64,000 nucleotides of DNA, from positions 433,992-497,991 of the forward strand of contig JBBCGK010000001.1 in NCBI GenBank assembly GCA_037200965.1, given 5' to 3'. The translations under genes and the position numbers were made by a program. Below, piece by piece: positions 1-64,000 of this stretch. This DNA comes from a bacterium (GTDB taxonomy: Bacteria > Patescibacteriota > Minisyncoccia > Phycocordibacterales > Phycocordibacteraceae). The number at the start of each line of letters is the position of its first letter. The first letter of the stretch is position 1. The notes beneath the pieces are model-generated. The model was not told the DNA's origin. It saw only the letters and a list, made by a program, of their open reading frames with translations, and made no database searches.

Positions 1-404
1 TGCAGCCCAGGGTATCAAGGGACATGCTGATCTGGCGTCATCCCCACCTTCCTCTCCCGTGAGGGAGCAGTCTCGCCTGACATATATAACAGGCAACGGG
101 GGTTGCGTTCGTTACCCCACTGAAGGGAACAGTTCAAACCACGAACTGACGACGACCATGCATCACCTGTCCAGCACCCTCGAAGGCTCCGTCCCTTTCG
201 GGTCGGATGCAGCTGGATTTCTAACCCTGGTAAGGTTCTTCGCTTGCCGACGAATTAAGCCACATGTTCCACCACTTGTGCGAGTCCCCGTCTATTCCTT
301 TGAGTTTTAAGCTTGCGCTCGTACTACCCAGGCGGCTCGCTTATCGCGTTAGCTTAGCCCCACAGAGGGTCGATACTCCGTAGAGCGAGCGAGCAACGTT
401 TAGG

Positions 405-436
<32 letters not shown>

Positions 437-698
437 ATCCCCTGGCTTTCGTGTGTGAGCGTCAGGAACGTACCAGTCTATTGCCTTCGCCTTTGGTGTT
501 CCCCATGATATCAACGGATTTCACCCCTACACCATGAGTTCCATAGACCTCTTACGCCCTCGAGCCGTACCGTTTCCCGTGCGGACCGGAAGTTGAGCTC
601 CCGGATTTTACGCGAGACTAATACGGCCGCCTTGACACCCTTTACGCCCAGTGATTCCGGATAATGCTCGGGGCCTCTGTATTACCGCTCCTGCTGGC

Positions 699-1633
699 CA
701 TCGTGTGTGGCATGCCGCACGGGCATGCCGCTCATATCGCTATGAGGATCGGACTATATCATCACCCACCAATACTGATGGGGCTCGGCGTGTAGTCTCT
801 GAGGGGTCAAAGTATATATTCCGATGATCAGAAGGAAGCTTGTACCTGAAACAGGGCAGGATGTAAGGGGCGACGGTTCTTGTAAACGCGTCGCGTCCTT
901 CTTTCCCGATATACAGTTTCGGATACCGCTTCCCGCGGCACAGCGACAAATAGGTTTTTGCCGCGATGCCGAATCTCTCTAATAACAGCGCTTGCAGTCG
1001 CTTCACCTCCGATTCCGTGAAAGAATCAGTACTGATGTGGTACGCATAATGGGATTTTGCTCGATAATCGAGCCTCCCATCATCCATGAACCACACCGCG
1101 AGCGTGAGCGGCGACCGGAACAATTCGGTGATATTTCCAGGAACGACCTTCTCGCGTCCCGCGTAGAAGATTTTGCGCATGTCTTCGAGGTTCTCGAAGA
1201 AACGCGTTCCGAAATACCACTGTTTCGTATCCGGTCTTTGCTTCGGAGGAGTTTTGACGAGATGCGCGAAGTGACTATAAAGCCACACTACATACTCCTT
1301 TCGTTCCTCCGATTGCTTTACCTGCAATCGGGTGCCTCGATAGCCGTTAAACTCGAGATTTCCATCTCCGAGCATGAGGCCTACGAGCACATCCCGTTGT
1401 TGCTTCGAGAGCGCACAGATCATCTTCACAATTATACTCGACTTCCCTGCTGATTGTCTCTTGGGATCTGATTTTGATTTCAAAGAAATCTAAACCAGAC
1501 GCAGTCCACAAGAGAGTTCCAGCATATAGCCAAGTTTTCGATCTCGATTTCTCGAGAAAGCTGCACGCGGTAACGAACGGTTCGTGAGAACCGTTCGATT
1601 TGCTCCAATGCGCAGAGCCACCTGCGCACGTGT
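699..1633 (-). mobile_element. Group I intron in the 16S rRNA gene (about 935 bp), carrying a homing endonuclease ORF
   Basis: The insertion lies between exon blocks GTATTACCGCTCCTGCTGGC (ends 698) and ACAGAGTTAGGAGCC (starts 1634), i.e. within the conserved 515-530 region. The minus-strand RNA has group I core-like CAGAGACTACACGCCG (786-805 rc) and GATATAGTCCGATC (747-760 rc), resembling the Tetrahymena P7/P9.0 strands. Boundaries are good to about 5 nt. Confidence 0.8.
740..1483 (-). CDS. LAGLIDADG homing endonuclease (double-motif), intron-encoded
   Basis: The ORF lies wholly inside the 16S insertion. It has two LAGLIDADG-type motifs, LVGLMLGDGNLEF and AVWFMDDGRLDY. The C-terminal codons overlap the intron RNA core, and the true start may be the internal Met (MICALSK). 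Confidence 0.85.
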   Translation of the reverse strand: MKSKSDPKRQSAGKSSIIVKMICALSKQQRDVLVGLMLGDGNLEFNGYRGTRLQVKQSEERKEYVVWLYSHFAHLVKTPPKQRPDTKQWYFGTRFFENLEDMRKIFYAGREKVVPGNITELFRSPLTLAVWFMDDGRLDYRAKSHYAYHISTDSFTESEVKRLQALLLERFGIAAKTYLSLCRGKRYPKLYIGKEGRDAFTRTVAPYILPCFRYKLPSDHRNIYFDPSETTRRAPSVLVGDDIVRSS

Positions 1634-2221
1634 ACAGAGTTAGGAGCCCCTTATTCCCCGGGTACCGTCAATTACTTCGTCCCCGGGAAAAGCTGTTTAC
1701 GTACCTAAGCACTTCGTCCAGCACGCGGCGTCGCTCCGTCAGGCTTGCGCCCATTGCGGAATATTCTCGTCTGCGGCCTCCCGTAGGAGTATGGGCCGTA
1801 TCTCAGTCCCATCGGTGGGGGTCAGCCTCTCAGCTCCCCTAAACGTCGTAGCCTTGGTGAGCCATTACCTCACCAACTAGCTGATATTACGCAGGTGACT
1901 CCCGGAGCAATAAATCTTTACTCTCGCGAGACCATCGGGAATTACCCAACCTTTCGGCTGGCTATGCCCGACTCCGGGGGATCTCCCTGCGCGTTACTAC
2001 CTCGTTCGCCACTGCCCTTGCGGGCCGTTCGACTTGCATGACTTATCCACGCCGCCAGCATTCATCCTGAGCTAGGATCAAACTCTCATTAAGAATAGGC
2101 GGAACAAAACAAAACATAACTTACAGGTTTTCTTGCACCCCCAAGACCGTGCCGGTCCTGGGGACTTTATTCGTATGTCAGAGAGCAAATAAAACCGGCC
2201 CCCTGTGGGGCAGGTAAAGCC

Positions 2222-2250
2222 ATACTATAGGAGGGCGGGAGGGGCGTCAA
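2222..2250 (-). promoter_or_regulatory. Candidate sigma70-type promoter for the 16S rRNA gene
   Basis: The minus strand reads TTGACG (2245-2250 rc), a 17-nt C-rich spacer, then TAGTAT (2222-2227 rc), about 130 nt upstream of the 16S 5' end. The 23S gene has the same architecture upstream. Confidence 0.5.
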
Positions 2251-2347
2251 GAGGCGTTTTGATGGGCGTCGTAACGAACCGGAGACCCTTTGGACAGGCC
2301 TTAGCGCTTATGGTATATCTGGCCCAGATCCAACGGAGATTACGCAC

Positions 2348-2833
2348 ATGGGAACTCGGGTAGCCGACATGGCCAAGGCCATGGGAATGTCCTATATAGA
2401 CCTGAACCGCCGACTCTTTCCAGTCAACGCTCCCGCCAGGCTGGTGCCGACCATTGAAGAACTCGAGGAGGAACTGGAAGAATCTGAGACGATGGGCGAG
2501 GTCGCGTACGTCATAAACGAAACGAAGCCCGGAAGCCCCCTCAGGCACCGGGCAACCCAGAAACACTATGCGCTCTGGATCAAAGCCCGTGACGAAGCGC
2601 GCACGATTGCTGAGTGGTACGAAGTGCATCGCTTCGCGCGATTCGACAAGCAACGCGACGCTGCCAGGGCCAAGATCGACAATATCTTCGAGTCGAAATT
2701 CAATGCGGCAGACACTCTCCCGAAACTCATGGAACTTTGGGAAGCGTTGCCGCGGAAGAGCAGGACTTTCGGCTATCTGCGGACACGCATGCTCTTCAAG
2801 ATCGCCGAATACTACCAAGATGAAGGGGGATGA
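2348..2833 (+). CDS. Hypothetical protein
   Basis: 161-aa ORF with a balanced, non-repetitive composition. The competing antisense ORF 2225-2818 looks less protein-like. No motif recognised. Confidence 0.45.
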   Translation: MGTRVADMAKAMGMSYIDLNRRLFPVNAPARLVPTIEELEEELEESETMGEVAYVINETKPGSPLRHRATQKHYALWIKARDEARTIAEWYEVHRFARFDKQRDAARAKIDNIFESKFNAADTLPKLMELWEALPRKSRTFGYLRTRMLFKIAEYYQDEGG

Positions 2834-2958
2834 ATCTTTGAAAGGGCCTGCGGAAACGCGGGCCCTTCACTGTTTCCCTTATAAAACGATTCTTACCTCC
2901 GACAAGTTGCATGCGGCGTTGAAAAGCGTATGCTGGTTGAAGCCGTCAAACCTTACCT

Positions 2959-3651
2959 ATGAGCGCATCACCGCGGGAGCGTGTTGTCGTGTCTGTCGGA
3001 GGGTCTCTTATCGTCCCTGAGGGGATCGATGCTTCATTTCTCGCGCGCTTCCGCGAGCTTATTCTCAAAAAGATTTCCGAGGGCTTTTCTTTTTATATCA
3101 TCACGGGCGGCGGGAAGACCGCGCGCAGCTATCAGGAAGCCGCGCATCTTGTTCGCGGCGATCTCCCGCGCGAAGACCTCGATTGGCTCGGCATCCACTC
3201 GACCAGACTCAACGCGCACCTCATGCGCACGCTTTTTCGCGAGCAGGGGCACGCGAAGATCGTAAAGGATCCGACAATGGTCCCTGAGGAAAGCCCGGTT
3301 ATCATCGGTGCCGGATGGAAGCCCGGCTGGTCGACCGACTATTGCGCCGTGCTTGCGGCAAAGGCGCTCGGCGCGAAGCGCCTCGTGAACCTGTCGAATA
3401 TCGACTACGTATACGACAAAGACCCGAGGAAATTCGAGGGTGCGAAGAAGCTTGAAAAACTATCCTGGAGCGAGTTCCGAAGCCTTATCCCTGCCGAGTG
3501 GGATCCGGGGCTCTCTTCCCCGTTCGATCCGGTAGCGGCCAAGGAAGCGGAGGCGCTTGGTCTTGAAATCGCCATCATGAACGGCGCGCGTCTTGATGAA
3601 TTTGAAAACTATTTAGAAAATAGGAACTTCGAGGGAACGGTCATTTCATAA
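2959..3651 (+). CDS. pyrH: UMP kinase (short, archaeal-like type), amino-acid kinase family
   Basis: VVVSVGGSLIVPEG at the N-terminus and ITGGGKTARSY are typical of uridylate kinase / amino-acid kinase fold proteins. Length is 230 aa. Confidence 0.75.
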   Translation: MSASPRERVVVSVGGSLIVPEGIDASFLARFRELILKKISEGFSFYIITGGGKTARSYQEAAHLVRGDLPREDLDWLGIHSTRLNAHLMRTLFREQGHAKIVKDPTMVPEESPVIIGAGWKPGWSTDYCAVLAAKALGAKRLVNLSNIDYVYDKDPRKFEGAKKLEKLSWSEFRSLIPAEWDPGLSSPFDPVAAKEAEALGLEIAIMNGARLDEFENYLENRNFEGTVIS

Positions 3652-3657
3652 CGAAAC

Positions 3658-3675
3658 GGGCCGCTTTCGCGGCCC
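3658..3675. terminator. Short GC hairpin between convergent genes
   Basis: GGGCCGC-TTTC-GCGGCCC lies between pyrH (+) and the minus-strand membrane protein gene. The T-tract is weak. Confidence 0.35.
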
Positions 3676-3692
3676 GCAAGTTGGGGAAGACC

Positions 3693-4589
3693 TTAGTGAT
3701 ATAGGAATGAGGAATCCGACATCACGACCTGTCCGAGCGACAGGTCTTTGACCCATCCCGGCATTTCAGTCCGATGCTCATGCACGAGCGCGGCGAGGCG
3801 CAACTGCATGCTCGCCTCGGAACCTGTGATTTTCTTCTCTTCGATCTCACGCAGCACTCGGGCGATCTTGTCGGCAAGATACGGCGCAAGCGCTCCGGTA
3901 AACACGTTGAGCTGCATACCGGACCTGTCTCTGGTCTCTTGCGGGCCCAATGCCTGATAGTGCGTCGCAAGAAGTCCCTGGAGCGATGCGTTCGGCTTGA
4001 GCCTGAAGTCGACTGAAACGAGAGCATGGATGGTATAGCCCCCGTACCAGGCAACTGTGACCGGTACAATAGCGGAACGGCGCCAGACCGGCACCGGGAC
4101 GCTACGTACTTCCAGGCGTTCGGCCTGCACGATCTGCCCCGGCAAGAGCATCCGGCCATCGTCGGTTATCCGCACATACCCAGGAGCGGTACCGAGCAGA
4201 TGTCCGCCTTGGTTTATGTAGAGCGCCGCCGCAGTCGGCATGAGGGCGAGCAGCGTGAAGACGCTCAGCGTGATCGGGATAGCTTCGTCGGTCGCTTCGT
4301 AGAACCAGTACAGCGGACCGAAGTATTTGCGCGTCTTTCCTGTCCAATCATCTGTCCACACGAGAATAAGCGCGTAGGCACTGAGACAGATAACGCCGCC
4401 CGCCGACACCCAGATCGGCGTCCATTCCCAGAACGCGGCATTGTCTTCCATGGCGCTCACCCCATAGGCGTCCAATAGATACAGGGACGAAAAAAGAAAA
4501 GCGGCGACACTCACGGCGAAACCGGCAGCAATAAAGGCGGTCCGGCCCAGCCAGTGTGGGAGCTCGAAGCTCCGCGTTGTTGCAGTCAT
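3693..4589 (-). CDS. Hypothetical membrane protein
   Basis: 298-aa ORF with several hydrophobic segments in the N-terminal half (e.g. TAFIAAGFAVSVAAFLFSSLYLL, WVSAGGVICLSAYALILVW). No family recognised. Confidence 0.6.
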   Translation of the reverse strand: MTATTRSFELPHWLGRTAFIAAGFAVSVAAFLFSSLYLLDAYGVSAMEDNAAFWEWTPIWVSAGGVICLSAYALILVWTDDWTGKTRKYFGPLYWFYEATDEAIPITLSVFTLLALMPTAAALYINQGGHLLGTAPGYVRITDDGRMLLPGQIVQAERLEVRSVPVPVWRRSAIVPVTVAWYGGYTIHALVSVDFRLKPNASLQGLLATHYQALGPQETRDRSGMQLNVFTGALAPYLADKIARVLREIEEKKITGSEASMQLRLAALVHEHRTEMPGWVKDLSLGQVVMSDSSFLYH

Positions 4590-4675
4590 TGGATTATCCT
4601 CCGTAACGAGCTTGGTTGCCTAAGGCATTATAGCAGATAAACGTGGCACTGTAAAACGACGACGTCCACTGATCG

Positions 4676-5227
4676 TTATCTTGAAACTTCCGAGAGGATC
4701 CGGTCTATCTGCTTATGAAGCTCTTCGAGCGTGCCGTCGTTGGTGATTGTAAAGTCAGCCGAATCAATGACGGCACGGATATTGTGCTTTGCCGGATCGT
4801 TCGATGCTATTTCCCGCTCGTTGTCCTCGACAAACTTCTCAAAAGAAACCTGATCGGTCTCGGTTCCCCGCTTCCGTATACGTTCGTAGCGCGCTCTGAC
4901 ATCCGCGTCCACGCCCAGGATTATGGCCCCGTGCTCCCGGAGGAAATTCGCCTCTCCGAGCGTATGCAATGACTCGATGATAACATCGGCTCCGTACGAT
5001 TGCGCGCGCTTCAGAAGCTCTCCCGTGATATATCCGGCTCCATGTTTCGCGCGTAAATCGTTCGCGACGATGCTCAGATTATCGCGAACGCGCGGAAGGC
5101 CCCGGCGATCCACTTCTTCCCAGAGAAAGTTACGAACCGAGAAATGTGTAAATCCTTGTTCTTCGACCAAGTACTCGACCACCGTTCCCTTCCCCGCCCC
5201 GAGCGTCCCGGCGATACCGAGAATCAT
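4676..5227 (-). CDS. P-loop nucleotide kinase (dephospho-CoA kinase / dNMP kinase-like)
   Basis: N-terminal Walker A ILGIAGTLGAGKGT, 183 aa, and an overall layout like the CoaE / small nucleotide kinase family. Confidence 0.6.
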   Translation of the reverse strand: MILGIAGTLGAGKGTVVEYLVEEQGFTHFSVRNFLWEEVDRRGLPRVRDNLSIVANDLRAKHGAGYITGELLKRAQSYGADVIIESLHTLGEANFLREHGAIILGVDADVRARYERIRKRGTETDQVSFEKFVEDNEREIASNDPAKHNIRAVIDSADFTITNDGTLEELHKQIDRILSEVSR

Positions 5228-5230
5228 GGG

Positions 5231-6139
5231 CTATTTCTTCGCGAACCGGTGCGCGAGCGGGATAAGGAGCGGGGCGGAGCGGCAGATGGAAGAGAACGTT
5301 CCGGCGACGACGCCGACGAGCATCACGAGCGCGAAGTTGACGGTCACGGGCGCGCCGAAGAAAACGAGTGCGAGGAGTGCGAGCGCGACCGTGAGCCCGG
5401 TATTGATGGAGCGCGTCATGGTCTCGTCGATCGACTTGCCGATCGTCGTCTCGAACGATTCCTTAAGCCCGGTCTTCTCGTTCTTCGCAAGGTGCTCGCG
5501 GACGCGGTCGAAAATGACGATAACGTCGTTCACGCAGTACCCGAGAAGGGCAAGAAGGGCGACCACGAAGAGCGAATCGACTTGAGCGCCCGTGAAATGG
5601 CACAGCGCCGCGAAGAAGCCGGTCGGCACGATGATGTCGATCGCGAGCATGGCGACGACGGTAAGACCGTAGGTCCAGCCGGGGACCGGAGGCGGGACTT
5701 TCCGGAACGCCCAGGCGATATAGAGCACGATGGCGAGGACGACCGCGAGGATGGCCCAGATCGCTTTCTTGCCAAGCTCGGTGCCGAGAGCAGGCCCGAC
5801 GCTCGTGAATTTGTCTTCGGTGAACTCCGCCGTGCCGCCAAGGGTAAGCGCGGAAAGGACTGCCTCGTGTTCCGCGGGAGTGAGCGTCCGGGTACGAAGC
5901 GTTACGCCCGTCTCTCCCGACTGGCGGAGCGATATTTCCCCGAGCGCGACCCGGTCGGTAACGCTCTTCTTAAGCACGTCGAGCGAAGGCTCGGACGTGG
6001 TGTACGTGGCCTCAAGGAGCGACCCGCCCGTGAAATCGATGCCGAGCGGAAGACCGAAGAAGACGATGGCGCCGAGCGCGGCGGCAAGGATGACTCCGGT
6101 GATCCAGAAGAACAGCGTGCGATGGTTGACGATATACAT
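5231..6139 (-). CDS. secF: Protein translocase subunit SecF
   Basis: GIDFTGGSLLE, the GYCVNDVIVIFDRVRE motif and six predicted TM segments. It sits immediately downstream of secD. Confidence 0.9.
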   Translation of the reverse strand: MYIVNHRTLFFWITGVILAAALGAIVFFGLPLGIDFTGGSLLEATYTTSEPSLDVLKKSVTDRVALGEISLRQSGETGVTLRTRTLTPAEHEAVLSALTLGGTAEFTEDKFTSVGPALGTELGKKAIWAILAVVLAIVLYIAWAFRKVPPPVPGWTYGLTVVAMLAIDIIVPTGFFAALCHFTGAQVDSLFVVALLALLGYCVNDVIVIFDRVREHLAKNEKTGLKESFETTIGKSIDETMTRSINTGLTVALALLALVFFGAPVTVNFALVMLVGVVAGTFSSICRSAPLLIPLAHRFAKK

Positions 6140-6142
6140 ACG

Positions 6143-7444
6143 TTATTTGCGAAGCCCGCTACCAGTAAGAAAACGCCATGCCCCCGTGTTTGCTTCGGGC
6201 AGTATCGCAAGCAGGAAGATGCGCGAGACGGTGACGGCGGAGACGAGCGAAGCGATGACGCCGAGCGCGAAAACGAGCGCGAAGCCCTGGATGAGGCTCG
6301 TTCCGAGCCAGAAGAGAATCACCGCGGAAATAAGCATCGTAAGGTGGCCGTCCCTGATCGCGGGCCACGCGCGGCTGAAGCCGATGTGCGCGGCTTCGCG
6401 GGGCCCCTTCCCTTCGCGAAGCTCTTCCTTGATGCGCTCGAAGATGAGCACGTTCGCGTCGACCGCCATACCGACCGATATGATAAGCCCCGCGATGCCG
6501 GAGGCGGTAAACGTGACCGGAATGAATTTCATCACGGAAAGGACGAGCGCGAGATAGCCGACGAGGGCAACGTCCGCGACCAGGCCCGGAAGACGGTACC
6601 AAAGAAGCATGAAAACCGCGACCAGGAGGAATCCGACGATGCCGGCAAGCACTCCGGCGGTAATGGCGTTCGCGCCAAGAGTCGGCCCCGCGGTGTTCGA
6701 ACCGATAAGTTCGATCGGGACCGGAAGCGCGCCGAAGTTAAGGTTCTGCACCAGGCTCTTCGCTTCGGTCGCGTTGAACTTACCGGTAATGGTTGCGGTG
6801 CCGCCCGGAATCGCCTCCTGAATGACGGGCGTCGAAATCGGCGAGCCGTCGAGGAAGATGCCGAGTATGTCGCCGACGTGCTCGCTCGTGATTTTCTCGA
6901 AAAGCTTCGCGCCTTCGTCGTTGAACTTGAGAAGGACAATAGGGCTTCCAAGCACGTTGCTTGCGCCGCCGTTCCCGAATTCAAGCGACGCATTCGCAAG
7001 ATACTGGCCGGTGAGTCCGGTCGAGACGAACTCGGTCGTCGTGCCGACCGTCTTCTGGAGCCGGAATTCGAGCACCGGCGTCTTGCCGATCGCGTCGACC
7101 GCGGCCTTCACGTTCGTGACGCCCGGGAGATCGACGATAAGGCGGTCTTCCGCCTGGCCGTTGAGGGTGCTCGCCCGCTCGGTCTGGACGAGGGGTTCCG
7201 CGACGCCGAAGAGGTTCACGCGGCGCTCGATAACCTGATGAAGCGACGCGAGGGCGCCCGGGCGGCTTGCCTCAGCGATCGAGGCAGTATCCGCCTTATA
7301 GGTGAGTTCGGTACCTCCCGCAAGGTCGAGGCCGAGCTTGAAGCGCCACGGGGACTCGGGATTGGCCTGGGTCGACCAGACGAACCATATAAGCGCGGCT
7401 CCTATGATAAGGAGCCCGATGGCGGCAAGCCGATGATGCTTCAT
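6143..7444 (-). CDS. secD: Protein translocase subunit SecD
   Basis: GLDLAGGTELTY, a periplasmic domain, and a C-terminal TM bundle with MAVDANVLIFERIKEE. It forms an operon with secF. Confidence 0.9.
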   Translation of the reverse strand: MKHHRLAAIGLLIIGAALIWFVWSTQANPESPWRFKLGLDLAGGTELTYKADTASIAEASRPGALASLHQVIERRVNLFGVAEPLVQTERASTLNGQAEDRLIVDLPGVTNVKAAVDAIGKTPVLEFRLQKTVGTTTEFVSTGLTGQYLANASLEFGNGGASNVLGSPIVLLKFNDEGAKLFEKITSEHVGDILGIFLDGSPISTPVIQEAIPGGTATITGKFNATEAKSLVQNLNFGALPVPIELIGSNTAGPTLGANAITAGVLAGIVGFLLVAVFMLLWYRLPGLVADVALVGYLALVLSVMKFIPVTFTASGIAGLIISVGMAVDANVLIFERIKEELREGKGPREAAHIGFSRAWPAIRDGHLTMLISAVILFWLGTSLIQGFALVFALGVIASLVSAVTVSRIFLLAILPEANTGAWRFLTGSGLRK

Positions 7445-7504
7445 GATGGGCCTAGTATAAGGAATTAGGGGCCGGATGCAACCGCATCCGAACCAGGTGG
7501 AATC

Positions 7505-7774
7505 TTATTCAAAAAGATCGGCATGGGTGCCGGTGCGGTGGAGGATAATACTGGATTCCGTGACGGCATAGACGAGGAGCCAGTCGGGTTCGATATGGCA
7601 TTCGTCGGTTCCTTTCCACTCCCCTTGAAGGGGGTGAGGCTTGTAGTCCGGGGGAAGGCTGCCTTGAGCCGCAAGCAAGCGCGTGACGGCCACCATCTTC
7701 TCTCGATCTTTCCCCCGTTTTAACTGACGCCGGATATCTTTCTTGAACCGGCTTGTTTGAAGAAGAATCCTCAT
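7505..7774 (-). CDS. yafQ: Type II toxin, YafQ/RelE-family mRNA interferase
   Basis: HPLQGEWKGTDECHIEPDWLLVY...LHRTGTHADLF is the YafQ signature. The start is taken at MRILLQ, overlapping the antitoxin stop by 4 nt. Confidence 0.8.
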   Translation of the reverse strand: MRILLQTSRFKKDIRRQLKRGKDREKMVAVTRLLAAQGSLPPDYKPHPLQGEWKGTDECHIEPDWLLVYAVTESSIILHRTGTHADLFE

Positions 7775-8040
7775 GCGCGCATAGCGCGCAACTCCTTCTC
7801 CCATGCATCGAACGATTTCGGCTTCAGCAGCCCGCGGCCCTTACGGGCATCGCGGATGACTTTTGCGGTTTCGGCGTTGGGGATATTGGTACTGAACGGG
7901 AGTCCTTGGTTGAGGGTTACTTGCGTATAGAAGAGCGTAACGGCATCCGTCGGGGAGAGGCCGATTCTCGAAAGCACCGCCTCTCCCCTGCGCTTGAGCG
8001 AGGGTTCCATGCGGGCTCGTACCGTTGCGGTTTTTGCCAT
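7771..8040 (-). CDS. dinJ: Type II antitoxin, DinJ/RelB family
   Basis: MAKTATVRARMEPSLKRRGEAVLSRIGLSPTDAVTLFYTQV matches the DinJ/RelB ribbon-helix-helix N-terminus. It lies directly upstream of the toxin. Confidence 0.75.
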   Translation of the reverse strand: MAKTATVRARMEPSLKRRGEAVLSRIGLSPTDAVTLFYTQVTLNQGLPFSTNIPNAETAKVIRDARKGRGLLKPKSFDAWEKELRAMRA

Positions 8041-8078
8041 ATGCGCAGTGTAGCCCATTTGGGCTACACTTGCAAATC

Positions 8079-8891
8079 CTAAGAGTATTCGGCGAGCTCG
8101 ATAACGTTCTCAAACAGTTTCGCAACGGCGACCGGACCCACTCCTCCCGGGACGGGCGTAAAAAGAGAACATTTTTCGGCACCCGCCGGATCGGCATCTC
8201 CCCTTATAACGCCGCCGGACTCGGAGGTGCCCGCATCGATAAGGATGACTCCCTCCTTGATTATCTCAGGCTTCACAAGCCCCGCGGAACCCGCGCCCGC
8301 GACGATAATGTCCGCGCCGGAAAGCATGCGCGCGAGCTCTTCCGGAGCCGTTTCGATGGTCGCTATGGAAACGTCCGCACCTTGGCGGTTAAGCCATGTC
8401 GCAACCGGAGCGCCGACCAGCCAGCCATTCCCTATGACTACAGCCTTCTTCCCCGCTATCGATACGCCCCTCACTATTTCCGCGACCGCGCCGACGACCG
8501 GCGGCAGGAGCGCGCCGTCTTCTCCTCTTTCAAACCGCGCCCGGGCCGCGGACGAAAGCACGTCAGCGTCTTTTTCCACAGGAATCGCGTCGAGTACCGC
8601 CTGCGTATCGACCGTGGCCGGAAGCGGAAGCTGTACGATGAGCGCGTCTTCCGTAGCGGCCGTGACCGCGGCGATGAGCTCGGTTGTGGTCGCGGTCTCC
8701 GGGAGCGTCTGCACGATCATCCCGATACCGGCCTCCGCGGCGCGCTTTTCTTTGATCTTAAGATACGACGCCGTCGCGGCATTGCCCCCGCAGGCAACCA
8801 CGCGAAGCGTCGGCATGCGTCCGAGCTGTTCGGAACGCGCTCTGGCGCGCGAGAGTATATCCGCTGCGAGTCTCTTTCCGTCGAGAATCAT
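8079..8891 (-). CDS. folD: Bifunctional methylene-THF dehydrogenase / methenyl-THF cyclohydrolase
   Basis: MILDGKRLA..., LIVQLPLP, VVIGNGWLVGAPVA and TPVPGGVGPVAVA. The 401-aa track ORF has a spurious N-terminal extension, so the start is placed at the ATG at 8891. Confidence 0.88.
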   Translation of the reverse strand: MILDGKRLAADILSRARARSEQLGRMPTLRVVACGGNAATASYLKIKEKRAAEAGIGMIVQTLPETATTTELIAAVTAATEDALIVQLPLPATVDTQAVLDAIPVEKDADVLSSAARARFERGEDGALLPPVVGAVAEIVRGVSIAGKKAVVIGNGWLVGAPVATWLNRQGADVSIATIETAPEELARMLSGADIIVAGAGSAGLVKPEIIKEGVILIDAGTSESGGVIRGDADPAGAEKCSLFTPVPGGVGPVAVAKLFENVIELAEYS

Positions 8892-9952
8892 TTGTGGCGG
8901 CGCGCGCTTTCGGGCACGAACGACTCGTACGCGCCGTTGGTGTAATAGAAGGCGTCGAAGCTCGGGTAAGCATATGCATATCCGAGTTCCCTCGTAACTT
9001 TCGAGCCGTCGACCGCGATGGGATACGAATAGCTTTTCCAGGCCCCCTTGCCGGTCGGAATCTTCCCGCGCGAAAGATGCCAAAATACGAAAAACGGGAA
9101 GCGCACCATCCACGGATATACGGGAAGCAGCCGCTTCCCCACCGCCTTCGCCATATCGGGCCCGAGAACAACCGGACCCGGAGGGCAGATATTGAAGACC
9201 TCGTATCCCTTGACCGGTTCGCCAAACGCGAGACGCTCGACGATACCGACGACGTCGTCCTCGTGTATGAACTGCCGGAGCCACTTAGGCGTGACCGGAA
9301 CAAAGGAAACCATGCCGGAGACGAGACGATAGGCGAAGGAATCCTTGAGCTGCCCCGAAAGCGCGGCCTGAAGCCCGAACCGGATACGCATGAACCGCCC
9401 GCGGGGGCCCGTGATGGCCGCGGGGCGCACGACGGCGACGTTCACCCGCTTATCGCTTTTCGCATATTTCTCTTCGAGATGCTCCTCGGCAATCCTCTTC
9501 TCTTCCGCATATAGATAGTCCATTTTTCGGAACGGCTCGTCTTCCGCATACCGGTGTCCGGTCGAGTTGTCGGGATACGCGCCATAGGAAGCGACGGTGG
9601 AGAAATGGATCAGGCGCTCGACCGAAGGTTCGCCGAGCGCGAAATCGAATACCGCGTCGGATCCGTCGATATTCCACTTCCACGTAAGCGCATGATCGCC
9701 GTACACCTCCCGTATCTGCCACGCGGTGTGGATCACGATATCCGGCCTTTCCGCCCGCGCCCGCTCCTGCCAGGTCCCGTCGGAAGTATTGGCCTCTATA
9801 TAGAGAAGCTTCGGTTCCTTGGCGAGCAGTTCCGGAAGCGGTTCTTTATCGACGCCGATGATGCGTCCGATGTCCTCGCGCTTCGCGAAGCGTTCGACGA
9901 GCATGGCGCCTACATACCCTGCCGCCCCGGTGATGAGTATCGTGCGCTTCAT
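8888..9952 (-). CDS. NAD-dependent epimerase/dehydratase family protein
   Basis: Rossmann motif ILITGAAGYVGAMLV at the N-terminus, 354 aa. The stop overlaps the folD start (ATGA). Confidence 0.8.
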   Translation of the reverse strand: MKRTILITGAAGYVGAMLVERFAKREDIGRIIGVDKEPLPELLAKEPKLLYIEANTSDGTWQERARAERPDIVIHTAWQIREVYGDHALTWKWNIDGSDAVFDFALGEPSVERLIHFSTVASYGAYPDNSTGHRYAEDEPFRKMDYLYAEEKRIAEEHLEEKYAKSDKRVNVAVVRPAAITGPRGRFMRIRFGLQAALSGQLKDSFAYRLVSGMVSFVPVTPKWLRQFIHEDDVVGIVERLAFGEPVKGYEVFNICPPGPVVLGPDMAKAVGKRLLPVYPWMVRFPFFVFWHLSRGKIPTGKGAWKSYSYPIAVDGSKVTRELGYAYAYPSFDAFYYTNGAYESFVPESARRHK

Positions 9953-9953
9953 A

Positions 9954-11324
9954 TCACCATGAGCTTACGCGAAACAGCATCCTTTTGATAGTCTTGAGCG
10001 CGATAACGATGTCGAGCCCGAGCGAGCGGTATTTGAGGTAGTAGAAGTCGTAAGCGAGGCGGGTTTTGGTCTCTTCTATGGATTGCGGGCTGATGCTTCC
10101 CTGCTCGTACTGCTGGTTGATCTGCGCCCAGCCCGTGATGCCGGGCTTCACGATATAGCGGGCGTCGTAGTACGGAATAGCTTCGGAGAGACGCTTGCCG
10201 AGCCCTTCGATATCGCTTCGGGGGCCGATGAGCGAGATTTCGCCCCGAAGGACGTTGAGCCATTGCGGAAACTCGTCAAGCGACGTCACGCGAAGGAAGC
10301 TGCCGACGCGTGTGACCCGGTTCTCCCCTTCCGTCGTCCATTCGCCGGAACTTGCGAGATTCTTGGTCATGCTCCGGAACTTGCGCGCGGCGACCGGCCT
10401 TCCGCACTCCCCTATGCGGACCTGTTCGATGAATACGGGACCGGGACCTTCGAGTTTCTGCGCGAAATACACGAAGGGCGTAGCGAGCGCGGTTACGAGG
10501 CCCATCACGAGGCCCCCGATGATATCGATTGCGCGCTTGGCGGCCATATACGCAAGCGACGGATTCGCGGAAACGTGCTTGAGGAACCATTCGTGCTTCA
10601 TAAGCGAGAGCGGGATGCGGTCGAAGACCTCTTCGTATACCTGCGTGAATTCGGCAAACTGGTAGGTGCGCCTGAAGCAGGACAGGTGATAGATGAGCGG
10701 CAGGAGGCCCTTGGCAACGGGGTGCTCGGTATCGACGACGAGCATCCCCACGTTCGCTTTCTCGAACTCCGCTTCAAGCGCTGCGGCATCAAGGTCCGCG
10801 AACTCCTCCGGGGTGCGGACAAGCGCGAATTCGAGATGATAGCGGGAATTCCCGTTGACTTCCCGCACAAGCTCGTCCGCTTCCGCGCCGCTTGCGATGA
10901 GCGCCGCGCGAAAACGAACGCGGCGGCTGGTCAGTTTCGGATAGAGCGCAAGGCGCCAGAGGAAGATAAGCCCGAGCGAGATGACGAGATACAGAACGAG
11001 ATTGGTTTTCGGGGCGATGCCGACGCCGGGCACGAGAAAGAAGAAGAGTGCGGCGAGCACGATGTTGAATACCTGCGTCTTGAGGAGCGCATCAGCCAGC
11101 CGGCTCTTGAAGAGGATTACCCGCTTGCCATAGAGGCCCGAGAGATAGAAAACGAGGATCCATAGCGCGAACAGGAGCGCGAATACCGGGAAGTGAGCGC
11201 CGAACGTCTCGCGGCTCGGGAGTTCCCCGTAGCGAAGGAGAAGGGTAAGCCAAAGCGCCGCCACGAAGGCGGCAATATCGCCGAGAAACAGGAGCGCGGC
11301 TCCCCTTTTGCCACCGTGAGTCAT
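9954..11324 (-). CDS. Polyprenyl-phosphate sugar phosphotransferase (WbaP/bacterial sugar transferase family)
   Basis: N-terminal TM segments and a C-terminal catalytic domain with SLDEFPQWLNVLRGEISLIGPRS and KPGITGWAQIN. Confidence 0.85.
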   Translation of the reverse strand: MTHGGKRGAALLFLGDIAAFVAALWLTLLLRYGELPSRETFGAHFPVFALLFALWILVFYLSGLYGKRVILFKSRLADALLKTQVFNIVLAALFFFLVPGVGIAPKTNLVLYLVISLGLIFLWRLALYPKLTSRRVRFRAALIASGAEADELVREVNGNSRYHLEFALVRTPEEFADLDAAALEAEFEKANVGMLVVDTEHPVAKGLLPLIYHLSCFRRTYQFAEFTQVYEEVFDRIPLSLMKHEWFLKHVSANPSLAYMAAKRAIDIIGGLVMGLVTALATPFVYFAQKLEGPGPVFIEQVRIGECGRPVAARKFRSMTKNLASSGEWTTEGENRVTRVGSFLRVTSLDEFPQWLNVLRGEISLIGPRSDIEGLGKRLSEAIPYYDARYIVKPGITGWAQINQQYEQGSISPQSIEETKTRLAYDFYYLKYRSLGLDIVIALKTIKRMLFRVSSW

Positions 11325-11359
11325 CGGATACGGTTATACTATAGAACATCTACAGCCGC

Positions 11360-12490
11360 ATGGAAGTTACGCCCCCGCACAAGATTCTCTACGTCATCAC
11401 CAAGGCAAACTGGGGCGGCGCGCAGAAATACGTCTTCGACCTCGCGCTTGAGGCGAAAAAACGCGGGTACGATGCGGCGGTCGCGTACGGCGAGGAGGGG
11501 CTCCTGGCAAAAAAACTCGCGGAGGCGGGCGTGCGGACGATGCGCGTCGCGGCGCTTCGCCGCGACGTATTGGGGCTCGGGGAGTTCAAGGCGGCGGCGG
11601 AGCTGTGGCGTTTGTTTCGGGAGGAACGTCCGGACATCGTGCACCTTAACAGCTCGAAAGCGGGGTTTATAGGCACGCTCGCGGCGCGGATGGCCCGCGT
11701 GCCGCGCATAGTCTTCACGGCGCACGGATGGGCCTTCAACGAACCGCGCCGGAAGTTCGAGAAGAACCTTTTCGGCATCCTCCACCACCTCACCATTCTC
11801 GGGACGCACCGGACGATCTGCAATTCGGAAGCCACGTACCGGGACGTTGCGTGCATGCCGGGCGCCCGGGGAAGGCTTGTCGTGATATATAACGGGGTCG
11901 AACCGGTGGAACTGCACGGGCGGGCGGCGGCGCGCGCGAAGCTTGCCCCCGGTCTTAAGGCTACATTCTGGCTCGGTACGCTTGCGGAACTCCATCGCGT
12001 GAAGGGCCTTGATGTCGCGCTCAGGGCGTTCTCGAAGATCGCGGAGCGCTTCCCCGACATGGCGCTTGTGCTTATGGGAAGCGGCGAGGAACGCGCGCAT
12101 CTCACCGCCCTTGCGCACTGGCTTGGCATCGAGAAGCGCGTCTTTTTTTGCGGACATGTGGAAAACGCGGCGGGCTATCTCCCGGCGTTCGATCTGTTTC
12201 TCCTTCCGTCGCGCTCCGAAAGCTTCGGGTACGTGGTGGCCGAAGCGGGGCTTGCGAGGGTGCCCGTGATCGCAAGCAGCGTGGGCGGCGTGCCGGAGCT
12301 TATCGAACACAAGGTGACAGGGCTGTTGGTACCTCCGGACGATGCCGATGCGCTCGCGCAGGCGATAGCAGACCTGCGGGAAGATCCCGCGCTTGCCGCC
12401 GGACTTGCCGGGAAGTTCTTCGAGCGCGTGCACAGGGATTTCTCAAAACAGAAATCGCTTGACGAGACATTCGCGCTTTACGGCCTTTAG
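11360..12490 (+). CDS. Glycosyltransferase family 4 (GT-B)
   Basis: KILYVITKANWGGAQKYVFDLA at the N-terminus and the C-terminal PSRSESFGYVVAEAGLARVPVIAS (EX7E region). Confidence 0.85.
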   Translation: MEVTPPHKILYVITKANWGGAQKYVFDLALEAKKRGYDAAVAYGEEGLLAKKLAEAGVRTMRVAALRRDVLGLGEFKAAAELWRLFREERPDIVHLNSSKAGFIGTLAARMARVPRIVFTAHGWAFNEPRRKFEKNLFGILHHLTILGTHRTICNSEATYRDVACMPGARGRLVVIYNGVEPVELHGRAAARAKLAPGLKATFWLGTLAELHRVKGLDVALRAFSKIAERFPDMALVLMGSGEERAHLTALAHWLGIEKRVFFCGHVENAAGYLPAFDLFLLPSRSESFGYVVAEAGLARVPVIASSVGGVPELIEHKVTGLLVPPDDADALAQAIADLREDPALAAGLAGKFFERVHRDFSKQKSLDETFALYGL

Positions 12491-13623
12491 CCTATATATT
12501 CCTGGCCCGCGAGCGAACGCGAGACGCTCCTGCCGTGCCGGGCAAGCGATGAGACGATGCCAAGCGCCGCGAATTCCATAAGGAGATGCGACCCGCCGGA
12601 GCTCATGAACGGTATCGTCGTGCCGGTAACCGGCAGGAGTCCCAGGTTGATCCCCGCGTGTATGAAAAGGTGCGCCATAAGGACGAGGGCGACGCCAAGC
12701 GTGAAGAACGCGTCGAAATTGGTCGCCGCGCGCTTCGCGATATCGATGAGGCGGGCGAGCAGGAGGCCGTAGAGAAGCAGGAGAAGGAGAACGCCGACGA
12801 AGCCCCACTCTTCGGCGAACGCGGCGAACACGAAGTCCGTCTCGTATTCCGGAAGGAACCGGAGCTTCGACTGCGTGCCGTATCCGATTCCCTTCCCGAG
12901 CCACTCCCCGGAGCCCACGGCGACCGTCGCCTGATAGGCGTTATAGCCCGCGCCGCGGATGTCGGCCGCGGGATTGAGGAAGGCGACAATGCGCGTCCGC
13001 TGATAGTCGTGAAGGCCAAGGGACCAGAACCCCGCCGCGGCGACGATGCCCGCAAGCGCGACGAGCGCCAGATGCTTTTTCGAGATGCCGGAAACGAGCA
13101 TCATGCCAAGCCATACGGCGGAAAGTATCACGGCGGTCCCGAGATCGGGCTGCACGAGGACCAGAAGAATCAGGGCGGCCGCATAGAGGCCGGAAATGAT
13201 GACGTGCTTCAGCTGCGCGATGTCGACGTGCCGGCGAGAGAGGTATTTCGACAAAAGCATTACGAGCGCGAGCTTCGCGAAATCGGCGGGCTGGAACGAA
13301 AAGCCGCCAAGAAGAAACCAGCTTTTCGCCCCCATTACCTTATGCGCGACAAGGAGGAGGAGCGCGAGGAGCGCGACCGCAAGCGCGTACGCCGCGAACA
13401 CGACCTCCTTGCGCCTCAGGAACCGCAAATCAAGCGAGGAAAGGGCGAAATACGCGAATACCGCGAGGACGAGCCACTCAAGCTGGCGCGGCGCGAGGCT
13501 TGCGCCCACGCCGAACGTATTCATGGTAAGGACGCCAAGCAGCGTGAGCGTTATGGCCGGAAGGATGAGGAGCCAGTCGAACCGGCGGGGGAAGCCCTCG
13601 GCCTTCGAAAACAGTTCCCTCAT
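12487..13623 (-). CDS. ftsW: FtsW/RodA/SpoVE family peptidoglycan glycosyltransferase
   Basis: Ten-TM SEDS layout with PADFAKLALVMLLSKYL, GTAVILSAVWLGMM and GTTIPFMSSGGSHLL. Confidence 0.85.
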   Translation of the reverse strand: MRELFSKAEGFPRRFDWLLILPAITLTLLGVLTMNTFGVGASLAPRQLEWLVLAVFAYFALSSLDLRFLRRKEVVFAAYALAVALLALLLLVAHKVMGAKSWFLLGGFSFQPADFAKLALVMLLSKYLSRRHVDIAQLKHVIISGLYAAALILLVLVQPDLGTAVILSAVWLGMMLVSGISKKHLALVALAGIVAAAGFWSLGLHDYQRTRIVAFLNPAADIRGAGYNAYQATVAVGSGEWLGKGIGYGTQSKLRFLPEYETDFVFAAFAEEWGFVGVLLLLLLYGLLLARLIDIAKRAATNFDAFFTLGVALVLMAHLFIHAGINLGLLPVTGTTIPFMSSGGSHLLMEFAALGIVSSLARHGRSVSRSLAGQEYIG

Positions 13624-14411
13624 CGCGGGAGCATAATGACGGGCTTGACCTCAATGCGGGCTACCGGGGCCGGGAAGGCCGCGTTCCAGGTGAAGATCGC
13701 AGAAGCGCTACCCTGCGGCTGGATCGCTTCGAGCACGGTCTGCGAGGCGCCGACCGCGTTTCCGGATGCGTCGAATACCGTCGCGACGACTTTCGTATTG
13801 TAAAGCGGCTCAACGTCGTCGTTTTGGAGAACGGCAGTGATGCGGGGCGCATCCGGCGTGCCGCCAAGCTCCGCGCTCCTTGCTTTCGGAAGTACGCGCG
13901 TCTCCCGATAGCTTTCCCACAGGACGGAATCCTGATCGAACGTAAGAAACACCCGAACGACCTGCTGGTTGCCGGAAAAGAAATTCGGCACGTAGACCGG
14001 GACGACCGACTTCGGCGGGAGGTCAACCGTACCGTTCGAGCTCGCGATGATCACATTCCCCGCTCCGTAGAGATCGATGCGATACGGGGCGCTGCGGGCG
14101 GCAGCGGATGGATTCTGATTCTCGACGTACGCGATCACATCGGTACGGCCCGCGCGAGGCGAGAGCGCCCTGACGAATTGCACCACCGGAGCTTCGGTCT
14201 TGACCGCACAAAGGTACGGACAGGGTCCGCCGCAGTCCACGCCTTCTTCGCCCTGGTTCTGCTTCGTGTCGGTACATGAAGGCGCCCTATACACCGCGGC
14301 AAACAGAATGGCCGCCGCGAGCACAGCCGCAAGGGCGATAAGCCCCCCGAGTATCCAGAATCTTCGTCGCGCTGCCCAGGACATATCTCTAGTATAAACG
14401 AATGCAGCCAA
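13620..14411 (-). CDS. Hypothetical membrane-anchored protein
   Basis: 263-aa ORF with one N-terminal TM segment (RFWILGGLIALAAVLAAAILFAAV), a Cys cluster and a beta-rich remainder. It overlaps the ftsW start by 4 nt. Confidence 0.6.
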   Translation of the reverse strand: MAAFVYTRDMSWAARRRFWILGGLIALAAVLAAAILFAAVYRAPSCTDTKQNQGEEGVDCGGPCPYLCAVKTEAPVVQFVRALSPRAGRTDVIAYVENQNPSAAARSAPYRIDLYGAGNVIIASSNGTVDLPPKSVVPVYVPNFFSGNQQVVRVFLTFDQDSVLWESYRETRVLPKARSAELGGTPDAPRITAVLQNDDVEPLYNTKVVATVFDASGNAVGASQTVLEAIQPQGSASAIFTWNAAFPAPVARIEVKPVIMLPR

Positions 14412-14447
14412 CTCAACGAGTCGGCCGCAAACTCACCTTATGATCTC

Positions 14448-14690
14448 TTATCGTCTGAAAAGCACGCGGTCGACCGAAGCTTGGAATCGGCGTTTGCAGA
14501 AAGCGCATCCGCTTCCCGCGAACATATGTTCGTAGATAGCAGCAAGCGATGCATGCGGGTCCGCCGACGCTCCTAAACAGGTAGCGTAGGTGCCCACAAA
14601 AGGAACTTCCCATTCATCAATTGCCGCGATGTGCGGATATTTGTTCGCTAACGCCAAAACTTCTGCCGATTCTTGTCCCGAAGTTCTCAT
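14448..14690 (-). CDS. Hypothetical small protein (uncertain)
   Basis: 80-aa ORF between the 5S rRNA gene and the next gene. No motif recognised. Confidence 0.3.
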   Translation of the reverse strand: MRTSGQESAEVLALANKYPHIAAIDEWEVPFVGTYATCLGASADPHASLAAIYEHMFAGSGCAFCKRRFQASVDRVLFRR

Positions 14691-14760
14691 GGGCCTTACT
14701 CCTTCTCTCCTTTACCGGGAACTCGTAAATACGGTGCAAGGTTACGAAAACACGCCCGCA

Positions 14761-14871
14761 GTGCTGGCGACTACCTACTCTCCCCCTTGCGGAGTACCAT
14801 CGGTTCAAGAGGGCTTGACTGCCGAGTTCGGAATGAGATCGGGTATGACCCCTCCGACAAATCACCAGCAC
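14761..14871 (-). rRNA. rrf: 5S rRNA
   Basis: Plus strand GTGCTGGCGACTACCTACTCTCCC...CCGAGTTCGGAATGAGATCGGGTATGACC...CACCAGCAC parallels the reverse complement of E. coli 5S (GCCTGGCAGTTCCCTACTCTCGC...GAGTTCGGCATGGGGTCAGGTGGGACC...). It lies about 90 nt downstream of the 23S 3' end. Confidence 0.85.
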
Positions 14872-15259
14872 CGCGGGCGCGTTTTATAAAACGGCACGCA
14901 CGATGCAAACGAGATACGTATAGATGGAAAATGCGAGCGCGCGCAGATTGTGGCACGCAGAGTTCCGCACAGTAGACTCGGCATATTAGTATTCCTCCGC
15001 TCCGGCAATTGCTTGCCTTCCACGTAGAACCTATCAACCTGGTAATCTCCCAGGTGCCTGATAACGATTTCTAATCTTGGAGCACGCTTCCCGCTTATAT
15101 GCTTTCAGCGGTTATCGCAACCCGACATAGCTACCCAGCGGTGCCCTTGGCAGGACAGCTGGCAGACCAGAGGTCAGTTCATCCCGGTCCTCTCGTACTA
15201 GGGACGACCCTCCTCAAAAATCAACGCCTGTAGTAGATAGGAGACCAACCTGTCTCACG

Positions 15260-15934
15260 CATGTTCTCACGCATTACTGCGTGCATCGGACTGTAACTTC
15301 ATCGGTTCTCGATGTTCAACGTTCAGTCTCTACGGGCGATATACCTCCGTATCCGCTTCTTGGAGTAGTTCAGTTCTCCGAAAGCGTTTACGAGTTCGAG
15401 CAATTTCTTGAATGCTGCCTGATTCTGTTCGCGCTTCTTGCAGTCCAGGACCTTCTTCAGGAGAGCGATCTGTTTCTTCTTCAACCGAACGAAAGGTTCG
15501 ACGAGTCGGATCATCTCTTCTAAGTCGTCAAGACGCTGCACCGTGTACTCGCACACGCCATCCTTGCGTTCCCGAAGGGAACCGAACGGCATAAGCGTAC
15601 ACATCTTCTCGAAAGAATCCTTCGACTTGGCGGACTGGAAGAACACTATCGCTGGTGCAATCTGGTATCCGAACCGATAGGTTGAATTAGGTTTTGCACG
15701 AACGTAGATGCTTCCATCCCCATCGAGGAATCCTGCGAGATAAGCCCTGTCAGTGTCAGATAGGCGAATTTGCTTCATATCTTCCCTCGGTATTATCCTA
15801 CCATATGACAGGTTAGGACTTCACCGATATAAGTTGAATTGTCGTACTGCATTCCTGCAATACGCCGCCGTGATCATGTCTTCTGCCTCGGGGCTCAGAC
15901 CGTTCAGTGGCCGATGCTTTCATCTAGCCGCTGA
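15260..15934 (-). mobile_element. Group I intron in 23S (675 bp) at the I-CreI-type site
   Basis: The exon sequence ...CTGTCTCACG (ends 15259) resumes at ACGGTCTGAACCCAAC (15935). RNA sense reads ...GGTTCAGACCGT|intron|CGTGAGACAG..., the conserved site occupied by the Chlamydomonas I-CreI intron. Core-like GTAGAGACTGAACG...GTTACAGTCCGATGC is present. Confidence 0.8.
15323..15778 (-). CDS. LAGLIDADG homing endonuclease (single-motif, I-CreI-like size)
   Basis: [14 protein letters not shown] motif, 151 aa, located entirely inside the 23S intron. Confidence 0.85.
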
Positions 15935-16268
15935 ACGGTCTGAACCCAACTCACGTAACATTTTAATTGGCGAACAGCCAAACGCTTGGGACCTTCTCCA
16001 GCCCCGCGCTATGTTGAGTCGACATCGAGGTGCCGAACTCCGCCGTCGCTATGGACGCTTGGGCGGAACTAGCCTGTTATCCCCAGAGTAACTTTTATCC
16101 GTTGAGCTCTGGCCGCATCTAAGGCGTACCATCGGATCACTATGCTCTGCTTTCGCATCTGCTCGGGATGTACCCCTTGCAGTTAAGCTCTCTTATGCCA
16201 TTACACTATCGGCACGGTTTCCATTCGCGCCTAGAGAACCTTAATAGACTCCTCCGTTACTTTTTAGG

Positions 16269-16563
16269 CGTGTGGTACTCAATCGCTTGAGCGCGCGATC
16301 ACGGAATCGCACCTCTATGTCGCCATAGAGATCGGACTATATCTTCATCACCTTGCGGTGAGATCGGCGTGTAGTCTCTGAGGGTTCTCTTACGAGTCTT
16401 CCCTGCTGATTGTCCGCACCGGACGGATTTTCACTCTTTCGAGTACCGCCGGATACCCGGATGTTCCAGCATTTGGCCGATTTGCTTGTACCGGTTGCCC
16501 GGCACAGTCCCCCTTTTTTATATTTATCGGTTTTCGGATGATGGTCGAACGGGCGCCGCTTTC
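16269..16563 (-). mobile_element. ORF-less group I intron in 23S (about 295 bp)
   Basis: The insertion lies between CCTCCGTTACTTTTTAGG (ends about 16268) and AGGATAGCGCCCCACC (starts about 16564). It carries GATCGGACTATATC (16330-16343) and CGGCGTGTAGTCTCTGAGGG (16365-16384), near-identical to the 16S intron core. No LAGLIDADG ORF is present. Confidence 0.7.
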
Positions 16564-16891
16564 GAGGATAGCGCCCCACCAAAACTGCCTACCACGCACG
16601 GTCCCGAGGAGGATCCCTCCTCGGTTAGGAACTGCACAATTCAAGAGTGGTATTTCACTGACGAGTCCACGGGAGCCGAAACCCCCGCTTCAACCTCTCC
16701 CACCTATGCTACGCAGGAATCACGCAGCCCCAATACGAAGCTGCAGTAAAGCTTCTGGGGTCTTTTCGTCTAACTACAGGTAACCGGCATCTTCACCGGT
16801 AATGCATTTTCACCGAGCGAGTCCTCGAGACAGTTCCCCAGTCATTACGCCATTCGTGCACGTCGGAATTTACCCGACAAGGAATTGCGCT

Positions 16892-17850
16892 CTTCTATTC
16901 CTCTACGAAGGACCATTTCTTCACCCCCGAAGGGGTGCGCGGCGTATGGCCTCTCTTGTGAGCCGCGGATCTGCTATGCGTTGCCGCATAACGAGGTAGC
17001 TTGTCATGACGTAATCTTTCGAACTGTTTACGGTCTCCTACAATCGTCCCAATCCGTTCCGCGCTCGATCGCTCGAACGCGGAACCTTAGGCATATCTCC
17101 TTCCTGTCGCCAGGAGGTTGGACTTTATCATCTCGCGTCTCAAGCGAGTCCGACGTAAAGTCTCTGAGGATTCATGTGTTCAATTACTAATCCGGGAGCG
17201 TCGCGAGCATCTCTTGTAGAGCGTGCTTGCGGCCCTTTCCTTGTTGATTCATCGAGTATGCGAGTGTTGCTATCCTCACAAACCCTTCCTTCGTCCAGTG
17301 CTCCCGCTTCTCCATTGCCGCGACGATCTCCTTGAAGATCACGAATGTCTCGGCTTTGACGAGAAGCGGGTATCGCTCGAAGAACGGTATAACCCGCTCG
17401 ACGATTGAACGTCTCGAATCGATGCTGAAGTTGAGGACGGGATGAGTTCCGGATTTTCGATATATCGACCCTGTCCCGAAGGTTTCCTTCATGAGTTCAA
17501 GCACCTCGCGGTGCTTCTCATGCTGGTATACCTGGAAACAAGGATTGATCATCCATCCGAACTTTTGGGTCGGATGCTTGATGATCGATACCGAGAAGCT
17601 TCCCTCTCCGTCCACGAATCCTGCTACATAGTAGTTGCGCTGATGTCGCTTGCCACGGAAGTAGCTCATGACATCAGCCGAGTTATTCAGTCTCATGGCT
17701 AAGTTTGTTAGTTGTGAGACGAACACATGTCTTTCCTGCTGATTGACTGCACCGCGCGCATTGTTACCTGCTCGGTAGCGGCGGATACACCAGTTATTCC
17801 AGCATTTGGTCGGATTTTATAATCGCCCGACTTTTGACCTACTTGCGCAG
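16892..17850 (-). mobile_element. Group I intron in 23S (about 960 bp) at the I-CeuI/I-PpoI-type site
   Basis: The exon GACAAGGAATTGCGCT ends at 16891 and resumes near 17851 (GTTTGTAGGGTCCACGATTATAGTTATCGCC, corresponding to E. coli ...AGGACCGTTATAGTTACGGCC). Core-like AGTCCGACGTAAAGTCTCTGAGG lies at about 17148-17170. Boundaries are good to about 10 nt. Confidence 0.7.
17187..17726 (-). CDS. LAGLIDADG homing endonuclease (single-motif)
   Basis: YVAGFVDGEGSFSV motif, 179 aa, inside the 23S intron. Confidence 0.85.
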   Translation of the reverse strand: MFVSQLTNLAMRLNNSADVMSYFRGKRHQRNYYVAGFVDGEGSFSVSIIKHPTQKFGWMINPCFQVYQHEKHREVLELMKETFGTGSIYRKSGTHPVLNFSIDSRRSIVERVIPFFERYPLLVKAETFVIFKEIVAAMEKREHWTKEGFVRIATLAYSMNQQGKGRKHALQEMLATLPD

Positions 17851-18056
17851 GTTTGTAGGGTCCACGATTATAGTTATCGCCGACATTCACCAGGGCATAT
17901 ACAGCCCAGCACTATATCCGAAGACATAGCACCCTCCGTACTTAACCTTCTGGCATCGGTCAGGCGTCACCCCCTATACATCCTCTTACGAGTTCGCAGG
18001 GAGCTGTGTTTTTGGTAAACAGTTGCCAGGGAATCTTTCGCTGCGGCCCGCGCACC

Positions 18057-18398
18057 ACTTTAGCCTCAACTCTTTTGGAAGGAGCGGAAACTAAAGTACT
18101 CGACGATCAAGACATGTTGTGAATCCGGATATCCGTTCCGATCTTCGTGGAATTATCCACAAAGAAAAGTCGGGGGCGTCTCCGTTCTACAACGTCATCC
18201 ATCAGCTGGCCCAGGTCTTCCGGGCCGCAGATGTATTTCTGATCATCGTTCACGAACTCTAACGTGCACTCGGAAGCACTCGGATAACGATACTTGAACG
18301 ACCTCAACTCTCTGGTCGTGAGCATCGTATACAGTACTTCGAGGTCAAGTTTTGTTCTTTGCTGCGTCATTTTGCTCTCCATATGTTGAGGACAAAGT
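18057..18398 (-). other. 342-bp insertion at the apex of a 23S helix (variable-helix / expansion-type insertion)
   Basis: GCCCGCGCACC (18046-18056) pairs with GGTGCGCGGGC (18399-18409). The intervening sequence has no counterpart in E. coli 23S, where a short variable hairpin sits. No group I core motif was seen. Confidence 0.6.
18107..18370 (-). CDS. Hypothetical 87-aa protein encoded inside the 23S insertion
   Basis: The ORF MTQQRTKLDLEVLYT...IHNMS is preceded by GGAGAGCAAA-ATG (SD-like). The longer track ORF (to 18529) would run into the rRNA exon and is disfavoured. No LAGLIDADG, GIY-YIG or HNH motif is present. Confidence 0.4.
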   Translation of the reverse strand: MTQQRTKLDLEVLYTMLTTRELRSFKYRYPSASECTLEFVNDDQKYICGPEDLGQLMDDVVERRRPRLFFVDNSTKIGTDIRIHNMS

Positions 18399-19651
18399 GG
18401 TGCGCGGGCAGGCCTTATCGCTAACTTACGGCCGCTTTTTTGCCGAGTTCCTTGAGGACCTCTCACTCGTTCGTCTTGGTCTTCTCGACCTGACCACCTG
18501 TGTCGGTTTACGGTACGGTCGTCGCACATTAAGCTTAGAAGTTTTTCTTGGAACCGCGCTCTCTACTCTCCGCTCCCCCGTGGGAGAACGTTGCGGCTAC
18601 GCTCGGAATAGCGCATGGCGGATTTACCTACCACACTTCCTCGCGCAACCGACCCAAATCCAATTATGGGCGGTAGATACAGCAGTCCGTCGCTCCATCG
18701 CATATGCGAACGGTCACGGAATATTAACCGTGTGTCCATCGGGTTCGGCTCTCGCCTACCCCTTAGGCCCGACTAACCCAGAGTTGATCATCATGGCTCT
18801 GGAAACCTTGGTCTTTCGACGTGCGGGGTTCTCACCCGCATTGTGGTTACTTGTACCGGCATCCTCACTTCCGTACGCTCCACGACGGGTTACCCCTTAC
18901 GCTTCAGCGCATACGGAACGCTCTCCTACCGCATACCTTTCCCGAAGGAAAGGTACACCCGCAGTTTCGGCACTACGCTTAACCCCGATCATCTTCGGCG
19001 CAGGAACCCTCGATGAGTGAGCTGTTACGCTTTCTTTAAATGGTGGCTGCTTCTAAGCCAACATCCTCATTGTCGAAGGATTCCCACTTCCTTAAGTCGT
19101 ACTGAGCGTAGATTTTGGGGCCTTAACTTGCGATCTGGGCTCTTCCCCTCTCGACCAGTGGAGCTTCGCCCCCACGGTCTAACTGCCATATTCTTGACCC
19201 TTGGTATTCGGAGGTTGATAGGGTCAACGAGATTTCTCCCTGTTTGACCCTTCCAGTGCTCTACCCCCAAGGGGAACATATGACGCCAACCCAAAAGCTG
19301 TTTCGGAGAGAACCAGCTATTACTAGATTCGATTAGCTTTTCACTCCTTACCACAAGTCATCCGAAGACGTTGTACGATCTACCGGTTCGGGCCTCCATC
19401 CGTCTTTCGACGAACTTCACCCTGCTCATGGCAAGCTCATCTAGCTTCGGGTCGTATGCATACTACAGGCGCGCTATTAACACTCGGTTTCCCTGAAGCT
19501 CCATCCGGTAAAGGATTTAGCTACGCAGCATGCATACACTCGCCGGCTCATTCTTCAATAGGCACGCTGTCACGGATACGGCTTGCGCCGTTCCGCTCCA
19601 ACCCCTTGTAAGTGCACGGTTTCAGTTCTATTTCACTCCCCTCTCGGGGTG

Positions 19652-19691
<40 letters not shown>

Positions 19692-20470
19692 CTGCGTGAT
19701 ATTTAGCCTTACCGGTTAGTTCCGGCAGATTCATTCGAGCTATTCGTGTCTCGAACTACTCAGGAACGGAAGCACAAGAGAGATCTCTATTTCGCGTACG
19801 GGGCCATTACCCTCTGGGGCGCTGCTTCCCAGCAGCTTCCGCTATAGAGACCTTTTGTAACTCCTGCCGTATAAATACGGCGCTTCCGCCCTACAACCCC
19901 GAAGATCGAAACCTTCGGTTTGGGCTCTTCCCGTTTCGCTCGCCGCTACTAAGGGAATCGCGAGAGACGTGTTCCACCCCCTCGACGAATCGAGGAGCCG
20001 GAACACGGCTCGCTGTTGTTTTCTATTCCTCCGGGTACTGAGATGTTTCACTTCCCCGGGTACGCTTCCATCCTCTGTCGAGGCGGATTCCCGATATACG
20101 GGAGGGTTTCCCCATTCGGAAATCTTCGGATCAAAGGCTATAAGCCGCCTCCCCGAAGCATATCGCTGGCTGATCGCGTCCTTCATCGCTCACGCAAGCC
20201 TAGGCATCCACCGTGCACCCTTATGTCTCCTGTGCGGAGATCTGTTCACCACAATCTGATAGCACTTGCATTTTGCTGACCGCACGGGCTTAGCCCATAC
20301 GGTTTTGCTTACCATCTATACGTATTCGTATGTCAAAGGGCGCACTATCCACGCGATTTTTCCGACTAAAAAACCGCTCAGAGGAGCGGTCGCATTTGCA
20401 TGCAAGGCCTTCCGGCCTTTATCCGCTACTCGTTGTTAGGGTTTTTCGGGTCGGTATCACGTGTAGGGAG

Positions 20471-20499
20471 AGTATAGGGGAGGGGGCAAAGGCTGTCAA
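20471..20499 (-). promoter_or_regulatory. Candidate sigma70-type promoter for the 23S-5S rRNA unit
   Basis: The minus strand reads TTGACA (20494-20499 rc), a 17-nt C-rich spacer, then TATACT (20471-20476 rc), about 230 nt upstream of the 23S 5' end. Confidence 0.55.
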
Positions 20500-20582
20500 C
20501 AAGGGCATGAGTGGGTGGTTTATAAGGTCCGCCCGCAGATTTGACAAGAATATAGAACTAGTCCATAGTTATATACGAAACA

Positions 20583-20777
20583 GTGGAGAGTCGGCCTAAA
20601 GGCCGATATGCTCATATGAAGCCAGGAGTTACGCCTCAGATGAAGGAAACAACCAGGACTGCTAAGGAGCGGCGCGAGCGGTCAAGAATTGCCATGTTGA
20701 TTGTCGGCATTCCTGTTATTTCGATCGTTCTGGCACTGATCGGGTTAGGGGTTCTTCTCTTGCATGGGCCCTTTTGA
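20583..20777 (+). CDS. Hypothetical small membrane protein (uncertain)
   Basis: 64-aa ORF with a basic N-terminus and one TM segment (IAMLIVGIPVISIVLALIGLGVLLL). An alternative start is at 20616 (MKPGV). Confidence 0.3.
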   Translation: MESRPKGRYAHMKPGVTPQMKETTRTAKERRERSRIAMLIVGIPVISIVLALIGLGVLLLHGPF

Positions 20778-20853
20778 CGGACTGATGTGTTGGGAGTGCG
20801 AAGCGAGCAATCGCTTCCCTCCCTGCCCATCGGTTTTTGTTTTTATAGACTAA

Positions 20854-20891
20854 AAACAAACACGCCGCGCTTCTGCGCGGCGTGTTTGTTT
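20854..20891. terminator. Rho-independent terminator hairpin (bidirectional form)
   Basis: AAACAAACACGCCGCGC-TTCT-GCGCGGCGTGTTTGTTT, flanked by A/T runs on both sides and just downstream of the minus-strand gene ending at 20908. Confidence 0.75.
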
Positions 20892-20907
20892 TAAAACCCG
20901 AGAAACC

Positions 20908-21588
20908 TTATCCGACCTGCTCGCGAACCTTGTCGATGTAGCGGGCAGCCGCTGCCTGGCCGCCAAGGCCGAAGGCAAGGCCCACCGCCAGGGAAACCGC
21001 GATGACGACGCCCGTGAAGAGGGTCTGCACGAAGGCGGTCGCGACCTGAAGCTGCGCGAGCGCCGCGAGGATCGCGAAGATCCAGATCGCCCATCTTGCG
21101 ACGGAGCCGAGGAAGTTCGCCGACGGCATGTTCGCCGCGCGCGCTGCGCCCGCGACGAGGTTCTGCACCACGTCCGCGATCACCGCTGCGACGAGAAGGA
21201 TAAGGACGGCCACGATAACCTGCGGGAGATACCCGAGCACTACTTCGCGAAGGAAGATCGTCACGTCGGAGAGCCCGAGTACGTCGAGGGACGCGATGAG
21301 GAACACGACGATGAAGAACCACTTGACCAGGGCGCCAAGGAACGCGCCGGAGTTAAGGGTGAATCCTGCGCGGGTGAGGACGCGCTCTACGCCCGCCGAA
21401 CGGAGCGCCTGATCGACGCGGATCGAGTTAATGATCTGCGCGACCACGCGGCCGACGCCTGCGCCGATAAGCCAACCGATGACGAAGATGATGATCGCGA
21501 CGACGAGCGTCGGGATGAACTGCACGAGGCCGTAGAAGAGACCCAAAAACGACTGGCTGAGCACGTCTGACCAAGTAGTGAGAAACAT
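20908..21588 (-). CDS. Conserved TM-helix-repeat membrane protein (mechanosensitive-channel-associated type)
   Basis: 226 aa made of repeated hydrophobic helices with short linkers. It resembles 'conserved TM helix repeat' proteins, but the assignment is tentative. Confidence 0.6.
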   Translation of the reverse strand: MFLTTWSDVLSQSFLGLFYGLVQFIPTLVVAIIIFVIGWLIGAGVGRVVAQIINSIRVDQALRSAGVERVLTRAGFTLNSGAFLGALVKWFFIVVFLIASLDVLGLSDVTIFLREVVLGYLPQVIVAVLILLVAAVIADVVQNLVAGAARAANMPSANFLGSVARWAIWIFAILAALAQLQVATAFVQTLFTGVVIAVSLAVGLAFGLGGQAAAARYIDKVREQVG

Positions 21589-21735
21589 AGTGTGGGTAGT
21601 TTTTATAATTGTCCCTCGAGGCTGCCTCTCTTGGAACGGTTATCCGGTAAAGCCGGCCCGGGTCTCCCCGTGTGGCCTGCTGTCTATAAGTGTAGCAGGG
21701 ATGGGCAAAAACAGCCTTTCGGGTGTGGATAGTTT

Positions 21736-22347
21736 TTAGGAAGGTTTGAGCCCTATTTTATCGAAAATGGCCCGGTGCGGATAGTCGAGAACGTTCCGTA
21801 TGAGGCGGTCGTAGACGCCCAGACGGTAGCGGAAGTCTTCCGTGGAGAACGAGGCGTAGCGTATCTCGCGCCCGAGCTCGGCTTCGATGCCGTGAACCGC
21901 TGCCTTAAGCGCCCGCTCGACAAGCTTGTCGCCTACGATAAGCAAGTCGATCTCGGATTCGGCGACGCCCGTGAAGAGCCCTGAAGTAACGACAAGGCGA
22001 AGAGTTCCTCCTTTTCTAAGTGCGGCCAGAACTTCGGCATTCTCCACGTTCGTCGTCGTGCGCACGAAGTCGGCAAGCGCGTCGTAATACGGGAAACGCT
22101 TCTCGGCGGCATACCCGCTTCCCCGCTTCTTGATAACGCCCGCGGCGGCAAGGGTGCTTATCTCCTTGCGCGCCGCGGCTTTTGAAAGCTTCGTCCGGAA
22201 TGCCGCGTCGGAAACGGAGAACGCGGATGCGGGGTTGAAAATGAAAAGACGAAGGAGCTTGAGGCGGGCGTTCGAGCCGAAGAGTTTCGCGAGCGGATCC
22301 ATATTCGATTCCGCGCATTCTACCGCGCTTCGAAGTCCCGTGTCCAA
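21736..22347 (-). CDS. Hypothetical protein with an N-terminal winged-helix-like domain
   Basis: ARLKLLRLFIFNP...ISTLAAAGVIKKRG resembles a wHTH. The start is probably at MDPLAKL (22302). No further assignment. Confidence 0.55.
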   Translation of the reverse strand: MDTGLRSAVECAESNMDPLAKLFGSNARLKLLRLFIFNPASAFSVSDAAFRTKLSKAAARKEISTLAAAGVIKKRGSGYAAEKRFPYYDALADFVRTTTNVENAEVLAALRKGGTLRLVVTSGLFTGVAESEIDLLIVGDKLVERALKAAVHGIEAELGREIRYASFSTEDFRYRLGVYDRLIRNVLDYPHRAIFDKIGLKPS

Positions 22348-22356
22348 GCCTTGACG

Positions 22357-22399
22357 AAAACAACAAAAAACGCCCTGTGGGGGCGTTTTTTGTTGTTTT
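22357..22399 (-). terminator. Rho-independent terminator downstream of rplL
   Basis: AAAACAACAAAAAACGCCC-loop-GGGCGTTTTTTGTTGTTTT forms a long perfect stem with a T-run, 10 nt beyond the rplL stop. Confidence 0.8.
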
Positions 22400-22409
22400 C
22401 GCTTTCGGA

Positions 22410-22883
22410 TTATTTGAGCGTAACCTTCGCTCCTGCCTCCTCGAGCTTCTTCTTGAGTTCATCGGCTTCCTCCTTCTTCATGTCGGCCTTCACGACCGAC
22501 GGAGCCGCGTCGACGAGATCCTTCGCCTCCTTGAGACCAAGGCCGAGCGCCTCCTTCACCACCTTGATGACGGCGATCTTCGATGCGCCGGAGTCGGTAA
22601 GTTCGACGGTTGCGGTCGACTTCCCTTCCTCGGCGGGACCCGCGGCTGCGGGACCCGCGACCGCGACTGCCGCAGCCGAGACGCCGAACTTCTTCTCGAG
22701 CACCTTCACGAGTTCTGAGAGCTCAAGAACAGTCATGTTCTCAACTTCCTCGACAAGCTTCTTGAACTTTGCCGGTACCTCCACCTTCTCCTCTTCTTTC
22801 GGGGCTGCCGCAGGAGCCGGAGCCGCCTCCGGCGCAGCTGCCTCGGGGGCCGCCGCTTCCTCTACCTTCTTTTCTTCGTCCAT
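22410..22883 (-). CDS. rplL: 50S ribosomal protein L7/L12
   Basis: Ala/Pro-rich hinge and C-terminal domain [24 protein letters not shown]...[10 protein letters not shown]. Confidence 0.92.
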
Positions 22884-22908
22884 AGTAATGAGTTAAATGG
22901 GAATAAAG

Positions 22909-23403
22909 TTATGCCGCTTTCTTTTCCGCGATCTTGTTGAGCGCGACCACGAATCCCTGGATAGGGCTATTGATCACGTTCACGAACATGCCGCGAAGCA
23001 CCGGTACCGGCGGGATGGTGGCGATGGCCGTCATCTGGCCCGCATCCGCGAATGCGTTCTCGAACACGCCGCCGACAATCGCGAGCGCTTCCTTGAGCTT
23101 CTTCGCGTGCTCGTAGATCGAGCGGGCGGGAAGCGTCGCGTCTCCCTTGCCCCAGGCGATCGCGATTTCTCCGGCAAGCTCCGGAACGTCTCCGGTATAG
23201 CCTCGCTCGGCGAGCGCGCGACGGATAAGCGTCTTCTTCGCGACATAGAACCCGACGCCCTCGGCGCGAAGCGCCTTGCGCATTTTGGTCGTGTCCGCGA
23301 CCGAAAGCTTGTGGAAGCGCACGAATACGACCGAAGCCGCTTCGCCAAGCGCGCCCTTGAGCTTTTCAACGATGTCTACTTTCTTTTGTTTGGTGATTGC
23401 CAT
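22909..23403 (-). CDS. rplJ: 50S ribosomal protein L10
   Basis: MAITKQKKVDIVEKLKGAL...VFVRFHKLSVADTTKMRKALR. The start is set at ATG 23403, since the upstream extension in the track ORF is implausible. It forms an operon with rplL. Confidence 0.88.
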   Translation of the reverse strand: MAITKQKKVDIVEKLKGALGEAASVVFVRFHKLSVADTTKMRKALRAEGVGFYVAKKTLIRRALAERGYTGDVPELAGEIAIAWGKGDATLPARSIYEHAKKLKEALAIVGGVFENAFADAGQMTAIATIPPVPVLRGMFVNVINSPIQGFVVALNKIAEKKAA

Positions 23404-23600
23404 GTGATTTGTTAGTACGAAACGACACTGGTCCCGGAAGCTTTCGCTTCCGGGACCGAAGGAGGGCTCGACCTCTTTCACCCCGCATGAGGGGATCAAG
23501 ATGTGCCTCGGCAGGGTTTACGGCCTTTCGGGCCACCTGCTGTCTTCGGTCCGTACCCGGCCACCATACTAAATGGTGGCCGATAAGGCAAGCGCCGCTT
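23404..23600 (-). promoter_or_regulatory. Structured 5' leader of rplJ (possible L10 autoregulatory leader)
   Basis: About 200 nt of untranslated sequence containing strong hairpins (GGTCCCGGAAGC-TTTC-GCTTCCGGGACC; GGCCACCAT..ATGGTGGCC). L10 leaders are known in many bacteria, but homology was not verified. Confidence 0.3.
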
Positions 23601-23681
23601 CATGAAGGTTCTTCATGAAATCTTCGTAATCCGTAGGTTCTACTGATTGCGTTCCCCTTAGAAACCGTTACCCTCTACACT

Positions 23682-24359
23682 ATGCGCATCCTTATCGTGG
23701 AAGACGAGCCGCAGCTCGCCGAAAACCTCAAGAAGGGCCTTGAAATGAAGGGGTTCGCCGTCGACTGGGTCGCCGAGAGCGAGAAGGCGCGGACCCGGAT
23801 CATGCTCTATAAGAACGAGTACGACCTCATACTCCTTGACCTCATGCTTCCGGGCCTCGGAGGCGACGCCATCTGCCGGGAAGCCAGGGAAGCGGGGGTG
23901 AAGACGCCGATCATTATCCTCACCGCCAAGGCCGAAGCCGAAGAGAAGGTGTCGCTCCTCAACTCGGGAGCGGACGACTACGTCGTAAAGCCGTTCTCGT
24001 TCGACGAGCTTGTCGCCCGCATAAACGCCGTGCTGCGGCGCCCCGAAAGCGCGCTTCCCGCCGCGCTTACCGTCCGCGATATCATTCTTGACCCGGCAAC
24101 GAGACAAGTCACCAAAGCCGGCGAGAAAATCGCGCTTACACTCAAGGAATACTCTCTCCTCGAATACTTCATGCGCCGGCCGGGCGAAGCGCTTACCCGG
24201 GAAGACGTGCTCGATCATGTCTGGAATTTCGACTTCTCCGGGTTCAGTAACGTGCTTGACGTGCATATGAAGAATCTCCGCAAGAAGCTCGACGATTACG
24301 CGGGCGGCACTCCCCTCTTCGAGACGGTGCGGGGCGTAGGGTACCGCCTGAATCCGTAA
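23682..24359 (+). CDS. OmpR/PhoB-family response regulator
   Basis: Receiver domain (MRILIVEDE..., DLILLDLMLPG, KPF) plus a winged-helix output domain (LTLKEYSLLEYFMRRPGEALTRE...VRGVGYRL). Confidence 0.9.
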   Translation: MRILIVEDEPQLAENLKKGLEMKGFAVDWVAESEKARTRIMLYKNEYDLILLDLMLPGLGGDAICREAREAGVKTPIIILTAKAEAEEKVSLLNSGADDYVVKPFSFDELVARINAVLRRPESALPAALTVRDIILDPATRQVTKAGEKIALTLKEYSLLEYFMRRPGEALTREDVLDHVWNFDFSGFSNVLDVHMKNLRKKLDDYAGGTPLFETVRGVGYRLNP

Positions 24360-24360
24360 C

Positions 24361-24528
24361 ATGGCCGATATCCCCCACGACATCCGCAGTTCCCTCGCGA
24401 TCATCAAGAGCGGTACCGAACTCGCGCTCATGAATCCCGGGCTTGATCCTGAGTCGAAAAAGATATTCGATTCCACGCTTCGCGAAATCGACCGCATACA
24501 CGAACTTCTGAAACAGCTTCCGAAATAA
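24361..24528 (+). pseudogene. 55-aa HisKA-like remnant of a sensor histidine kinase
   Basis: ATG at 24361, 1 nt after the regulator stop. MADIPHDIRSSLAIIKSGTELAL...REIDRIHELLKQL matches the H-box/dimerisation helix pattern (xSHELRTPLxxI...). A stop follows, and there are no sensor or ATPase domains. Confidence 0.55.
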
Positions 24529-24541
24529 AATCCGGGTAAAT

Positions 24542-24569
24542 CAAAACCGCCCCGTACGGGGCGGTTTTG
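24542..24569. terminator. Bidirectional rho-independent terminator
   Basis: CAAAACCGCCCC-GTAC-GGGGCGGTTTTG between convergent genes. Confidence 0.8.
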
Positions 24570-24586
24570 ATTTCTAGCGTGAGAAT

Positions 24587-26143
24587 TTACTTAATCCACG
24601 CACGGGTCTTCGGACCGAAGTAGCCAGCAGCAGGCGTGATGCCGACCGATGCCTGGTACTTTGCGAGCGCGGCCTGGGTAAGGGCCCCGAAGAGGTCGGT
24701 TTCCATACCAGCCGACCCTGGTCCCGTCGCGGCGACCATGAAGCCATGTGCGTTGAGCCACATCTGGAGAGCCTTCACGTCGGCTCCGCTTGAACCGATG
24801 GTGAGGTCGCGGGTGAAGGAAGCCGAAACTCCTCCCATCGCGTTTGCCTGCGCCATAAGTGCTGCGAGCTGCGCGTTGAGGGCTGCAAGCTGCGCTTCTA
24901 CGCTCGTCGAGGTGGTAGTCGTGGTGGTGGTAGAACCGGAAGTGCTCGAGCTCGAAGAAGACGAGCCGCCGGAGCTGTGGTGATGGCTTCCGCCACCGCC
25001 ACCGTTTGTGCTTCCCGCGCCCGCTCCCACTTCAACGTCGGTGCTGTAAGTGAAGGCGGTTCCTGCGACAGCGGCCGTACAGGTAACCATGACATCGTCT
25101 TCGGTACAGGTGACATCCGTATTCGAAGCAAGCTGCCCGTTCAGTGCTTCAACGACCTGCTGGGCAGTAACATCGGTTCCGGAGCTGTAACTATAATCAG
25201 TATCGTTGATCGTTACCGTGTACTTCGCGCGAATGACGCTTCCCGGAGTAAAGGTAACTACCTGTGCGGTCGTGCCGTAGTTAGAATCGCCAAGGACGAT
25301 TGACCCGTTCGCTCCGTTCGCCCGCGTGAAGGTCAGGTTGGCCGCGCTCGGGTTCGTTACAACGTATGCGCCCGTCGAGCCGTAGCTGGTACCGCCGGTG
25401 TACGTAGCAGCAGCGAGAGCCGCAGCAACTTGATTCGCGGTGAGCACGGACGTGCCGAGGTTGATGACGACACCGTCAACCGTCACCGAATGGTCGCCAG
25501 CGTTTGCCGGGAGACCAGCGGGAATGACGACGGTCGTCGTTGCCGGGATGGCGTTTGCGCCCCCGGCAAGCGCGGTGAGCGTAAATCCTGCGTTCGTCAC
25601 GCCTTCGGCCCAATAGCCAGAGTTGACGGCAATATTTCCTGCTGCGCCAGCCGTGTCGTTTGTCAGGACCAGGATTCCCCCGCCGCTGTTAGAGGACGTA
25701 ATGGTGAGTGCGGAGGTGACTCCATTGATTGCCGTGTTGATAAGTGCGGCAACGCTTGCGGCGTCGGTCGCGGCGCTAACTGCGATCTCGATGCCTCCTG
25801 CTACGCCGTTGGCATCTTTACAAGCCTGGGCCGTACCCGCATCGCTTGAAAGCGAGTTATCCACGTCGAAGTAGAAACAGACCGCGGTCGCGGCGACTCC
25901 GGTGTGCGAGAGGATGAAGTAATCGTTGTTCGCGAGGTTCGCTTTCGCGACGGCCGTCAGGGTTGACGTTGCCGCGATTGCTACGGTACCGCCGGTAAGG
26001 GCGATAGCCGGGATCGAAGCGGTCTCGGTATTGGCCACAGTTTCCTGTGCGGTCAGGGTCGGCGTGACCGCTGCAAGCCCGACCGAAGGAAGGACAAGAA
26101 GCGCGAGCGCCAGGACCGGGGTTAATAGGGCAAGCTTTTTCAT
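24587..26143 (-). CDS. Secreted surface protein with a C-terminal peptidoglycan-binding domain
   Basis: Signal peptide MKKLALLTPVLALALLVLPSVGLAA (start set at 26143), a Thr/Ala/Gly-rich beta region, a Ser/Thr/Gly/His linker, the coiled segment AQLAALNAQLAALMAQ, and a PG_binding_1-like FTRDLTIGSSGADVKALQMWLNAHGF...GYFGPKTRAWI. Confidence 0.75.
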   Translation of the reverse strand: MKKLALLTPVLALALLVLPSVGLAAVTPTLTAQETVANTETASIPAIALTGGTVAIAATSTLTAVAKANLANNDYFILSHTGVAATAVCFYFDVDNSLSSDAGTAQACKDANGVAGGIEIAVSAATDAASVAALINTAINGVTSALTITSSNSGGGILVLTNDTAGAAGNIAVNSGYWAEGVTNAGFTLTALAGGANAIPATTTVVIPAGLPANAGDHSVTVDGVVINLGTSVLTANQVAAALAAATYTGGTSYGSTGAYVVTNPSAANLTFTRANGANGSIVLGDSNYGTTAQVVTFTPGSVIRAKYTVTINDTDYSYSSGTDVTAQQVVEALNGQLASNTDVTCTEDDVMVTCTAAVAGTAFTYSTDVEVGAGAGSTNGGGGGSHHHSSGGSSSSSSSTSGSTTTTTTTSTSVEAQLAALNAQLAALMAQANAMGGVSASFTRDLTIGSSGADVKALQMWLNAHGFMVAATGPGSAGMETDLFGALTQAALAKYQASVGITPAAGYFGPKTRAWIK

Positions 26144-26242
26144 CGTTAAATTAAAGTTGAGACTAATAAATACTTCTTCAGTATACCTACGCACTCCGCA
26201 TGAAGATAAGTTATCCCCCATTGGTTCTTCCCTCCCTCAAAC

Positions 26243-26272
26243 GCAAAACCCCCGCTTTCGCGGGGGTTTTGC
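26243..26272 (-). terminator. Rho-independent terminator downstream of the 26326-28302 gene
   Basis: GCAAAACCCCCGC-TTTC-GCGGGGGTTTTGC. Confidence 0.7.
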
Positions 26273-26325
26273 TGCCTGACAACTCGTCTGGCTAACGTGT
26301 TCCGGAACGAATCCCGGAAAGCTCG

Positions 26326-28302
26326 TTAGTCAGCCGTGATGTACACAGCGTCGGTCTCGTAGTCCGCATTGTCGAGGTCGACATTGAACTTCGAGAGCGG
26401 CGTGAGGTCATTCTCTACAGAGTAGTTGACCTCAGCGAGCTGGATCGCGTACTGACCGGTGCCGGTCAAGGTGAGCGGATCAAGAGTGACGGTGAGCGTG
26501 AACGTTTCCGTCGCGCCTGCGTCAACCTTGAAGTTTCCGTTCTTCGTGTGCGCCGTCGAAGAAAGCGTTGCCGTCTTCGAGTCGAACGCGACCGAGGTGG
26601 TTGCACCGTTCTTGATGATGTCGTAGACCGCACCGGCAGTGTCGTTGCCAAGCGTCGAGCTTGCAGCCGTCTTACCGATGAAGATCGGATCATCCTCGTC
26701 AGCCGTCACATCGAACTTGATGATGAAGGTACCGTACGCATCGGAGTTGTCGGTCGAAGCCGTTACCGATTGCGAGGTGCTCTTCGGCGCGACATCGAAG
26801 CCGGTCTCCGAGACCATGTGGTCTTCAGAGGTTGCCGAGCCGGAGATGTCGGTCGATTCGACTTCGTCACCGCTTTCGACGCCCTCAGCCTCTACGCTCG
26901 AGTGATCGATCGCGAAGGTGATGGTGTTCGGAAGGTCGGAAGCGTATCCGCTGTCCGAAGCGAACTCGACGGAGAGGGTGAAGGTCTTGGTGCTGTCACC
27001 GTCAACCTGCGCCTCAATGTCGTCAAAGTCGATGGTTCCGTCATCGTTGATGTCGCCATCGTACTCATCATCGCCGTCGGAGACGGTCGCCTTCCGGATG
27101 ATATCCGATACATCGGCGGTGTTGAAGAGATCAGAGCTCGTCGCGACCGTGATGGTGAAGTCGGTGATGAGCGTATCCGCGTTGTCCTTGTTGCGGACAT
27201 CCCATGCGAATACGTCATATGCGTCCGAGGACTGGTCGTTCTCGACCTTAAGGGTCGTGGCATCCGGATTCTCGTCGCTTTCGCGGATCGAGAGGTCACC
27301 GTTCTCCTCGGCCTGGAAGTCGAAGCCAACCTTGTCGCTCGTCTTACCCGTGTACTGCTGGATGCCAGCGGCATCGATTGCGCGGATACCCTGGTCGGTC
27401 TCTACGGAGAGATCGAAGGATCCGTCATCGACATCGTCGTCGTCCATGTTGTCCGCGATGTCCGCTGCGAAGGTGAGCTCGGCAGTGCTGCCGTCCCTCA
27501 CCATGTAATCGAAGCCGGAAACCGAGATAGTGTAGACGCCGTCATCCTGGTCATCCCAATCGGCACGGCTGTCGGCATTGACATCGGCAAGCTTCTTGCC
27601 GTTGCCCCATACCGAGATCGTGTCGAAGTAGTCCCAAGGGCGCTCGCTTGCGGAACCCGAACCGGTGAATTCCACCGTGAGTTCTGCGCGCTGCACGTTC
27701 ACGTCACCGCCGTCAACGTCGAACTTCGCCGTTGCAAGCTTGACGTCCTGCTCGCCTTCCGCGCCGTCTCCGTCCTCCGAGCGGAGGTCGAAGTCAGTGA
27801 GGTCCGCCTCGCCGCCCTTAAGGGTCGTCGTGGTGGTCGTGGTCGAGCCGCCAGTCGTGGTGGTCGTGGTGGTCGTAGCGGACATCGAAGCGACCTTGGC
27901 GCGAGTGATCGGACCGAAGTAGCCTGCTGCCGGGCTTACGCCGTTTGCAGCCTGCCATGCGGCGAGAGCCGCCTTGGTCTGAGCACCGAAGTAGCCGGTT
28001 GCGCCAGCTGGGATCGCGAAGCCTTTCGCGATGAGCCAGGTCTGGAGCGCGGTTACGTCTGCGCCGGTCGAACCGATGGTGAGGTCACGAGTGAACGTGG
28101 TGCTCGTCGTGGTGGTCGTAGAGCCGTTCACCTGCGCCTGAAGCGCTGCGATGGTCTGCATGAGCGTCGCGATCTGCGCCTGGAGATCCGCCTGGCTCTG
28201 TGCGTGTGCCGGAGCAACTGCCGCAACAAAGGAAAGCGAAGCCGCCATAGCGAGACCGGCCGCAACTGCAGCGATCTTGGAGATCGAAGTTGCTTTAGTC
28301 AT
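26326..28302 (-). CDS. Secreted acidic surface protein with an N-terminal peptidoglycan-binding domain
   Basis: Signal peptide ...AVAPAHAQ, the coiled segment QADLQAQIATLMQTIAALQAQ, poly-Thr linkers, the PG-binding motif FTRDLTIGSTGADVTALQTWLIAKGF...GYFGPITRAKV, then about 480 aa of Asp/Thr-rich beta repeats. Confidence 0.75.
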   Translation of the reverse strand: MTKATSISKIAAVAAGLAMAASLSFVAAVAPAHAQSQADLQAQIATLMQTIAALQAQVNGSTTTTTSTTFTRDLTIGSTGADVTALQTWLIAKGFAIPAGATGYFGAQTKAALAAWQAANGVSPAAGYFGPITRAKVASMSATTTTTTTTGGSTTTTTTTLKGGEADLTDFDLRSEDGDGAEGEQDVKLATAKFDVDGGDVNVQRAELTVEFTGSGSASERPWDYFDTISVWGNGKKLADVNADSRADWDDQDDGVYTISVSGFDYMVRDGSTAELTFAADIADNMDDDDVDDGSFDLSVETDQGIRAIDAAGIQQYTGKTSDKVGFDFQAEENGDLSIRESDENPDATTLKVENDQSSDAYDVFAWDVRNKDNADTLITDFTITVATSSDLFNTADVSDIIRKATVSDGDDEYDGDINDDGTIDFDDIEAQVDGDSTKTFTLSVEFASDSGYASDLPNTITFAIDHSSVEAEGVESGDEVESTDISGSATSEDHMVSETGFDVAPKSTSQSVTASTDNSDAYGTFIIKFDVTADEDDPIFIGKTAASSTLGNDTAGAVYDIIKNGATTSVAFDSKTATLSSTAHTKNGNFKVDAGATETFTLTVTLDPLTLTGTGQYAIQLAEVNYSVENDLTPLSKFNVDLDNADYETDAVYITAD

Positions 28303-28840
28303 AACTTGGTGTGCTTGTTTAATTTGGAACGCATGCGTCCGCGGCGTAACTGATAAGGTGCCGCGGCGCGCATGCGCGTTTTAAGTAATGTGAGTTCGCA
28401 CAAGAACTTCGCACTTTCAAACTACCCCGCGAAACGCGGTATCGACCTGCGCTCCCCGGGTTAGTTGGCAAGGTTTGGCGGAATTCGGCGGTTCTTTCGT
28501 AGAGGTAAAGCGGTCGTTCGGTACTCCGTTTTAGCAAACGGGCAAACACGCGGATGCTCCCGCGATTTTCTATGTACGCGCTTTCACGCGTTATTTCATT
28601 TTCAAAGTCCGGTCACTTCTGCCTGCTGCCCCGTATACAGTGACTGGATCAAAGTATACGGGATAGCCGCGGCGTTCTATACCGCAAGAAGCCTGTATGA
28701 ATGTGGATAACCGACTCCGCCTGGAAAACACAAAGAGGCCGTTTCCGGCCGCAGTCGTGATTACCGGTAGGTCGTCACCACATATAGAAGATACCTCCTG
28801 CGGCGGCCTAAGTCAATCTACCTCTAACTACCCAAAGAAA

Positions 28841-29626
28841 TTATGAAGGCTGCCCGGCAAGGCGATATGAGGTCCACCTGCGTTCCCCCGCTTTAATCAC
28901 AACTCCTTCATCGACAAGGGCCTGGAGCTCCCGCTGGATAGTCTTCTCGCTTACGTCTCGTATTACCATCGAAACATCCTTTATATAGAGGGGGCCTTTC
29001 CCGCGCAGTACGGCAAGTACGGCATCGCGGCGTCCTGATTTGCGCGGTTTGTCCGATATTTGTCCTATATGTCCTATATGCTCCGGGCGGTTCGCCGGTG
29101 TCCCCGGACGCGATTGCGGAATGGGTTTTACAAGCGTCTGAATGTTTCTTTGCGTCAGGATCTTGGCGAGTTCGGCAAGGGTCGGCGTGTTCTCAAGCAT
29201 GACGCGCGGCTCCTCATAGGCAGCAACTTCCTGGAGAAGTTCCCGGGCCTCATGCGCGATTAGGTCGGCATTCATGGAAGAGAGGAGGCCTCCGGTACGG
29301 GCGATCGCCAAAACACTTGAGAGCGCAAGAAGCTCGCGGGAAAGAGCCTCGCGCGCTTCTCGCGGTGCGAGTATCGCGCCGTCTATGAGGCCGACGGCGA
29401 CCGCGTCGATCTTGTCTCTTAGAGAGGGCGCGCGGGAAAATGCCGGACTTACTAAATGCACGGCTTTCGCGAGGCGCTCCGCTTTCTTGTAAATGAATAC
29501 GCGACGTATGTCCTTATCGAATATGTTGGAGAATATGCTCTTCTCTAGGACAAAGTCAGACAAGTCGGGGTTATAAGGACGCTGTGCGCTTGACTGGATT
29601 TCTGGATGTTGTCCTTTTTCCGCCAT
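28841..29626 (-). CDS. Hypothetical protein with a C-terminal winged-helix DNA-binding domain
   Basis: 261 aa. The C-terminus LYIKDVSMVIRDVSEKTIQRELQALVDEGVVIKAGERRWTSYRL is wHTH-like. Confidence 0.6.
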   Translation of the reverse strand: MAEKGQHPEIQSSAQRPYNPDLSDFVLEKSIFSNIFDKDIRRVFIYKKAERLAKAVHLVSPAFSRAPSLRDKIDAVAVGLIDGAILAPREAREALSRELLALSSVLAIARTGGLLSSMNADLIAHEARELLQEVAAYEEPRVMLENTPTLAELAKILTQRNIQTLVKPIPQSRPGTPANRPEHIGHIGQISDKPRKSGRRDAVLAVLRGKGPLYIKDVSMVIRDVSEKTIQRELQALVDEGVVIKAGERRWTSYRLAGQPS

Positions 29627-29731
29627 AAAGTCTTTTATGTAGTTCGTCCTTGAGAAGGAGTATATGTCTTATATACCGCTCGCGCAAATGTGTATAACAC
29701 CGCCAGAAAACCTAAGTGGTACAATGCTTAA

Positions 29732-31969
29732 ATGAAGAAAGCCAAGAAGAAAAATGTCGAGACGTACGAAACGCTGTTGCGGATCGCTGCGGCCATAGTA
29801 CTTCTCGCCCTTGGCGCGCTTATGGGACTTGCGGCGTTCGCGGACCTTGGCGGATCTCCTCTTGCGGGTCCAGTCGGCTCTACGATATTCGGGTTTGCGT
29901 ATCTTCTCGTCGGTATCGGCGCATTTCTTCTGCCGCTCCTTATGATTTGGCTTGGAATCTATGCGGGTTTCAGGCGTCCGCGCATCGCGCCCCTTACCGC
30001 AGCCGGTACCGCGCTCATCCTCGCTGCGGTGCTCGCTTTCGCCGGGCTGTTTTCCAAAACCGTCGGAGGCCTTGCAGGTGCTTCCCTTGGAGACGAACTT
30101 CAACAGTTCTTCGGATTTTGGGGGGCGCTTGTCCTGGTACTTGCGATAGCAGCTGCGGGGATCGTTATCGTAAGCGATGTGGCGGCCATAGTACGTGTAC
30201 TGGTAAACGCGCTCGCCGCGCTTGGCCGGGCAATCGGGAACGCGTGGCTTGCGGCGATTGCGCGCAGGCGCGAACGAAGGCTTGAGCGACAGGCGCAGGA
30301 GCTTGAAGACAACATTGCTACAGAATCTTCGGAAACGGAGGCCGAAGTGGCACCACAGGAAGTATCGGATGAGCTCGTCGAGCGAGACCCGCTCGTCACG
30401 ATGTTTAACGAAAGCCCGTCCCAAGCCCGTGCGGCGTCCCCCGGCGGCATCCCGAGCTTTGATGCCGAGTACGACGCCCCTCCCCTCTCACTCCTTGGGG
30501 GCGACAAGGGCAAGCCTGACGTAGGCGACATAAAGGCGAACGCCAATATCATCAAGCGCACGTTCCAAAATTTCGGCATTAACGTGGAGATGGACGAAGT
30601 ATCGGTTGGCCCTACCGTCACGCGCTACGCGATAAAACCGGCGGAAGGAGTGCGACTTTCAAAAATAATATCGCTCCAAAACAACCTTGAGCTTGCACTC
30701 GCCGCGCATCCCGTGCGCATCGAGGCGCCGATCCCAGGCAAGTCGCTTGTCGGTATCGAGGTCCCGAACGCCTCAAAAGCGACCGTGGGCCTCGGCGGCG
30801 TTATGGGCGCGCCGGAGTGGACCAAGAGCGCGAAGCCGCTTCTCGCGGCGCTTGGCCGTGATATCACCGGCACGCCGCACTACGTGAACATCGCGAAGAT
30901 GCCGCACGGACTTGTCGCGGGCGCGACCGGTTCCGGAAAGTCGGTTGCCATGCACGCAATCATCACTTCCCTGCTCTATCGGAACGGCCCGAACCAGCTG
31001 CGGTTCATCATGGTCGACCCGAAGCGCGTCGAGCTCACCCTCTATAACGGCATCCCCCACCTTCTCACGCCCGTCATCACCGACTCGAAGAAGGCGATCC
31101 TTGCGCTTAAGTGGGCGGCGAAGGAAATGGAACGCCGCTACAACATCCTCGAGGCCGAGACCGTGCGCGATATTGATTCCTATCACGCGACCGTCTTTGA
31201 GCCCGCAAAGAAACTTAAGGGCGAGGCGCGCCCGGAAGCGATGCCGTTCATTGTCATCGTCATCGACGAGCTCGCCGATATTATGCAGACCTATCCGCGG
31301 GAACTCGAAGCGGCTATCGTGCGCCTTGCGCAGATGAGCCGCGCCGTGGGCATCCACCTGGTCCTTTCGACACAGCGCCCTTCGGTGAATGTCATCACCG
31401 GCCTCATCAAGGCGAACGTGCCAACGCGTATGGCGCTTCAGGTGGCCTCGCAGATCGATTCGCGCACCATTCTCGACTCGGGCGGCGCCGAAATGCTTCT
31501 TGGCGCCGGGGACATGCTCTATCTCTCGGCCGATATGCAAAAGCCGGTACGCATCCAGACCGCCTATATAGGAGAGGGTGAAGTGAAGAAGGTGGTGCAG
31601 TATATAAAAAAGAACAATGCGGGCGATCTTTCTTCGCTTGACCTTGGAGGTACAGGCGGCGCATCTGAAGGCCCGAATGACGCGATCCTCATGGCGGGAG
31701 AAGATGACGACGTGGACGACGACCTCTACACACAGGCAAAGGCAGCGGTCGAAGAAGCGGGCCGGGCTTCCACGTCGTACCTGCAGCGCAAGCTCCGCAT
31801 CGGATATTCCCGCGCGGCCCGCCTCATGGATCTCCTTGAGGCCAAGGGGGTCATCGGCACTGCCGATGGCAGTAAGCCCCGAGAGGTGCTCACGGCAGCG
31901 GGAGCCGCGGCAGCCGCGTCTTCCGCCGATCTCTCCCCTTCCGAAGATGAAGAACCGTCAGTCTTCTAG
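29732..31969 (+). CDS. ftsK: DNA translocase FtsK/SpoIIIE
   Basis: N-terminal TM segments, the motor domain with Walker A GATGSGKSV and Walker B IVIVIDELADIM, and a C-terminal gamma wHTH (ASTSYLQRKLRIGYSRAARLMDLLE). Confidence 0.92.
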   Translation: MKKAKKKNVETYETLLRIAAAIVLLALGALMGLAAFADLGGSPLAGPVGSTIFGFAYLLVGIGAFLLPLLMIWLGIYAGFRRPRIAPLTAAGTALILAAVLAFAGLFSKTVGGLAGASLGDELQQFFGFWGALVLVLAIAAAGIVIVSDVAAIVRVLVNALAALGRAIGNAWLAAIARRRERRLERQAQELEDNIATESSETEAEVAPQEVSDELVERDPLVTMFNESPSQARAASPGGIPSFDAEYDAPPLSLLGGDKGKPDVGDIKANANIIKRTFQNFGINVEMDEVSVGPTVTRYAIKPAEGVRLSKIISLQNNLELALAAHPVRIEAPIPGKSLVGIEVPNASKATVGLGGVMGAPEWTKSAKPLLAALGRDITGTPHYVNIAKMPHGLVAGATGSGKSVAMHAIITSLLYRNGPNQLRFIMVDPKRVELTLYNGIPHLLTPVITDSKKAILALKWAAKEMERRYNILEAETVRDIDSYHATVFEPAKKLKGEARPEAMPFIVIVIDELADIMQTYPRELEAAIVRLAQMSRAVGIHLVLSTQRPSVNVITGLIKANVPTRMALQVASQIDSRTILDSGGAEMLLGAGDMLYLSADMQKPVRIQTAYIGEGEVKKVVQYIKKNNAGDLSSLDLGGTGGASEGPNDAILMAGEDDDVDDDLYTQAKAAVEEAGRASTSYLQRKLRIGYSRAARLMDLLEAKGVIGTADGSKPREVLTAAGAAAAASSADLSPSEDEEPSVF

Positions 31970-31984
31970 GGCGCCGAAGACGCC

Positions 31985-32311
31985 ATGCTAGTCCGTATAG
32001 CTATCCCCCTGGTACTTCTCGCCATTCTTGGCTTCGGGGTCGTGAAAGGACTGCCGCTTGTCCTCGGGCCCCGCATCGTCCTTTCTTCCCCCGCAGACGG
32101 GGCCGTTATTCCCGACGGATTCCTCGTGGTCTCCGGCACCGCGTACCGGATCGACTCGCTCACCCTCAACGGCGCAAAGATTCTCCCGGAGGCCAGCGGG
32201 CACTTCGAGAAGCTCCTGGTACTCCCTTCGGGGCATACTATACTGTCCCTGACCGCCGCCGACCGCTTCGGGAGGTCCACGATCCTTCGCCGCACGGTCG
32301 TCGTTCCGTAG
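31985..32311 (+). CDS. Hypothetical membrane-anchored protein
   Basis: 108 aa with an N-terminal TM segment (LVRIAIPLVLLAILGFGVV) and a beta-rich remainder. Confidence 0.5.
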   Translation: MLVRIAIPLVLLAILGFGVVKGLPLVLGPRIVLSSPADGAVIPDGFLVVSGTAYRIDSLTLNGAKILPEASGHFEKLLVLPSGHTILSLTAADRFGRSTILRRTVVVP

Positions 32312-32361
32312 TCCTTTGTTTCAGATTTATTTCATAACTTACCCGTTAGCCTTACGAAACC

Positions 32362-33411
32362 ATGGCCGCCAAGAAATCCGCAAAGACCGCAGAAAAAGAA
32401 AATCAGGCCGAAGGGGCCGCGCCTCAGTCCGACAAGCAGAAGTCTATCGACCGTGCGATCAAGGAAATCCAGACCAAGTTCGGCGATGAGGCCATCATGA
32501 CGTATGGCTCCACTTCCCCGGCAAAAATCGCATTCGTTCCGACGGGCTCGATCGGGCTCGACGCGGCGCTCGGGATCGGCGGGCTTCCCCGCGGCCGCAT
32601 CATCGAAATATACGGGCCAGAATCCTCAGGCAAGACGACGCTTGCGCTCCATGTGATAAGCGAAGCACAGAAGCTTGGCGGCATCTGCGCGTTCGTCGAC
32701 GCCGAACATGCGCTTGATCCGGAATACGCACGCAGGATCGGCGTACGGCTCCAAGAGCTTTTGATATCGCAGCCGGATACCGGCGAACAGGCGCTCGAGA
32801 TCGTCGAGAGCCTCGTGCGCGCCGGCTCGGTCGACGTGATCGTGGTCGACTCGGTCGCCGCGCTTACCCCGAAAGACGAGATCGAGGGCGACATGGGACA
32901 GGCCCAGATGGGCAAGCAGGCCAGACTCATGTCCCAGGCGCTCAGGAAGCTCACGGCCATCACCGCGAAGTCGAAGACCATCATCATTTTCATCAACCAG
33001 ATCCGCATGCAGCTCGGCGTGATGTTCGGGAATCCCGAGACGACGACCGGCGGCAAAGCCCTCAAGTTCTATACTTCCGTGCGCCTCGACATCAGGCGCA
33101 TCGCATCCATCAAGAAGGGCGAAGAAGTTGTCGGCGGGAGGGTGCGGGTGAAGGTGGTGAAGAACAAGGTGGCGGCGCCCTTTAAGACCACCGAGTTCGA
33201 TCTCCTCTATAACGAAGGCATCAGCCGCGAAGGCGAGCTTATCGCGCTTGGTGAGAAGTATGAGCTCGTGCAGAAATCAGGCAATACGTACAAATTCGGC
33301 GAACAGAAGCTTGCCGTCGGGTACGATGCTTCGCGCACCTTCCTCAGGGAGAACAAGGCTATCGCGAACGATCTTCTGAAGCAGATCAGAGCGAAGCTTG
33401 CGGAGGGGTAA
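32362..33411 (+). CDS. recA: Recombinase RecA
   Basis: [39 protein letters not shown] and [22 protein letters not shown]. Confidence 0.95.
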
Positions 33412-33417
33412 ATTCTT

Positions 33418-34158
33418 ATGAGGGAAGGATACGTCGCTCCGAAGCAATCAGGTGAGACATCGCCTGAAATGCGGATTACCGCTTGTATCGGAGCAAAGGC
33501 GGATTTCGACCCGTACACACGAGCAGATATACACGATTTGGACGCCATCCCCGTCGACTATTACGGGAACACAAAAAAATGGAACCGCTTCAATCAACTT
33601 AATGGAGGCGAGGGTACCTATGTAATTTCGGCCATCGATGCAAGCAATAAGGAATCGAAAGATTATCTCGACTGTACCGGTCTTGCCGCCGTAGGCACGG
33701 ATAAGAGATCTGGTGAAACTGTTTCGCTTTTGACTCATCAAGACCCCAAACAGATCGTACAAGAACACCGCGATCGGTACATTGTCGATATGACATCGCG
33801 TTTAATGGAATTGCATGACAACTGCTCCCCTCATTCAATCGATGTGATGCTTTTTGGTGGAGCGGCAAGGAATTCCGAAGATATGAAAGGGTACCGAGAA
33901 TCAATTATGCTTCTAAGGAAACTGTGCGAAAAGACCCTAGGCATCGATCCGCATGTCGTAGTAGGACCGAACAATCCTGATTTTAATCAATGGGATTGGG
34001 AGGTTGGAGCGGTACTCGATACCAAGCATCGGCGACTTTATATTACTCGAGCGCCACAAGATACAGTTCGTGATGCCGAAACTAGTTTTGGATTCAAAGC
34101 TTCTGAACTCGAAAACGTCGAGAGGCGGTGGCGAAACCCTTCCAACGGAAAAACTTAA
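33418..34158 (+). CDS. Hypothetical protein
   Basis: 246-aa ORF starting 6 nt after recA. Codon usage is visibly more AT-rich than in neighbouring genes. No motif recognised. Confidence 0.55.
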   Translation: MREGYVAPKQSGETSPEMRITACIGAKADFDPYTRADIHDLDAIPVDYYGNTKKWNRFNQLNGGEGTYVISAIDASNKESKDYLDCTGLAAVGTDKRSGETVSLLTHQDPKQIVQEHRDRYIVDMTSRLMELHDNCSPHSIDVMLFGGAARNSEDMKGYRESIMLLRKLCEKTLGIDPHVVVGPNNPDFNQWDWEVGAVLDTKHRRLYITRAPQDTVRDAETSFGFKASELENVERRWRNPSNGKT

Positions 34159-34177
34159 TGGGTATCGTTTAGAATTT

Positions 34178-34513
34178 CTAGGCTTGTACTGAAATAGCAG
34201 CAGAAAAAACAAACGCCCGCGCGGTCTCGCGCGCAAGATAGACAACCGCCACGAGCACGACGAGCGAAAGCAGCTGTACCGGCAGGCGTGTGTCAAGAAA
34301 TGCAGAGACCCAGAAGTGCATAAAGGCGTTTATATGCGCGAGCGACGGCGCGTTCGCAAATACCTTCGCCACCCACACTTCCCTGCCGATGCCGTAGAGC
34401 GCGAATGCGGCAAGAATAAGTGCCCCGGTCTCGAGGCTCAGGGCCATGCGCGAAGCGCGTATGATGCGCACCCGGCGCATCACGGTTTTCTGGATCGCAG
34501 AGGTTGGTTCCAT
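34178..34513 (-). CDS. Putative membrane anti-sigma factor
   Basis: 111 aa with two TM segments, directly downstream of the ECF sigma gene (13-nt gap). The assignment is by position only. Confidence 0.45.
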   Translation of the reverse strand: MEPTSAIQKTVMRRVRIIRASRMALSLETGALILAAFALYGIGREVWVAKVFANAPSLAHINAFMHFWVSAFLDTRLPVQLLSLVVLVAVVYLARETARAFVFSAAISVQA

Positions 34514-34526
34514 ACGGAAAAGATAA

Positions 34527-35111
34527 CTAGCGCTGCTTGTTAAAAGTTTCCCTGAAAAGCTTCTTCGCCCGGTGTACCCGCGTCTTCACGGCCGAGACGC
34601 TCGCGCCTTCTATTCGCGCCATTTCCTCTTGGTTTTTTCCTTCAAGGAATTGGAGTCTCAAAAGCCTTGCGGCGGACTCCGGAAGCTTCGCGAGCGCCTG
34701 GAGCACCTCGTCCCTAGCGGTAAGGTCAGCAACGAAATCCTCGCGGTCGGCGATGCGCTCGAAGCTTTCGGGCTCTAACTCGGTGCGCACGCCCCGCTCG
34801 GCTTTCAGTTTCTGATACTTGGTATAGGCGACCCGGTTGAGGATGGCATACGCCCAGGAAGAGAAGCTCGCGCCCTCCTGGGCCTCATAGCGGTCGGCGT
34901 AGAGGTATATGCGGGTGAAGGCGTCCTGCACCGCCTCTTCCGCGTCCTCGTCGCTCCGGAGTATCGCTTTGGCCCGCCGGAGCAGGGGTGCCTCGTAGCG
35001 GGCGACGAGGATGGCGAAATGCTCGGGAGAACTTCGGGAAAGGACGAGTATCTCGGCGTCGGGAAGCTCGGGGGCCGCCTCTCTTGAAAAGCTCATAATA
35101 GCCTGTATCAT
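34527..35111 (-). CDS. ECF-type RNA polymerase sigma factor (sigma-70 family)
   Basis: Region 2 (AEEAVQDAFTRIYLYADRY...FSSWAYAILNRV) and region 4 HTH (QEEMARIEGASVSAVKTRVHRAKKLF). Confidence 0.88.
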   Translation of the reverse strand: MIQAIMSFSREAAPELPDAEILVLSRSSPEHFAILVARYEAPLLRRAKAILRSDEDAEEAVQDAFTRIYLYADRYEAQEGASFSSWAYAILNRVAYTKYQKLKAERGVRTELEPESFERIADREDFVADLTARDEVLQALAKLPESAARLLRLQFLEGKNQEEMARIEGASVSAVKTRVHRAKKLFRETFNKQR

Positions 35112-35186
35112 ACGCTACATCCGCGGGTCGGACATTTTTTATAACCGCCCTTCCCCGCCGTTAGTTTCAAGCACTAATCAATCCCT

Positions 35187-35762
35187 ATGGCAGTACTCAG
35201 CTACAACGAGATAGTCCCGAAGGTCGTGATCGAATACGAAGGCGCTCCGTACGAGGTGCTCTCCTCGCACGTGTTCCGCATGCAGATGAGGAAGCCCGTG
35301 AACCAGACCAAGCTCCGAAGCATGCTCACGGGCAAGGTCACCGAGATATCCTTTCACCAGAGCGAAACGGTCAAGGAAGCCGATATCTCGACTATGGAAG
35401 CGAACTATCTCTATACCAACCGCGGCCAGTCGTGGTTTGCCGAAACCGGCAACGCGAAGAACCGTTTCTTTTTCGAGGAGGACGCCGTATCTGACAAGGT
35501 GAAATACCTGGTCCCAAATTCGGAAGTCGAGATATTCCAATACGAGGGCAAGCAGGTCTCCGTGAAGATTCCGGTCAAGATCGATCTTAAAGTCACCGAC
35601 GCTCCCCCGGCCGTCAAAGGAAACACCGCCCAGGGCGGCAGCAAGCTCGTCACGCTTGAGAGCGGGGCGACCGTAAACGTTCCGCTCTTCATAAACGAGG
35701 GGGATATCCTCCGCCTCAACACGGACACGGGCGAATACGTGGAACGGGTCGAGAAAGCGTAA
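35187..35762 (+). CDS. efp: Elongation factor P
   Basis: 191 aa. VIEYEGAPYEVLSSHVFRMQMRKPVNQTKLRSMLTGKV and the three-domain EF-P length. Confidence 0.9.
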   Translation: MAVLSYNEIVPKVVIEYEGAPYEVLSSHVFRMQMRKPVNQTKLRSMLTGKVTEISFHQSETVKEADISTMEANYLYTNRGQSWFAETGNAKNRFFFEEDAVSDKVKYLVPNSEVEIFQYEGKQVSVKIPVKIDLKVTDAPPAVKGNTAQGGSKLVTLESGATVNVPLFINEGDILRLNTDTGEYVERVEKA

Positions 35763-35766
35763 AGCG

Positions 35767-35796
35767 AAATGGCGGGACCCCGGGGTCCCGCCATTT
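35767..35796. terminator. Rho-independent terminator after efp
   Basis: AAATGGCGGGACC-CCGG-GGTCCCGCCATTT. Confidence 0.75.
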
Positions 35797-35817
35797 ACTG
35801 CAGCTCCGTTTCTTCGA

Positions 35818-36369
35818 TCATCGTGACCTCCGGCCGGTCCGAACGGTCACGGAAGAGTCCGAAGCGACGAACGTCAGTCCGTCAGGCGTAAGCGCGTAGG
35901 GAAGGAGGAAATATGATTTTCCCTGCGGTACGCCATATTCGCCTTCCCGTCCGAACCATTGCGAGCGAATACCAAAGACGGTGAAAACCCGCGCGACCGC
36001 GATTACGCGGCACGCTCCCGCGCCGGAGATCGCGACAAATCGCGCTCTTGCTACGCGTAGCGATACCGCATGCTCGAGCCTCTGCGTCATGTCGTGCCGA
36101 GCTACCGCTTGAACGACTGGTTCCGGCCATTTCAAACATTCAGCCGCTTTCACGCTTGCCGCCCGAATCTCGGCTACAGTCAATCGCCCGCCGACCGCTG
36201 ACGGGCGATCATACAGGTCGACAGACCAATCAAGCGCCATGATGAACATCATCCCGAGCGTGAATATGATGCTCGACCTCGGGATTGCCGCCTCTACTTC
36301 GGCAAGCAGTCTTTGCAACGTTTTGAGCCCAAGCACCGCAGCGCGCCGAGGCCAGGTTTGAATCCGCAT
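35818..36369 (-). CDS. Hypothetical protein (uncertain)
   Basis: 183-aa ORF with no recognisable motif. It is Arg/Ala-rich, so it could be a GC-driven spurious ORF. Confidence 0.35.
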   Translation of the reverse strand: MRIQTWPRRAAVLGLKTLQRLLAEVEAAIPRSSIIFTLGMMFIMALDWSVDLYDRPSAVGGRLTVAEIRAASVKAAECLKWPEPVVQAVARHDMTQRLEHAVSLRVARARFVAISGAGACRVIAVARVFTVFGIRSQWFGREGEYGVPQGKSYFLLPYALTPDGLTFVASDSSVTVRTGRRSR

Positions 36370-36455
36370 CGCTTTCGGGCCTCGTTAAGGTACGGGCGGC
36401 ACCCCGTGTGCCGCCGCTTCCTGAAGCGGAGAGTGCCACAGCAAAAATGTAAACG

Positions 36456-36483
36456 CAAGAAGGCGGTAAAAACCGCCTTCTTG
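36456..36483 (-). terminator. Rho-independent terminator after rpsR
   Basis: CAAGAAGGCGG-TAAAAA-CCGCCTTCTTG, 19 nt beyond the rpsR stop. Confidence 0.75.
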
Positions 36484-36501
36484 TAGTTTGCCTAACGAGA
36501 A

Positions 36502-36708
36502 TTACGCCGCGAGGTACGGCATGAGGGCCATGTAGCGGGCGCGCTTTATCGCCTGCGTGATATCGCGCTGCTTTCCGGCCGGAAGTCCGGTGCGCTTTCT
36601 GGGGAGCATCTTCGCGTGCGGGCTCGTGAACTGGCGAAGATATTCCACATCCTTGTAATCGATGTGCTTCTTAAGCTCTACCTCTTCCCGTTCGGATTGA
36701 TATGCCAT
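36502..36708 (-). CDS. rpsR: 30S ribosomal protein S18
   Basis: IDYKDVEYLRQFTSPHAKMLPRKRTGLPAGKQRDITQAIKRARYMALMPY. Confidence 0.92.
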   Translation of the reverse strand: MAYQSEREEVELKKHIDYKDVEYLRQFTSPHAKMLPRKRTGLPAGKQRDITQAIKRARYMALMPYLAA

Positions 36709-36718
36709 AGGTGATTAT

Positions 36719-37168
36719 TTAAAACGGAATGTCTTCCGGGTTGATGTCTTCGTCCGGGTACTGGATCTCGTCGGCGGGCGCGCCCTTGTCCTGGCTTCCC
36801 TCTCCCGCGCCCTCCTGGCCGCGGGTACCTCCGCCCATTCCGGCACCCGCAGGACCGAACTGGAAGTTCTCGACGACGATCTCGGAGCGGTACTTCTTCT
36901 GCCCTTCGCTCTCCCAGGAACGGGTCTGCATGCGGCCTTCGACGAAGATCGCCTTGCCTTTCTTCATGTACTGGCCGATAACTTCCGCCTGGCGGCCGAA
37001 CGCCACGATGTTATGGAACTCGGTCGACTCCTGCTTCGCCCCCTCCTTGTTCTTGTATGTACGGTTGGTCGCGATCGAAAACGACGCGACTTGCTGGCCC
37101 GAAGGGAGCGCGCGGAGTTCCGGATCGCGGGTGAGGTTGCCGTAGACGAAAGCTTTGTTGAGATACAT
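36719..37168 (-). CDS. ssb: Single-stranded DNA-binding protein
   Basis: OB fold MYLNKAFVYGNLTRDPELR...FHNIVAFGRQAE...VEGRMQTRSWE, a Gly-rich tail and the acidic tip DIPF. Confidence 0.92.
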   Translation of the reverse strand: MYLNKAFVYGNLTRDPELRALPSGQQVASFSIATNRTYKNKEGAKQESTEFHNIVAFGRQAEVIGQYMKKGKAIFVEGRMQTRSWESEGQKKYRSEIVVENFQFGPAGAGMGGGTRGQEGAGEGSQDKGAPADEIQYPDEDINPEDIPF

Positions 37169-37180
37169 CTGGGTAAGGTA

Positions 37181-37669
37181 TTAGACGGTCGTAGCCGTTT
37201 CAAGCGCCGCGTCGAGCTCGACTTCGGAGATGCCCTCCTCCTTTTGCGGAACCTGCATGCGGATAGAGCGCAGATCGGCCGCATGACGAGCGGCCTCACG
37301 GTCAGTCTTCACATCGATAAAGCGAATGATGCGCTTCTCTTCCCCCGCTTTCGAGATAACTGCAGCATGTCCTTCGCCTTTCGCTTCATATGCGATCCAT
37401 GCGAAGAACGCGCTGTTGAAGTCGCGGCGTCCGCCTACATCGCTTCTTGAGATGGTGTACGCGAGCGGGATACTTTCCGGCTCTCCCTCGGCAACGATCT
37501 CGCCTGCGGCTTCTGCCGCATCGCGGATGCCCTGATAGACCTTCTTCACTTCCTCGCTTGGAAGCTCGGGGTCGATATGGAAACCAAGCTCGTATACGCG
37601 GGCCTCGCCATCATCGATGTCGGCGTCGAATTCCGCGCTCTCCGCTGCCTGATCCTTCTTCTTGGCCAT
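37181..37669 (-). CDS. rpsF: 30S ribosomal protein S6 (with acidic N-terminal extension)
   Basis: RVYELGFHIDPELPSEEV...PLAYTISR core, in the conserved rpsF-ssb-rpsR order. Confidence 0.8.
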   Translation of the reverse strand: MAKKKDQAAESAEFDADIDDGEARVYELGFHIDPELPSEEVKKVYQGIRDAAEAAGEIVAEGEPESIPLAYTISRSDVGGRRDFNSAFFAWIAYEAKGEGHAAVISKAGEEKRIIRFIDVKTDREAARHAADLRSIRMQVPQKEEGISEVELDAALETATTV

Positions 37670-37726
37670 AATAGGGGCATCCTAGCACGCTGCCCTACCC
37701 CTCGCAAGGCAGCTTTAAAGCGTAAA

Positions 37727-38542
37727 TCAGGCGAGCTTAAAGATCCGCCTGGCGTTTATAAGAAGCGCTTCGCGGACAGTTTCGACTTCCTCCCCGCGGA
37801 TGCGGGCGATGGCGGAGACGACATCCATGACGGCCAAAGGATCGTTCCTCTTCCCCCTGCGGGATGAGGGAGCGACGTAGGGAGAATCGGTTTCGGAGAG
37901 AAGGTGCGTAAGGGGCGCGGCGCGTACCACCTCGTCATAGTCGTGGGTAAAAGTGAGCACGGCCGTATAGGACGTAGTGAAATCAAGCGCGAAGAGCTTG
38001 CGCGCCTCTTCGATGCCGCCTACGAAGAAATGTACATTTCCGGTAAGGCGGTCTCCGTGCTCGCGCTTCGCGCTTTCGAGAATATCGATGAGATCGCTAT
38101 ATGCGTCGACCGTTCCCTTGGAAGGCCGCGCATGAATCATCAGGGGCTTCCCGGTCTCGGCTGCAAGCACGACATGGCTCTCGAATACCGCTCGCTGTTT
38201 TTTCTTCGCTTCGTCGCTTGTATCAACGGGGCGGAAATAGTCTAGCCCGCACTCCCCTATCGAAACTACCTTCGGGTGCGCGGCAAGCGAGCGGAAGGCC
38301 GTCTCGTCGAATCTTTCTTCGGGCGTGTCGTTCGGATGGAGTCCGACAGAGGCGTAGAAGTCGGGACGGCTCTCCACGAGGACTATCGCCTGCTCGGAAG
38401 ACTTCCGGTCGACGCCGACAACGATGCCGCCGACCTCATTCTCCGCAAGATTCTCGAAGAGCCTTCCTCGGTCCTCGTCGAACAGGTCGAACTGGACGTG
38501 GCAATGCGCATCGAAATACTTCATGCGGTTGAACGATAGCAT
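37727..38542 (-). CDS. tatD: TatD-family metal-dependent hydrolase/DNase
   Basis: KYFDAHCHVQF (HxH), ASVGLHP, IGECGLDY, MIHAR, HFFVG and ETDSPYV motifs. The start may be the second Met (38524). Confidence 0.88.
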   Translation of the reverse strand: MLSFNRMKYFDAHCHVQFDLFDEDRGRLFENLAENEVGGIVVGVDRKSSEQAIVLVESRPDFYASVGLHPNDTPEERFDETAFRSLAAHPKVVSIGECGLDYFRPVDTSDEAKKKQRAVFESHVVLAAETGKPLMIHARPSKGTVDAYSDLIDILESAKREHGDRLTGNVHFFVGGIEEARKLFALDFTTSYTAVLTFTHDYDEVVRAAPLTHLLSETDSPYVAPSSRRGKRNDPLAVMDVVSAIARIRGEEVETVREALLINARRIFKLA

Positions 38543-38558
38543 AAAAAGGTCTGAGTGA

Positions 38559-38594
38559 GTTGCACAACCTCCTTTTTACGAACGATCCTGCAGG
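38559..38594 (+). repeat. Array repeat R1
   Basis: Exact 36-mer, 16 bp from the annotated tatD start codon. Confidence 0.98.
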
Positions 38595-38603
38595 TTAAAA
38601 GCC

Positions 38604-38912
38604 GTGACTGATTTTCATCGAAAGCACGGCTACGACGTGGGGACCGGGAACATGGCGGTCATGTCGCTCAGAATTGGACTACTCATAGAAGAACTGGGTG
38701 AACTCCACGCCGTGGTTTCAAAGGGTGTTGGCGACATTTCAGAGGAACACGCAGACCTCTTGTATCTACTTCTTGGAAACTGCGTCACGCTTGGTATTGA
38801 TATAGAAACTGCTTTCTTTGCAAAACATGCCATTAACATGCGGAGGGAAGCCAAGGTAGTGAGGGGGAACCGCCGTGTATCGGATTGGTCCCATGAAAAA
38901 TCTCAGGAATGA
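38604..38912 (+). CDS. MazG-like all-alpha nucleoside triphosphate pyrophosphohydrolase (probably 5'-truncated at R1)
   Basis: LLIEELGELHAVV and EEHADLLYLLLGNCVTLGIDIE are the paired acidic helices of MazG/HisE-type NTP-PPases. The frame is open back through R1, and the only start available is a GTG 9 nt after the repeat. Confidence 0.7.
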   Translation: MTDFHRKHGYDVGTGNMAVMSLRIGLLIEELGELHAVVSKGVGDISEEHADLLYLLLGNCVTLGIDIETAFFAKHAINMRREAKVVRGNRRVSDWSHEKSQE

Positions 38913-39940
38913 AAGCTACAGTCATCATCGGTGCGCAGTATGGCAGCGAAGGAAAAGGTAAGATTGCAGCTTATCTTTCAGATGAGTTCGCTCGTGCAGT
39001 TCGAACTGGCGGGCCAAACTCGGGGCATACCGTCGAGCGCAATGGCACGTTCTATCAAGTTCGAGCGGTCCCTAGTGCCTTCGTGAACCAACAATGTCGC
39101 CTCGCGATTGGTGCCGGGGCCATAATAAACACTGCCGTACTATTAGGAGAATTAACGGCATGTGGTATTGTCGAGGGGCGTTTGATAGTTGACCCTCAGG
39201 CTGTCATAATTGATGAAGAATATCAAAATTCGGAACTAGATTTAATCAGTTCGATTTCGTCCACCGGACAAGGCGTTGGTGCAGCAATCGCAGCTAAGGT
39301 CTTACGTCGGAAAGTAACTCTCGCAAGAGACGTGCCCGAGTTGCGGCCACTGCTTGCCGATGTTGCTGGCACGATCAATTCCGAACTCCAACAAGGCCTA
39401 GCTGTAATGATTGAGGGGTCGCAAGGATTTTTCTTGAGTTTGCATCATGGTTACTATCCGTTTGTAACAGGCAGGGAAACGACCGCAAGTTCATTTTGCG
39501 CCGAAGTAGGAATCGGTCCCAAAGATGTGGGTCAAGTGATTGGAGTTCTCCGCACCCACCCGATTAGAGTTGGCGGCCCTTCGGGACCTCTTCAAGACGA
39601 AATCGATTGGCAGACCGTCACCGCCGAGTCGGGCTACCCAACACCGCTGTTAGAGATAACTACCGTTACCAAACGAATTCGACGCGTCGGGAGGTTCTCA
39701 ATGGCCGAAGCTAAACGATCTTTGATGATCAATTCGGCGACCCAAATTGCTTTAAACTTCGTCGACTACTTGGACCATGCAAACTTTGGACTTAGAAGCT
39801 ACACCGCACTGACTGCTTCAACAAAAAAATTCATCGACGCACTAGAGACACAAACGGGAGTTCCCGTTTCGCTGGTGGGCACGGGGCCCCGTAACAGCGA
39901 TATGATAGACTTACGACGCGAAAAGAACCTCCCCCATTAG
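38909..39940 (+). CDS. Short adenylosuccinate-synthetase-family enzyme (PurA/PurZ-like)
   Basis: P-loop GAQYGSEGKGKI (PurA has GDEGKGK), GPNSGHTV, STGQGVGAA, IEGSQGFFLSLHHGYYPFVT, TTVTKRIRRVG and GTGPRNSD all parallel PurA motifs. At 343 aa it is like the archaeal/phage short forms. Its start overlaps the MazG-like stop (ATGA). Confidence 0.8.
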   Translation: MKATVIIGAQYGSEGKGKIAAYLSDEFARAVRTGGPNSGHTVERNGTFYQVRAVPSAFVNQQCRLAIGAGAIINTAVLLGELTACGIVEGRLIVDPQAVIIDEEYQNSELDLISSISSTGQGVGAAIAAKVLRRKVTLARDVPELRPLLADVAGTINSELQQGLAVMIEGSQGFFLSLHHGYYPFVTGRETTASSFCAEVGIGPKDVGQVIGVLRTHPIRVGGPSGPLQDEIDWQTVTAESGYPTPLLEITTVTKRIRRVGRFSMAEAKRSLMINSATQIALNFVDYLDHANFGLRSYTALTASTKKFIDALETQTGVPVSLVGTGPRNSDMIDLRREKNLPH

Positions 39941-39948
39941 ATACCAGC

Positions 39949-40701
39949 ATGAAAAACCAATACTTTGGCGACTTGAGCGACTATAAGAAGTACGGTTTGC
40001 TGCGCACACTTTCGATTGAGGGTGAGTGCTCGCTCACTGTGTGTTGGATGCTGACGCGAGATGATCAAAGTACCGACGGGCGGCATACAACTTATTTGGC
40101 GGACGTAAGAGAATGGCGCAACCATGAGCCGTTGGTATTTGATCTACTCGCGGACGCAGTCTTCAAAAATTCCCGTAATCTCGAAATAGTTGAAAAGTCC
40201 GGACTAATACCGAACTCAAACTACTTTCGTGAGGAAATCGGCGATGCTCCCTCCCAACGGGAAGCTTTTTTTGCCCGATTGGCAGATGAAGCCCGCAATT
40301 CTGATATTGTGTTCTTGGACCCCGACAACGGCCTTGAAGTGAAGTCAGTCCCCTATGGCTCCAAGGGAGCACATAAGTACATTTATCGGTCTGAAATCGA
40401 AAAGTTATCTCGGAATGGACTTTCAATCTTGCTGTATCAACATTTTGGTCGGAAAGAACGGTCTGAGTTTATCCGAGCTATTGCATTGAAACTCATCGAT
40501 TGGCTGAATGTGGAGGAAGTATTTTCACTTCGGACGACGCATACCGTATTTTTTCTTGTGCCGAAAGCTGCCCACAGGTCGCGAATAGATCGATCCCTCC
40601 AGGCAGTAAATAGACAATGGGGAGATAAGATCTTTATCGAGATACACTCTAAGGAGTCTGTATCAACGGTTACAACGAAAAATCAGTTAGACCTACTCTA
40701 A
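39949..40701 (+). CDS. Hypothetical protein
   Basis: 250-aa ORF with N-terminal FGDLSDYKKYGLLR and central FLDPDNGLE. I do not recognise the family. Confidence 0.6.
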   Translation: MKNQYFGDLSDYKKYGLLRTLSIEGECSLTVCWMLTRDDQSTDGRHTTYLADVREWRNHEPLVFDLLADAVFKNSRNLEIVEKSGLIPNSNYFREEIGDAPSQREAFFARLADEARNSDIVFLDPDNGLEVKSVPYGSKGAHKYIYRSEIEKLSRNGLSILLYQHFGRKERSEFIRAIALKLIDWLNVEEVFSLRTTHTVFFLVPKAAHRSRIDRSLQAVNRQWGDKIFIEIHSKESVSTVTTKNQLDLL

Positions 40702-40714
40702 GTAAGTGAGCAAC

Positions 40715-40774
40715 ATGGATATTGGAAAGGAGCCTGACTTCGCCTCGGATGCCTACTTTGATAATCCGCAACAA
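40715..40774 (+). pseudogene. 5' fragment (20 codons) of an unknown gene, cut by R2
   Basis: ATG at 40715 opens MDIGKEPDFASDAYFDNPQQ, which runs straight into the repeat. Confidence 0.35.
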
Positions 40775-40810
40775 GTTGCACAACCTCCTTTTTACGAACG
40801 ATCCTGCAGG
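40775..40810 (+). repeat. Array repeat R2
   Basis: Exact 36-mer. Confidence 0.98.
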
Positions 40811-40812
40811 AC

Positions 40813-41427
40813 GATATCCACAAATCACTGCTGCGCAGCGCGGGCCTCGCGCATCTCTCGGCGGATGAGATTGGGGACTTGAGGGACTTGGCAGCGCATG
40901 AGCTACGGAATGAGACCGCGGACCGCGGTGGTCTCATGGCGGGATTGCGACTGCGCCTGCAACAATGCGACACACGGCTATCACGCCTTACAGACGCGCT
41001 CCTCGACCACCTCATCGAAAAGCAGGAATACGAAGCCAAGAAGGCCGCGCTCCTGGGCGAGCGGCGCGAACTGCTAGACAAACTGGAAAGCCCGGAGGCT
41101 TCGCGTCAACCCGCCGACGGCGTGCTGCAAGCATTGGAACTGCCAGATGTCGTGGAAACACGCTACGAAATGGCTTTGCCGGACCAACGGCGCCGCATTG
41201 CGTCTGCAATCGCTTGGAACCTAACTGGTAGCGGAAAAGAGGCCGTACCTGAGCTGAAATCTCCGTACCGGGAGATCGTACAGTGGCGTCTTTCCAATCC
41301 GGTGCGCCGTAACGGGGAGCGATCGGAACCTGACATAAAGCTGCTATACGAAGCGCTCAAAGAAGTCTGCCGGCGAGAAGACAAGCCGCCGCAACGTCCC
41401 CAACGTCCTGATGTCTCCGGCATATAA
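40813..41427 (+). pseudogene. Large serine recombinase, C-terminal fragment (5'-truncated at R2)
   Basis: The frame is open from the first base after R2. The coiled-coil segment LRLRLQQCDTRLSRLTDALLDHLIEKQEYEAKKAALLGERRELLDKLE is typical of the C-terminal domain of large serine recombinases. No catalytic N-terminal resolvase domain is present. Confidence 0.65.
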
Positions 41428-41494
41428 GGCGACATACTTTTTCGAGAATTGTCGCGCCTTATGCCGCGTGAATGTCAGGCAGATGCTGTTCTGC

Positions 41495-42724
41495 ATGGAT
41501 GCGAGCATCAGCTACTTCGCCCGCACCAACTTCCGCAACCGAAACCAGCTCTTCGGTGTGAGGCAAGCCGACCGTCTTTCGCACCTGTACGTCATCGGCA
41601 AGACTGGCACGGGCAAGTCCACCCTCCTTGAAACCCTCGCCCGGCAAGACCTTCGGGCCGGGCGCGGCTTCGCCCTCATAGACCCGCACGGCGATCTCGT
41701 GGAACGGATCGCGAGGGACGCGCCGGAAGCCGTCTATCTGAACGCCCCCGATCCCTCCCAGCCCTTCGGCTATAATCCGCTCCGGAGGGTCAGGGACGAC
41801 AAGATACCGCTTGCCGTCTCGGGCTTCCTCGAAACCCTCAAGAAGCTCTGGCCCGACGCGTGGGGCGTGCGCATGGAGCACGTCCTTAGGAATACGCTGT
41901 ATGCGCTATTCGAGCAGGAGGATGCGCGGCTTCCCGATATCCTCCGCCTCTATGCCGACGAGACATACCGGAAGGCGCTCGCCAAGGGGATTAGGAACGA
42001 TACCGTCCGCCGCTTCTGGCTCCATGAGTTCGAGCACTTCCACTTTCGCCAGAGGGCGGACGCCGTGGCTCCGATACAAAACAAGATCGGGGCGCTCCTT
42101 GCCGACCCCACGCTCTATCGCATCCTCGTCGAGCCAAAGGAGGATATCCGCTTCCGTGCCCTCATGGACGGCGGCGGGGTTCTTCTGGTCAATCTCTCGA
42201 AGGGCAAACTTGGCGAGGACAGCTCGCACATCCTCGGCGCGCTCATCGTCTCGACCCTGGGCCTTGCTGCCTTTAGTCGGGCCGACAGTCCCCCAACCTC
42301 CCGCCGCCCTTTCTTCGTCTATATCGACGAATTCCAGTCCTTCACGACCCTTATGCTCGCCGACATGATGTCGGAGCTGCGGAAGTACGGCGTGGGCCTT
42401 ACCTTGGCGCACCAATATATGCACCAGCTTGAACCCGAGATACGGCATGCGGTTCTGGGGAACGCTGGGACGCTCATATCATTCCGTGTTGGCCCCGAGG
42501 ATGCGTCAATCCTGGCGAAGGAGTTTCAGCCGACGTTTGACACACACGATCTCCTGAACCTGCCTAACCACCATATCTATCTGAAGCTGATGATTGATGG
42601 GGTGCCGGGCGGGGCGTTTAGTGCAAATACAGTCGATCATTCGACGCGGGGAGAGACAAAGCTCGCACCGCTACGAAGGACTTCAGACTTGAATGCGGGC
42701 GAAAGCGCGTCTGACTATGTGTGA
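41495..42724 (+). CDS. P-loop ATPase, type IV secretion coupling-protein-like (TraD/VirD4-type DNA-binding domain)
   Basis: Walker A VIGKTGTGKST, Walker B FFVYIDEFQSF and LAHQYMHQL. The start is taken at MDASISYF, because the track ORF start at 41411 overlaps the recombinase fragment. Confidence 0.7.
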   Translation: MDASISYFARTNFRNRNQLFGVRQADRLSHLYVIGKTGTGKSTLLETLARQDLRAGRGFALIDPHGDLVERIARDAPEAVYLNAPDPSQPFGYNPLRRVRDDKIPLAVSGFLETLKKLWPDAWGVRMEHVLRNTLYALFEQEDARLPDILRLYADETYRKALAKGIRNDTVRRFWLHEFEHFHFRQRADAVAPIQNKIGALLADPTLYRILVEPKEDIRFRALMDGGGVLLVNLSKGKLGEDSSHILGALIVSTLGLAAFSRADSPPTSRRPFFVYIDEFQSFTTLMLADMMSELRKYGVGLTLAHQYMHQLEPEIRHAVLGNAGTLISFRVGPEDASILAKEFQPTFDTHDLLNLPNHHIYLKLMIDGVPGGAFSANTVDHSTRGETKLAPLRRTSDLNAGESASDYV

Positions 42725-42859
42725 GCGGGATCACGTTTTTTTGCAGATGGCACGCCCGCGTGGGCTGTTTTGGTAATTGCCATAGCGTCTTGGCAACAAC
42801 TGGGCGTCAGTACCTGGCTTCCCTCACAGGTTGAATATATTACAGTATAGCTCAACCAT

Positions 42860-43864
42860 ATGTTGAGTCGCCGCATGCCCGGTATTACCGAATTACTTTT
42901 GAAAATCGCGCCCAAGATCGGCGCAAAAGTGCTGATCGAGCCTGAGTGGGGCTACGTCGGGCAAATCGCCTTCCGAAGCGGTCGCAAGCGGTACTTCCGG
43001 TTCTCCAGCGTTGACGTGAATACGCTGGGCGCATCGGAAGTCGCGAAGGACAAAGATTTTGCGAACTTCTTCATGAAGCACATGGGTTATCCCATCGTGA
43101 AAGGAAAAACGTTCTTCCGGGACGACTGGGCAGAGACAATCCGCTCCAAGCGAAAGATCACGGCCGCCTATCGATACGCGCGACGGCTGGGATTTCCGGT
43201 GATTGTGAAGCCTAACAGCGGCAGTCAGGGGAAAGCAGTATGCTTGGCTCGCACGAAGCGTCAATTCTATCGCGGAATGCGGGCGACCTTTGAGGTGGAC
43301 AAAGTCGCGCTTGTCCAAATACCTGTTTCAGGAAAAGACTACCGCATCGTGGTCTTGGACCGAGAAATCATTTCGGCGTACTACAGGGTTCCGCTAAGCG
43401 TCGTCGGCAATGGAAAAGCTTCCGTAGCGGCGTTGCTCAAGTCGAAGCAGAAAGAGTTTCGGCGCGCCGGGCGCGACACGGCGATCAGGGCCGACGATCC
43501 GCGCATAGCGGAAAAGCTCGAGCATCAGGGACTGAGCTTCGCTTCCGTTCTCCGAAAGGATCAAAAGGTTTTTCTTTTGGATAACGCCAACCTTTCGACG
43601 GGCGGCGAATCGGAAGACGTAACGGAAAGCGTGCACAAGGAGTTCAGGAAAATCGCGGTGTCGCTTACGAGGGATATGGGACTGCGCCTGTGCGGCGTCG
43701 ATCTCATGATAGACGGGGATATCTCGGAGCCGCCCAAAACGTATTGGGTGCTTGAAGTCAATTCGGCCCCGGGGCTCGATCATTATGCGAAAAGCGGCGC
43801 GGCACAAAACAAAATCGTCGAAAAGATGTATACGACGGTGCTTAAGAGCTTGGATCGTGACTAG
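42860..43864 (+). CDS. ATP-grasp enzyme (cyanophycin-synthetase / RimK-like ligase domain)
   Basis: FPVIVKPNSGSQGKAV, DYRIVVLD, ANLSTGGESEDVTESVH and VLEVNSAPGL match ATP-grasp ligase motifs. Confidence 0.7.
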   Translation: MLSRRMPGITELLLKIAPKIGAKVLIEPEWGYVGQIAFRSGRKRYFRFSSVDVNTLGASEVAKDKDFANFFMKHMGYPIVKGKTFFRDDWAETIRSKRKITAAYRYARRLGFPVIVKPNSGSQGKAVCLARTKRQFYRGMRATFEVDKVALVQIPVSGKDYRIVVLDREIISAYYRVPLSVVGNGKASVAALLKSKQKEFRRAGRDTAIRADDPRIAEKLEHQGLSFASVLRKDQKVFLLDNANLSTGGESEDVTESVHKEFRKIAVSLTRDMGLRLCGVDLMIDGDISEPPKTYWVLEVNSAPGLDHYAKSGAAQNKIVEKMYTTVLKSLDRD

Positions 43865-43956
43865 CTCGTGTATAGTCCATACGACCGATCTTCCTGACAC
43901 CAATAGGCATCGGCCAAATCGTGATTGCTGACCAACGTTTTGCGCCGAGCGACCGC

Positions 43957-44262
43957 CTAGTCGGGATCGTAGGGATTATTGGTATCCGTGCCATTGCGCG
44001 AGGAACCAGACGGCGAACTATACGGATCGACGCGCTTGTGACCTTGCTCGCCCGTATAGGGGTTCACGTTTGGATACGTCGAGTAATTGTTATAGGGATT
44101 GCTGTCAGGCGATGAGCGATGGTGTGGCGGAACATACGTGCCGTCCTTCCGCACATAGCCTCTGACACTGACGTCCTTCGCTGCCGCCTCAGCGCCAGTG
44201 GCCAGCAGGGTCGTGAAGACCAAAAGGGCGGCAAAAATCTTGCGCATATTAACTCCGATCAA
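43957..44262 (-). CDS. Small secreted Pro/Asn/Tyr-rich protein
   Basis: Signal peptide MRKIFAALLVFTTLLATGAEA followed by a low-complexity mature part. Confidence 0.5.
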   Translation of the reverse strand: MIGVNMRKIFAALLVFTTLLATGAEAAAKDVSVRGYVRKDGTYVPPHHRSSPDSNPYNNYSTYPNVNPYTGEQGHKRVDPYSSPSGSSRNGTDTNNPYDPD

Positions 44263-44357
44263 AAATGCGGCTCGATGCTAGTTTAGTGGCTGGCGCAGGG
44301 CCAGAGGAATAATCTTCGCAAGCGTGCGTCAGGCCACGCCCTACGGTAACGCGTCGA

Positions 44358-45341
44358 TCAGTTCGCCTCGTCGAAAATCCCATTCAGGATCGCCCCAAGC
44401 CGCACCCCTGCCGCCTGCAAGCGCTCTTCCACGATGGCGGCGCGGTCTTCCTTGTAGTTGCCGTCGGGCGCGAAGACGCGAACGGCGCCACCGGTATACG
44501 TCTCGCTGTCTTCGGAATAGCGGCAGGTGGTGCCGGAGAGCGTACAGTATCCGGTGTCGGGCGCGCGGGAGACGGTGAGCGATTCGTTGGCCCATACCAT
44601 CGGATCGAGCGACGCCTTCCACGTTGCCCGCTGCTCGTCCGTGATTTCCTTTTGAAGAACATTGCCAAACGCCTCGCGCCCAGGGCCTGCTGGCTTCGTC
44701 TGCGCGATGTGGAGATCACGCATGACTTGTTCGGGAATGCAGGTGTCCCACACGGTATGGAGCGCGGTTTTGCCGTCATAGGCGCAGCCCGAGACGCCCT
44801 TCACGCCGACGCTGTTGCCGCCGCGATCATCGGCATACGAAATGTGGAGCGGCTGGTGTATGTCGCCGAGCCAGTGCCCGAGGAATTTGAGGGCCGTGCG
44901 CTTCTTGTCGGTTGAGGCATTCGGGTCTTTGAGGATGGCGATATCGGCGGGGATGGCCGTGAAAAGGCACGTCGCCGCATTCACGCACTTGGCCTCGGGG
45001 AAGCTCGTCCAATCGCGCGGCATATTGATGAAGTGCTCCGCCCTCCGGCTGCTTTGCACATCGCCCTTCTCGTCCGGCCAGGTGCAGGCCCCGTGGAAGG
45101 TTCTCGGTATCTCCTTGCCGTCAGCGTCCTTAAGCGGGGTTTCTGAGCGGATAAGCTTGTTGACCGCCTTGCGGGCCGTCGGCGTGAGCTCCTTGTATGC
45201 GATCTCGCAGACCGCCTCGTGGCCGGTGCCGCCGAAGGCGAGGGCACCGCTCGTTGTGAGACAAAGACTGACGAAGCCACCAGCTCCAAACAGCGCAAGA
45301 AGAACCCGCCGACGTCCACCCATGTACCCGCTCCCCCTCAC
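44358..45341 (-). CDS. Secreted S1/P1-family zinc nuclease
   Basis: Signal-like N-terminus, FGGTGHEAVCEIA (WG..GH equivalent), HFINMP, and LKFLGHWLGDIHQPLH (the H..GD.HQPLH zinc motif). Confidence 0.8.
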   Translation of the reverse strand: MRGSGYMGGRRRVLLALFGAGGFVSLCLTTSGALAFGGTGHEAVCEIAYKELTPTARKAVNKLIRSETPLKDADGKEIPRTFHGACTWPDEKGDVQSSRRAEHFINMPRDWTSFPEAKCVNAATCLFTAIPADIAILKDPNASTDKKRTALKFLGHWLGDIHQPLHISYADDRGGNSVGVKGVSGCAYDGKTALHTVWDTCIPEQVMRDLHIAQTKPAGPGREAFGNVLQKEITDEQRATWKASLDPMVWANESLTVSRAPDTGYCTLSGTTCRYSEDSETYTGGAVRVFAPDGNYKEDRAAIVEERLQAAGVRLGAILNGIFDEAN

Positions 45342-45453
45342 TATTCGTGCCCAGGATGCGAGGACTCGCCCTAGCCGAAGAACGGATGATGCCCGGATGA
45401 TTTCACCCGTCCAAGAGGAATGTGCGCCTTAGACTTCGTATCGGGCCGGGCCT

Positions 45454-46359
45454 ATGCTGCTTCTATTGGTGGGGTGTTTCTCAGGGGGTATTGGCATGAC
45501 TAGCGGCACGCGAGTTTTTCCGACGCGTTCGTATCGGGCATCATTTCCCATTCATGCGCTTCTTGCCGTCTTCGCGCTTCTCGTCGCGGGTGCGTATGGC
45601 CCGGCCGGTTCGGCCTTGGCCGCGACCAGCGCGGCGTCCTTCTGCCTTGACGCATGCCCCGAGGGCGCGCCGGCAAAGAACAAGACGGTCGTGCACCATG
45701 TCTATGCGCTCAGCTCGAACCCCGACACGAAATTCGCCGATTGGGTCGCGTACAAGATCTCCAAAGCGACCATCGGGTCGAACTGTTCGCGCAAGTGGGC
45801 GAAGGACCCGGACCTAGCGGCCGGCACCACGCTCAAGCCCGCCGATTACAAGGACATCAGTGCGGCGCTCCAGTCCGACCGGGGCCATCAAGCGCCCTTG
45901 GCAAGCCTATGCGGCTCGAAGTTCAATGCCGAGGCGAACTATCTCTCGAACATCACCCCACAAAAGTCCGACCTCAATCAGGGCGCATGGGTGCGGCTCG
46001 AAACCGCCGAACGCAAGCTCATTACGGGCGGCACCGCGAAGACCGTGTATACCGTCACCGGGACGCTCTACGAAAAGAAGATGCCGCCGCTTCCCAAGGC
46101 GAGCGTCAAGCACAAAGTCCCTTCGGGCTATTGGAAGATCGTCGCCGTCGAGACGGACGACGGGATCGACGCCGTGGCGTTCGTCATGCCGCAGGATACA
46201 CCCAAAGCCGCCGATTATTGCGAAACGCGCACCACCATCGGCGACGTTGAGACGCGCTCGGGCCTCAAGTTCTTCCTCGATCTCAACGAGACCGACCGCA
46301 CGCAGCTTGAGGAGAGCGAGGCGAAGACCGGCCTCTATGAGGATTTGGGCTGCGAGTAG
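45454..46359 (+). CDS. Secreted DNA/RNA non-specific endonuclease (NucA/Serratia nuclease family)
   Basis: Signal/TM segment, the catalytic SDRGHQAPLASL (DRGH motif) and downstream NITPQKSDLNQGAW. Confidence 0.8.
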   Translation: MLLLLVGCFSGGIGMTSGTRVFPTRSYRASFPIHALLAVFALLVAGAYGPAGSALAATSAASFCLDACPEGAPAKNKTVVHHVYALSSNPDTKFADWVAYKISKATIGSNCSRKWAKDPDLAAGTTLKPADYKDISAALQSDRGHQAPLASLCGSKFNAEANYLSNITPQKSDLNQGAWVRLETAERKLITGGTAKTVYTVTGTLYEKKMPPLPKASVKHKVPSGYWKIVAVETDDGIDAVAFVMPQDTPKAADYCETRTTIGDVETRSGLKFFLDLNETDRTQLEESEAKTGLYEDLGCE

Positions 46360-46381
46360 CACGAGCGCGGGAAGATACGGC

Positions 46382-46669
46382 ATGCGCAAGGCATTCATAC
46401 TGACGCTGGTGGCGTTCTCCGCACTTGCGGCAACCCCACTCATCGCGCGGACCACGGATGCGGAAGTCCGGGGACAAATGATCCGCGAGTCCATCGCAAG
46501 CTATCCCGGCAACTGCCCGTGTCCGTACAGCACGATGCGAAACGGGCGCTCCTGCGGCGGGCGAAGCGCGTACAGTCGGCCCGGCGGATATGCTCCGCTG
46601 TGCTACCCGTCTGACGTTTCGGACGATATGGTGCGCGGCTATCGAAGCACGCATGGGCTCGGGAACTGA
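46382..46669 (+). CDS. Small secreted Cys-rich protein
   Basis: MRKAFILTLVAFSALAATPLIA signal followed by a Cys-rich mature region. It uses an internal start within the longer, implausible track ORF 45860-46669. Confidence 0.5.
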   Translation: MRKAFILTLVAFSALAATPLIARTTDAEVRGQMIRESIASYPGNCPCPYSTMRNGRSCGGRSAYSRPGGYAPLCYPSDVSDDMVRGYRSTHGLGN

Positions 46670-46865
46670 TCGATCCGATTGATATCTGGCGAAGCGCGCA
46701 AACGCTCATCTCGCTCTATGGCGATGAGGCGGAACAGTTCGCGCTTCGCCGCGCCGCTACCCTGCTCGGCGAAGGAGACCGGGAGGGCCATGCGGCAATG
46801 GCAAGCGTTGCGGAAGCGGTGAAGAAGCTGCGGCAGGAGCGGCCCGAAAGCGGCGATGCCGTCCA

Positions 46866-47339
46866 CTAGTCGGCGTCCGGCAGCTTATCGGAAGCCTCGG
46901 CAAACTCCCGCACCAGCGCGACGATGTGCTTGCGCCGGGCGGGCGACTTGACCTGCGCGAACGCTCTCGCAAGCGCCCGCCCGTCGGCGCTCGAAAGCAG
47001 CGGCATTTCTTCCGCGAACAGTGCCGAACGGGCTTTGTCGTATGCCTCGGAAACGAAGTATTCCCAGGGCAGATCAAGCACCACCATCATCCGCAACAGC
47101 GCTTCAAGCGGCAGCCGGTTGGTTCCCTTTTCATACTTCTGCATCTGTTGGAAACTAACGCCGAGGCGCTTTCCGAGAGCGAGTTGCGACAGGCCGCGCA
47201 GCGTCCGTGCGGCAAATATCTTTTGGCCGATAATCTTATTGATCTCTGACGAACTGTGCTTGCGCGGGGCCATTCTCAATCCCGTTATACTATCGATCTC
47301 GCAAATTCTATGGCGCGAAAACCCCATTGTCGCGCGCAA
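46866..47339 (-). CDS. XRE-family helix-turn-helix transcriptional regulator
   Basis: IGQKIFAARTLRGLSQLALGKRLGVSFQQMQKYEKGTNR is a canonical XRE HTH. The likely start is at MAPRKH (47273). Confidence 0.75.
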   Translation of the reverse strand: MRATMGFSRHRICEIDSITGLRMAPRKHSSSEINKIIGQKIFAARTLRGLSQLALGKRLGVSFQQMQKYEKGTNRLPLEALLRMMVVLDLPWEYFVSEAYDKARSALFAEEMPLLSSADGRALARAFAQVKSPARRKHIVALVREFAEASDKLPDAD

Positions 47340-47349
47340 TCTCAGCCTG

Positions 47350-48393
47350 TTACGCCTCCTTCATCCACTCCCGGTGCATGCGCTCCCATTCCGGGCGCGG
47401 CGCTTCGAACTCTTCCCGGAACCACGGCATATGCTCTGGCACGAAGACCGTCTCGCGCAGGAACGCGAGCGTCGATTTGACGGCGGGTTTTGCGGCATGC
47501 ACGCGGTTATATGAGATGTAGAGCTTGCCGGGAAGGCGAAACGCAAGCGGAAGGGCGACGAGGTCCGGGTCGCCAAGCGCGTGGTAGGTAGGTGCGAGCG
47601 CGATGCCCGCGCCAAAATGCAGGCACCGCTCGAAGAAGCTCGTCTGGTTGGTGAGGATCGACACGTTCTTGACGACGTTTCCGCCCGACCATGCGGCCCA
47701 GGATGCCGTGCGCGTCTGATACTGGGCGAGATCGAGCAACCGGTGCTCGCTAAGCGCTTCGCTCGTCTGCGGCGTCCCGTGTTTTTGCAGATAGGACTTC
47801 GACGCGAACAGGGCGTAATGGACGGTCGCGAGCGGCCTCGACACCTGATCCGAATTTCCCGGATCGTAGAAGTGGATGCGGATGTCGAAGCTGTCGCTTC
47901 GGGGCGCGGTGATGTCCTGATCGGGCGATACCTTGAGCTCAATGTTCGGATGCCGTTCGAGGAAGCTCGGCATGAACTGCGCCAGCCAGAGGCTCGCAAC
48001 CCCGTCCGCGACCAGGATGCGGCAGTCGCCTTGAACGCTGCCTCCGCTGTCCTTCGCGTCCCTGCGAAGGAGCGCAATGCATTTGCGCGCCTCAAACGCG
48101 TTCGGAAGCAGACGTTCGCCGAGGTCGGTGAGCGCGCAGCCGTCGGTGCCGCGTATGAATACGCGCCCGCCGATCCACTGTTCGAAGCTGCGCAGCCGCT
48201 TGCTCACGGTTGCCTGCGTTGATCCGAGCATCGCCGCGGCCCGCTTGATGCTGCCGCCCTCGGCGATTGCGAGAAAATAGCGGAGATCGTTCCACTGCTC
48301 GGGCGAGGGGTCATCACTATTGGAAAGTACCATCTTCCGTCCCTTGGCTTCCGGGCGGCGATAATCGAATGGCAATTTAAGCTCCGGCAACAA
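47350..48393 (-). CDS. LysR-family transcriptional regulator
   Basis: LRYFLAIAEGGSIKRAAAMLGSTQATVSKRLRSFEQWIG HTH plus a LysR substrate-binding domain. It is divergent from the GNAT gene. An alternative start is at 48333. Confidence 0.85.
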   Translation of the reverse strand: MLPELKLPFDYRRPEAKGRKMVLSNSDDPSPEQWNDLRYFLAIAEGGSIKRAAAMLGSTQATVSKRLRSFEQWIGGRVFIRGTDGCALTDLGERLLPNAFEARKCIALLRRDAKDSGGSVQGDCRILVADGVASLWLAQFMPSFLERHPNIELKVSPDQDITAPRSDSFDIRIHFYDPGNSDQVSRPLATVHYALFASKSYLQKHGTPQTSEALSEHRLLDLAQYQTRTASWAAWSGGNVVKNVSILTNQTSFFERCLHFGAGIALAPTYHALGDPDLVALPLAFRLPGKLYISYNRVHAAKPAVKSTLAFLRETVFVPEHMPWFREEFEAPRPEWERMHREWMKEA

Positions 48394-48434
48394 AAAAATG
48401 CATAAGGCGCCAGGCGGCGCCGTGGAGTAATTCC

Positions 48435-49601
48435 TTGGAAAAGAACGATTTTAGCGCGATACGAAGCGGTACCTACGGGCCCGAACATGCCGCAGCGCAT
48501 CCCGATGGGGGAAGCGTATGGCTGCGTCCGGCCGGGGTCGGGGATATTCCGTTTGTGCATAGCCTGACCGTCTCGGACATCTCCGCCGAAACGGCACCGG
48601 AGGAGGTTATTCGGGCTGTTCACGCCCGCAATCCCGATGCCCTGTGGCTTATCGAGCGCCAAAGAGGCGGGGAGCCACCGGCCCCTATCGGCTATTTCGG
48701 CTTCCTGCCGCTCACCGATCCCGGTCTCGACGCGCTCAAGGAAGGCGCGCTCGACCGCAAGAGCCCGCCGCTTGAGCTTGTGGCCGAGGGCGGCACGCGT
48801 CCGGCGGCGGTGTACGTGTGGGGCGTCGTGGCGCATCGCCTAGTGCGGGTCACCGCGCCGCTCCTCACCCTCGCGCTTTCGCCTTACATCGACGTTCCCT
48901 TCTACACCGTCTCCCAGACCGAAGAGGGGCTGCGCTCGGCCCGTAGGCGCGGCTTCGTGCCGGTCGATGCGCGGATCGGCGACCGGGGCGGGCTCGTGCT
49001 GCTGCCGCTTGGCAGCCTTCTTGCGCCGCCGCCAAGCAAAGTCGCGCAGCTCGACGTGATCGTGGCCTCGAACGCCGAGCACCTCATGATGTGCGCCTAT
49101 GTTCGCGGCGTGGTGTTCGGCGCGGAGCAGCTCGCCCCCTACCGCGAGGAATTCGACGGCAACGACTTCTGCGGCATCCAGCTTCTGGGGTTCGTGAACA
49201 ACGAGCCTGCGGCAGTGCTTCGCATCCGTCACTTCGCGTCATTCGCGAAATTCGAGCGGTATGCCGTGCTCGAGCGCTTCCGCAAAACGCGGATCAAGTA
49301 CGAAATCCTGGAGTTCGGAATCGAGCTGTGCCGCCGCAAGGGATACACGAAGCTCTACGCGCACTCGCAGGTGCGCCTCGTCCGCTTCTATGAGCGGTTC
49401 GGCTTTCGTCTGTGCGCCGCGCAGCGTCCGCTCGTCTTCGCGGATCACGAATACGTCGAGATCGAAGCCGACCTCGCGCCGCATCCCGAGGCGATCACGA
49501 CCGCCACCGATCCCTACGTGATCATCCGACCCGAAGGGGCGTGGGACAGGCGCGGCGTTCTTGACCAGTCAGCGGCACGGCCCGCGACTAATCCCGTCTA
49601 G
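48435..49601 (+). CDS. GNAT-family N-acetyltransferase (two-domain)
   Basis: C-terminal LERFRKTRIKYEILEFGIELCRRKGYTKLYAHSQVRLVRFYERFGF is the GNAT acetyl-CoA-binding core. Confidence 0.7.
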   Translation: MEKNDFSAIRSGTYGPEHAAAHPDGGSVWLRPAGVGDIPFVHSLTVSDISAETAPEEVIRAVHARNPDALWLIERQRGGEPPAPIGYFGFLPLTDPGLDALKEGALDRKSPPLELVAEGGTRPAAVYVWGVVAHRLVRVTAPLLTLALSPYIDVPFYTVSQTEEGLRSARRRGFVPVDARIGDRGGLVLLPLGSLLAPPPSKVAQLDVIVASNAEHLMMCAYVRGVVFGAEQLAPYREEFDGNDFCGIQLLGFVNNEPAAVLRIRHFASFAKFERYAVLERFRKTRIKYEILEFGIELCRRKGYTKLYAHSQVRLVRFYERFGFRLCAAQRPLVFADHEYVEIEADLAPHPEAITTATDPYVIIRPEGAWDRRGVLDQSAARPATNPV

Positions 49602-49603
49602 GA

Positions 49604-49840
49604 GTGCTCGACATGGCCGGAACGCTCGATTGCTTTGTCCGCCTTGTTGAACTCGACACCTGCGTGCGTGAGTTGGCACAGCGCAAGCGCGCGAATAATA
49701 GGATCAGCATATCCGATCTTGATGACGTTCTCCTGGCGCTTGCTGAAGCTCGGGAAACGATCCAGGACGACGCGTATGACGAGATGGCGAGGCGGCGAGC
49801 GATAACAACGGCGGACATAATGCAGTTCGCAAAAGATTAG
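49604..49840 (+). CDS. Hypothetical small protein
   Basis: 78-aa ORF starting 2 nt after the GNAT stop. No motif recognised. Confidence 0.35.
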   Translation: MLDMAGTLDCFVRLVELDTCVRELAQRKRANNRISISDLDDVLLALAEARETIQDDAYDEMARRRAITTADIMQFAKD

Positions 49841-50107
49841 CGAAAGCGCGCGGCTCTATTCAAAACGCGGCCTACGACAAGTTCGCAACTATTCGTCCGA
49901 CAACACTCGCCCGATAACGGATCATTCGGCAACCAGAGGATAATGAGTATATCGCGGGAGCGAAGCATAGGAGACGATGCAGTGCATAGTCCGTCATAAA
50001 TTCAACGGCGGCATCCTGATGGTAGCTGTATAACAGCGTGGTGCCGGAACTTCCCCTTGTAGCCAATACCGGGCTTCGTTACAAAGCTTCAAGGGGAGGC
50101 TATATGC

Positions 50108-51743
50108 ATGCTTAATCACACCTTTGGAGTGATCTCGCTGGGTCGTTTCCTCACTGCTATACGTCCTGCGCGTTATGCGGTCCGCTCTGCCAATCGAACA
50201 CGCTTCGGCCAAGGGCTGGTCTCGGTCCGCACCCTAGTCGTCGCTGCGTGCGTTGCAATGAGTTGGCTAGCCGCATTGCCGCAAGCCGCCATCGCGAGCA
50301 GCGTCTTGATGAGCGTGCCAGGCGAAAGCGACGTAAACTCGGCGGGTGCCTTCACATATTCACTTCCTATTGCAGTTCCGCCCGGGACTGCCCGCATCGT
50401 ACCGCGACTGTCGCTTGATTATTCCAGTCAAAGCGGCAATGGCCTCCAAGGCCTCGGCTGGTCGCTTTCCGGATTGCCGGCAATAGGAAGATGCGCGCGC
50501 ACGGTGGCGCAAGACGGCGTGCATGGCAGTGTCAATTACGACGGCAGCGACAAATTCTGCTTGGAAGGCCAGCGCCTAGTCGCCCTAAGCGGCGTCTATG
50601 GCGCGAACAATACGGAATATCGTACCGAAATAGAGAGTTTCACCAAAATTATTTCATACGGAACGGCGGGTAACGGGCCAGCCTCGTTCAAAGCGTGGAC
50701 CAAGTCCGGTCAAATCCTGGAATTCGGAAACACGGCGGATTCCCGTATCGAAGCGGTCGGCAAGACAACGGTGCGCGCGTGGGCCGTCAATAAGGTTTCC
50801 GATGCCAAAGGAAACTACGTCACGGTCGAATACACCGACGACCAAACTAACGGAGAGGCGTATCCGGTTCGGATTGATTATACCGGCAATCCCAACGCAA
50901 CGCCGGTGGTTATGCCGTACAATTCCGTGCAGTTCACATACACAACGCGCGCAGATATCACGATTGCCTATCAGGCCGGTTCGCAGCAGAAGATCACAAA
51001 ACTTCTCACCAATATTAAGACTTATCAAGCCGCGAATTTGGTTTCCGACTATCGCCTTGCCTATCAAGCCGGCTCATCGCTCGCACATTCGCGTCTAACG
51101 TCCATCACGTTATGTGATGGGTCGGGTACGCCGGTATGCCTTGCCCCCACGACCTTTGGCTGGCAGGGTGGCAGCGGTAGCCTGCCGACAATGACCGGGA
51201 CCGCATCCACTATCATTCCGACGCAAAGCGGTGATTTCAACGTTGACGGATTAACAGACCCCTTTGTCAAAGCCCCGTATTTTGGAACTCAGAGCGGAAC
51301 GTTCGTCGCGAGCGGCATGACTATAAGCTATACCGACCCCATATCGGGATTGCCGTGGTCGGGTCTAACGGCTTTCCCCAACACAATGGTCGGGTTTGTA
51401 TTGGGTGATACCGACGGAGACGGGTATAGCGACGTCACCGCGATGCGGGGTATCGCACATGGCGCTTATGCCAGGTTGGTGGTTACGCGCAACGACCAGC
51501 TCGGAAATCTTGGTCAGATCGGCCTGATCGATCCGCTGCATGCTGGCGCCATATTCAGCGGCGACTTCAATGGAGACGCGCGCACGGACGTTTTCGTGAC
51601 GGGTGTAGCTTCTTATAACAGTACGACGTATCTGAGCCTGGGGACCGGATCGTTCACCGCCATCAACATGAGTTCGGTATATGAACCCATCACGACCGCC
51701 GATTTTGATGGTGACGGATGCACCGATTTCTTGGGATCGACTA
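50108..51743 (+). pseudogene. SpvB/TcdB-type toxin-complex protein, N-terminal part with FG-GAP/VCBS repeats (3'-truncated at R3)
   Basis: AGAFTYSLPIAVPPGTARIVPRLSLDYSSQSGNGLQGLGWSLSGLPAIGRC is the SpvB N-terminal signature. Later GDFNVDGLTD, GDTDGDGYSD, GDFNGDARTD and ADFDGDGCTDF are FG-GAP/VCBS repeats. The protein sense ends at the repeat, and the track ORF beyond 51743 is read-through into unrelated DNA. Confidence 0.75.
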
Positions 51744-51779
51744 GTTGCACAACCTCCTTTTTACGAACGATCCTGCAGG
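51744..51779 (+). repeat. Array repeat R3
   Basis: Exact 36-mer. Confidence 0.98.
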
Positions 51780-51793
51780 TTTCCGTTAATCTT

Positions 51794-53134
51794 CTAAGTC
51801 TCTTGTTGAGACGCAACACAGCCCCACGCCGCTTTTACCGAGTCATAGATAAAGCCTACCGTCAGAACCTTGGATATAACCGTCGTGGTTGGCAACGCCG
51901 TGCCTTCTGCCACGAACGACGCCCCCCAGGTAATCGCCCGGGCCGTACCGTCGTCTTTGATCCTGAAGATGAGCGTCTGGAAGTTCGTGGGTGTACCGGA
52001 GAGATTTGTCGTCATCGACGTGATCGCGGTCGCAAGAGCAGTAATCGTCACGGCGTCGCACCCATCGCTATTCACTGTAGGGGTTGCCGAAGAAACAATC
52101 GTCGTTATGCGTGGAGTATTTCTCTTATTTGCAAGAGTCTGTGTACCATTGTTAGTCACGACACTGTCAGCGTTTGTGCCTGCAACCGAGATTCTCAAAT
52201 CTCCTGTTCCAACGGTAAGCACTCCTGAGGTGTGCGTTGCAACCCAGTTACCGTTACTAATGTTCCAGGTAAAACCAGTAGCACTAAAGAGATCGGCCCA
52301 TCCAAGCGCGGTCGTCCCAAGAGCGGCAATATCATTCGTGACCGGGGAAAGAGCGGAGGAGGTAAGTTGTATCGTTCCTGTTCCGTTGATAGCCAGACCA
52401 AGCGTATTGGTTGTAGGAAGGTAGAGGCGATTACCGGTAGCAGTTGAAGAGGTAGGAGCAAAGCCAGCCGCAGTTGCCAGCGATGCCAACGTCAAAGCTC
52501 CGGCGTCGGTCAAGGTTGCATTGGTGGATGTTGCTTGTGCGCCGCGCGAAGTACCATCGGACCGAAGTATAGATTCATCTGTGGCAAAAGTGGCGGCAGC
52601 GGTGACTACATTACTCGGTATATCGCTTGTAAGAGCGACGGTACCCGTGGACGCCGGAAGGGTAATGGTGTTAGTTCCAGCGATTGCCGTAGGGACGAGG
52701 GCGATGGTACCGGAAGTTGAACCCGAGAAGGTTACACCCTGGGTACCGGAAATGATGCCAGTGGTGTCAGCAATAAGCACTGCCGAGTTCTGGATCAGCT
52801 TACCAGTGGTAGTGTCGAAGCGGGCCACGGCGTTATCAGTTGCTGAAGCCGGGCCTACAACATAGGTAGCAAGGGAAGCAGTCGTAGGAATAACATAGCC
52901 GCTTTGGAGCGCTATAGCGATCGTTCCGGAAGTAGTGATCGGTACGCCGGATACCGTAAGTCCTGTCGGTACCGTAGCGTCAACGGATGTAACCGTACCT
53001 CCTCCTCCGGGGAGGTCTATAAGAAGCCTGTGCGTCGTCGGGTCTGCATATAGACGCACAGGCGTCTTGCCGTCAGCGCTTGAAGCTGCTATCAGCGTTG
53101 GAACATCGTTCTGGTCTCGGTAAGCATCAGCCAT
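51794..53134 (-). CDS. Phage tail-fibre-like protein
   Basis: 446 aa, Thr/Gly/Ala/Ser-rich beta-repeat sequence with AVARFDTTTGKLIQNSAVLIAD and similar segments typical of phage fibres. Its stop is 14 nt from R3. Confidence 0.6.
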   Translation of the reverse strand: MADAYRDQNDVPTLIAASSADGKTPVRLYADPTTHRLLIDLPGGGGTVTSVDATVPTGLTVSGVPITTSGTIAIALQSGYVIPTTASLATYVVGPASATDNAVARFDTTTGKLIQNSAVLIADTTGIISGTQGVTFSGSTSGTIALVPTAIAGTNTITLPASTGTVALTSDIPSNVVTAAATFATDESILRSDGTSRGAQATSTNATLTDAGALTLASLATAAGFAPTSSTATGNRLYLPTTNTLGLAINGTGTIQLTSSALSPVTNDIAALGTTALGWADLFSATGFTWNISNGNWVATHTSGVLTVGTGDLRISVAGTNADSVVTNNGTQTLANKRNTPRITTIVSSATPTVNSDGCDAVTITALATAITSMTTNLSGTPTNFQTLIFRIKDDGTARAITWGASFVAEGTALPTTTVISKVLTVGFIYDSVKAAWGCVASQQET

Positions 53135-53136
53135 AA

Positions 53137-53327
53137 TCAGGTACTTTGTACGAGTAATTCCCCGGCACTATTGGCGTAGAGCACCACAGGCGTCTTGCCG
53201 TCAGCGCTTGAGACAGCCATGAGTGCAGGAACAAAGTTTGCGTCCCGCAGATCGTCTACCGGCCCAAAGTCCGACCCGGTAGTGTCGTCGTCCGCCATAA
53301 GCGCATGTGTTGAAGGGTCAGCAACGA
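53137..53327 (-). pseudogene. 3' fragment of a second tail-fibre-related gene (5'-truncated at R4)
   Basis: ...ADPSTHALMADDD...LMAVSSADGKTPVVLYANSAGELLV parallels the N-terminus of the downstream fibre protein (LIAASSADGKTPVRLYADPTTHRLL). The frame is open into R4, and the apparent GTG start lies inside the repeat. Confidence 0.55.
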
Positions 53328-53363
53328 GTTGCACAACCTCCTTTTTACGAACGATCCTGCAGG
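53328..53363 (+). repeat. Array repeat R4
   Basis: Exact 36-mer. Confidence 0.98.
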
Positions 53364-53460
53364 AGTATGAGTACTGATACCGTCCAATCTGCCATTGAAT
53401 ATGCGCGACACTCGCCGTCGTGACGACGTTGAGTTAAGTCAATGGCGATTTATGTTACTG

Positions 53461-53982
53461 TCACCGGACCGGCACGAACCCTTCGGGAAGAAACTGCGTC
53501 GGGTCCTTCCACGGTTCAATAGCAACTGCTTTGGGGTATTTGCTTATCATGTAAGCATCGGTGCAATACACCAAACTTTCGGGATCATCGTCCGAAGGCT
53601 CAAGGCCTGAAAATTCAACCATCACAGATTTCTGGTTGGTAATTTTTCCAAAGGTGTCAATGAACCGCTTGATTTTGTCAAACTCACGCACAAAATCGTC
53701 GGGCTCAAATAGATAGGAATACACTACTACTGTATTCTCGCCGACGATCCGTTCGGAACCGTCCTCATTTTTCACGCGGAAACGCCCAGCGGCGAGCGGC
53801 AATTGGGTTACACCGCCATTGATCCGCACCATAATTTCCATGGCGCTATCGACCCATTTGTCAAAATTTTCAACAGGCTTCTGATCGCGATCTTGGTTAG
53901 GCAAATAAACTGCAAACCGTTGTACCGATTCAGATGTATCGGCACCTAGCGCGGTCTTGAGGTCAAAATCTACGAGCGCCAT
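53461..53982 (-). CDS. Hypothetical protein
   Basis: 173-aa ORF with normal composition. No motif recognised. Confidence 0.5.
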   Translation of the reverse strand: MALVDFDLKTALGADTSESVQRFAVYLPNQDRDQKPVENFDKWVDSAMEIMVRINGGVTQLPLAAGRFRVKNEDGSERIVGENTVVVYSYLFEPDDFVREFDKIKRFIDTFGKITNQKSVMVEFSGLEPSDDDPESLVYCTDAYMISKYPKAVAIEPWKDPTQFLPEGFVPVR

Positions 53983-54068
53983 GATCGCTTCCTATTAGCC
54001 ATCAATGAAAAGGCCCCATAGCCGGGGCCTTAAAGTAGGCAAAATGCCAAATTGCAACGCTGATGCCG

Positions 54069-54738
54069 CTACCGCGGTCTTGAAGGTCTCCGAATTCCGA
54101 GCACCGTTTTAGGGTCCCGCTTGATCTTTAGAAACCGTCCAAATCCCGAACGAGCGTCTTCAGGTTTCTCCGCTTGTTGGGAAGCTGAACGAATCGCTGT
54201 CACTATCTCGTTAGCAGCTTCTGATATGGGCGGCAAATTTTGCCGGTTATAGTCGCCTGGCGGGATTCCCGCGTGCTTCTTTTTCATATGATTTTCTCCT
54301 GTTTCTTCACAGGGTTGCGACCCATCGGTCTCAGCCCCGTGTTGATCGGGAGAAAGCCCTTCAAGAATCGGGCCGCGTACGTCGGTTTCCCAGGTTAAGG
54401 CTTCGACGCGAATATCCTGGCCACGGTCCGTCCTTATGCTTTCGCGATGGGGACCATACCCACATAGTACCACAGCGGCATGCGTAGTCGCGCCCGAAAT
54501 CTCGTGGACTATATCCGCAGCAGCGCCAATACCAGCGCCCGTTACTATCAAGTCATAGACCATCAAGATGCGATCACCGGAAAGCGGTTTGTCTGCCGTT
54601 ATTGCTACGCCCTTCGCCCAACGCGTCTCGCGATAGATGCAGGCGGGCAATCCGGTTTCGGCGACGAGGGACGAGAGCATCGAAATCGCGCCGACCGGCC
54701 CCATCTCTTTTTCGATAAAGCACAATCGCGTAATGCCG
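54069..54738 (-). pseudogene. Phosphoribosyltransferase-domain protein (probably 5'-truncated at R5)
   Basis: GDRILMVYDLIVTGAGIGAAA is the PRPP-binding loop of type I PRTases. The frame is open back into R5, with only a TTG start at 54725. The usual 40 or so N-terminal residues of the PRT fold appear to be missing. Confidence 0.55.
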
Positions 54739-54774
54739 GTTGCACAACCTCCTTTTTACGAACGATCCTGCAGG
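54739..54774 (+). repeat. Array repeat R5
   Basis: Exact 36-mer. Confidence 0.98.
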
Positions 54775-55372
54775 AAACCATGAGAGAACCCGAGTTGATC
54801 TCGGTGGCCACGATCTTCAAAGGCGACAACTCGTTAAATTCCTCATAGTTCAGGTCAGCGAACCGAATTCGATCAGGCACTCCATCGTGATCACGACCAT
54901 TTGCGGCATATAATTCCCGCATACGTTCTCGAAGAACTGTGTTGATGAATTCACGAATGGGCGTTGTGGTGAAAAAGCCTAAGTGCCGCCATATGCGCAG
55001 CATTCCAAACGTAACTAGGGGAGCTGTTAAAAAAGACAATAATACACCCCCCAACGCCGTAGCGGACAATGCCCATCGAAGTCCCTGGCGGAGGCGAACA
55101 AATCTACGCCAATCATCAGCCCCCAATAACGTTACGGGGGTCAAGTTATGTAGGCTGAGAATATTTTGATCCCTAATGTCGGGATTCATCAAAGTCGAAG
55201 CACTGTATCCCGCCGCGACTAGCGTTGCCACGATCGCGCCAGCTGACGCCCCGGCTACACCTACGAAGGCGAGCCCATTCTTCGCGGCACCCTCCAAAGC
55301 ACCAATATGCGCTATGCCCTTAGCACCGCCACCTTCGAATATGCCAAAGGCTGGCCTCTTAGCGTCCATCAC
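54775..55372 (-). pseudogene. Patatin-like phospholipase, N-terminal part (3'-truncated at R5)
   Basis: FEGGGAKGIAHIGAL (oxyanion GGGxxG) and GASAGAIVA (GxSxG nucleophile). The catalytic Asp (DGG/DGA) region is absent because the sequence runs into R5. The track ORF 54605-55372 continues as unrelated read-through. Confidence 0.75.
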
Positions 55373-55505
55373 TGTATGTATCCTTTCGCAAATCAGGTCG
55401 GGGCCTGCACAAACGACAGAACATCGGACAGGCTGGTGAAATAATGAGATACCAGCCTTCGCACATTGCTGTTCCGCATACAGATACAGCAGTTGCTAGT
55501 TCAAA

Positions 55506-57077
55506 TCAGTTCAGTTGCTCCCGCACCAACGAAAGATCGTTGAACAACGTTCTCGTAAGATTCGGGATTTTTTCCAGTTTGTCTGCTTGTATTAACTTCG
55601 CCATAAAACGAATGCTTCCCTCCACTCGCTCGTCATAGAATATTTCGTGCAGAAACTTCCGCCCCTGCCGCAAATCCGTAGCATCAAACAGAAATTCCAG
55701 CTTGGCTTCGTTATCGACCATAGCAACTGCACGCCAAAAGAATCGAGGAAAATTCGCTGTCAGGAGGCTCTTGCGGACTATCTTGCTTAGGGAGGAGCGC
55801 GAAACAATCTCGCGTTTCAGATCGCTTGGGCCATTCAAAAATATGTCCCACTCGAAACGAGCCATATCACTATTGCTCGATAATTTTTTAAGCATCTCTA
55901 AAATATGATCAAATGCCAGGATAGCATCGTACACGTCGTCAAATCGGACGCGAATTTTGCTATAGAGCGGCACGAGACACAAATCCGCGCGAGCACGGGT
56001 TATCTTCGTCCCACGCTTTCGAGACCAAGTTGTCGTTATGATGTTAGATGGGCCGCTCAGCTTGATCTCAGAGTATGGGCCGATGCCGTCGTCATGCGCA
56101 TACAGTTTGGTTATGCGCGTCGCCCGTAGAAGAAAACCCGTGCGAGGTTCGGGTACTATGGGACCAGTTGTGGGCCCAAGGCCGCTGAGTGCGACCGCGT
56201 GAAATGCTCGTTTGCTTTTCTTGGAGCGTTCTAAGTTGAAGTCAAAACTCAGAATGATCGGAATATTGCCCCTCAAGAATGCATTTGCTGCGGCTTGGAT
56301 ATTGGCTCGCTCGGGCGTCATAAACAAATCCGCTTCGAGACCGACATTGCGCAAAACGCCAGCCATTTGATCGATATCCAAGCCGTCGTTCGGGAGAGCT
56401 AGGCCAGCTGTTGGCAGCGAAGCAAACGCTCGTTTGGTTATTTCAATAGGTGATAAGATTGGATTGTCATACAAATTCGCCGTGCCATGCAGTGTAGTCC
56501 ACAGAGCGCTGGTAGCGCATGCGCCAACCTCTCGGTCTTGTTCTTGAAAAGGCAGCGCACGTACAGGCAGATCTATGCCGAAAAGATTTGGTACATATCC
56601 GCGCTCAGTGAGGAAGCGACTCGATGGATTACTCCCAACCGGCGCCAAACACGTTCGCCCAATGATGGTTTCGGGAAGAGGTTTGACAACTACAAAGCCG
56701 TGATATCCCAAGACGTCGAACCTACACTCACCGCGGCCCGAAACGAAAAGCGCTTCGACCATATCTTTATCGAACGGTTGCCGAAAAAAGTGAATTCGTG
56801 AACATTCTTTCGGATAGTTCGCGTGGCATCTCGCGTAGTATCCTGTATGATCTTCGGCGAAATGCTTGTCGATGTAGTCGCGCTCAAATACAAGAGTTTC
56901 GATTTTCGCGGCTTCACAGTAACGAGCTAGAAAAATGACCTGGGGCTTTTGTGCAATTTGCTCCAGTCTAGGTTTAAATGCTCCGGCAACAAAAAGCGCT
57001 ACCAAGTTCTCTCGATTGTACTTGAGTACTTGGTAGCGCTCGCCCATGTGATCTAACTGAATATCCGCGTACGTCAC
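55506..57077 (-). CDS. Hypothetical protein with a putative papain-like cysteine peptidase core
   Basis: 523 aa. QEQDREVGACATSALWTTL (Gln...Cys), RAFHAVALSGL (His) and YAHDDGIG (Asp) occur in the order expected for a papain-fold / C39-like peptidase. The assignment is by motif pattern only. Confidence 0.5.
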   Translation of the reverse strand: MTYADIQLDHMGERYQVLKYNRENLVALFVAGAFKPRLEQIAQKPQVIFLARYCEAAKIETLVFERDYIDKHFAEDHTGYYARCHANYPKECSRIHFFRQPFDKDMVEALFVSGRGECRFDVLGYHGFVVVKPLPETIIGRTCLAPVGSNPSSRFLTERGYVPNLFGIDLPVRALPFQEQDREVGACATSALWTTLHGTANLYDNPILSPIEITKRAFASLPTAGLALPNDGLDIDQMAGVLRNVGLEADLFMTPERANIQAAANAFLRGNIPIILSFDFNLERSKKSKRAFHAVALSGLGPTTGPIVPEPRTGFLLRATRITKLYAHDDGIGPYSEIKLSGPSNIITTTWSRKRGTKITRARADLCLVPLYSKIRVRFDDVYDAILAFDHILEMLKKLSSNSDMARFEWDIFLNGPSDLKREIVSRSSLSKIVRKSLLTANFPRFFWRAVAMVDNEAKLEFLFDATDLRQGRKFLHEIFYDERVEGSIRFMAKLIQADKLEKIPNLTRTLFNDLSLVREQLN

Positions 57078-57538
57078 ACTGTGAACGGGATACGCCGACG
57101 GTCAGGAGAAATCTGGTTGGCTTGTTCTCGACTTTCAATTGCCTTGAGCATTGGCGAAAGACGCTTAGCGACTTGCGCAGTAAGATCAGTTCTGGAGGCC
57201 GTCGCCTTGGACTTGGGCCGTGCAGAACTCTTCGTCTTTTTGTGACGCATAGCGCAACCTCCAATTTCGGTGAGCAGGATGTTGCCCTCAGTTCCAGCCC
57301 GGCGGGTATAAACTCCAACACGGGGATCAAAATCAAGCTCATGGACTTGACTTCCTGGAACGGGGCCGCCTAGGGCTCCCCTGTAACGAATCAGCCCTGT
57401 TCTTAACGTACCACGAGCGCCTTCGTATCCCCAATATTTTGTATGTGGATAATCCACCAACACAAGTTCTTTGAATGGTGAGGCTGGCCGTTGCCTTTCC
57501 TCAGTGGCGTCGCCGTCCGTTGACCCAATCGCCTGCAT
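57074..57538 (-). CDS. Hypothetical protein (first gene of the S5 operon)
   Basis: 154-aa ORF overlapping the next gene's start by 4 nt. It has a basic C-terminal half and no recognised motif. Confidence 0.45.
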   Translation of the reverse strand: MQAIGSTDGDATEERQRPASPFKELVLVDYPHTKYWGYEGARGTLRTGLIRYRGALGGPVPGSQVHELDFDPRVGVYTRRAGTEGNILLTEIGGCAMRHKKTKSSARPKSKATASRTDLTAQVAKRLSPMLKAIESREQANQISPDRRRIPFTV

Positions 57539-57677
57539 AACAATTTAATGCCTTCCTTCTGGCAGCAGACCACTAGGAGCGGCAGACGGCCGTTCATTAT
57601 CAGCGTGGATCATTGGCTGGACCGAGCCCCAATCGGTGACTGATTCGTACGGCTAAAGACCGCTCGGGTCAACTAAG

Positions 57678-57713
57678 GTTGCACAACCTCCTTTTTACGA
57701 ACGATCCTGCAGG
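57678..57713 (+). repeat. Array repeat R6 (cas-proximal)
   Basis: Exact 36-mer, 32 bp from the cas2 stop codon (57746). Confidence 0.98.
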
Positions 57714-57745
57714 AGTCCGTGTATATTGAGCGGTAACGCGAATTA

Positions 57746-58042
57746 CTAGACAATCTCAAAGGACTTGATCTTATAATACTCCCCGATAACGGCATCGGCA
57801 GTTGAATTAAGTGCGCATGATTTGCAGGAAGAAAATAGATGCAGCCGATCCCGTTTTCCCGTGAATAGCGATCGCATCTTCATTTCAAATTCCCGGCGCT
57901 CCTTAAAGGAAAGGCGTCCGACGTAGAGAGTCTGTTGAAGTGCGGATAAACCATAGTCCTTTGATAACTTTTCCGCGCGGATCTGGCGCTGCCGATTGGC
58001 GGTTCTCCAGGCGACTATTGCAAGGAAGCATGGATCATTCAT
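57746..58042 (-). CDS. cas2: Cas2-like protein (atypical)
   Basis: 98 aa, overlapping the cas1 stop by 4 nt. The pattern FLAIVAW-R..RQRQIRAEKLSKDYGL-SALQQTLYVGRL-SFKERREFEMKM...DRLHLF follows the Cas2 ferredoxin fold (beta-alpha-beta-beta-alpha-beta). The usual Y-D at the end of strand 1 reads W-R here. Confidence 0.6.
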   Translation of the reverse strand: MNDPCFLAIVAWRTANRQRQIRAEKLSKDYGLSALQQTLYVGRLSFKERREFEMKMRSLFTGKRDRLHLFSSCKSCALNSTADAVIGEYYKIKSFEIV

Positions 58043-59094
58043 GGTGCCGCATATTCAAACGGCACATATAAGGGCGCTTTTTCAAGAAATACCCGGCTTA
58101 AGAGCTCGCTCTGTTCCGTAATGGTATTGCGGAGCGTACGGCGTTTCCCGTGATGGAGGACTTTCGACTCGAGGCGCTTAAGCACCGCCTCAACCACCTT
58201 GCTCTTTCCTTGCGCAGAAAGCCGATATTCGATCTTGCTTACCTGCTCGAAATCGCCGCGCTTGCCAAGTTCCTGAGAAATGAAGAGCGGCATGACTGCA
58301 GCGTCGACGACGGGGACCCGAAACTCTTCGACCAGATCGAGGACGAGCGCGGGCTTGCCGTAACGCTCGGAATGATAAAGTCCGAGATACGGGTCGAGAC
58401 CGATATAAAGGCACGCCCGCTCGACTTCGTTATAGAGGATGCCGTATCCGTAATTAAGAGCGCTGTTGAACTTGTCCCTGCCTTGCGGTATCCGGCCCGG
58501 GAACTTAAAAAGCGATTTCATGCCTTGCCAATAGCGCTCTGCAATGGATCCTTCAAGGCCAAGCAGTTCCTCGTTCACCCGGTTGCTCGGAAGCAGCTTC
58601 GCTATCGACTCAAAAACCGCCTCCGCCTGCATCCGCTCCTTCGCATTCTCCGCACCGTATCGGTCGGCAAGATGGCGCATAAAGCGGATTTGGTTGCGGC
58701 ACTTACCGACAACGAAGGTACGCGCAAGTTCGAAGGATTTAGCCGGATCGGAGGAAGTCGTAAGCTGTGCGCGGCGCAATGTCGCGAGCCCCTTCGGGTC
58801 GCTTGAGAAAATGCGCCCGACGGGTTTCCCAAATGCGCCGAGATAGACGATATCGACTTCGTGCTCGAGCGCGAGTTGCACCGCATGCATGGAAATGGAG
58901 GACGGACGGAGTATGACGATCTTAGCAAGCCGCCGGACCGGATACTCCTTCTTAACCCGGAGAAGCTTTACCGCAGTTCCCCGCTTGCGACGCCTGCCAC
59001 CCCCAAGCGGCTTTCGCGGAACCGGGAGACTGACCGTAATACGCTCGCCCGTCGCGCCGATGAAGCTGCCATAGGTATCTATCAGCAAATCCAT
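58039..59094 (-). CDS. cas1: CRISPR-associated integrase Cas1
   Basis: 351 aa. N-terminal beta domain (LLIDTYGSFIG...), LGLEGSIAERYW (catalytic Glu), NSALNYGYGILY, and GLYHSERYGKPALVLDLVEEFR (catalytic His and Asp/Glu) all match Cas1 motifs. Confidence 0.88.
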   Translation of the reverse strand: MDLLIDTYGSFIGATGERITVSLPVPRKPLGGGRRRKRGTAVKLLRVKKEYPVRRLAKIVILRPSSISMHAVQLALEHEVDIVYLGAFGKPVGRIFSSDPKGLATLRRAQLTTSSDPAKSFELARTFVVGKCRNQIRFMRHLADRYGAENAKERMQAEAVFESIAKLLPSNRVNEELLGLEGSIAERYWQGMKSLFKFPGRIPQGRDKFNSALNYGYGILYNEVERACLYIGLDPYLGLYHSERYGKPALVLDLVEEFRVPVVDAAVMPLFISQELGKRGDFEQVSKIEYRLSAQGKSKVVEAVLKRLESKVLHHGKRRTLRNTITEQSELLSRVFLEKAPLYVPFEYAAP

Positions 59095-59149
59095 GGGGCG
59101 TATATACTACCGCCTTGACCTAGTGTCAAGGATCACGCAACGCCCTCGC

Positions 59150-60580
59150 TTACCCAAGCCTCGGAAACAGATTCTCCGGTTTCTTATTTTCCGTAACCGC
59201 CTCTTTTATTTTCTCGCTCGTCGACGGCATGAAAGGACTGAGGAAACGGGCAATCCAATAGAGCTCGGCGGCGAGCCCGGCAATGATCGCTCTTCCCTTT
59301 TCCGGATCGTTCTTCACGAGCTTGAACGGCTCTTCGGCCGTGATGCGTTCGTCGGCAGCTTGTATGCGCGCGAATATGTAATCGAGCGCCTGATCGAAAC
59401 GGAAAGCTGCGAACGCATCAATATATTCTTTCGGAAACGCTTCCGACGGGGCAGGACGCGCGACCGGCTCCGGAAGGTGCGTCTCGGCAAGCTTCATCAC
59501 ACGCGCGACGAGGTTCCCGAGGCCGTTCGTAAGATTCGCGGTATACCACTCATCAAGCCGCTCCCACGTGACATCGGAATCTTCAACCGGATGCACGTGC
59601 CGAAGCAGCATGTAGCGGGTGGCGTCCGTACCGTATTTCGCAACAAGCTCGCCCGGGCTTATGACATTCCCGAGACTCTTGCTCATCCGCTGCCCGCCGG
59701 AATTTATGAATCCGTGATAGAAGACCTGATCGGTGTTCTTAATGCCGGCCGAAAAGAGCATCGCCTGCCACATAAGCGACTGGAATCGCACCTGATCCTT
59801 CCCTGCCGTCTGGAGCGTTTGTCCTTCCTCCCAGAACTTCTTGAAATTGCCGTCCGCGTCTCCGGGCCATCCGAGCGCCGAGATGTAGTTCGTAAGAGCG
59901 TCGAACCAGACGTACATAACCTGCGTATCGTCTCCCGGAACCGGAACCCCCCACGAAAGCCGCGCTTTCTCGCGCGAGATACTGAAATCCTCGAGCCCTC
60001 CTTTCACGAAGCTGAGCGCCTCCTCCCTCCTCCACTCAGGAATTACGACATCCGGACGGGCGAGGTACTCGATCAGGCGGTCCTGATACTTTGAATATCT
60101 AAAGAAATGATTTTCTTCCGAAATCTCCTGGAGCTCGAGATTTGGGTGGAGCACGCAATGCCCGTCGGCCAGCTCCTTTTCCGTCTTGTACGCTTCGCAT
60201 CCGACGCAATACCAGCCAACATAGGCCTTCTTATATATATCCCCCGCTGCCTCGCACCGCTTCCACATCTCCTCGGCAGCCCTGATATGCTCGGGGCTCG
60301 TCGTCCGCATGAACCCGTCGTTAGTGAGTGCGAGCGTCTCCCTAAGCGAGCGTACCCGTCCCGCATAGTCGTCGACGTAGGCCTGCACATCCTGTCCTAC
60401 TTTTTCGGCTGACTGGAATATCTTTTGCCCGTGCTCGTCGGTTCCAGTCGAGAAAAATACTTCTTCGCCAGAAAGCCGCCAGAAACGCGCAAGCGCGTCG
60501 GCCTGCACAAGCTCGAGCGCGAAGCCGATATGCTGATCGGCATTCACGTACGGAATCGTTGTCGTTACGTATCTCGCCAT
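59150..60580 (-). CDS. metG: Methionine--tRNA ligase
   Basis: TTTIPYVNADQHIGFA (HIGH-type), FSTGTDEHGQKI, CVGCEAYK zinc knuckle and GQRMSKSLGN (KMSKS). Confidence 0.92.
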   Translation of the reverse strand: MARYVTTTIPYVNADQHIGFALELVQADALARFWRLSGEEVFFSTGTDEHGQKIFQSAEKVGQDVQAYVDDYAGRVRSLRETLALTNDGFMRTTSPEHIRAAEEMWKRCEAAGDIYKKAYVGWYCVGCEAYKTEKELADGHCVLHPNLELQEISEENHFFRYSKYQDRLIEYLARPDVVIPEWRREEALSFVKGGLEDFSISREKARLSWGVPVPGDDTQVMYVWFDALTNYISALGWPGDADGNFKKFWEEGQTLQTAGKDQVRFQSLMWQAMLFSAGIKNTDQVFYHGFINSGGQRMSKSLGNVISPGELVAKYGTDATRYMLLRHVHPVEDSDVTWERLDEWYTANLTNGLGNLVARVMKLAETHLPEPVARPAPSEAFPKEYIDAFAAFRFDQALDYIFARIQAADERITAEEPFKLVKNDPEKGRAIIAGLAAELYWIARFLSPFMPSTSEKIKEAVTENKKPENLFPRLG

Positions 60581-61630
60581 TTATGCCGCAAGGCGCGCGC
60601 GCTCCCTGCGCGCCTTGTCAATGTCGCTCACGAACTCCTGGAGAATCGCCGCGAGCGGGACCGAGAGGAAAACCCCGAGGAACCCGGCGAGTTCCCCGCC
60701 CGCGATAAGGGCGACGATGACGAGGAGCGGCGGCACGCCGATGATCTTCTTCACCACGAGCGGGTAGATGAGGTTCGCCTCGAACTGGTTCACGACGACG
60801 AAGAGCCCGGCGACAATGAACGCAAGGGGCGTCCCGCCGAATGTCCAGGCGACGACGATCGCCGGAACCGCCGCGATGAAGGAGCCGAAGACCGGGATGA
60901 TTTCGCACATCGCCGTGAAGATGCCAAGAAGCAGAGCATAGGGAACGCCGAGAATGAGGAGGCCGAGATAGACGAGAATGCCTGCGAGAAGCGACATGAG
61001 AAGCTGTCCCTGCATCCAGAGGCCGATCTTCTGCTGCGAACGCCGCCAGAGGCCGACGACATACTGCTCCTTCGAGACCGGCGTGATGAGGCGTATGAAA
61101 TCCTCGACGCCCGACTCCTGCACGGAGAAATAAAACGAGAGGACGATAACGAGGAAGAGCGAGAACGCGCCGCCGAAGAACGCGGCAAGAAGATTGATCG
61201 CGCCTTGGGAACCGGCCGCAAGCCCGTCGCGAAGCGCGAGCAGCTCGCCAAGCACGTTGCCTCCCCCGCCCTGGTCGGTGAGCGAAGCGGGAAGATTCAC
61301 GCTCTCAAGATAGTGCGGGACGCTTGAGAAGAAGCCGCCCGCCTCGTCGAGTATCGGCGGGAAGAAGAAAAACAGCACGATGAACACCGCGCCGAACACG
61401 ATGAGATACATGGCAAGGACCGCCAACACGCGCGGGAAGCGGTACCGCATAAAGAAATGCACGCCGGGGCGTATCGCCGAGGCGAGGACGACGGCGGTAA
61501 TGAGGAGAAGCACGAGGCCCTTGAGCGTCCAGAGGGCATAGGCGCCCGCGGCGATAACGAGCGCCATGAGCATCGTTCCCGGGGTGATGGTGATCGAGAA
61601 CTGCTTATCCATGGCGGAATAGTAACACAA
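60581..61630 (-). CDS. AI-2E family transporter (PerM/TqsA-like permease)
   Basis: 349 aa, about eight TM segments. EIIPVFGSFIAAVPAIVVA and the C-terminal LSVPLAAILQEF are typical of the family. Confidence 0.8.
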   Translation of the reverse strand: MCYYSAMDKQFSITITPGTMLMALVIAAGAYALWTLKGLVLLLITAVVLASAIRPGVHFFMRYRFPRVLAVLAMYLIVFGAVFIVLFFFFPPILDEAGGFFSSVPHYLESVNLPASLTDQGGGGNVLGELLALRDGLAAGSQGAINLLAAFFGGAFSLFLVIVLSFYFSVQESGVEDFIRLITPVSKEQYVVGLWRRSQQKIGLWMQGQLLMSLLAGILVYLGLLILGVPYALLLGIFTAMCEIIPVFGSFIAAVPAIVVAWTFGGTPLAFIVAGLFVVVNQFEANLIYPLVVKKIIGVPPLLVIVALIAGGELAGFLGVFLSVPLAAILQEFVSDIDKARRERARLAA

Positions 61631-61677
61631 AGGGCGCTCCGAATGGAGCGCCCTGAGTTTCCGTTTCCGGCACTCCT

Positions 61678-62199
61678 TCAGCGTGCCGCAGCGCCAAGCT
61701 GCTCGTCGGGGAGCCTGTCGTCGGGCGACATGAAGAGCGCAACCACCCCAAGGACGACAGACAGAAATCCGAATCCCGGATTAGCTCCGAGGCCTGCGGA
61801 GAGGAGCACGAGCGCGGGCATGGTGAGCGAAATCGTCGTCGCCCCCAAGTGGAGGACCGGGTGTTCGATCGCGTTCACGCTGCGCGGATAGCCGAAGTCC
61901 GAGACGTAAAGCAGAAGAAGCAGTGTGGCTGCGGTACTCGCGACGCCGATCACCCAAGAACCGCCGAGGAAAAGCATGACGGTGCCCGCGGCCGCAAAGA
62001 CTGCCGAAGGCGCCGCAATGGTTGCCTGCATTTTATTCATCTTTTGCAGGATGCCCATGCCGACCGCAAGCAAGAATACAATACCCATCACCCTATTCTG
62101 CTGGGCGAGCACATTGACATGAAACAGGGAGCTGGTGACGTAAAAGTACAAAGGACCGGTTGCCATGAGGGCAGCCGCGAATATCTTGTTCATGAGCAA
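61678..62199 (-). CDS. Hypothetical integral membrane protein
   Basis: 173 aa, five or six hydrophobic segments. Confidence 0.55.
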   Translation of the reverse strand: MLMNKIFAAALMATGPLYFYVTSSLFHVNVLAQQNRVMGIVFLLAVGMGILQKMNKMQATIAAPSAVFAAAGTVMLFLGGSWVIGVASTAATLLLLLYVSDFGYPRSVNAIEHPVLHLGATTISLTMPALVLLSAGLGANPGFGFLSVVLGVVALFMSPDDRLPDEQLGAAAR

Positions 62200-62285
62200 T
62201 CTCCCGATTTGGCACGCAGGATGCGGGCCGAGCCTCTGAGCAGCAGAGTAGCGCTGCTTGTAGAAAGTGCAAGAGGTTCTTCTGC

Positions 62286-63683
62286 TTATGAAAGCGTTGC
62301 CCTTAGTCTCTCGGCAACCTGCCCGACCGTAAGGCGCTCCTGCGCTCCGGTATCCCGGTCGCGAAGCGTCACGGTGTCCTTAAGTTCCGGCATCTCCCCG
62401 AGCGTATCGAAGTCGATTGTCACGCACCAGGGCGTTCCGATCTCGTCCTGCCTCCGGTAGCGCTTGCCGATGTTGCCGTTATCGTCCCAGGCGATTGCCG
62501 GATGGATCTTCTTAAGGGCCGCGCGCACTTCCCTCGCCTTTTCGACGAGTTCCGGCTTGTTTTTGAGGAGCGGAAAGACCGCCGCTTTCACCGGCGCGAC
62601 CTTCGGCGAGAGCGCGAGACGTATCCGCTTTTCTCCGCCAAGTTCGTCCTCCTGATACGCATCGAGAAGAATCGCGAAGAACAGGCGCCCGACACCTCCC
62701 GAGGATTCTATGATGTGCGGGATGAAGCGGGTGCCGCTTTCTTCGTCGAAGTAATCGAGCGACTTCCCGCTTCCTTTCGAGTGCTGCGTAAGGTCGTAAT
62801 CGCCGCGCGCGTGAATACCCTCGAGCTCGTCGAACCCCCACGGGAAACGATATTCGATATCCCACGCGTCTTTCGCATAGAACACGAGATTCTCATGCCG
62901 TTTCCAGCGAAGATTGTCCGCGTCAAATCCCAGTTCGAGGATCGCATTCCATCGGTACTCCCTGAGTTTCTCGTACTCGGACATCTCCTGCTCCGGACGC
63001 GTAAAATACTGCATTTCCATCTGTTCGAACTCGCGCCCGCGAAAGAGAAACTGCCGCGGCGATATTTCGTTCCGGAACGCCTTGCCGATCTGCGCGATGC
63101 CAAACGGCAATTTCATGGGGTTCGAGTCGAGCACGTTCTTGTAGTCCACGTAAATGCCCTGGCATGTCTCTCCGCGAAGATATGCCGGGGCGCTGCCCTG
63201 TTCGGTGAAGTCGCCGAGATTCGACTTCACGAGCAGATTGAACTTTCGCGCCAGAGAGAAATCGTGGCTCCCGCACTTCTCGCACGCGATTTCCGCCCGG
63301 TGCGCGTCGAAGAGCTTGTTTATCTCGTCCTCGCTCATCTTCTCGTCAGCCACGATTCCTATCGATTCGAGCGCCTTATCAACCCGTATGCGCGTATTGC
63401 ACACCTTGCACTCCGCCATCGGGTCTGAGAAGCCTTTCGTATGGCCGCTCGCTTCCCAGACGCGCGGATTCATGAAGATCGCCGCATCGAGGCCGACGAT
63501 ATCGTCCCGATCGTATACCATCTTTCTCCACCACTGCGCTTTCAGGTTGTTTTCGAGTTCGACGCCGAGAGGGCCGAAATCGTAGACCCCGGCGAAACCG
63601 CCGTAGATTTCGGAGCTCGGATACACGAACCCCCGGCGCTTCGCGAGCGACACGATCTTCTCCATCTTGTCCGCAGCCTCCAT
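62286..63683 (-). CDS. glyQS: Glycine--tRNA ligase (dimeric class II type)
   Basis: MEKIVSLAKRRGFVYPSSEIYGGFAGVYDFGPLG, FRNEISPR, GIAQIGKAFRNE and an anticodon-binding C-terminus. The start is probably at MEKIVSL (63665). Confidence 0.92.
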   Translation of the reverse strand: MEAADKMEKIVSLAKRRGFVYPSSEIYGGFAGVYDFGPLGVELENNLKAQWWRKMVYDRDDIVGLDAAIFMNPRVWEASGHTKGFSDPMAECKVCNTRIRVDKALESIGIVADEKMSEDEINKLFDAHRAEIACEKCGSHDFSLARKFNLLVKSNLGDFTEQGSAPAYLRGETCQGIYVDYKNVLDSNPMKLPFGIAQIGKAFRNEISPRQFLFRGREFEQMEMQYFTRPEQEMSEYEKLREYRWNAILELGFDADNLRWKRHENLVFYAKDAWDIEYRFPWGFDELEGIHARGDYDLTQHSKGSGKSLDYFDEESGTRFIPHIIESSGGVGRLFFAILLDAYQEDELGGEKRIRLALSPKVAPVKAAVFPLLKNKPELVEKAREVRAALKKIHPAIAWDDNGNIGKRYRRQDEIGTPWCVTIDFDTLGEMPELKDTVTLRDRDTGAQERLTVGQVAERLRATLS

Positions 63684-63711
63684 ATCGAATCCGTTATAGC
63701 AAAGCCGCGGA

Positions 63712-64000
63712 TTATTGCACGTCCGACGTGTCCGGACGGTACGCCGGATCGCGGTCCATTTGCGTCGTGACGACGCTTCCCTGTCCCGTGACCGTCACCT
63801 GCGCGAAACGGTCGACGCCCGTGATCGTCGGCGCGTTTACCAAGACCGGACTTCCCCCGCGCTGGTTGACGCTTGGCGTGAAGCCGATCTGGAACATCGC
63901 CTGAGCCGAGGCGCCTGCGGCTATGTCGCCCGCGCTCCAGGTAACGGTGCGGGACGACGGGTTATAGGAAACGGAACCGTCGGCGGGAGAGGTCGCGCCG
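63712..64000 (-). CDS. C-terminal part of a beta-rich surface/repeat protein (5' end outside the window)
   Basis: The frame is open to the window edge: ...SYNPSSRTVTWSAGDIAAGASAQAMFQIGFTPSVNQRGG...VTVTGQG resembles DUF11-type conserved-repeat domains. Confidence 0.45.
   Translation of the reverse strand, partial: GATSPADGSVSYNPSSRTVTWSAGDIAAGASAQAMFQIGFTPSVNQRGGSPVLVNAPTITGVDRFAQVTVTGQGSVVTTQMDRDPAYRPDTSDVQ

What the first reader, a model, noticed from the sequence alone, without database searches (positions are those of the whole stretch)
57714..59149. Stand-alone adaptation module: no effector, almost no leader, atypical Cas2
cas1 and cas2 (4-nt overlap) are flanked by metG on one side and the array on the other. 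No Cas9, Cas12, Cascade or Cas10 gene lies in the window. Only 32 bp separate the cas2 stop from R6, and only 16-34 bp separate R1 from the tatD start, so there is no room for a conventional AT-rich leader at either end. The Cas2-like protein has W-R where the conserved Y-D of strand beta1 normally sits. Cas1 carries a very basic N-terminal insertion (PRKPLGGGRRRKRGTAVK). These deviations might relate to relaxed substrate-length selection, but that is speculation.
Basis: partly seen in the sequence, partly recalled or inferred. Interest (0 to 1): 0.7.

Follow-up and report, generated by a model that had tools for sequence, protein, structure and literature searches.

The report
Cas1-Cas2 module building kilobase-spacer arrays
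This effector-less cas1-cas2 pair belongs to a large, apparently undescribed clade in ultra-small (CPR/Patescibacteria) bacteria whose CRISPR-type repeats are separated by captured foreign DNA of 0.14 to 11 kb rather than about 35 bp, which suggests a CRISPR integrase that has lost its length ruler.

Summary
cas1 (58039-59094, -) and a divergent cas2 (57746-58042, -) overlap by 4 nt and lie between metG and tatD. A 32-bp leader separates cas2 from the first of six identical 36-nt repeats. No Cas effector was detected in the 64-kb window.

The repeats are separated by 1.4-10.9 kb of foreign DNA: phage PurZ/MazG-like genes, a tail-fibre-like gene and a fragment of a conjugative element. Genes are cut off at the repeat borders.

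About 60 related loci, mostly from Patescibacteria, share this layout: cas1, a ~100-aa cas2, a short leader ending in GGCT, then a 37-nt repeat (CCTGCA…AAAGGA..TTGTGCAAC). Each has either a single repeat or spacers of 140 bp to about 12 kb, never about 35 bp. These Cas1 proteins form one clade. Their nearest outgroups (28-35% identity) sit beside normal arrays with a homologous repeat.

In natural populations, identical cas2-leader-repeat sequences are followed by different DNA starting exactly at the repeat end. This indicates ongoing insertion next to the leader.

Cas2 has the Cas2 fold but lacks the β1 Asp and has a conserved CxxC. The basic Cas1 insertion occurs only in some subclades.

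How the array is read out is unknown. I found no description of this system in the searched literature.

The parts
58039..59094 (-). cas1, 351 aa. The catalytic residues E181, H241 and D253/E256 are conserved. A basic loop insert occupies residues 27-44.
   Evidence: Pfam Cas_Cas1 1e-63 and TIGR00287 1e-65. PADLOC Cas1b 4e-68 over the full length. Invariant columns in alignment A1. AF2 model pLDDT 83, with best PDB match A. fulgidus Cas1 4n06 at 2e-20.
57746..58042 (-). Divergent cas2, 98 aa. It has W-R in place of Y-D at beta1, a conserved CxxC (C73, C76) and a C-terminal FEIV motif.
   Evidence: Pfam CRISPR_Cas2 E=0.0034, below the curated cut-off. PADLOC Cas2b 9e-7. A family profile searched against PDB returns Cas2 proteins as the best hits: 3exc at 3e-4, then 7f84 and 4qr0. 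AF2 model pLDDT 81 with beta-alpha-beta-beta-alpha-beta topology. The top 17 Foldseek PDB hits are all Cas2.
57714..57745 (-). 32-bp leader between the cas2 stop and the first repeat
   Evidence: Read directly from the sequence. In the clade the last four leader bases are GGCT in 33 of 53 distinct loci and GCT in 41 of 53. The window has GACT.
57678..57713 (-). Repeat 1, next to the leader. In cas orientation it reads CCTGCAGGATCGTTCGTAAAAAGGAGGTTGTGCAAC.
54775..57677 (-). Insert 1, 2903 bp. It holds ORFs of 154 aa and 523 aa and a patatin gene cut off at about residue 199 by the next repeat.
   Evidence: The patatin match covers only profile positions 2-118 of 191, and the reading frame runs into the repeat.
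54739..54774 (-). Repeat 2
53364..54738 (-). Insert 2, 1375 bp. It holds ORFs of 218 aa and 173 aa with no family match.
53328..53363 (-). Repeat 3
51780..53327 (-). Insert 3, 1548 bp. It holds a 446-aa phage tail-fibre-like protein and a 65-aa ORF.
   Evidence: phrog_3030 1e-22. 379 relatives in IMG/VR viral contigs, the best 60% identical.
51744..51779 (-). Repeat 4
40811..51743 (.). Insert 4, 10933 bp. It is a fragment resembling a proteobacterial conjugative element or chromosome. It begins with a C-terminal recombinase fragment, then a TrwB/TraD-like ATPase, ATP-grasp, S1/P1 nuclease, Endonuclease_NS, XRE, LysR and GNAT genes, and ends with an SpvB/FG-GAP toxin gene cut off by the repeat.
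   Evidence: Pfam. phrog_95 match to positions 459-549 of 651. 49% identity to a Sulfitobacter plasmid T4SS coupling protein. The SpvB ORF reads through the repeat.
40775..40810 (-). Repeat 5
38595..40774 (+). Insert 5, 2180 bp. It holds a MazG-like pyrophosphohydrolase, a PurZ-like adenylosuccinate synthetase and a 250-aa ORF, and appears to be phage-derived.
   Evidence: PRA-PH 1e-6 and Adenylsucc_synt 7e-59. phrog_1211 6e-72. 33-36% identity to PurZ/PurA-like genes in 219 phage records.
38559..38594 (-). Repeat 6, the last one, 16 bp from the tatD start

Best explanation
cas1-cas2 here is the integrase of a CRISPR-derived, effector-less system that builds arrays with long inserts. This system is conserved across a large Cas1 clade, mostly in Patescibacteria (CPR).

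Proposed mechanism. Cas1-Cas2 recognises the short leader (..GGCT) and the adjoining 36/37-nt repeat immediately downstream of cas2. It attacks both repeat borders and joins the 3' ends of a foreign double-stranded DNA fragment. Repair of the gaps duplicates the repeat, as in ordinary CRISPR adaptation. The difference is that no length ruler or trimming step is applied, so fragments of 0.14 to about 12 kb are inserted whole. These fragments come from phages, conjugative elements and other bacteria.

Shown by comparative evidence:
- the conserved locus architecture;
- homology of the repeat to canonical CRISPR repeats;
- intact Cas1 catalytic residues;
- identical repeats within each array;
- unique foreign inserts whose borders cut genes;
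- insertion polymorphism at the leader-proximal repeat in natural populations.

Inferred: the chemistry of integration, the absence of a ruler, and the purpose of the array.

My preferred reading of the purpose, held with low confidence, is a heritable memory of foreign DNA. It would be read out by read-through transcription from the cas operon as long RNAs. These would either act through long complementarity or be processed by a factor encoded elsewhere, rather than through a classical locally encoded crRNA-effector complex.
For: - Cas1 is a genuine Cas1 with invariant E181, H241 and D253/E256. Cas2 has the Cas2 fold.
- The six repeats are identical, with 0 matches expected by chance. The array was reproduced in a second assembly.
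- About 60 related loci show the same order: cas1, cas2, a 2-39 bp leader, then a 37-nt repeat. Forty inserts of 140-10933 bp were counted, after setting aside two stretches that contain cas genes. None is shorter than 140 bp. Some of these loci come from long contigs, including a complete 876-kb chromosome.
- These Cas1 proteins form one clade. Outgroup Cas1 proteins (28-35% identity) lie next to normal arrays with a 72-77 bp period and a related 37-nt repeat.
- The repeat ends and the leader junction are conserved.
- All inserts are unique; they share no common element.
- 56% of 62 insert borders cut an open frame of >=100 codons. The figure is 70% for random genomic positions and 6% for shuffled sequence.
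- Window inserts carry phage and conjugative-element genes.
- Identical cas2-leader-repeat sequences are followed by three different sequences in nine contigs from different samples. The divergence starts exactly at the repeat end. A further case is L066/L067.
- No Cas effector was found in the window. None appeared among the 25 families listed (of 40 matched) for the 64 largest ORFs flanking clade loci.
- In several lineages the module sits next to ruvA, S20, a Mur ligase gene or polA. This suggests long vertical retention.
Against: - No integration event was observed directly. In the polymorphic populations the contigs end before the distal junction of the new insert, so repeat duplication is inferred and not seen.
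- Many loci have only one repeat, which may mean low activity.
- The complete genome (a 960-kb contig exists) could not be scanned, so an effector elsewhere is not excluded.
- No PAM-like or end motif was found at the insert borders.
- Gene orientation within inserts shows no bias relative to cas. Much of the insert content looks like ordinary bacterial genes and not obviously mobile elements. Both points weaken a pure immunity reading.
- Covariation support for a repeat hairpin is not significant.
Confidence: 0.7

Rival explanations
1. The array is an ordinary CRISPR memory served by an effector encoded elsewhere in the genome, for example a type III, type V or other crRNA-guided complex. Long pre-crRNA would be cut at the repeats, and only the first tens of nucleotides of each insert would be kept as the guide after 3' trimming.
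For: The repeat keeps the conserved 3' end (TTGTGCAAC) that corresponds to the 8-nt crRNA tag of its canonical relatives. The repeats can form a hairpin of -10 to -12.5 kcal/mol, z-score -2 to -3. Stand-alone adaptation modules that presumably work with effectors in trans are known (PMC5704561).
Against: No effector was found within the 64-kb window. None was seen among the large ORFs within about 10 kb of cas1 in the clade loci examined. No locus of the clade has short spacers. If only about 35 nt were used, retaining whole kilobase fragments in genomes under 1 Mb would be costly. Repeat covariation is not significant.
Confidence: 0.2
2. The system is a Cas1-driven platform for gene capture, functionally analogous to an integron. 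Its main benefit would be horizontal acquisition and expression of whole genes by genome-reduced, DNA-scavenging CPR bacteria, not immunity.
For: Inserts are gene-sized. Twelve of the 42 inter-repeat intervals are 1.2-1.6 kb. They carry long intact ORFs. The 10.9-kb insert appears about 86% coding by my own tally of the ORFs listed. The three leader-proximal inserts in the window are co-oriented with the cas operon. The repeat carries an AAAGGAGG Shine-Dalgarno-like motif 9 nt before the insert.
Against: Insert borders cut ORFs almost as often as random positions do: 56% against 70%. Seven inserts of 140-450 bp are too short to hold a gene. Orientation is opposite to cas for all four inserts in L001/L008. 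The AAGGA motif is also present in the canonical archaeal repeats. There is no attC-like cassette delimitation.
Confidence: 0.2
3. The locus is a decaying remnant of a canonical CRISPR-Cas system that lost its effectors. The long intervals would be secondary insertions or rearrangements, and cas1-cas2 would be inactive or drifting.
For: Loss of effector genes leaving stand-alone adaptation modules is documented (PMC5704561). Many clade loci have a single repeat.
Against: The Cas1 clade is broad and strongly conserved, with mean column identity 65% and invariant catalytic residues. Repeats within arrays are almost all identical. No short spacer survives in any locus. Leader-proximal polymorphism is seen in populations. 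Inserts share no mobile element.
Confidence: 0.05
4. cas1-cas2-leader-repeat is itself a casposon-like mobile element. The repeats would be its ends or scars, and the DNA between them native or passenger DNA.
For: One MAG carries at least four copies that are 100% identical over the 200 bp before the repeat. Three of them share a discrete ~1.5-kb unit at 99.7-99.9% identity, each in a different context. In L002 an 18-bp stretch, and in L084 a ~90-bp stretch, from upstream of cas1 is duplicated immediately after the single repeat. The casposase structure 6opm is among the top structural matches to Cas1.
Against: No terminal inverted repeats bound the window element. No family B polymerase was noticed. 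By sequence Cas1 groups with CRISPR Cas1 (Cas1b, TIGR00287). All repeats are in direct orientation, on one side of cas2 only, with the first at a fixed distance. Synteny in Paceibacteria argues for mostly vertical inheritance. This model does not explain why different foreign DNA follows an identical module at the same genomic site.
Confidence: 0.05

Closest known systems
Stand-alone CRISPR adaptation modules (cas1-cas2, with or without cas4, beside an array and without effector genes), as catalogued by Hudaiberdiev et al. 2017 (PMC5704561)
   Same: A Cas1 of the CRISPR type (best profiles Cas1b and TIGR00287), an adjacent Cas2, direct repeats of 36-37 nt starting just after cas2, polarised growth next to the leader, and no effector in the locus.
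   Different: Inserts are 0.14-12 kb and highly variable, not a fixed 30-40 bp. There is no cas4. The leader is only 2-39 bp. Cas2 lacks the beta1 Asp and has a conserved CxxC. The condition holds across a whole deep clade; it is not a sporadic loss of effectors.
Canonical 37-nt-repeat CRISPR arrays next to the nearest outgroup Cas1 proteins (Methanospirillum, Methanocalculus, a Bacteroidales MAG; loci L041-L048)
   Same: A homologous repeat (CTTGCA..AAAACAAGGAcTGCAAC against CCTGCA..AAAGGAnnTTGTGCAAC), the same 37-nt length and the same Cas1 fold.
   Different: Those arrays have a 72-77 bp period, meaning spacers of about 35-40 bp, with 4-69 repeats. Their Cas1 proteins are only 28-35% identical and fall outside the long-insert clade.
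Casposons (self-synthesising transposons integrated by a Cas1-family casposase)
   Same: A Cas1-family integrase that inserts kilobase-sized DNA with duplication of the target. In CRISPR integration, the repeat plays the role of the target-site duplication. Casposase 6opm is a strong structural match.
   Different: There is no PolB, and no terminal inverted repeats were found. A Cas2 partner is present. The integrated DNA is heterogeneous foreign DNA, not the element itself. The duplicated target is a fixed 36-37-nt repeat, not a 14-15 bp site.
Integrons (IntI tyrosine recombinase, attI, attC-bounded gene cassettes)
   Same: A dedicated integrase gene followed by a one-sided, polarised array of gene-sized inserts separated by a repeated site, with the newest insert next to the integrase.
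   Different: The enzyme family is unrelated. Repeats are identical rather than variable attC hairpins. Inserts are random fragments whose borders cut genes, not discrete promoterless cassettes.

Membership tests
CRISPR adaptation module (Cas1-Cas2 integrase with array) | Cas1 with the Cas1 fold and the catalytic Glu/His/Asp residues | tested here: met
   Pfam 1e-63 and TIGR00287 1e-65. E181, H241, D253 and E256 are invariant in 26 homologues. The AF2 model matches Cas1 structures in the PDB.
CRISPR adaptation module (Cas1-Cas2 integrase with array) | An adjacent Cas2 with the ferredoxin-like beta-alpha-beta-beta-alpha-beta fold | tested here: met
   Profile search against PDB gives a Cas2 as the best hit at E=3e-4. 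AF2 pLDDT 81 with the correct topology. The top 17 Foldseek hits are all Cas2. The Pfam score (18 bits) is below the curated cut-off of 23.8, so the sequence is divergent.
CRISPR adaptation module (Cas1-Cas2 integrase with array) | Conserved acidic residue (Asp) at the end of Cas2 strand beta1 | tested here: not met
   The window protein has W12-R13. Across the family this position varies among E, R, Q, H, D, N and F. From general knowledge, Cas2 nuclease activity is not needed for integration in E. coli.
CRISPR array | Several near-identical direct repeats of 23-50 nt in one orientation next to cas genes | tested here: met
   Six identical 36-nt repeats. The same holds in relatives.
CRISPR array | Short unique spacers of roughly uniform length (about 25-70 bp) | tested here: not met
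   The window spacers are 2903, 1375, 1548, 10933 and 2180 bp. The clade range is 140-10933 bp, plus one of about 12 kb. The inserts are unique, but they are neither short nor uniform.
CRISPR array | Polarised acquisition at the leader-proximal repeat | tested here: met
   This was shown in sister lineages, not in this genome. Identical cas2-leader-repeat sequences are followed by 3 different sequences, and by 2 in L066/L067.
Complete CRISPR-Cas system (types I-VI) | An effector module (Cascade/Cas3, Cas9, Cas10 complex, Cas12 or Cas13) in the locus | tested here: not met
   There are no such PADLOC hits among the 119 window ORFs. None was seen in the flanks of clade loci. The rest of the genome could not be tested.
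Casposon | Terminal inverted repeats, a family B DNA polymerase, and Cas1 of the casposase group | tested here: not met
   No inverted repeats bound the element. The best sequence profiles are CRISPR Cas1 families. I did not run a specific search for PolB; no such gene was seen among the ORFs annotated.
Integron | An IntI tyrosine recombinase and attC-bounded cassettes with borders in intergenic DNA | tested here: not met
   The enzyme next to the array is Cas1, not a tyrosine recombinase. 56% of insert borders cut a frame of >=100 codons.

The most novel reading that the evidence does not exclude
In this effector-free descendant of CRISPR, the kilobase inserts themselves are the functional product. 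One possibility is immunity through long antisense RNA or double-stranded RNA, which needs long complementarity precisely because no guide-binding effector exists. The other is that the array acts as a 'Cas1 integron' supplying new genes to genome-reduced CPR bacteria. In either case Cas1-Cas2 would be a natural integrase without a length ruler that places large DNA at a defined 37-bp site.
Probability: 0.35. Interest if true: 0.95.

Novelty: new variant of a known kind. Interest (0 to 1): 0.85.

Why it matters
- From general knowledge, CPR/Patescibacteria are regarded as nearly devoid of CRISPR-Cas. Standard CRISPR finders cap spacer length, so they would miss these arrays. A widespread Cas1-Cas2 system in this group would therefore have gone unseen.
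- A natural Cas1-Cas2 that inserts fragments from 0.14 kb to more than 10 kb at a defined leader-repeat site would overturn the view that the CRISPR integrase is bound to a molecular ruler. It would also be a candidate tool for site-specific insertion of large DNA or for molecular recording.
- The system sits functionally between casposon integration and CRISPR adaptation, so the step from transposon to immunity (or its reversal) becomes testable.
- It offers a concrete mechanism by which DNA from phages, plasmids and possibly host bacteria enters CPR genomes.

Tried and rejected
- The exact window repeat was searched in the GTDB representative genomes and in JGI metagenome contigs. Neither gave a match, so I could not find other arrays or an effector locus carrying this repeat.
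- Nucleotide searches of the 10.9-kb insert against plasmids, and of the PurZ-containing insert against phages, found nothing. Exact-protein look-ups of insert proteins found only the same organism or nothing. Searches of viral contigs with the PurZ-like and 523-aa proteins gave nothing. No donor sequence (protospacer) was recovered, so no PAM could be derived.
- No conserved base was found at insert starts or ends.
- A conserved repeat hairpin was tested. It folds better than shuffled sequence, but covariation is not significant: 37-38 of 500 shuffles reach the observed values, and RNAalifold predicts no consensus structure.
- Promoter and terminator scans around cas2 and the first inserts gave no more sites than expected from shuffles.
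- Assembly artefact was rejected. The array is reproduced in a second assembly, and the same architecture occurs on long contigs, including a complete chromosome.
- A shared mobile element inside the inserts was rejected. An all-against-all blastn and tblastx comparison found no shared sequence.
- Self-derived inserts were not supported. The window inserts have no match to the rest of the window.
- Six literature searches returned results, and three papers were consulted. None describes kilobase spacers associated with Cas1-Cas2.
Full report
**Observation**

On the minus strand, cas1 (58039-59094, 351 aa) overlaps a 98-aa ORF (57746-58042) by 4 nt. Cas1 is unambiguous: Pfam Cas_Cas1 1e-63, TIGR00287 1e-65, and PADLOC Cas1b 4e-68 over its full length. 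The gene upstream is metG (tRNA-synt_1g 3e-91).

Thirty-two bp after the cas2 stop begins the first of six perfectly identical 36-nt repeats. In cas orientation the repeat reads CCTGCAGGATCGTTCGTAAAAAGGAGGTTGTGCAAC. No shuffle of the window gave a single match. The sixth repeat lies 16 bp from the ATG of tatD (TatD_DNase 7e-63).

The organism is a CPR/Patescibacteria bacterium. Its 16S and 23S rRNA genes are interrupted by insertions, including a group I intron, and are not linked. The close Cas1 homologues come from Paceibacterota, Parcubacteria and Kaiserbacteria MAGs.

PADLOC models were run on all 119 window ORFs of >=140 aa. The only Cas hits were to Cas1. A second assembly of the same organism (GCA_015655515.1) is 99.975% identical over 16.3 kb and runs through four repeats. 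The array is therefore not an assembly accident.

**What lies between the repeats**

The five intervals are 2903, 1375, 1548, 10933 and 2180 bp, listed from the leader outward.

| Insert | Length | Content |
|---|---|---|
| 1 | 2903 bp | ORFs of 154 aa and 523 aa, and a patatin gene whose frame runs straight into the next repeat at about residue 199. Only profile positions 2-118 of 191 are matched. |
| 2 | 1375 bp | Two ORFs with no family match |
| 3 | 1548 bp | A 446-aa protein matching phrog_3030 (1e-22), with 379 relatives in IMG/VR viral contigs |
| 4 | 10933 bp | See below |
| 5 | 2180 bp | A MazG-like pyrophosphohydrolase next to a PurZ-like adenylosuccinate synthetase (phrog_1211 6e-72; 33-36% identity to genes in 219 phage records) |

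Insert 4 starts inside a recombinase gene, as shown by a phrog_95 match to positions 459-549 of 651. It then carries a TrwB/TraD-like coupling ATPase that is 49% identical to one on a Sulfitobacter plasmid. ATP-grasp, S1/P1 nuclease, Endonuclease_NS, XRE, LysR and GNAT genes follow. It ends inside an SpvB/FG-GAP toxin gene whose frame reads through the repeat.

The pairing of genes in insert 5 is, from general knowledge, the signature of phages with 2-aminoadenine genomes.

None of the inserts matches the rest of the window. The inserts are therefore pieces of foreign DNA. At least three come from mobile elements, and their ends fall inside genes.

**The architecture defines a whole clade**

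Loci were collected around Cas1 homologues from three sources: contigs that encode specific homologues, GTDB representative genomes, and JGI metagenome contigs. This gave about 60 distinct loci with Cas1 proteins 40-88% identical to the window protein.

All share one layout. cas1 is followed by an overlapping or abutting cas2-like gene of about 100 aa, then 2-39 bp of leader, then a 37-nt repeat. Across 52 distinct repeats the consensus is C(C/T)TGCA-N8-TCGCA(C/A)AAAGGA-NN-TTGTGC(A/G)AC. The last leader bases are GGCT in 33 of 53 loci and GCT in 41 of 53.

Downstream there is either a single repeat, with up to 9.6 kb of sequence and no second copy, or further copies at long and irregular distances. 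After setting aside two stretches that contain cas genes, forty inserts range from 140 to 10933 bp. One more of about 12 kb links loci L032 and L034. None is shorter than 140 bp, and twelve lie between 1.2 and 1.6 kb.

Within arrays the repeats are identical, apart from single or double mismatches in a few copies. Several of these loci lie on long contigs, including a complete 876-kb chromosome with eight repeats (OY969557.1).

A neighbour-joining tree of 77 Cas1 sequences puts every long-insert or single-repeat locus in one clade. The outgroup Cas1 proteins are 28-35% identical and come from Methanospirillum, Methanocalculus, a Bacteroidales MAG and others. Where repeats were detected beside them, they form ordinary arrays with a 72-77 bp period. 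Their 37-nt repeat (CTTGCAnAAGGGTTCCACAAAAAACAAGGACTGCAAC) is visibly related. The system therefore descends from a canonical CRISPR adaptation module and its repeat.

**Evidence for activity and polarity**

One Cas1 variant (P0005) and its near relatives occur on nine contigs from different samples. In all nine, the 200 bp before the repeat and the repeat itself are 100% identical. The sequence after the repeat then falls into three unrelated classes that diverge exactly after ...TTGTGCAAC:
- the native flank (L002, L003, L007, L103, L105);
- a different sequence of more than 1.1 kb (L004, L005, L006);
- a third sequence (L100).

L066 and L067 show the same pattern. This is the population signature of leader-proximal acquisition known from ordinary CRISPR arrays.

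All inserts are unique, with no shared mobile element. Fifty-six percent of 62 insert borders cut an open frame of at least 100 codons. The figure is 70% for random positions in the flanking genomes and 6% for shuffled sequence. The fragments are therefore taken almost at random with respect to genes, not as delimited cassettes.

In one MAG a 'spacer' consists of the 3' two-thirds of cas1 plus cas2 plus the leader, and it ends exactly at the leader-repeat junction (L034). I interpret this as capture of a fragment produced by breakage at the integration nick. This is an inference.

**The proteins**

*Cas2.* The family alignment shows a nearly invariant Trp followed by a variable residue where canonical Cas2 has Tyr-Asp. 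The window protein has W-R there. G42, E48 and a CxxC motif (C73, C76) are invariant, and the C terminus carries a conserved F/Y-E-I/L-V motif.

A profile of the family finds solved Cas2 structures as its best PDB hits: 3exc at 3e-4, then 7f84, 4qr0 and 7mi4. The AF2 model has pLDDT 81 and the beta-alpha-beta-beta-alpha-beta topology, followed by two helices. Its 17 best Foldseek matches are all Cas2. The protein is therefore a divergent but genuine Cas2.

*Cas1.* The model (pLDDT 83) matches A. fulgidus Cas1, the casposase and the Synechocystis and type I-C Cas1 structures. The basic insert forms a low-confidence loop. It is present in only some subclades, so it cannot explain a trait shared by the whole clade.

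**No partner genes**

Upstream neighbours differ between lineages: metG, ruvB, and ruvA/S20/Mur ligase. The recurrence of ruvA, S20, Mur ligase and polA suggests vertical inheritance.

The 64 largest ORFs flanking clade loci gave no Cas family among the 25 families listed, of 40 matched. The eight largest ORFs are housekeeping or surface proteins.

**Mechanism**

The best-supported model is classical CRISPR integration chemistry without length control. Cas1-Cas2 is anchored by the short leader and the inverted end motifs of the repeat (TGCACA ... TGTGCA). It joins the 3' ends of any available double-stranded fragment to the two repeat borders, and gap repair duplicates the repeat.

What the array is for is not shown. 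I consider four possibilities:
- a memory read out as long RNA, by read-through from the cas operon, since no terminator-like site was found between cas2 and the first repeat;
- service by an effector encoded elsewhere in the genome;
- opportunistic gene acquisition;
- no downstream function at all.

The strong conservation of the module in genomes under 1 Mb argues that it has some benefit.

**Comparison with known systems, and novelty**

Stand-alone adaptation modules are known (PMC5704561). They are described there as arising through deletion of the effector genes, and nothing in the passages I read mentions unusual spacer lengths.

A 2022 review of derived CRISPR systems lists nothing comparable in the passages I searched. 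Six literature searches found no description of kilobase spacers linked to Cas1-Cas2.

I classify this as a new variant of a known kind. It is a CRISPR-derived adaptation module that fails the array criterion of short, uniform spacers. In function it resembles both a casposase and an integron integrase.

**Limits**

- No donor sequence, PAM or distal junction of a new insert was recovered.
- The whole genome could not be scanned.
- The repeat hairpin is not supported by covariation.
- The Cas1 tree is a quick distance tree.

Noticed in passing
window 1-2093 and 14762-20235: The rRNA genes are interrupted and unlinked. The 23S gene spans 4345 bp against a 2925-nt model and contains a group I intron at 16313-16529. 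The 16S gene is split (1-837 and 1571-2093) around a 247-aa homing-endonuclease ORF (740-1483). The 5S gene is at 14762-14869. This is typical of CPR bacteria.
   Followed up: partly
window 38604-39940: The oldest insert carries a MazG-like pyrophosphohydrolase directly followed by a 343-aa PurZ-like adenylosuccinate synthetase (phrog_1211 6e-72). From general knowledge this pair is the hallmark of phages that replace adenine with 2-aminoadenine. It hints that such phages occur in this organism's environment.
   Followed up: partly
L002 9969-9986 and 11419-11436; L084 5597-5688 and 7269-7360: In two single-repeat loci, the sequence immediately after the repeat duplicates sequence from just upstream of cas1. 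In L002 the duplication is 18 bp. In L084 it is about 90 bp with 4 mismatches and corresponds to the 3' end of the upstream gene. This looks like a target duplication or attachment-site copy left when the cas1-cas2-leader-repeat unit was inserted.
   Followed up: partly
L023, L026, L031, L032, L034 (MAGs MFD05512.bin.1.167 and MFD09286.bin.2.44): One MAG carries at least four copies that are identical over the 200 bp before the repeat. Three of them share a ~1.5-kb unit at 99.7-99.9% identity, in different contexts. The unit runs from about 110 nt upstream of cas1 to the end of the repeat. Its left edge coincides with a genome-wide palindromic element, TGTCCACGACGGGGACCCGTCGTGGACA. One copy is a 5'-truncated cas1 with cas2 and leader, lying between two repeats. 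These genomes appear larger than CPR genomes (contigs up to 1.6 Mb in the related FCPU426 MAGs, one locus with glutamate synthase). The clade may therefore extend beyond CPR.
   Followed up: partly
clade-wide: Insert lengths have a mode at 1.2-1.6 kb (12 of 42 intervals), with a tail down to 140 bp and up to about 12 kb. The cause is unknown. It might reflect the size of the DNA fragments available in the cell.
   Followed up: no
window 53046-53119 and 53174-53247: A 74-nt stretch is repeated 128 bp apart at 74% identity. The 446-aa tail-fibre-like protein and the adjacent 65-aa ORF therefore share an N-terminal motif (..SSADGKTPV.LYA..). This suggests a duplicated or alternative tail-fibre N terminus in the captured phage fragment.
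   Followed up: no
window 57749-58042 and family alignment A2: The Cas2-like family has an invariant CxxC immediately after strand beta4, and most members have a third Cys in helix alpha1 (W-C-K-D-Y-G-L). This could be a metal site or a disulphide. The window protein has Ser at the third position.
   Followed up: no
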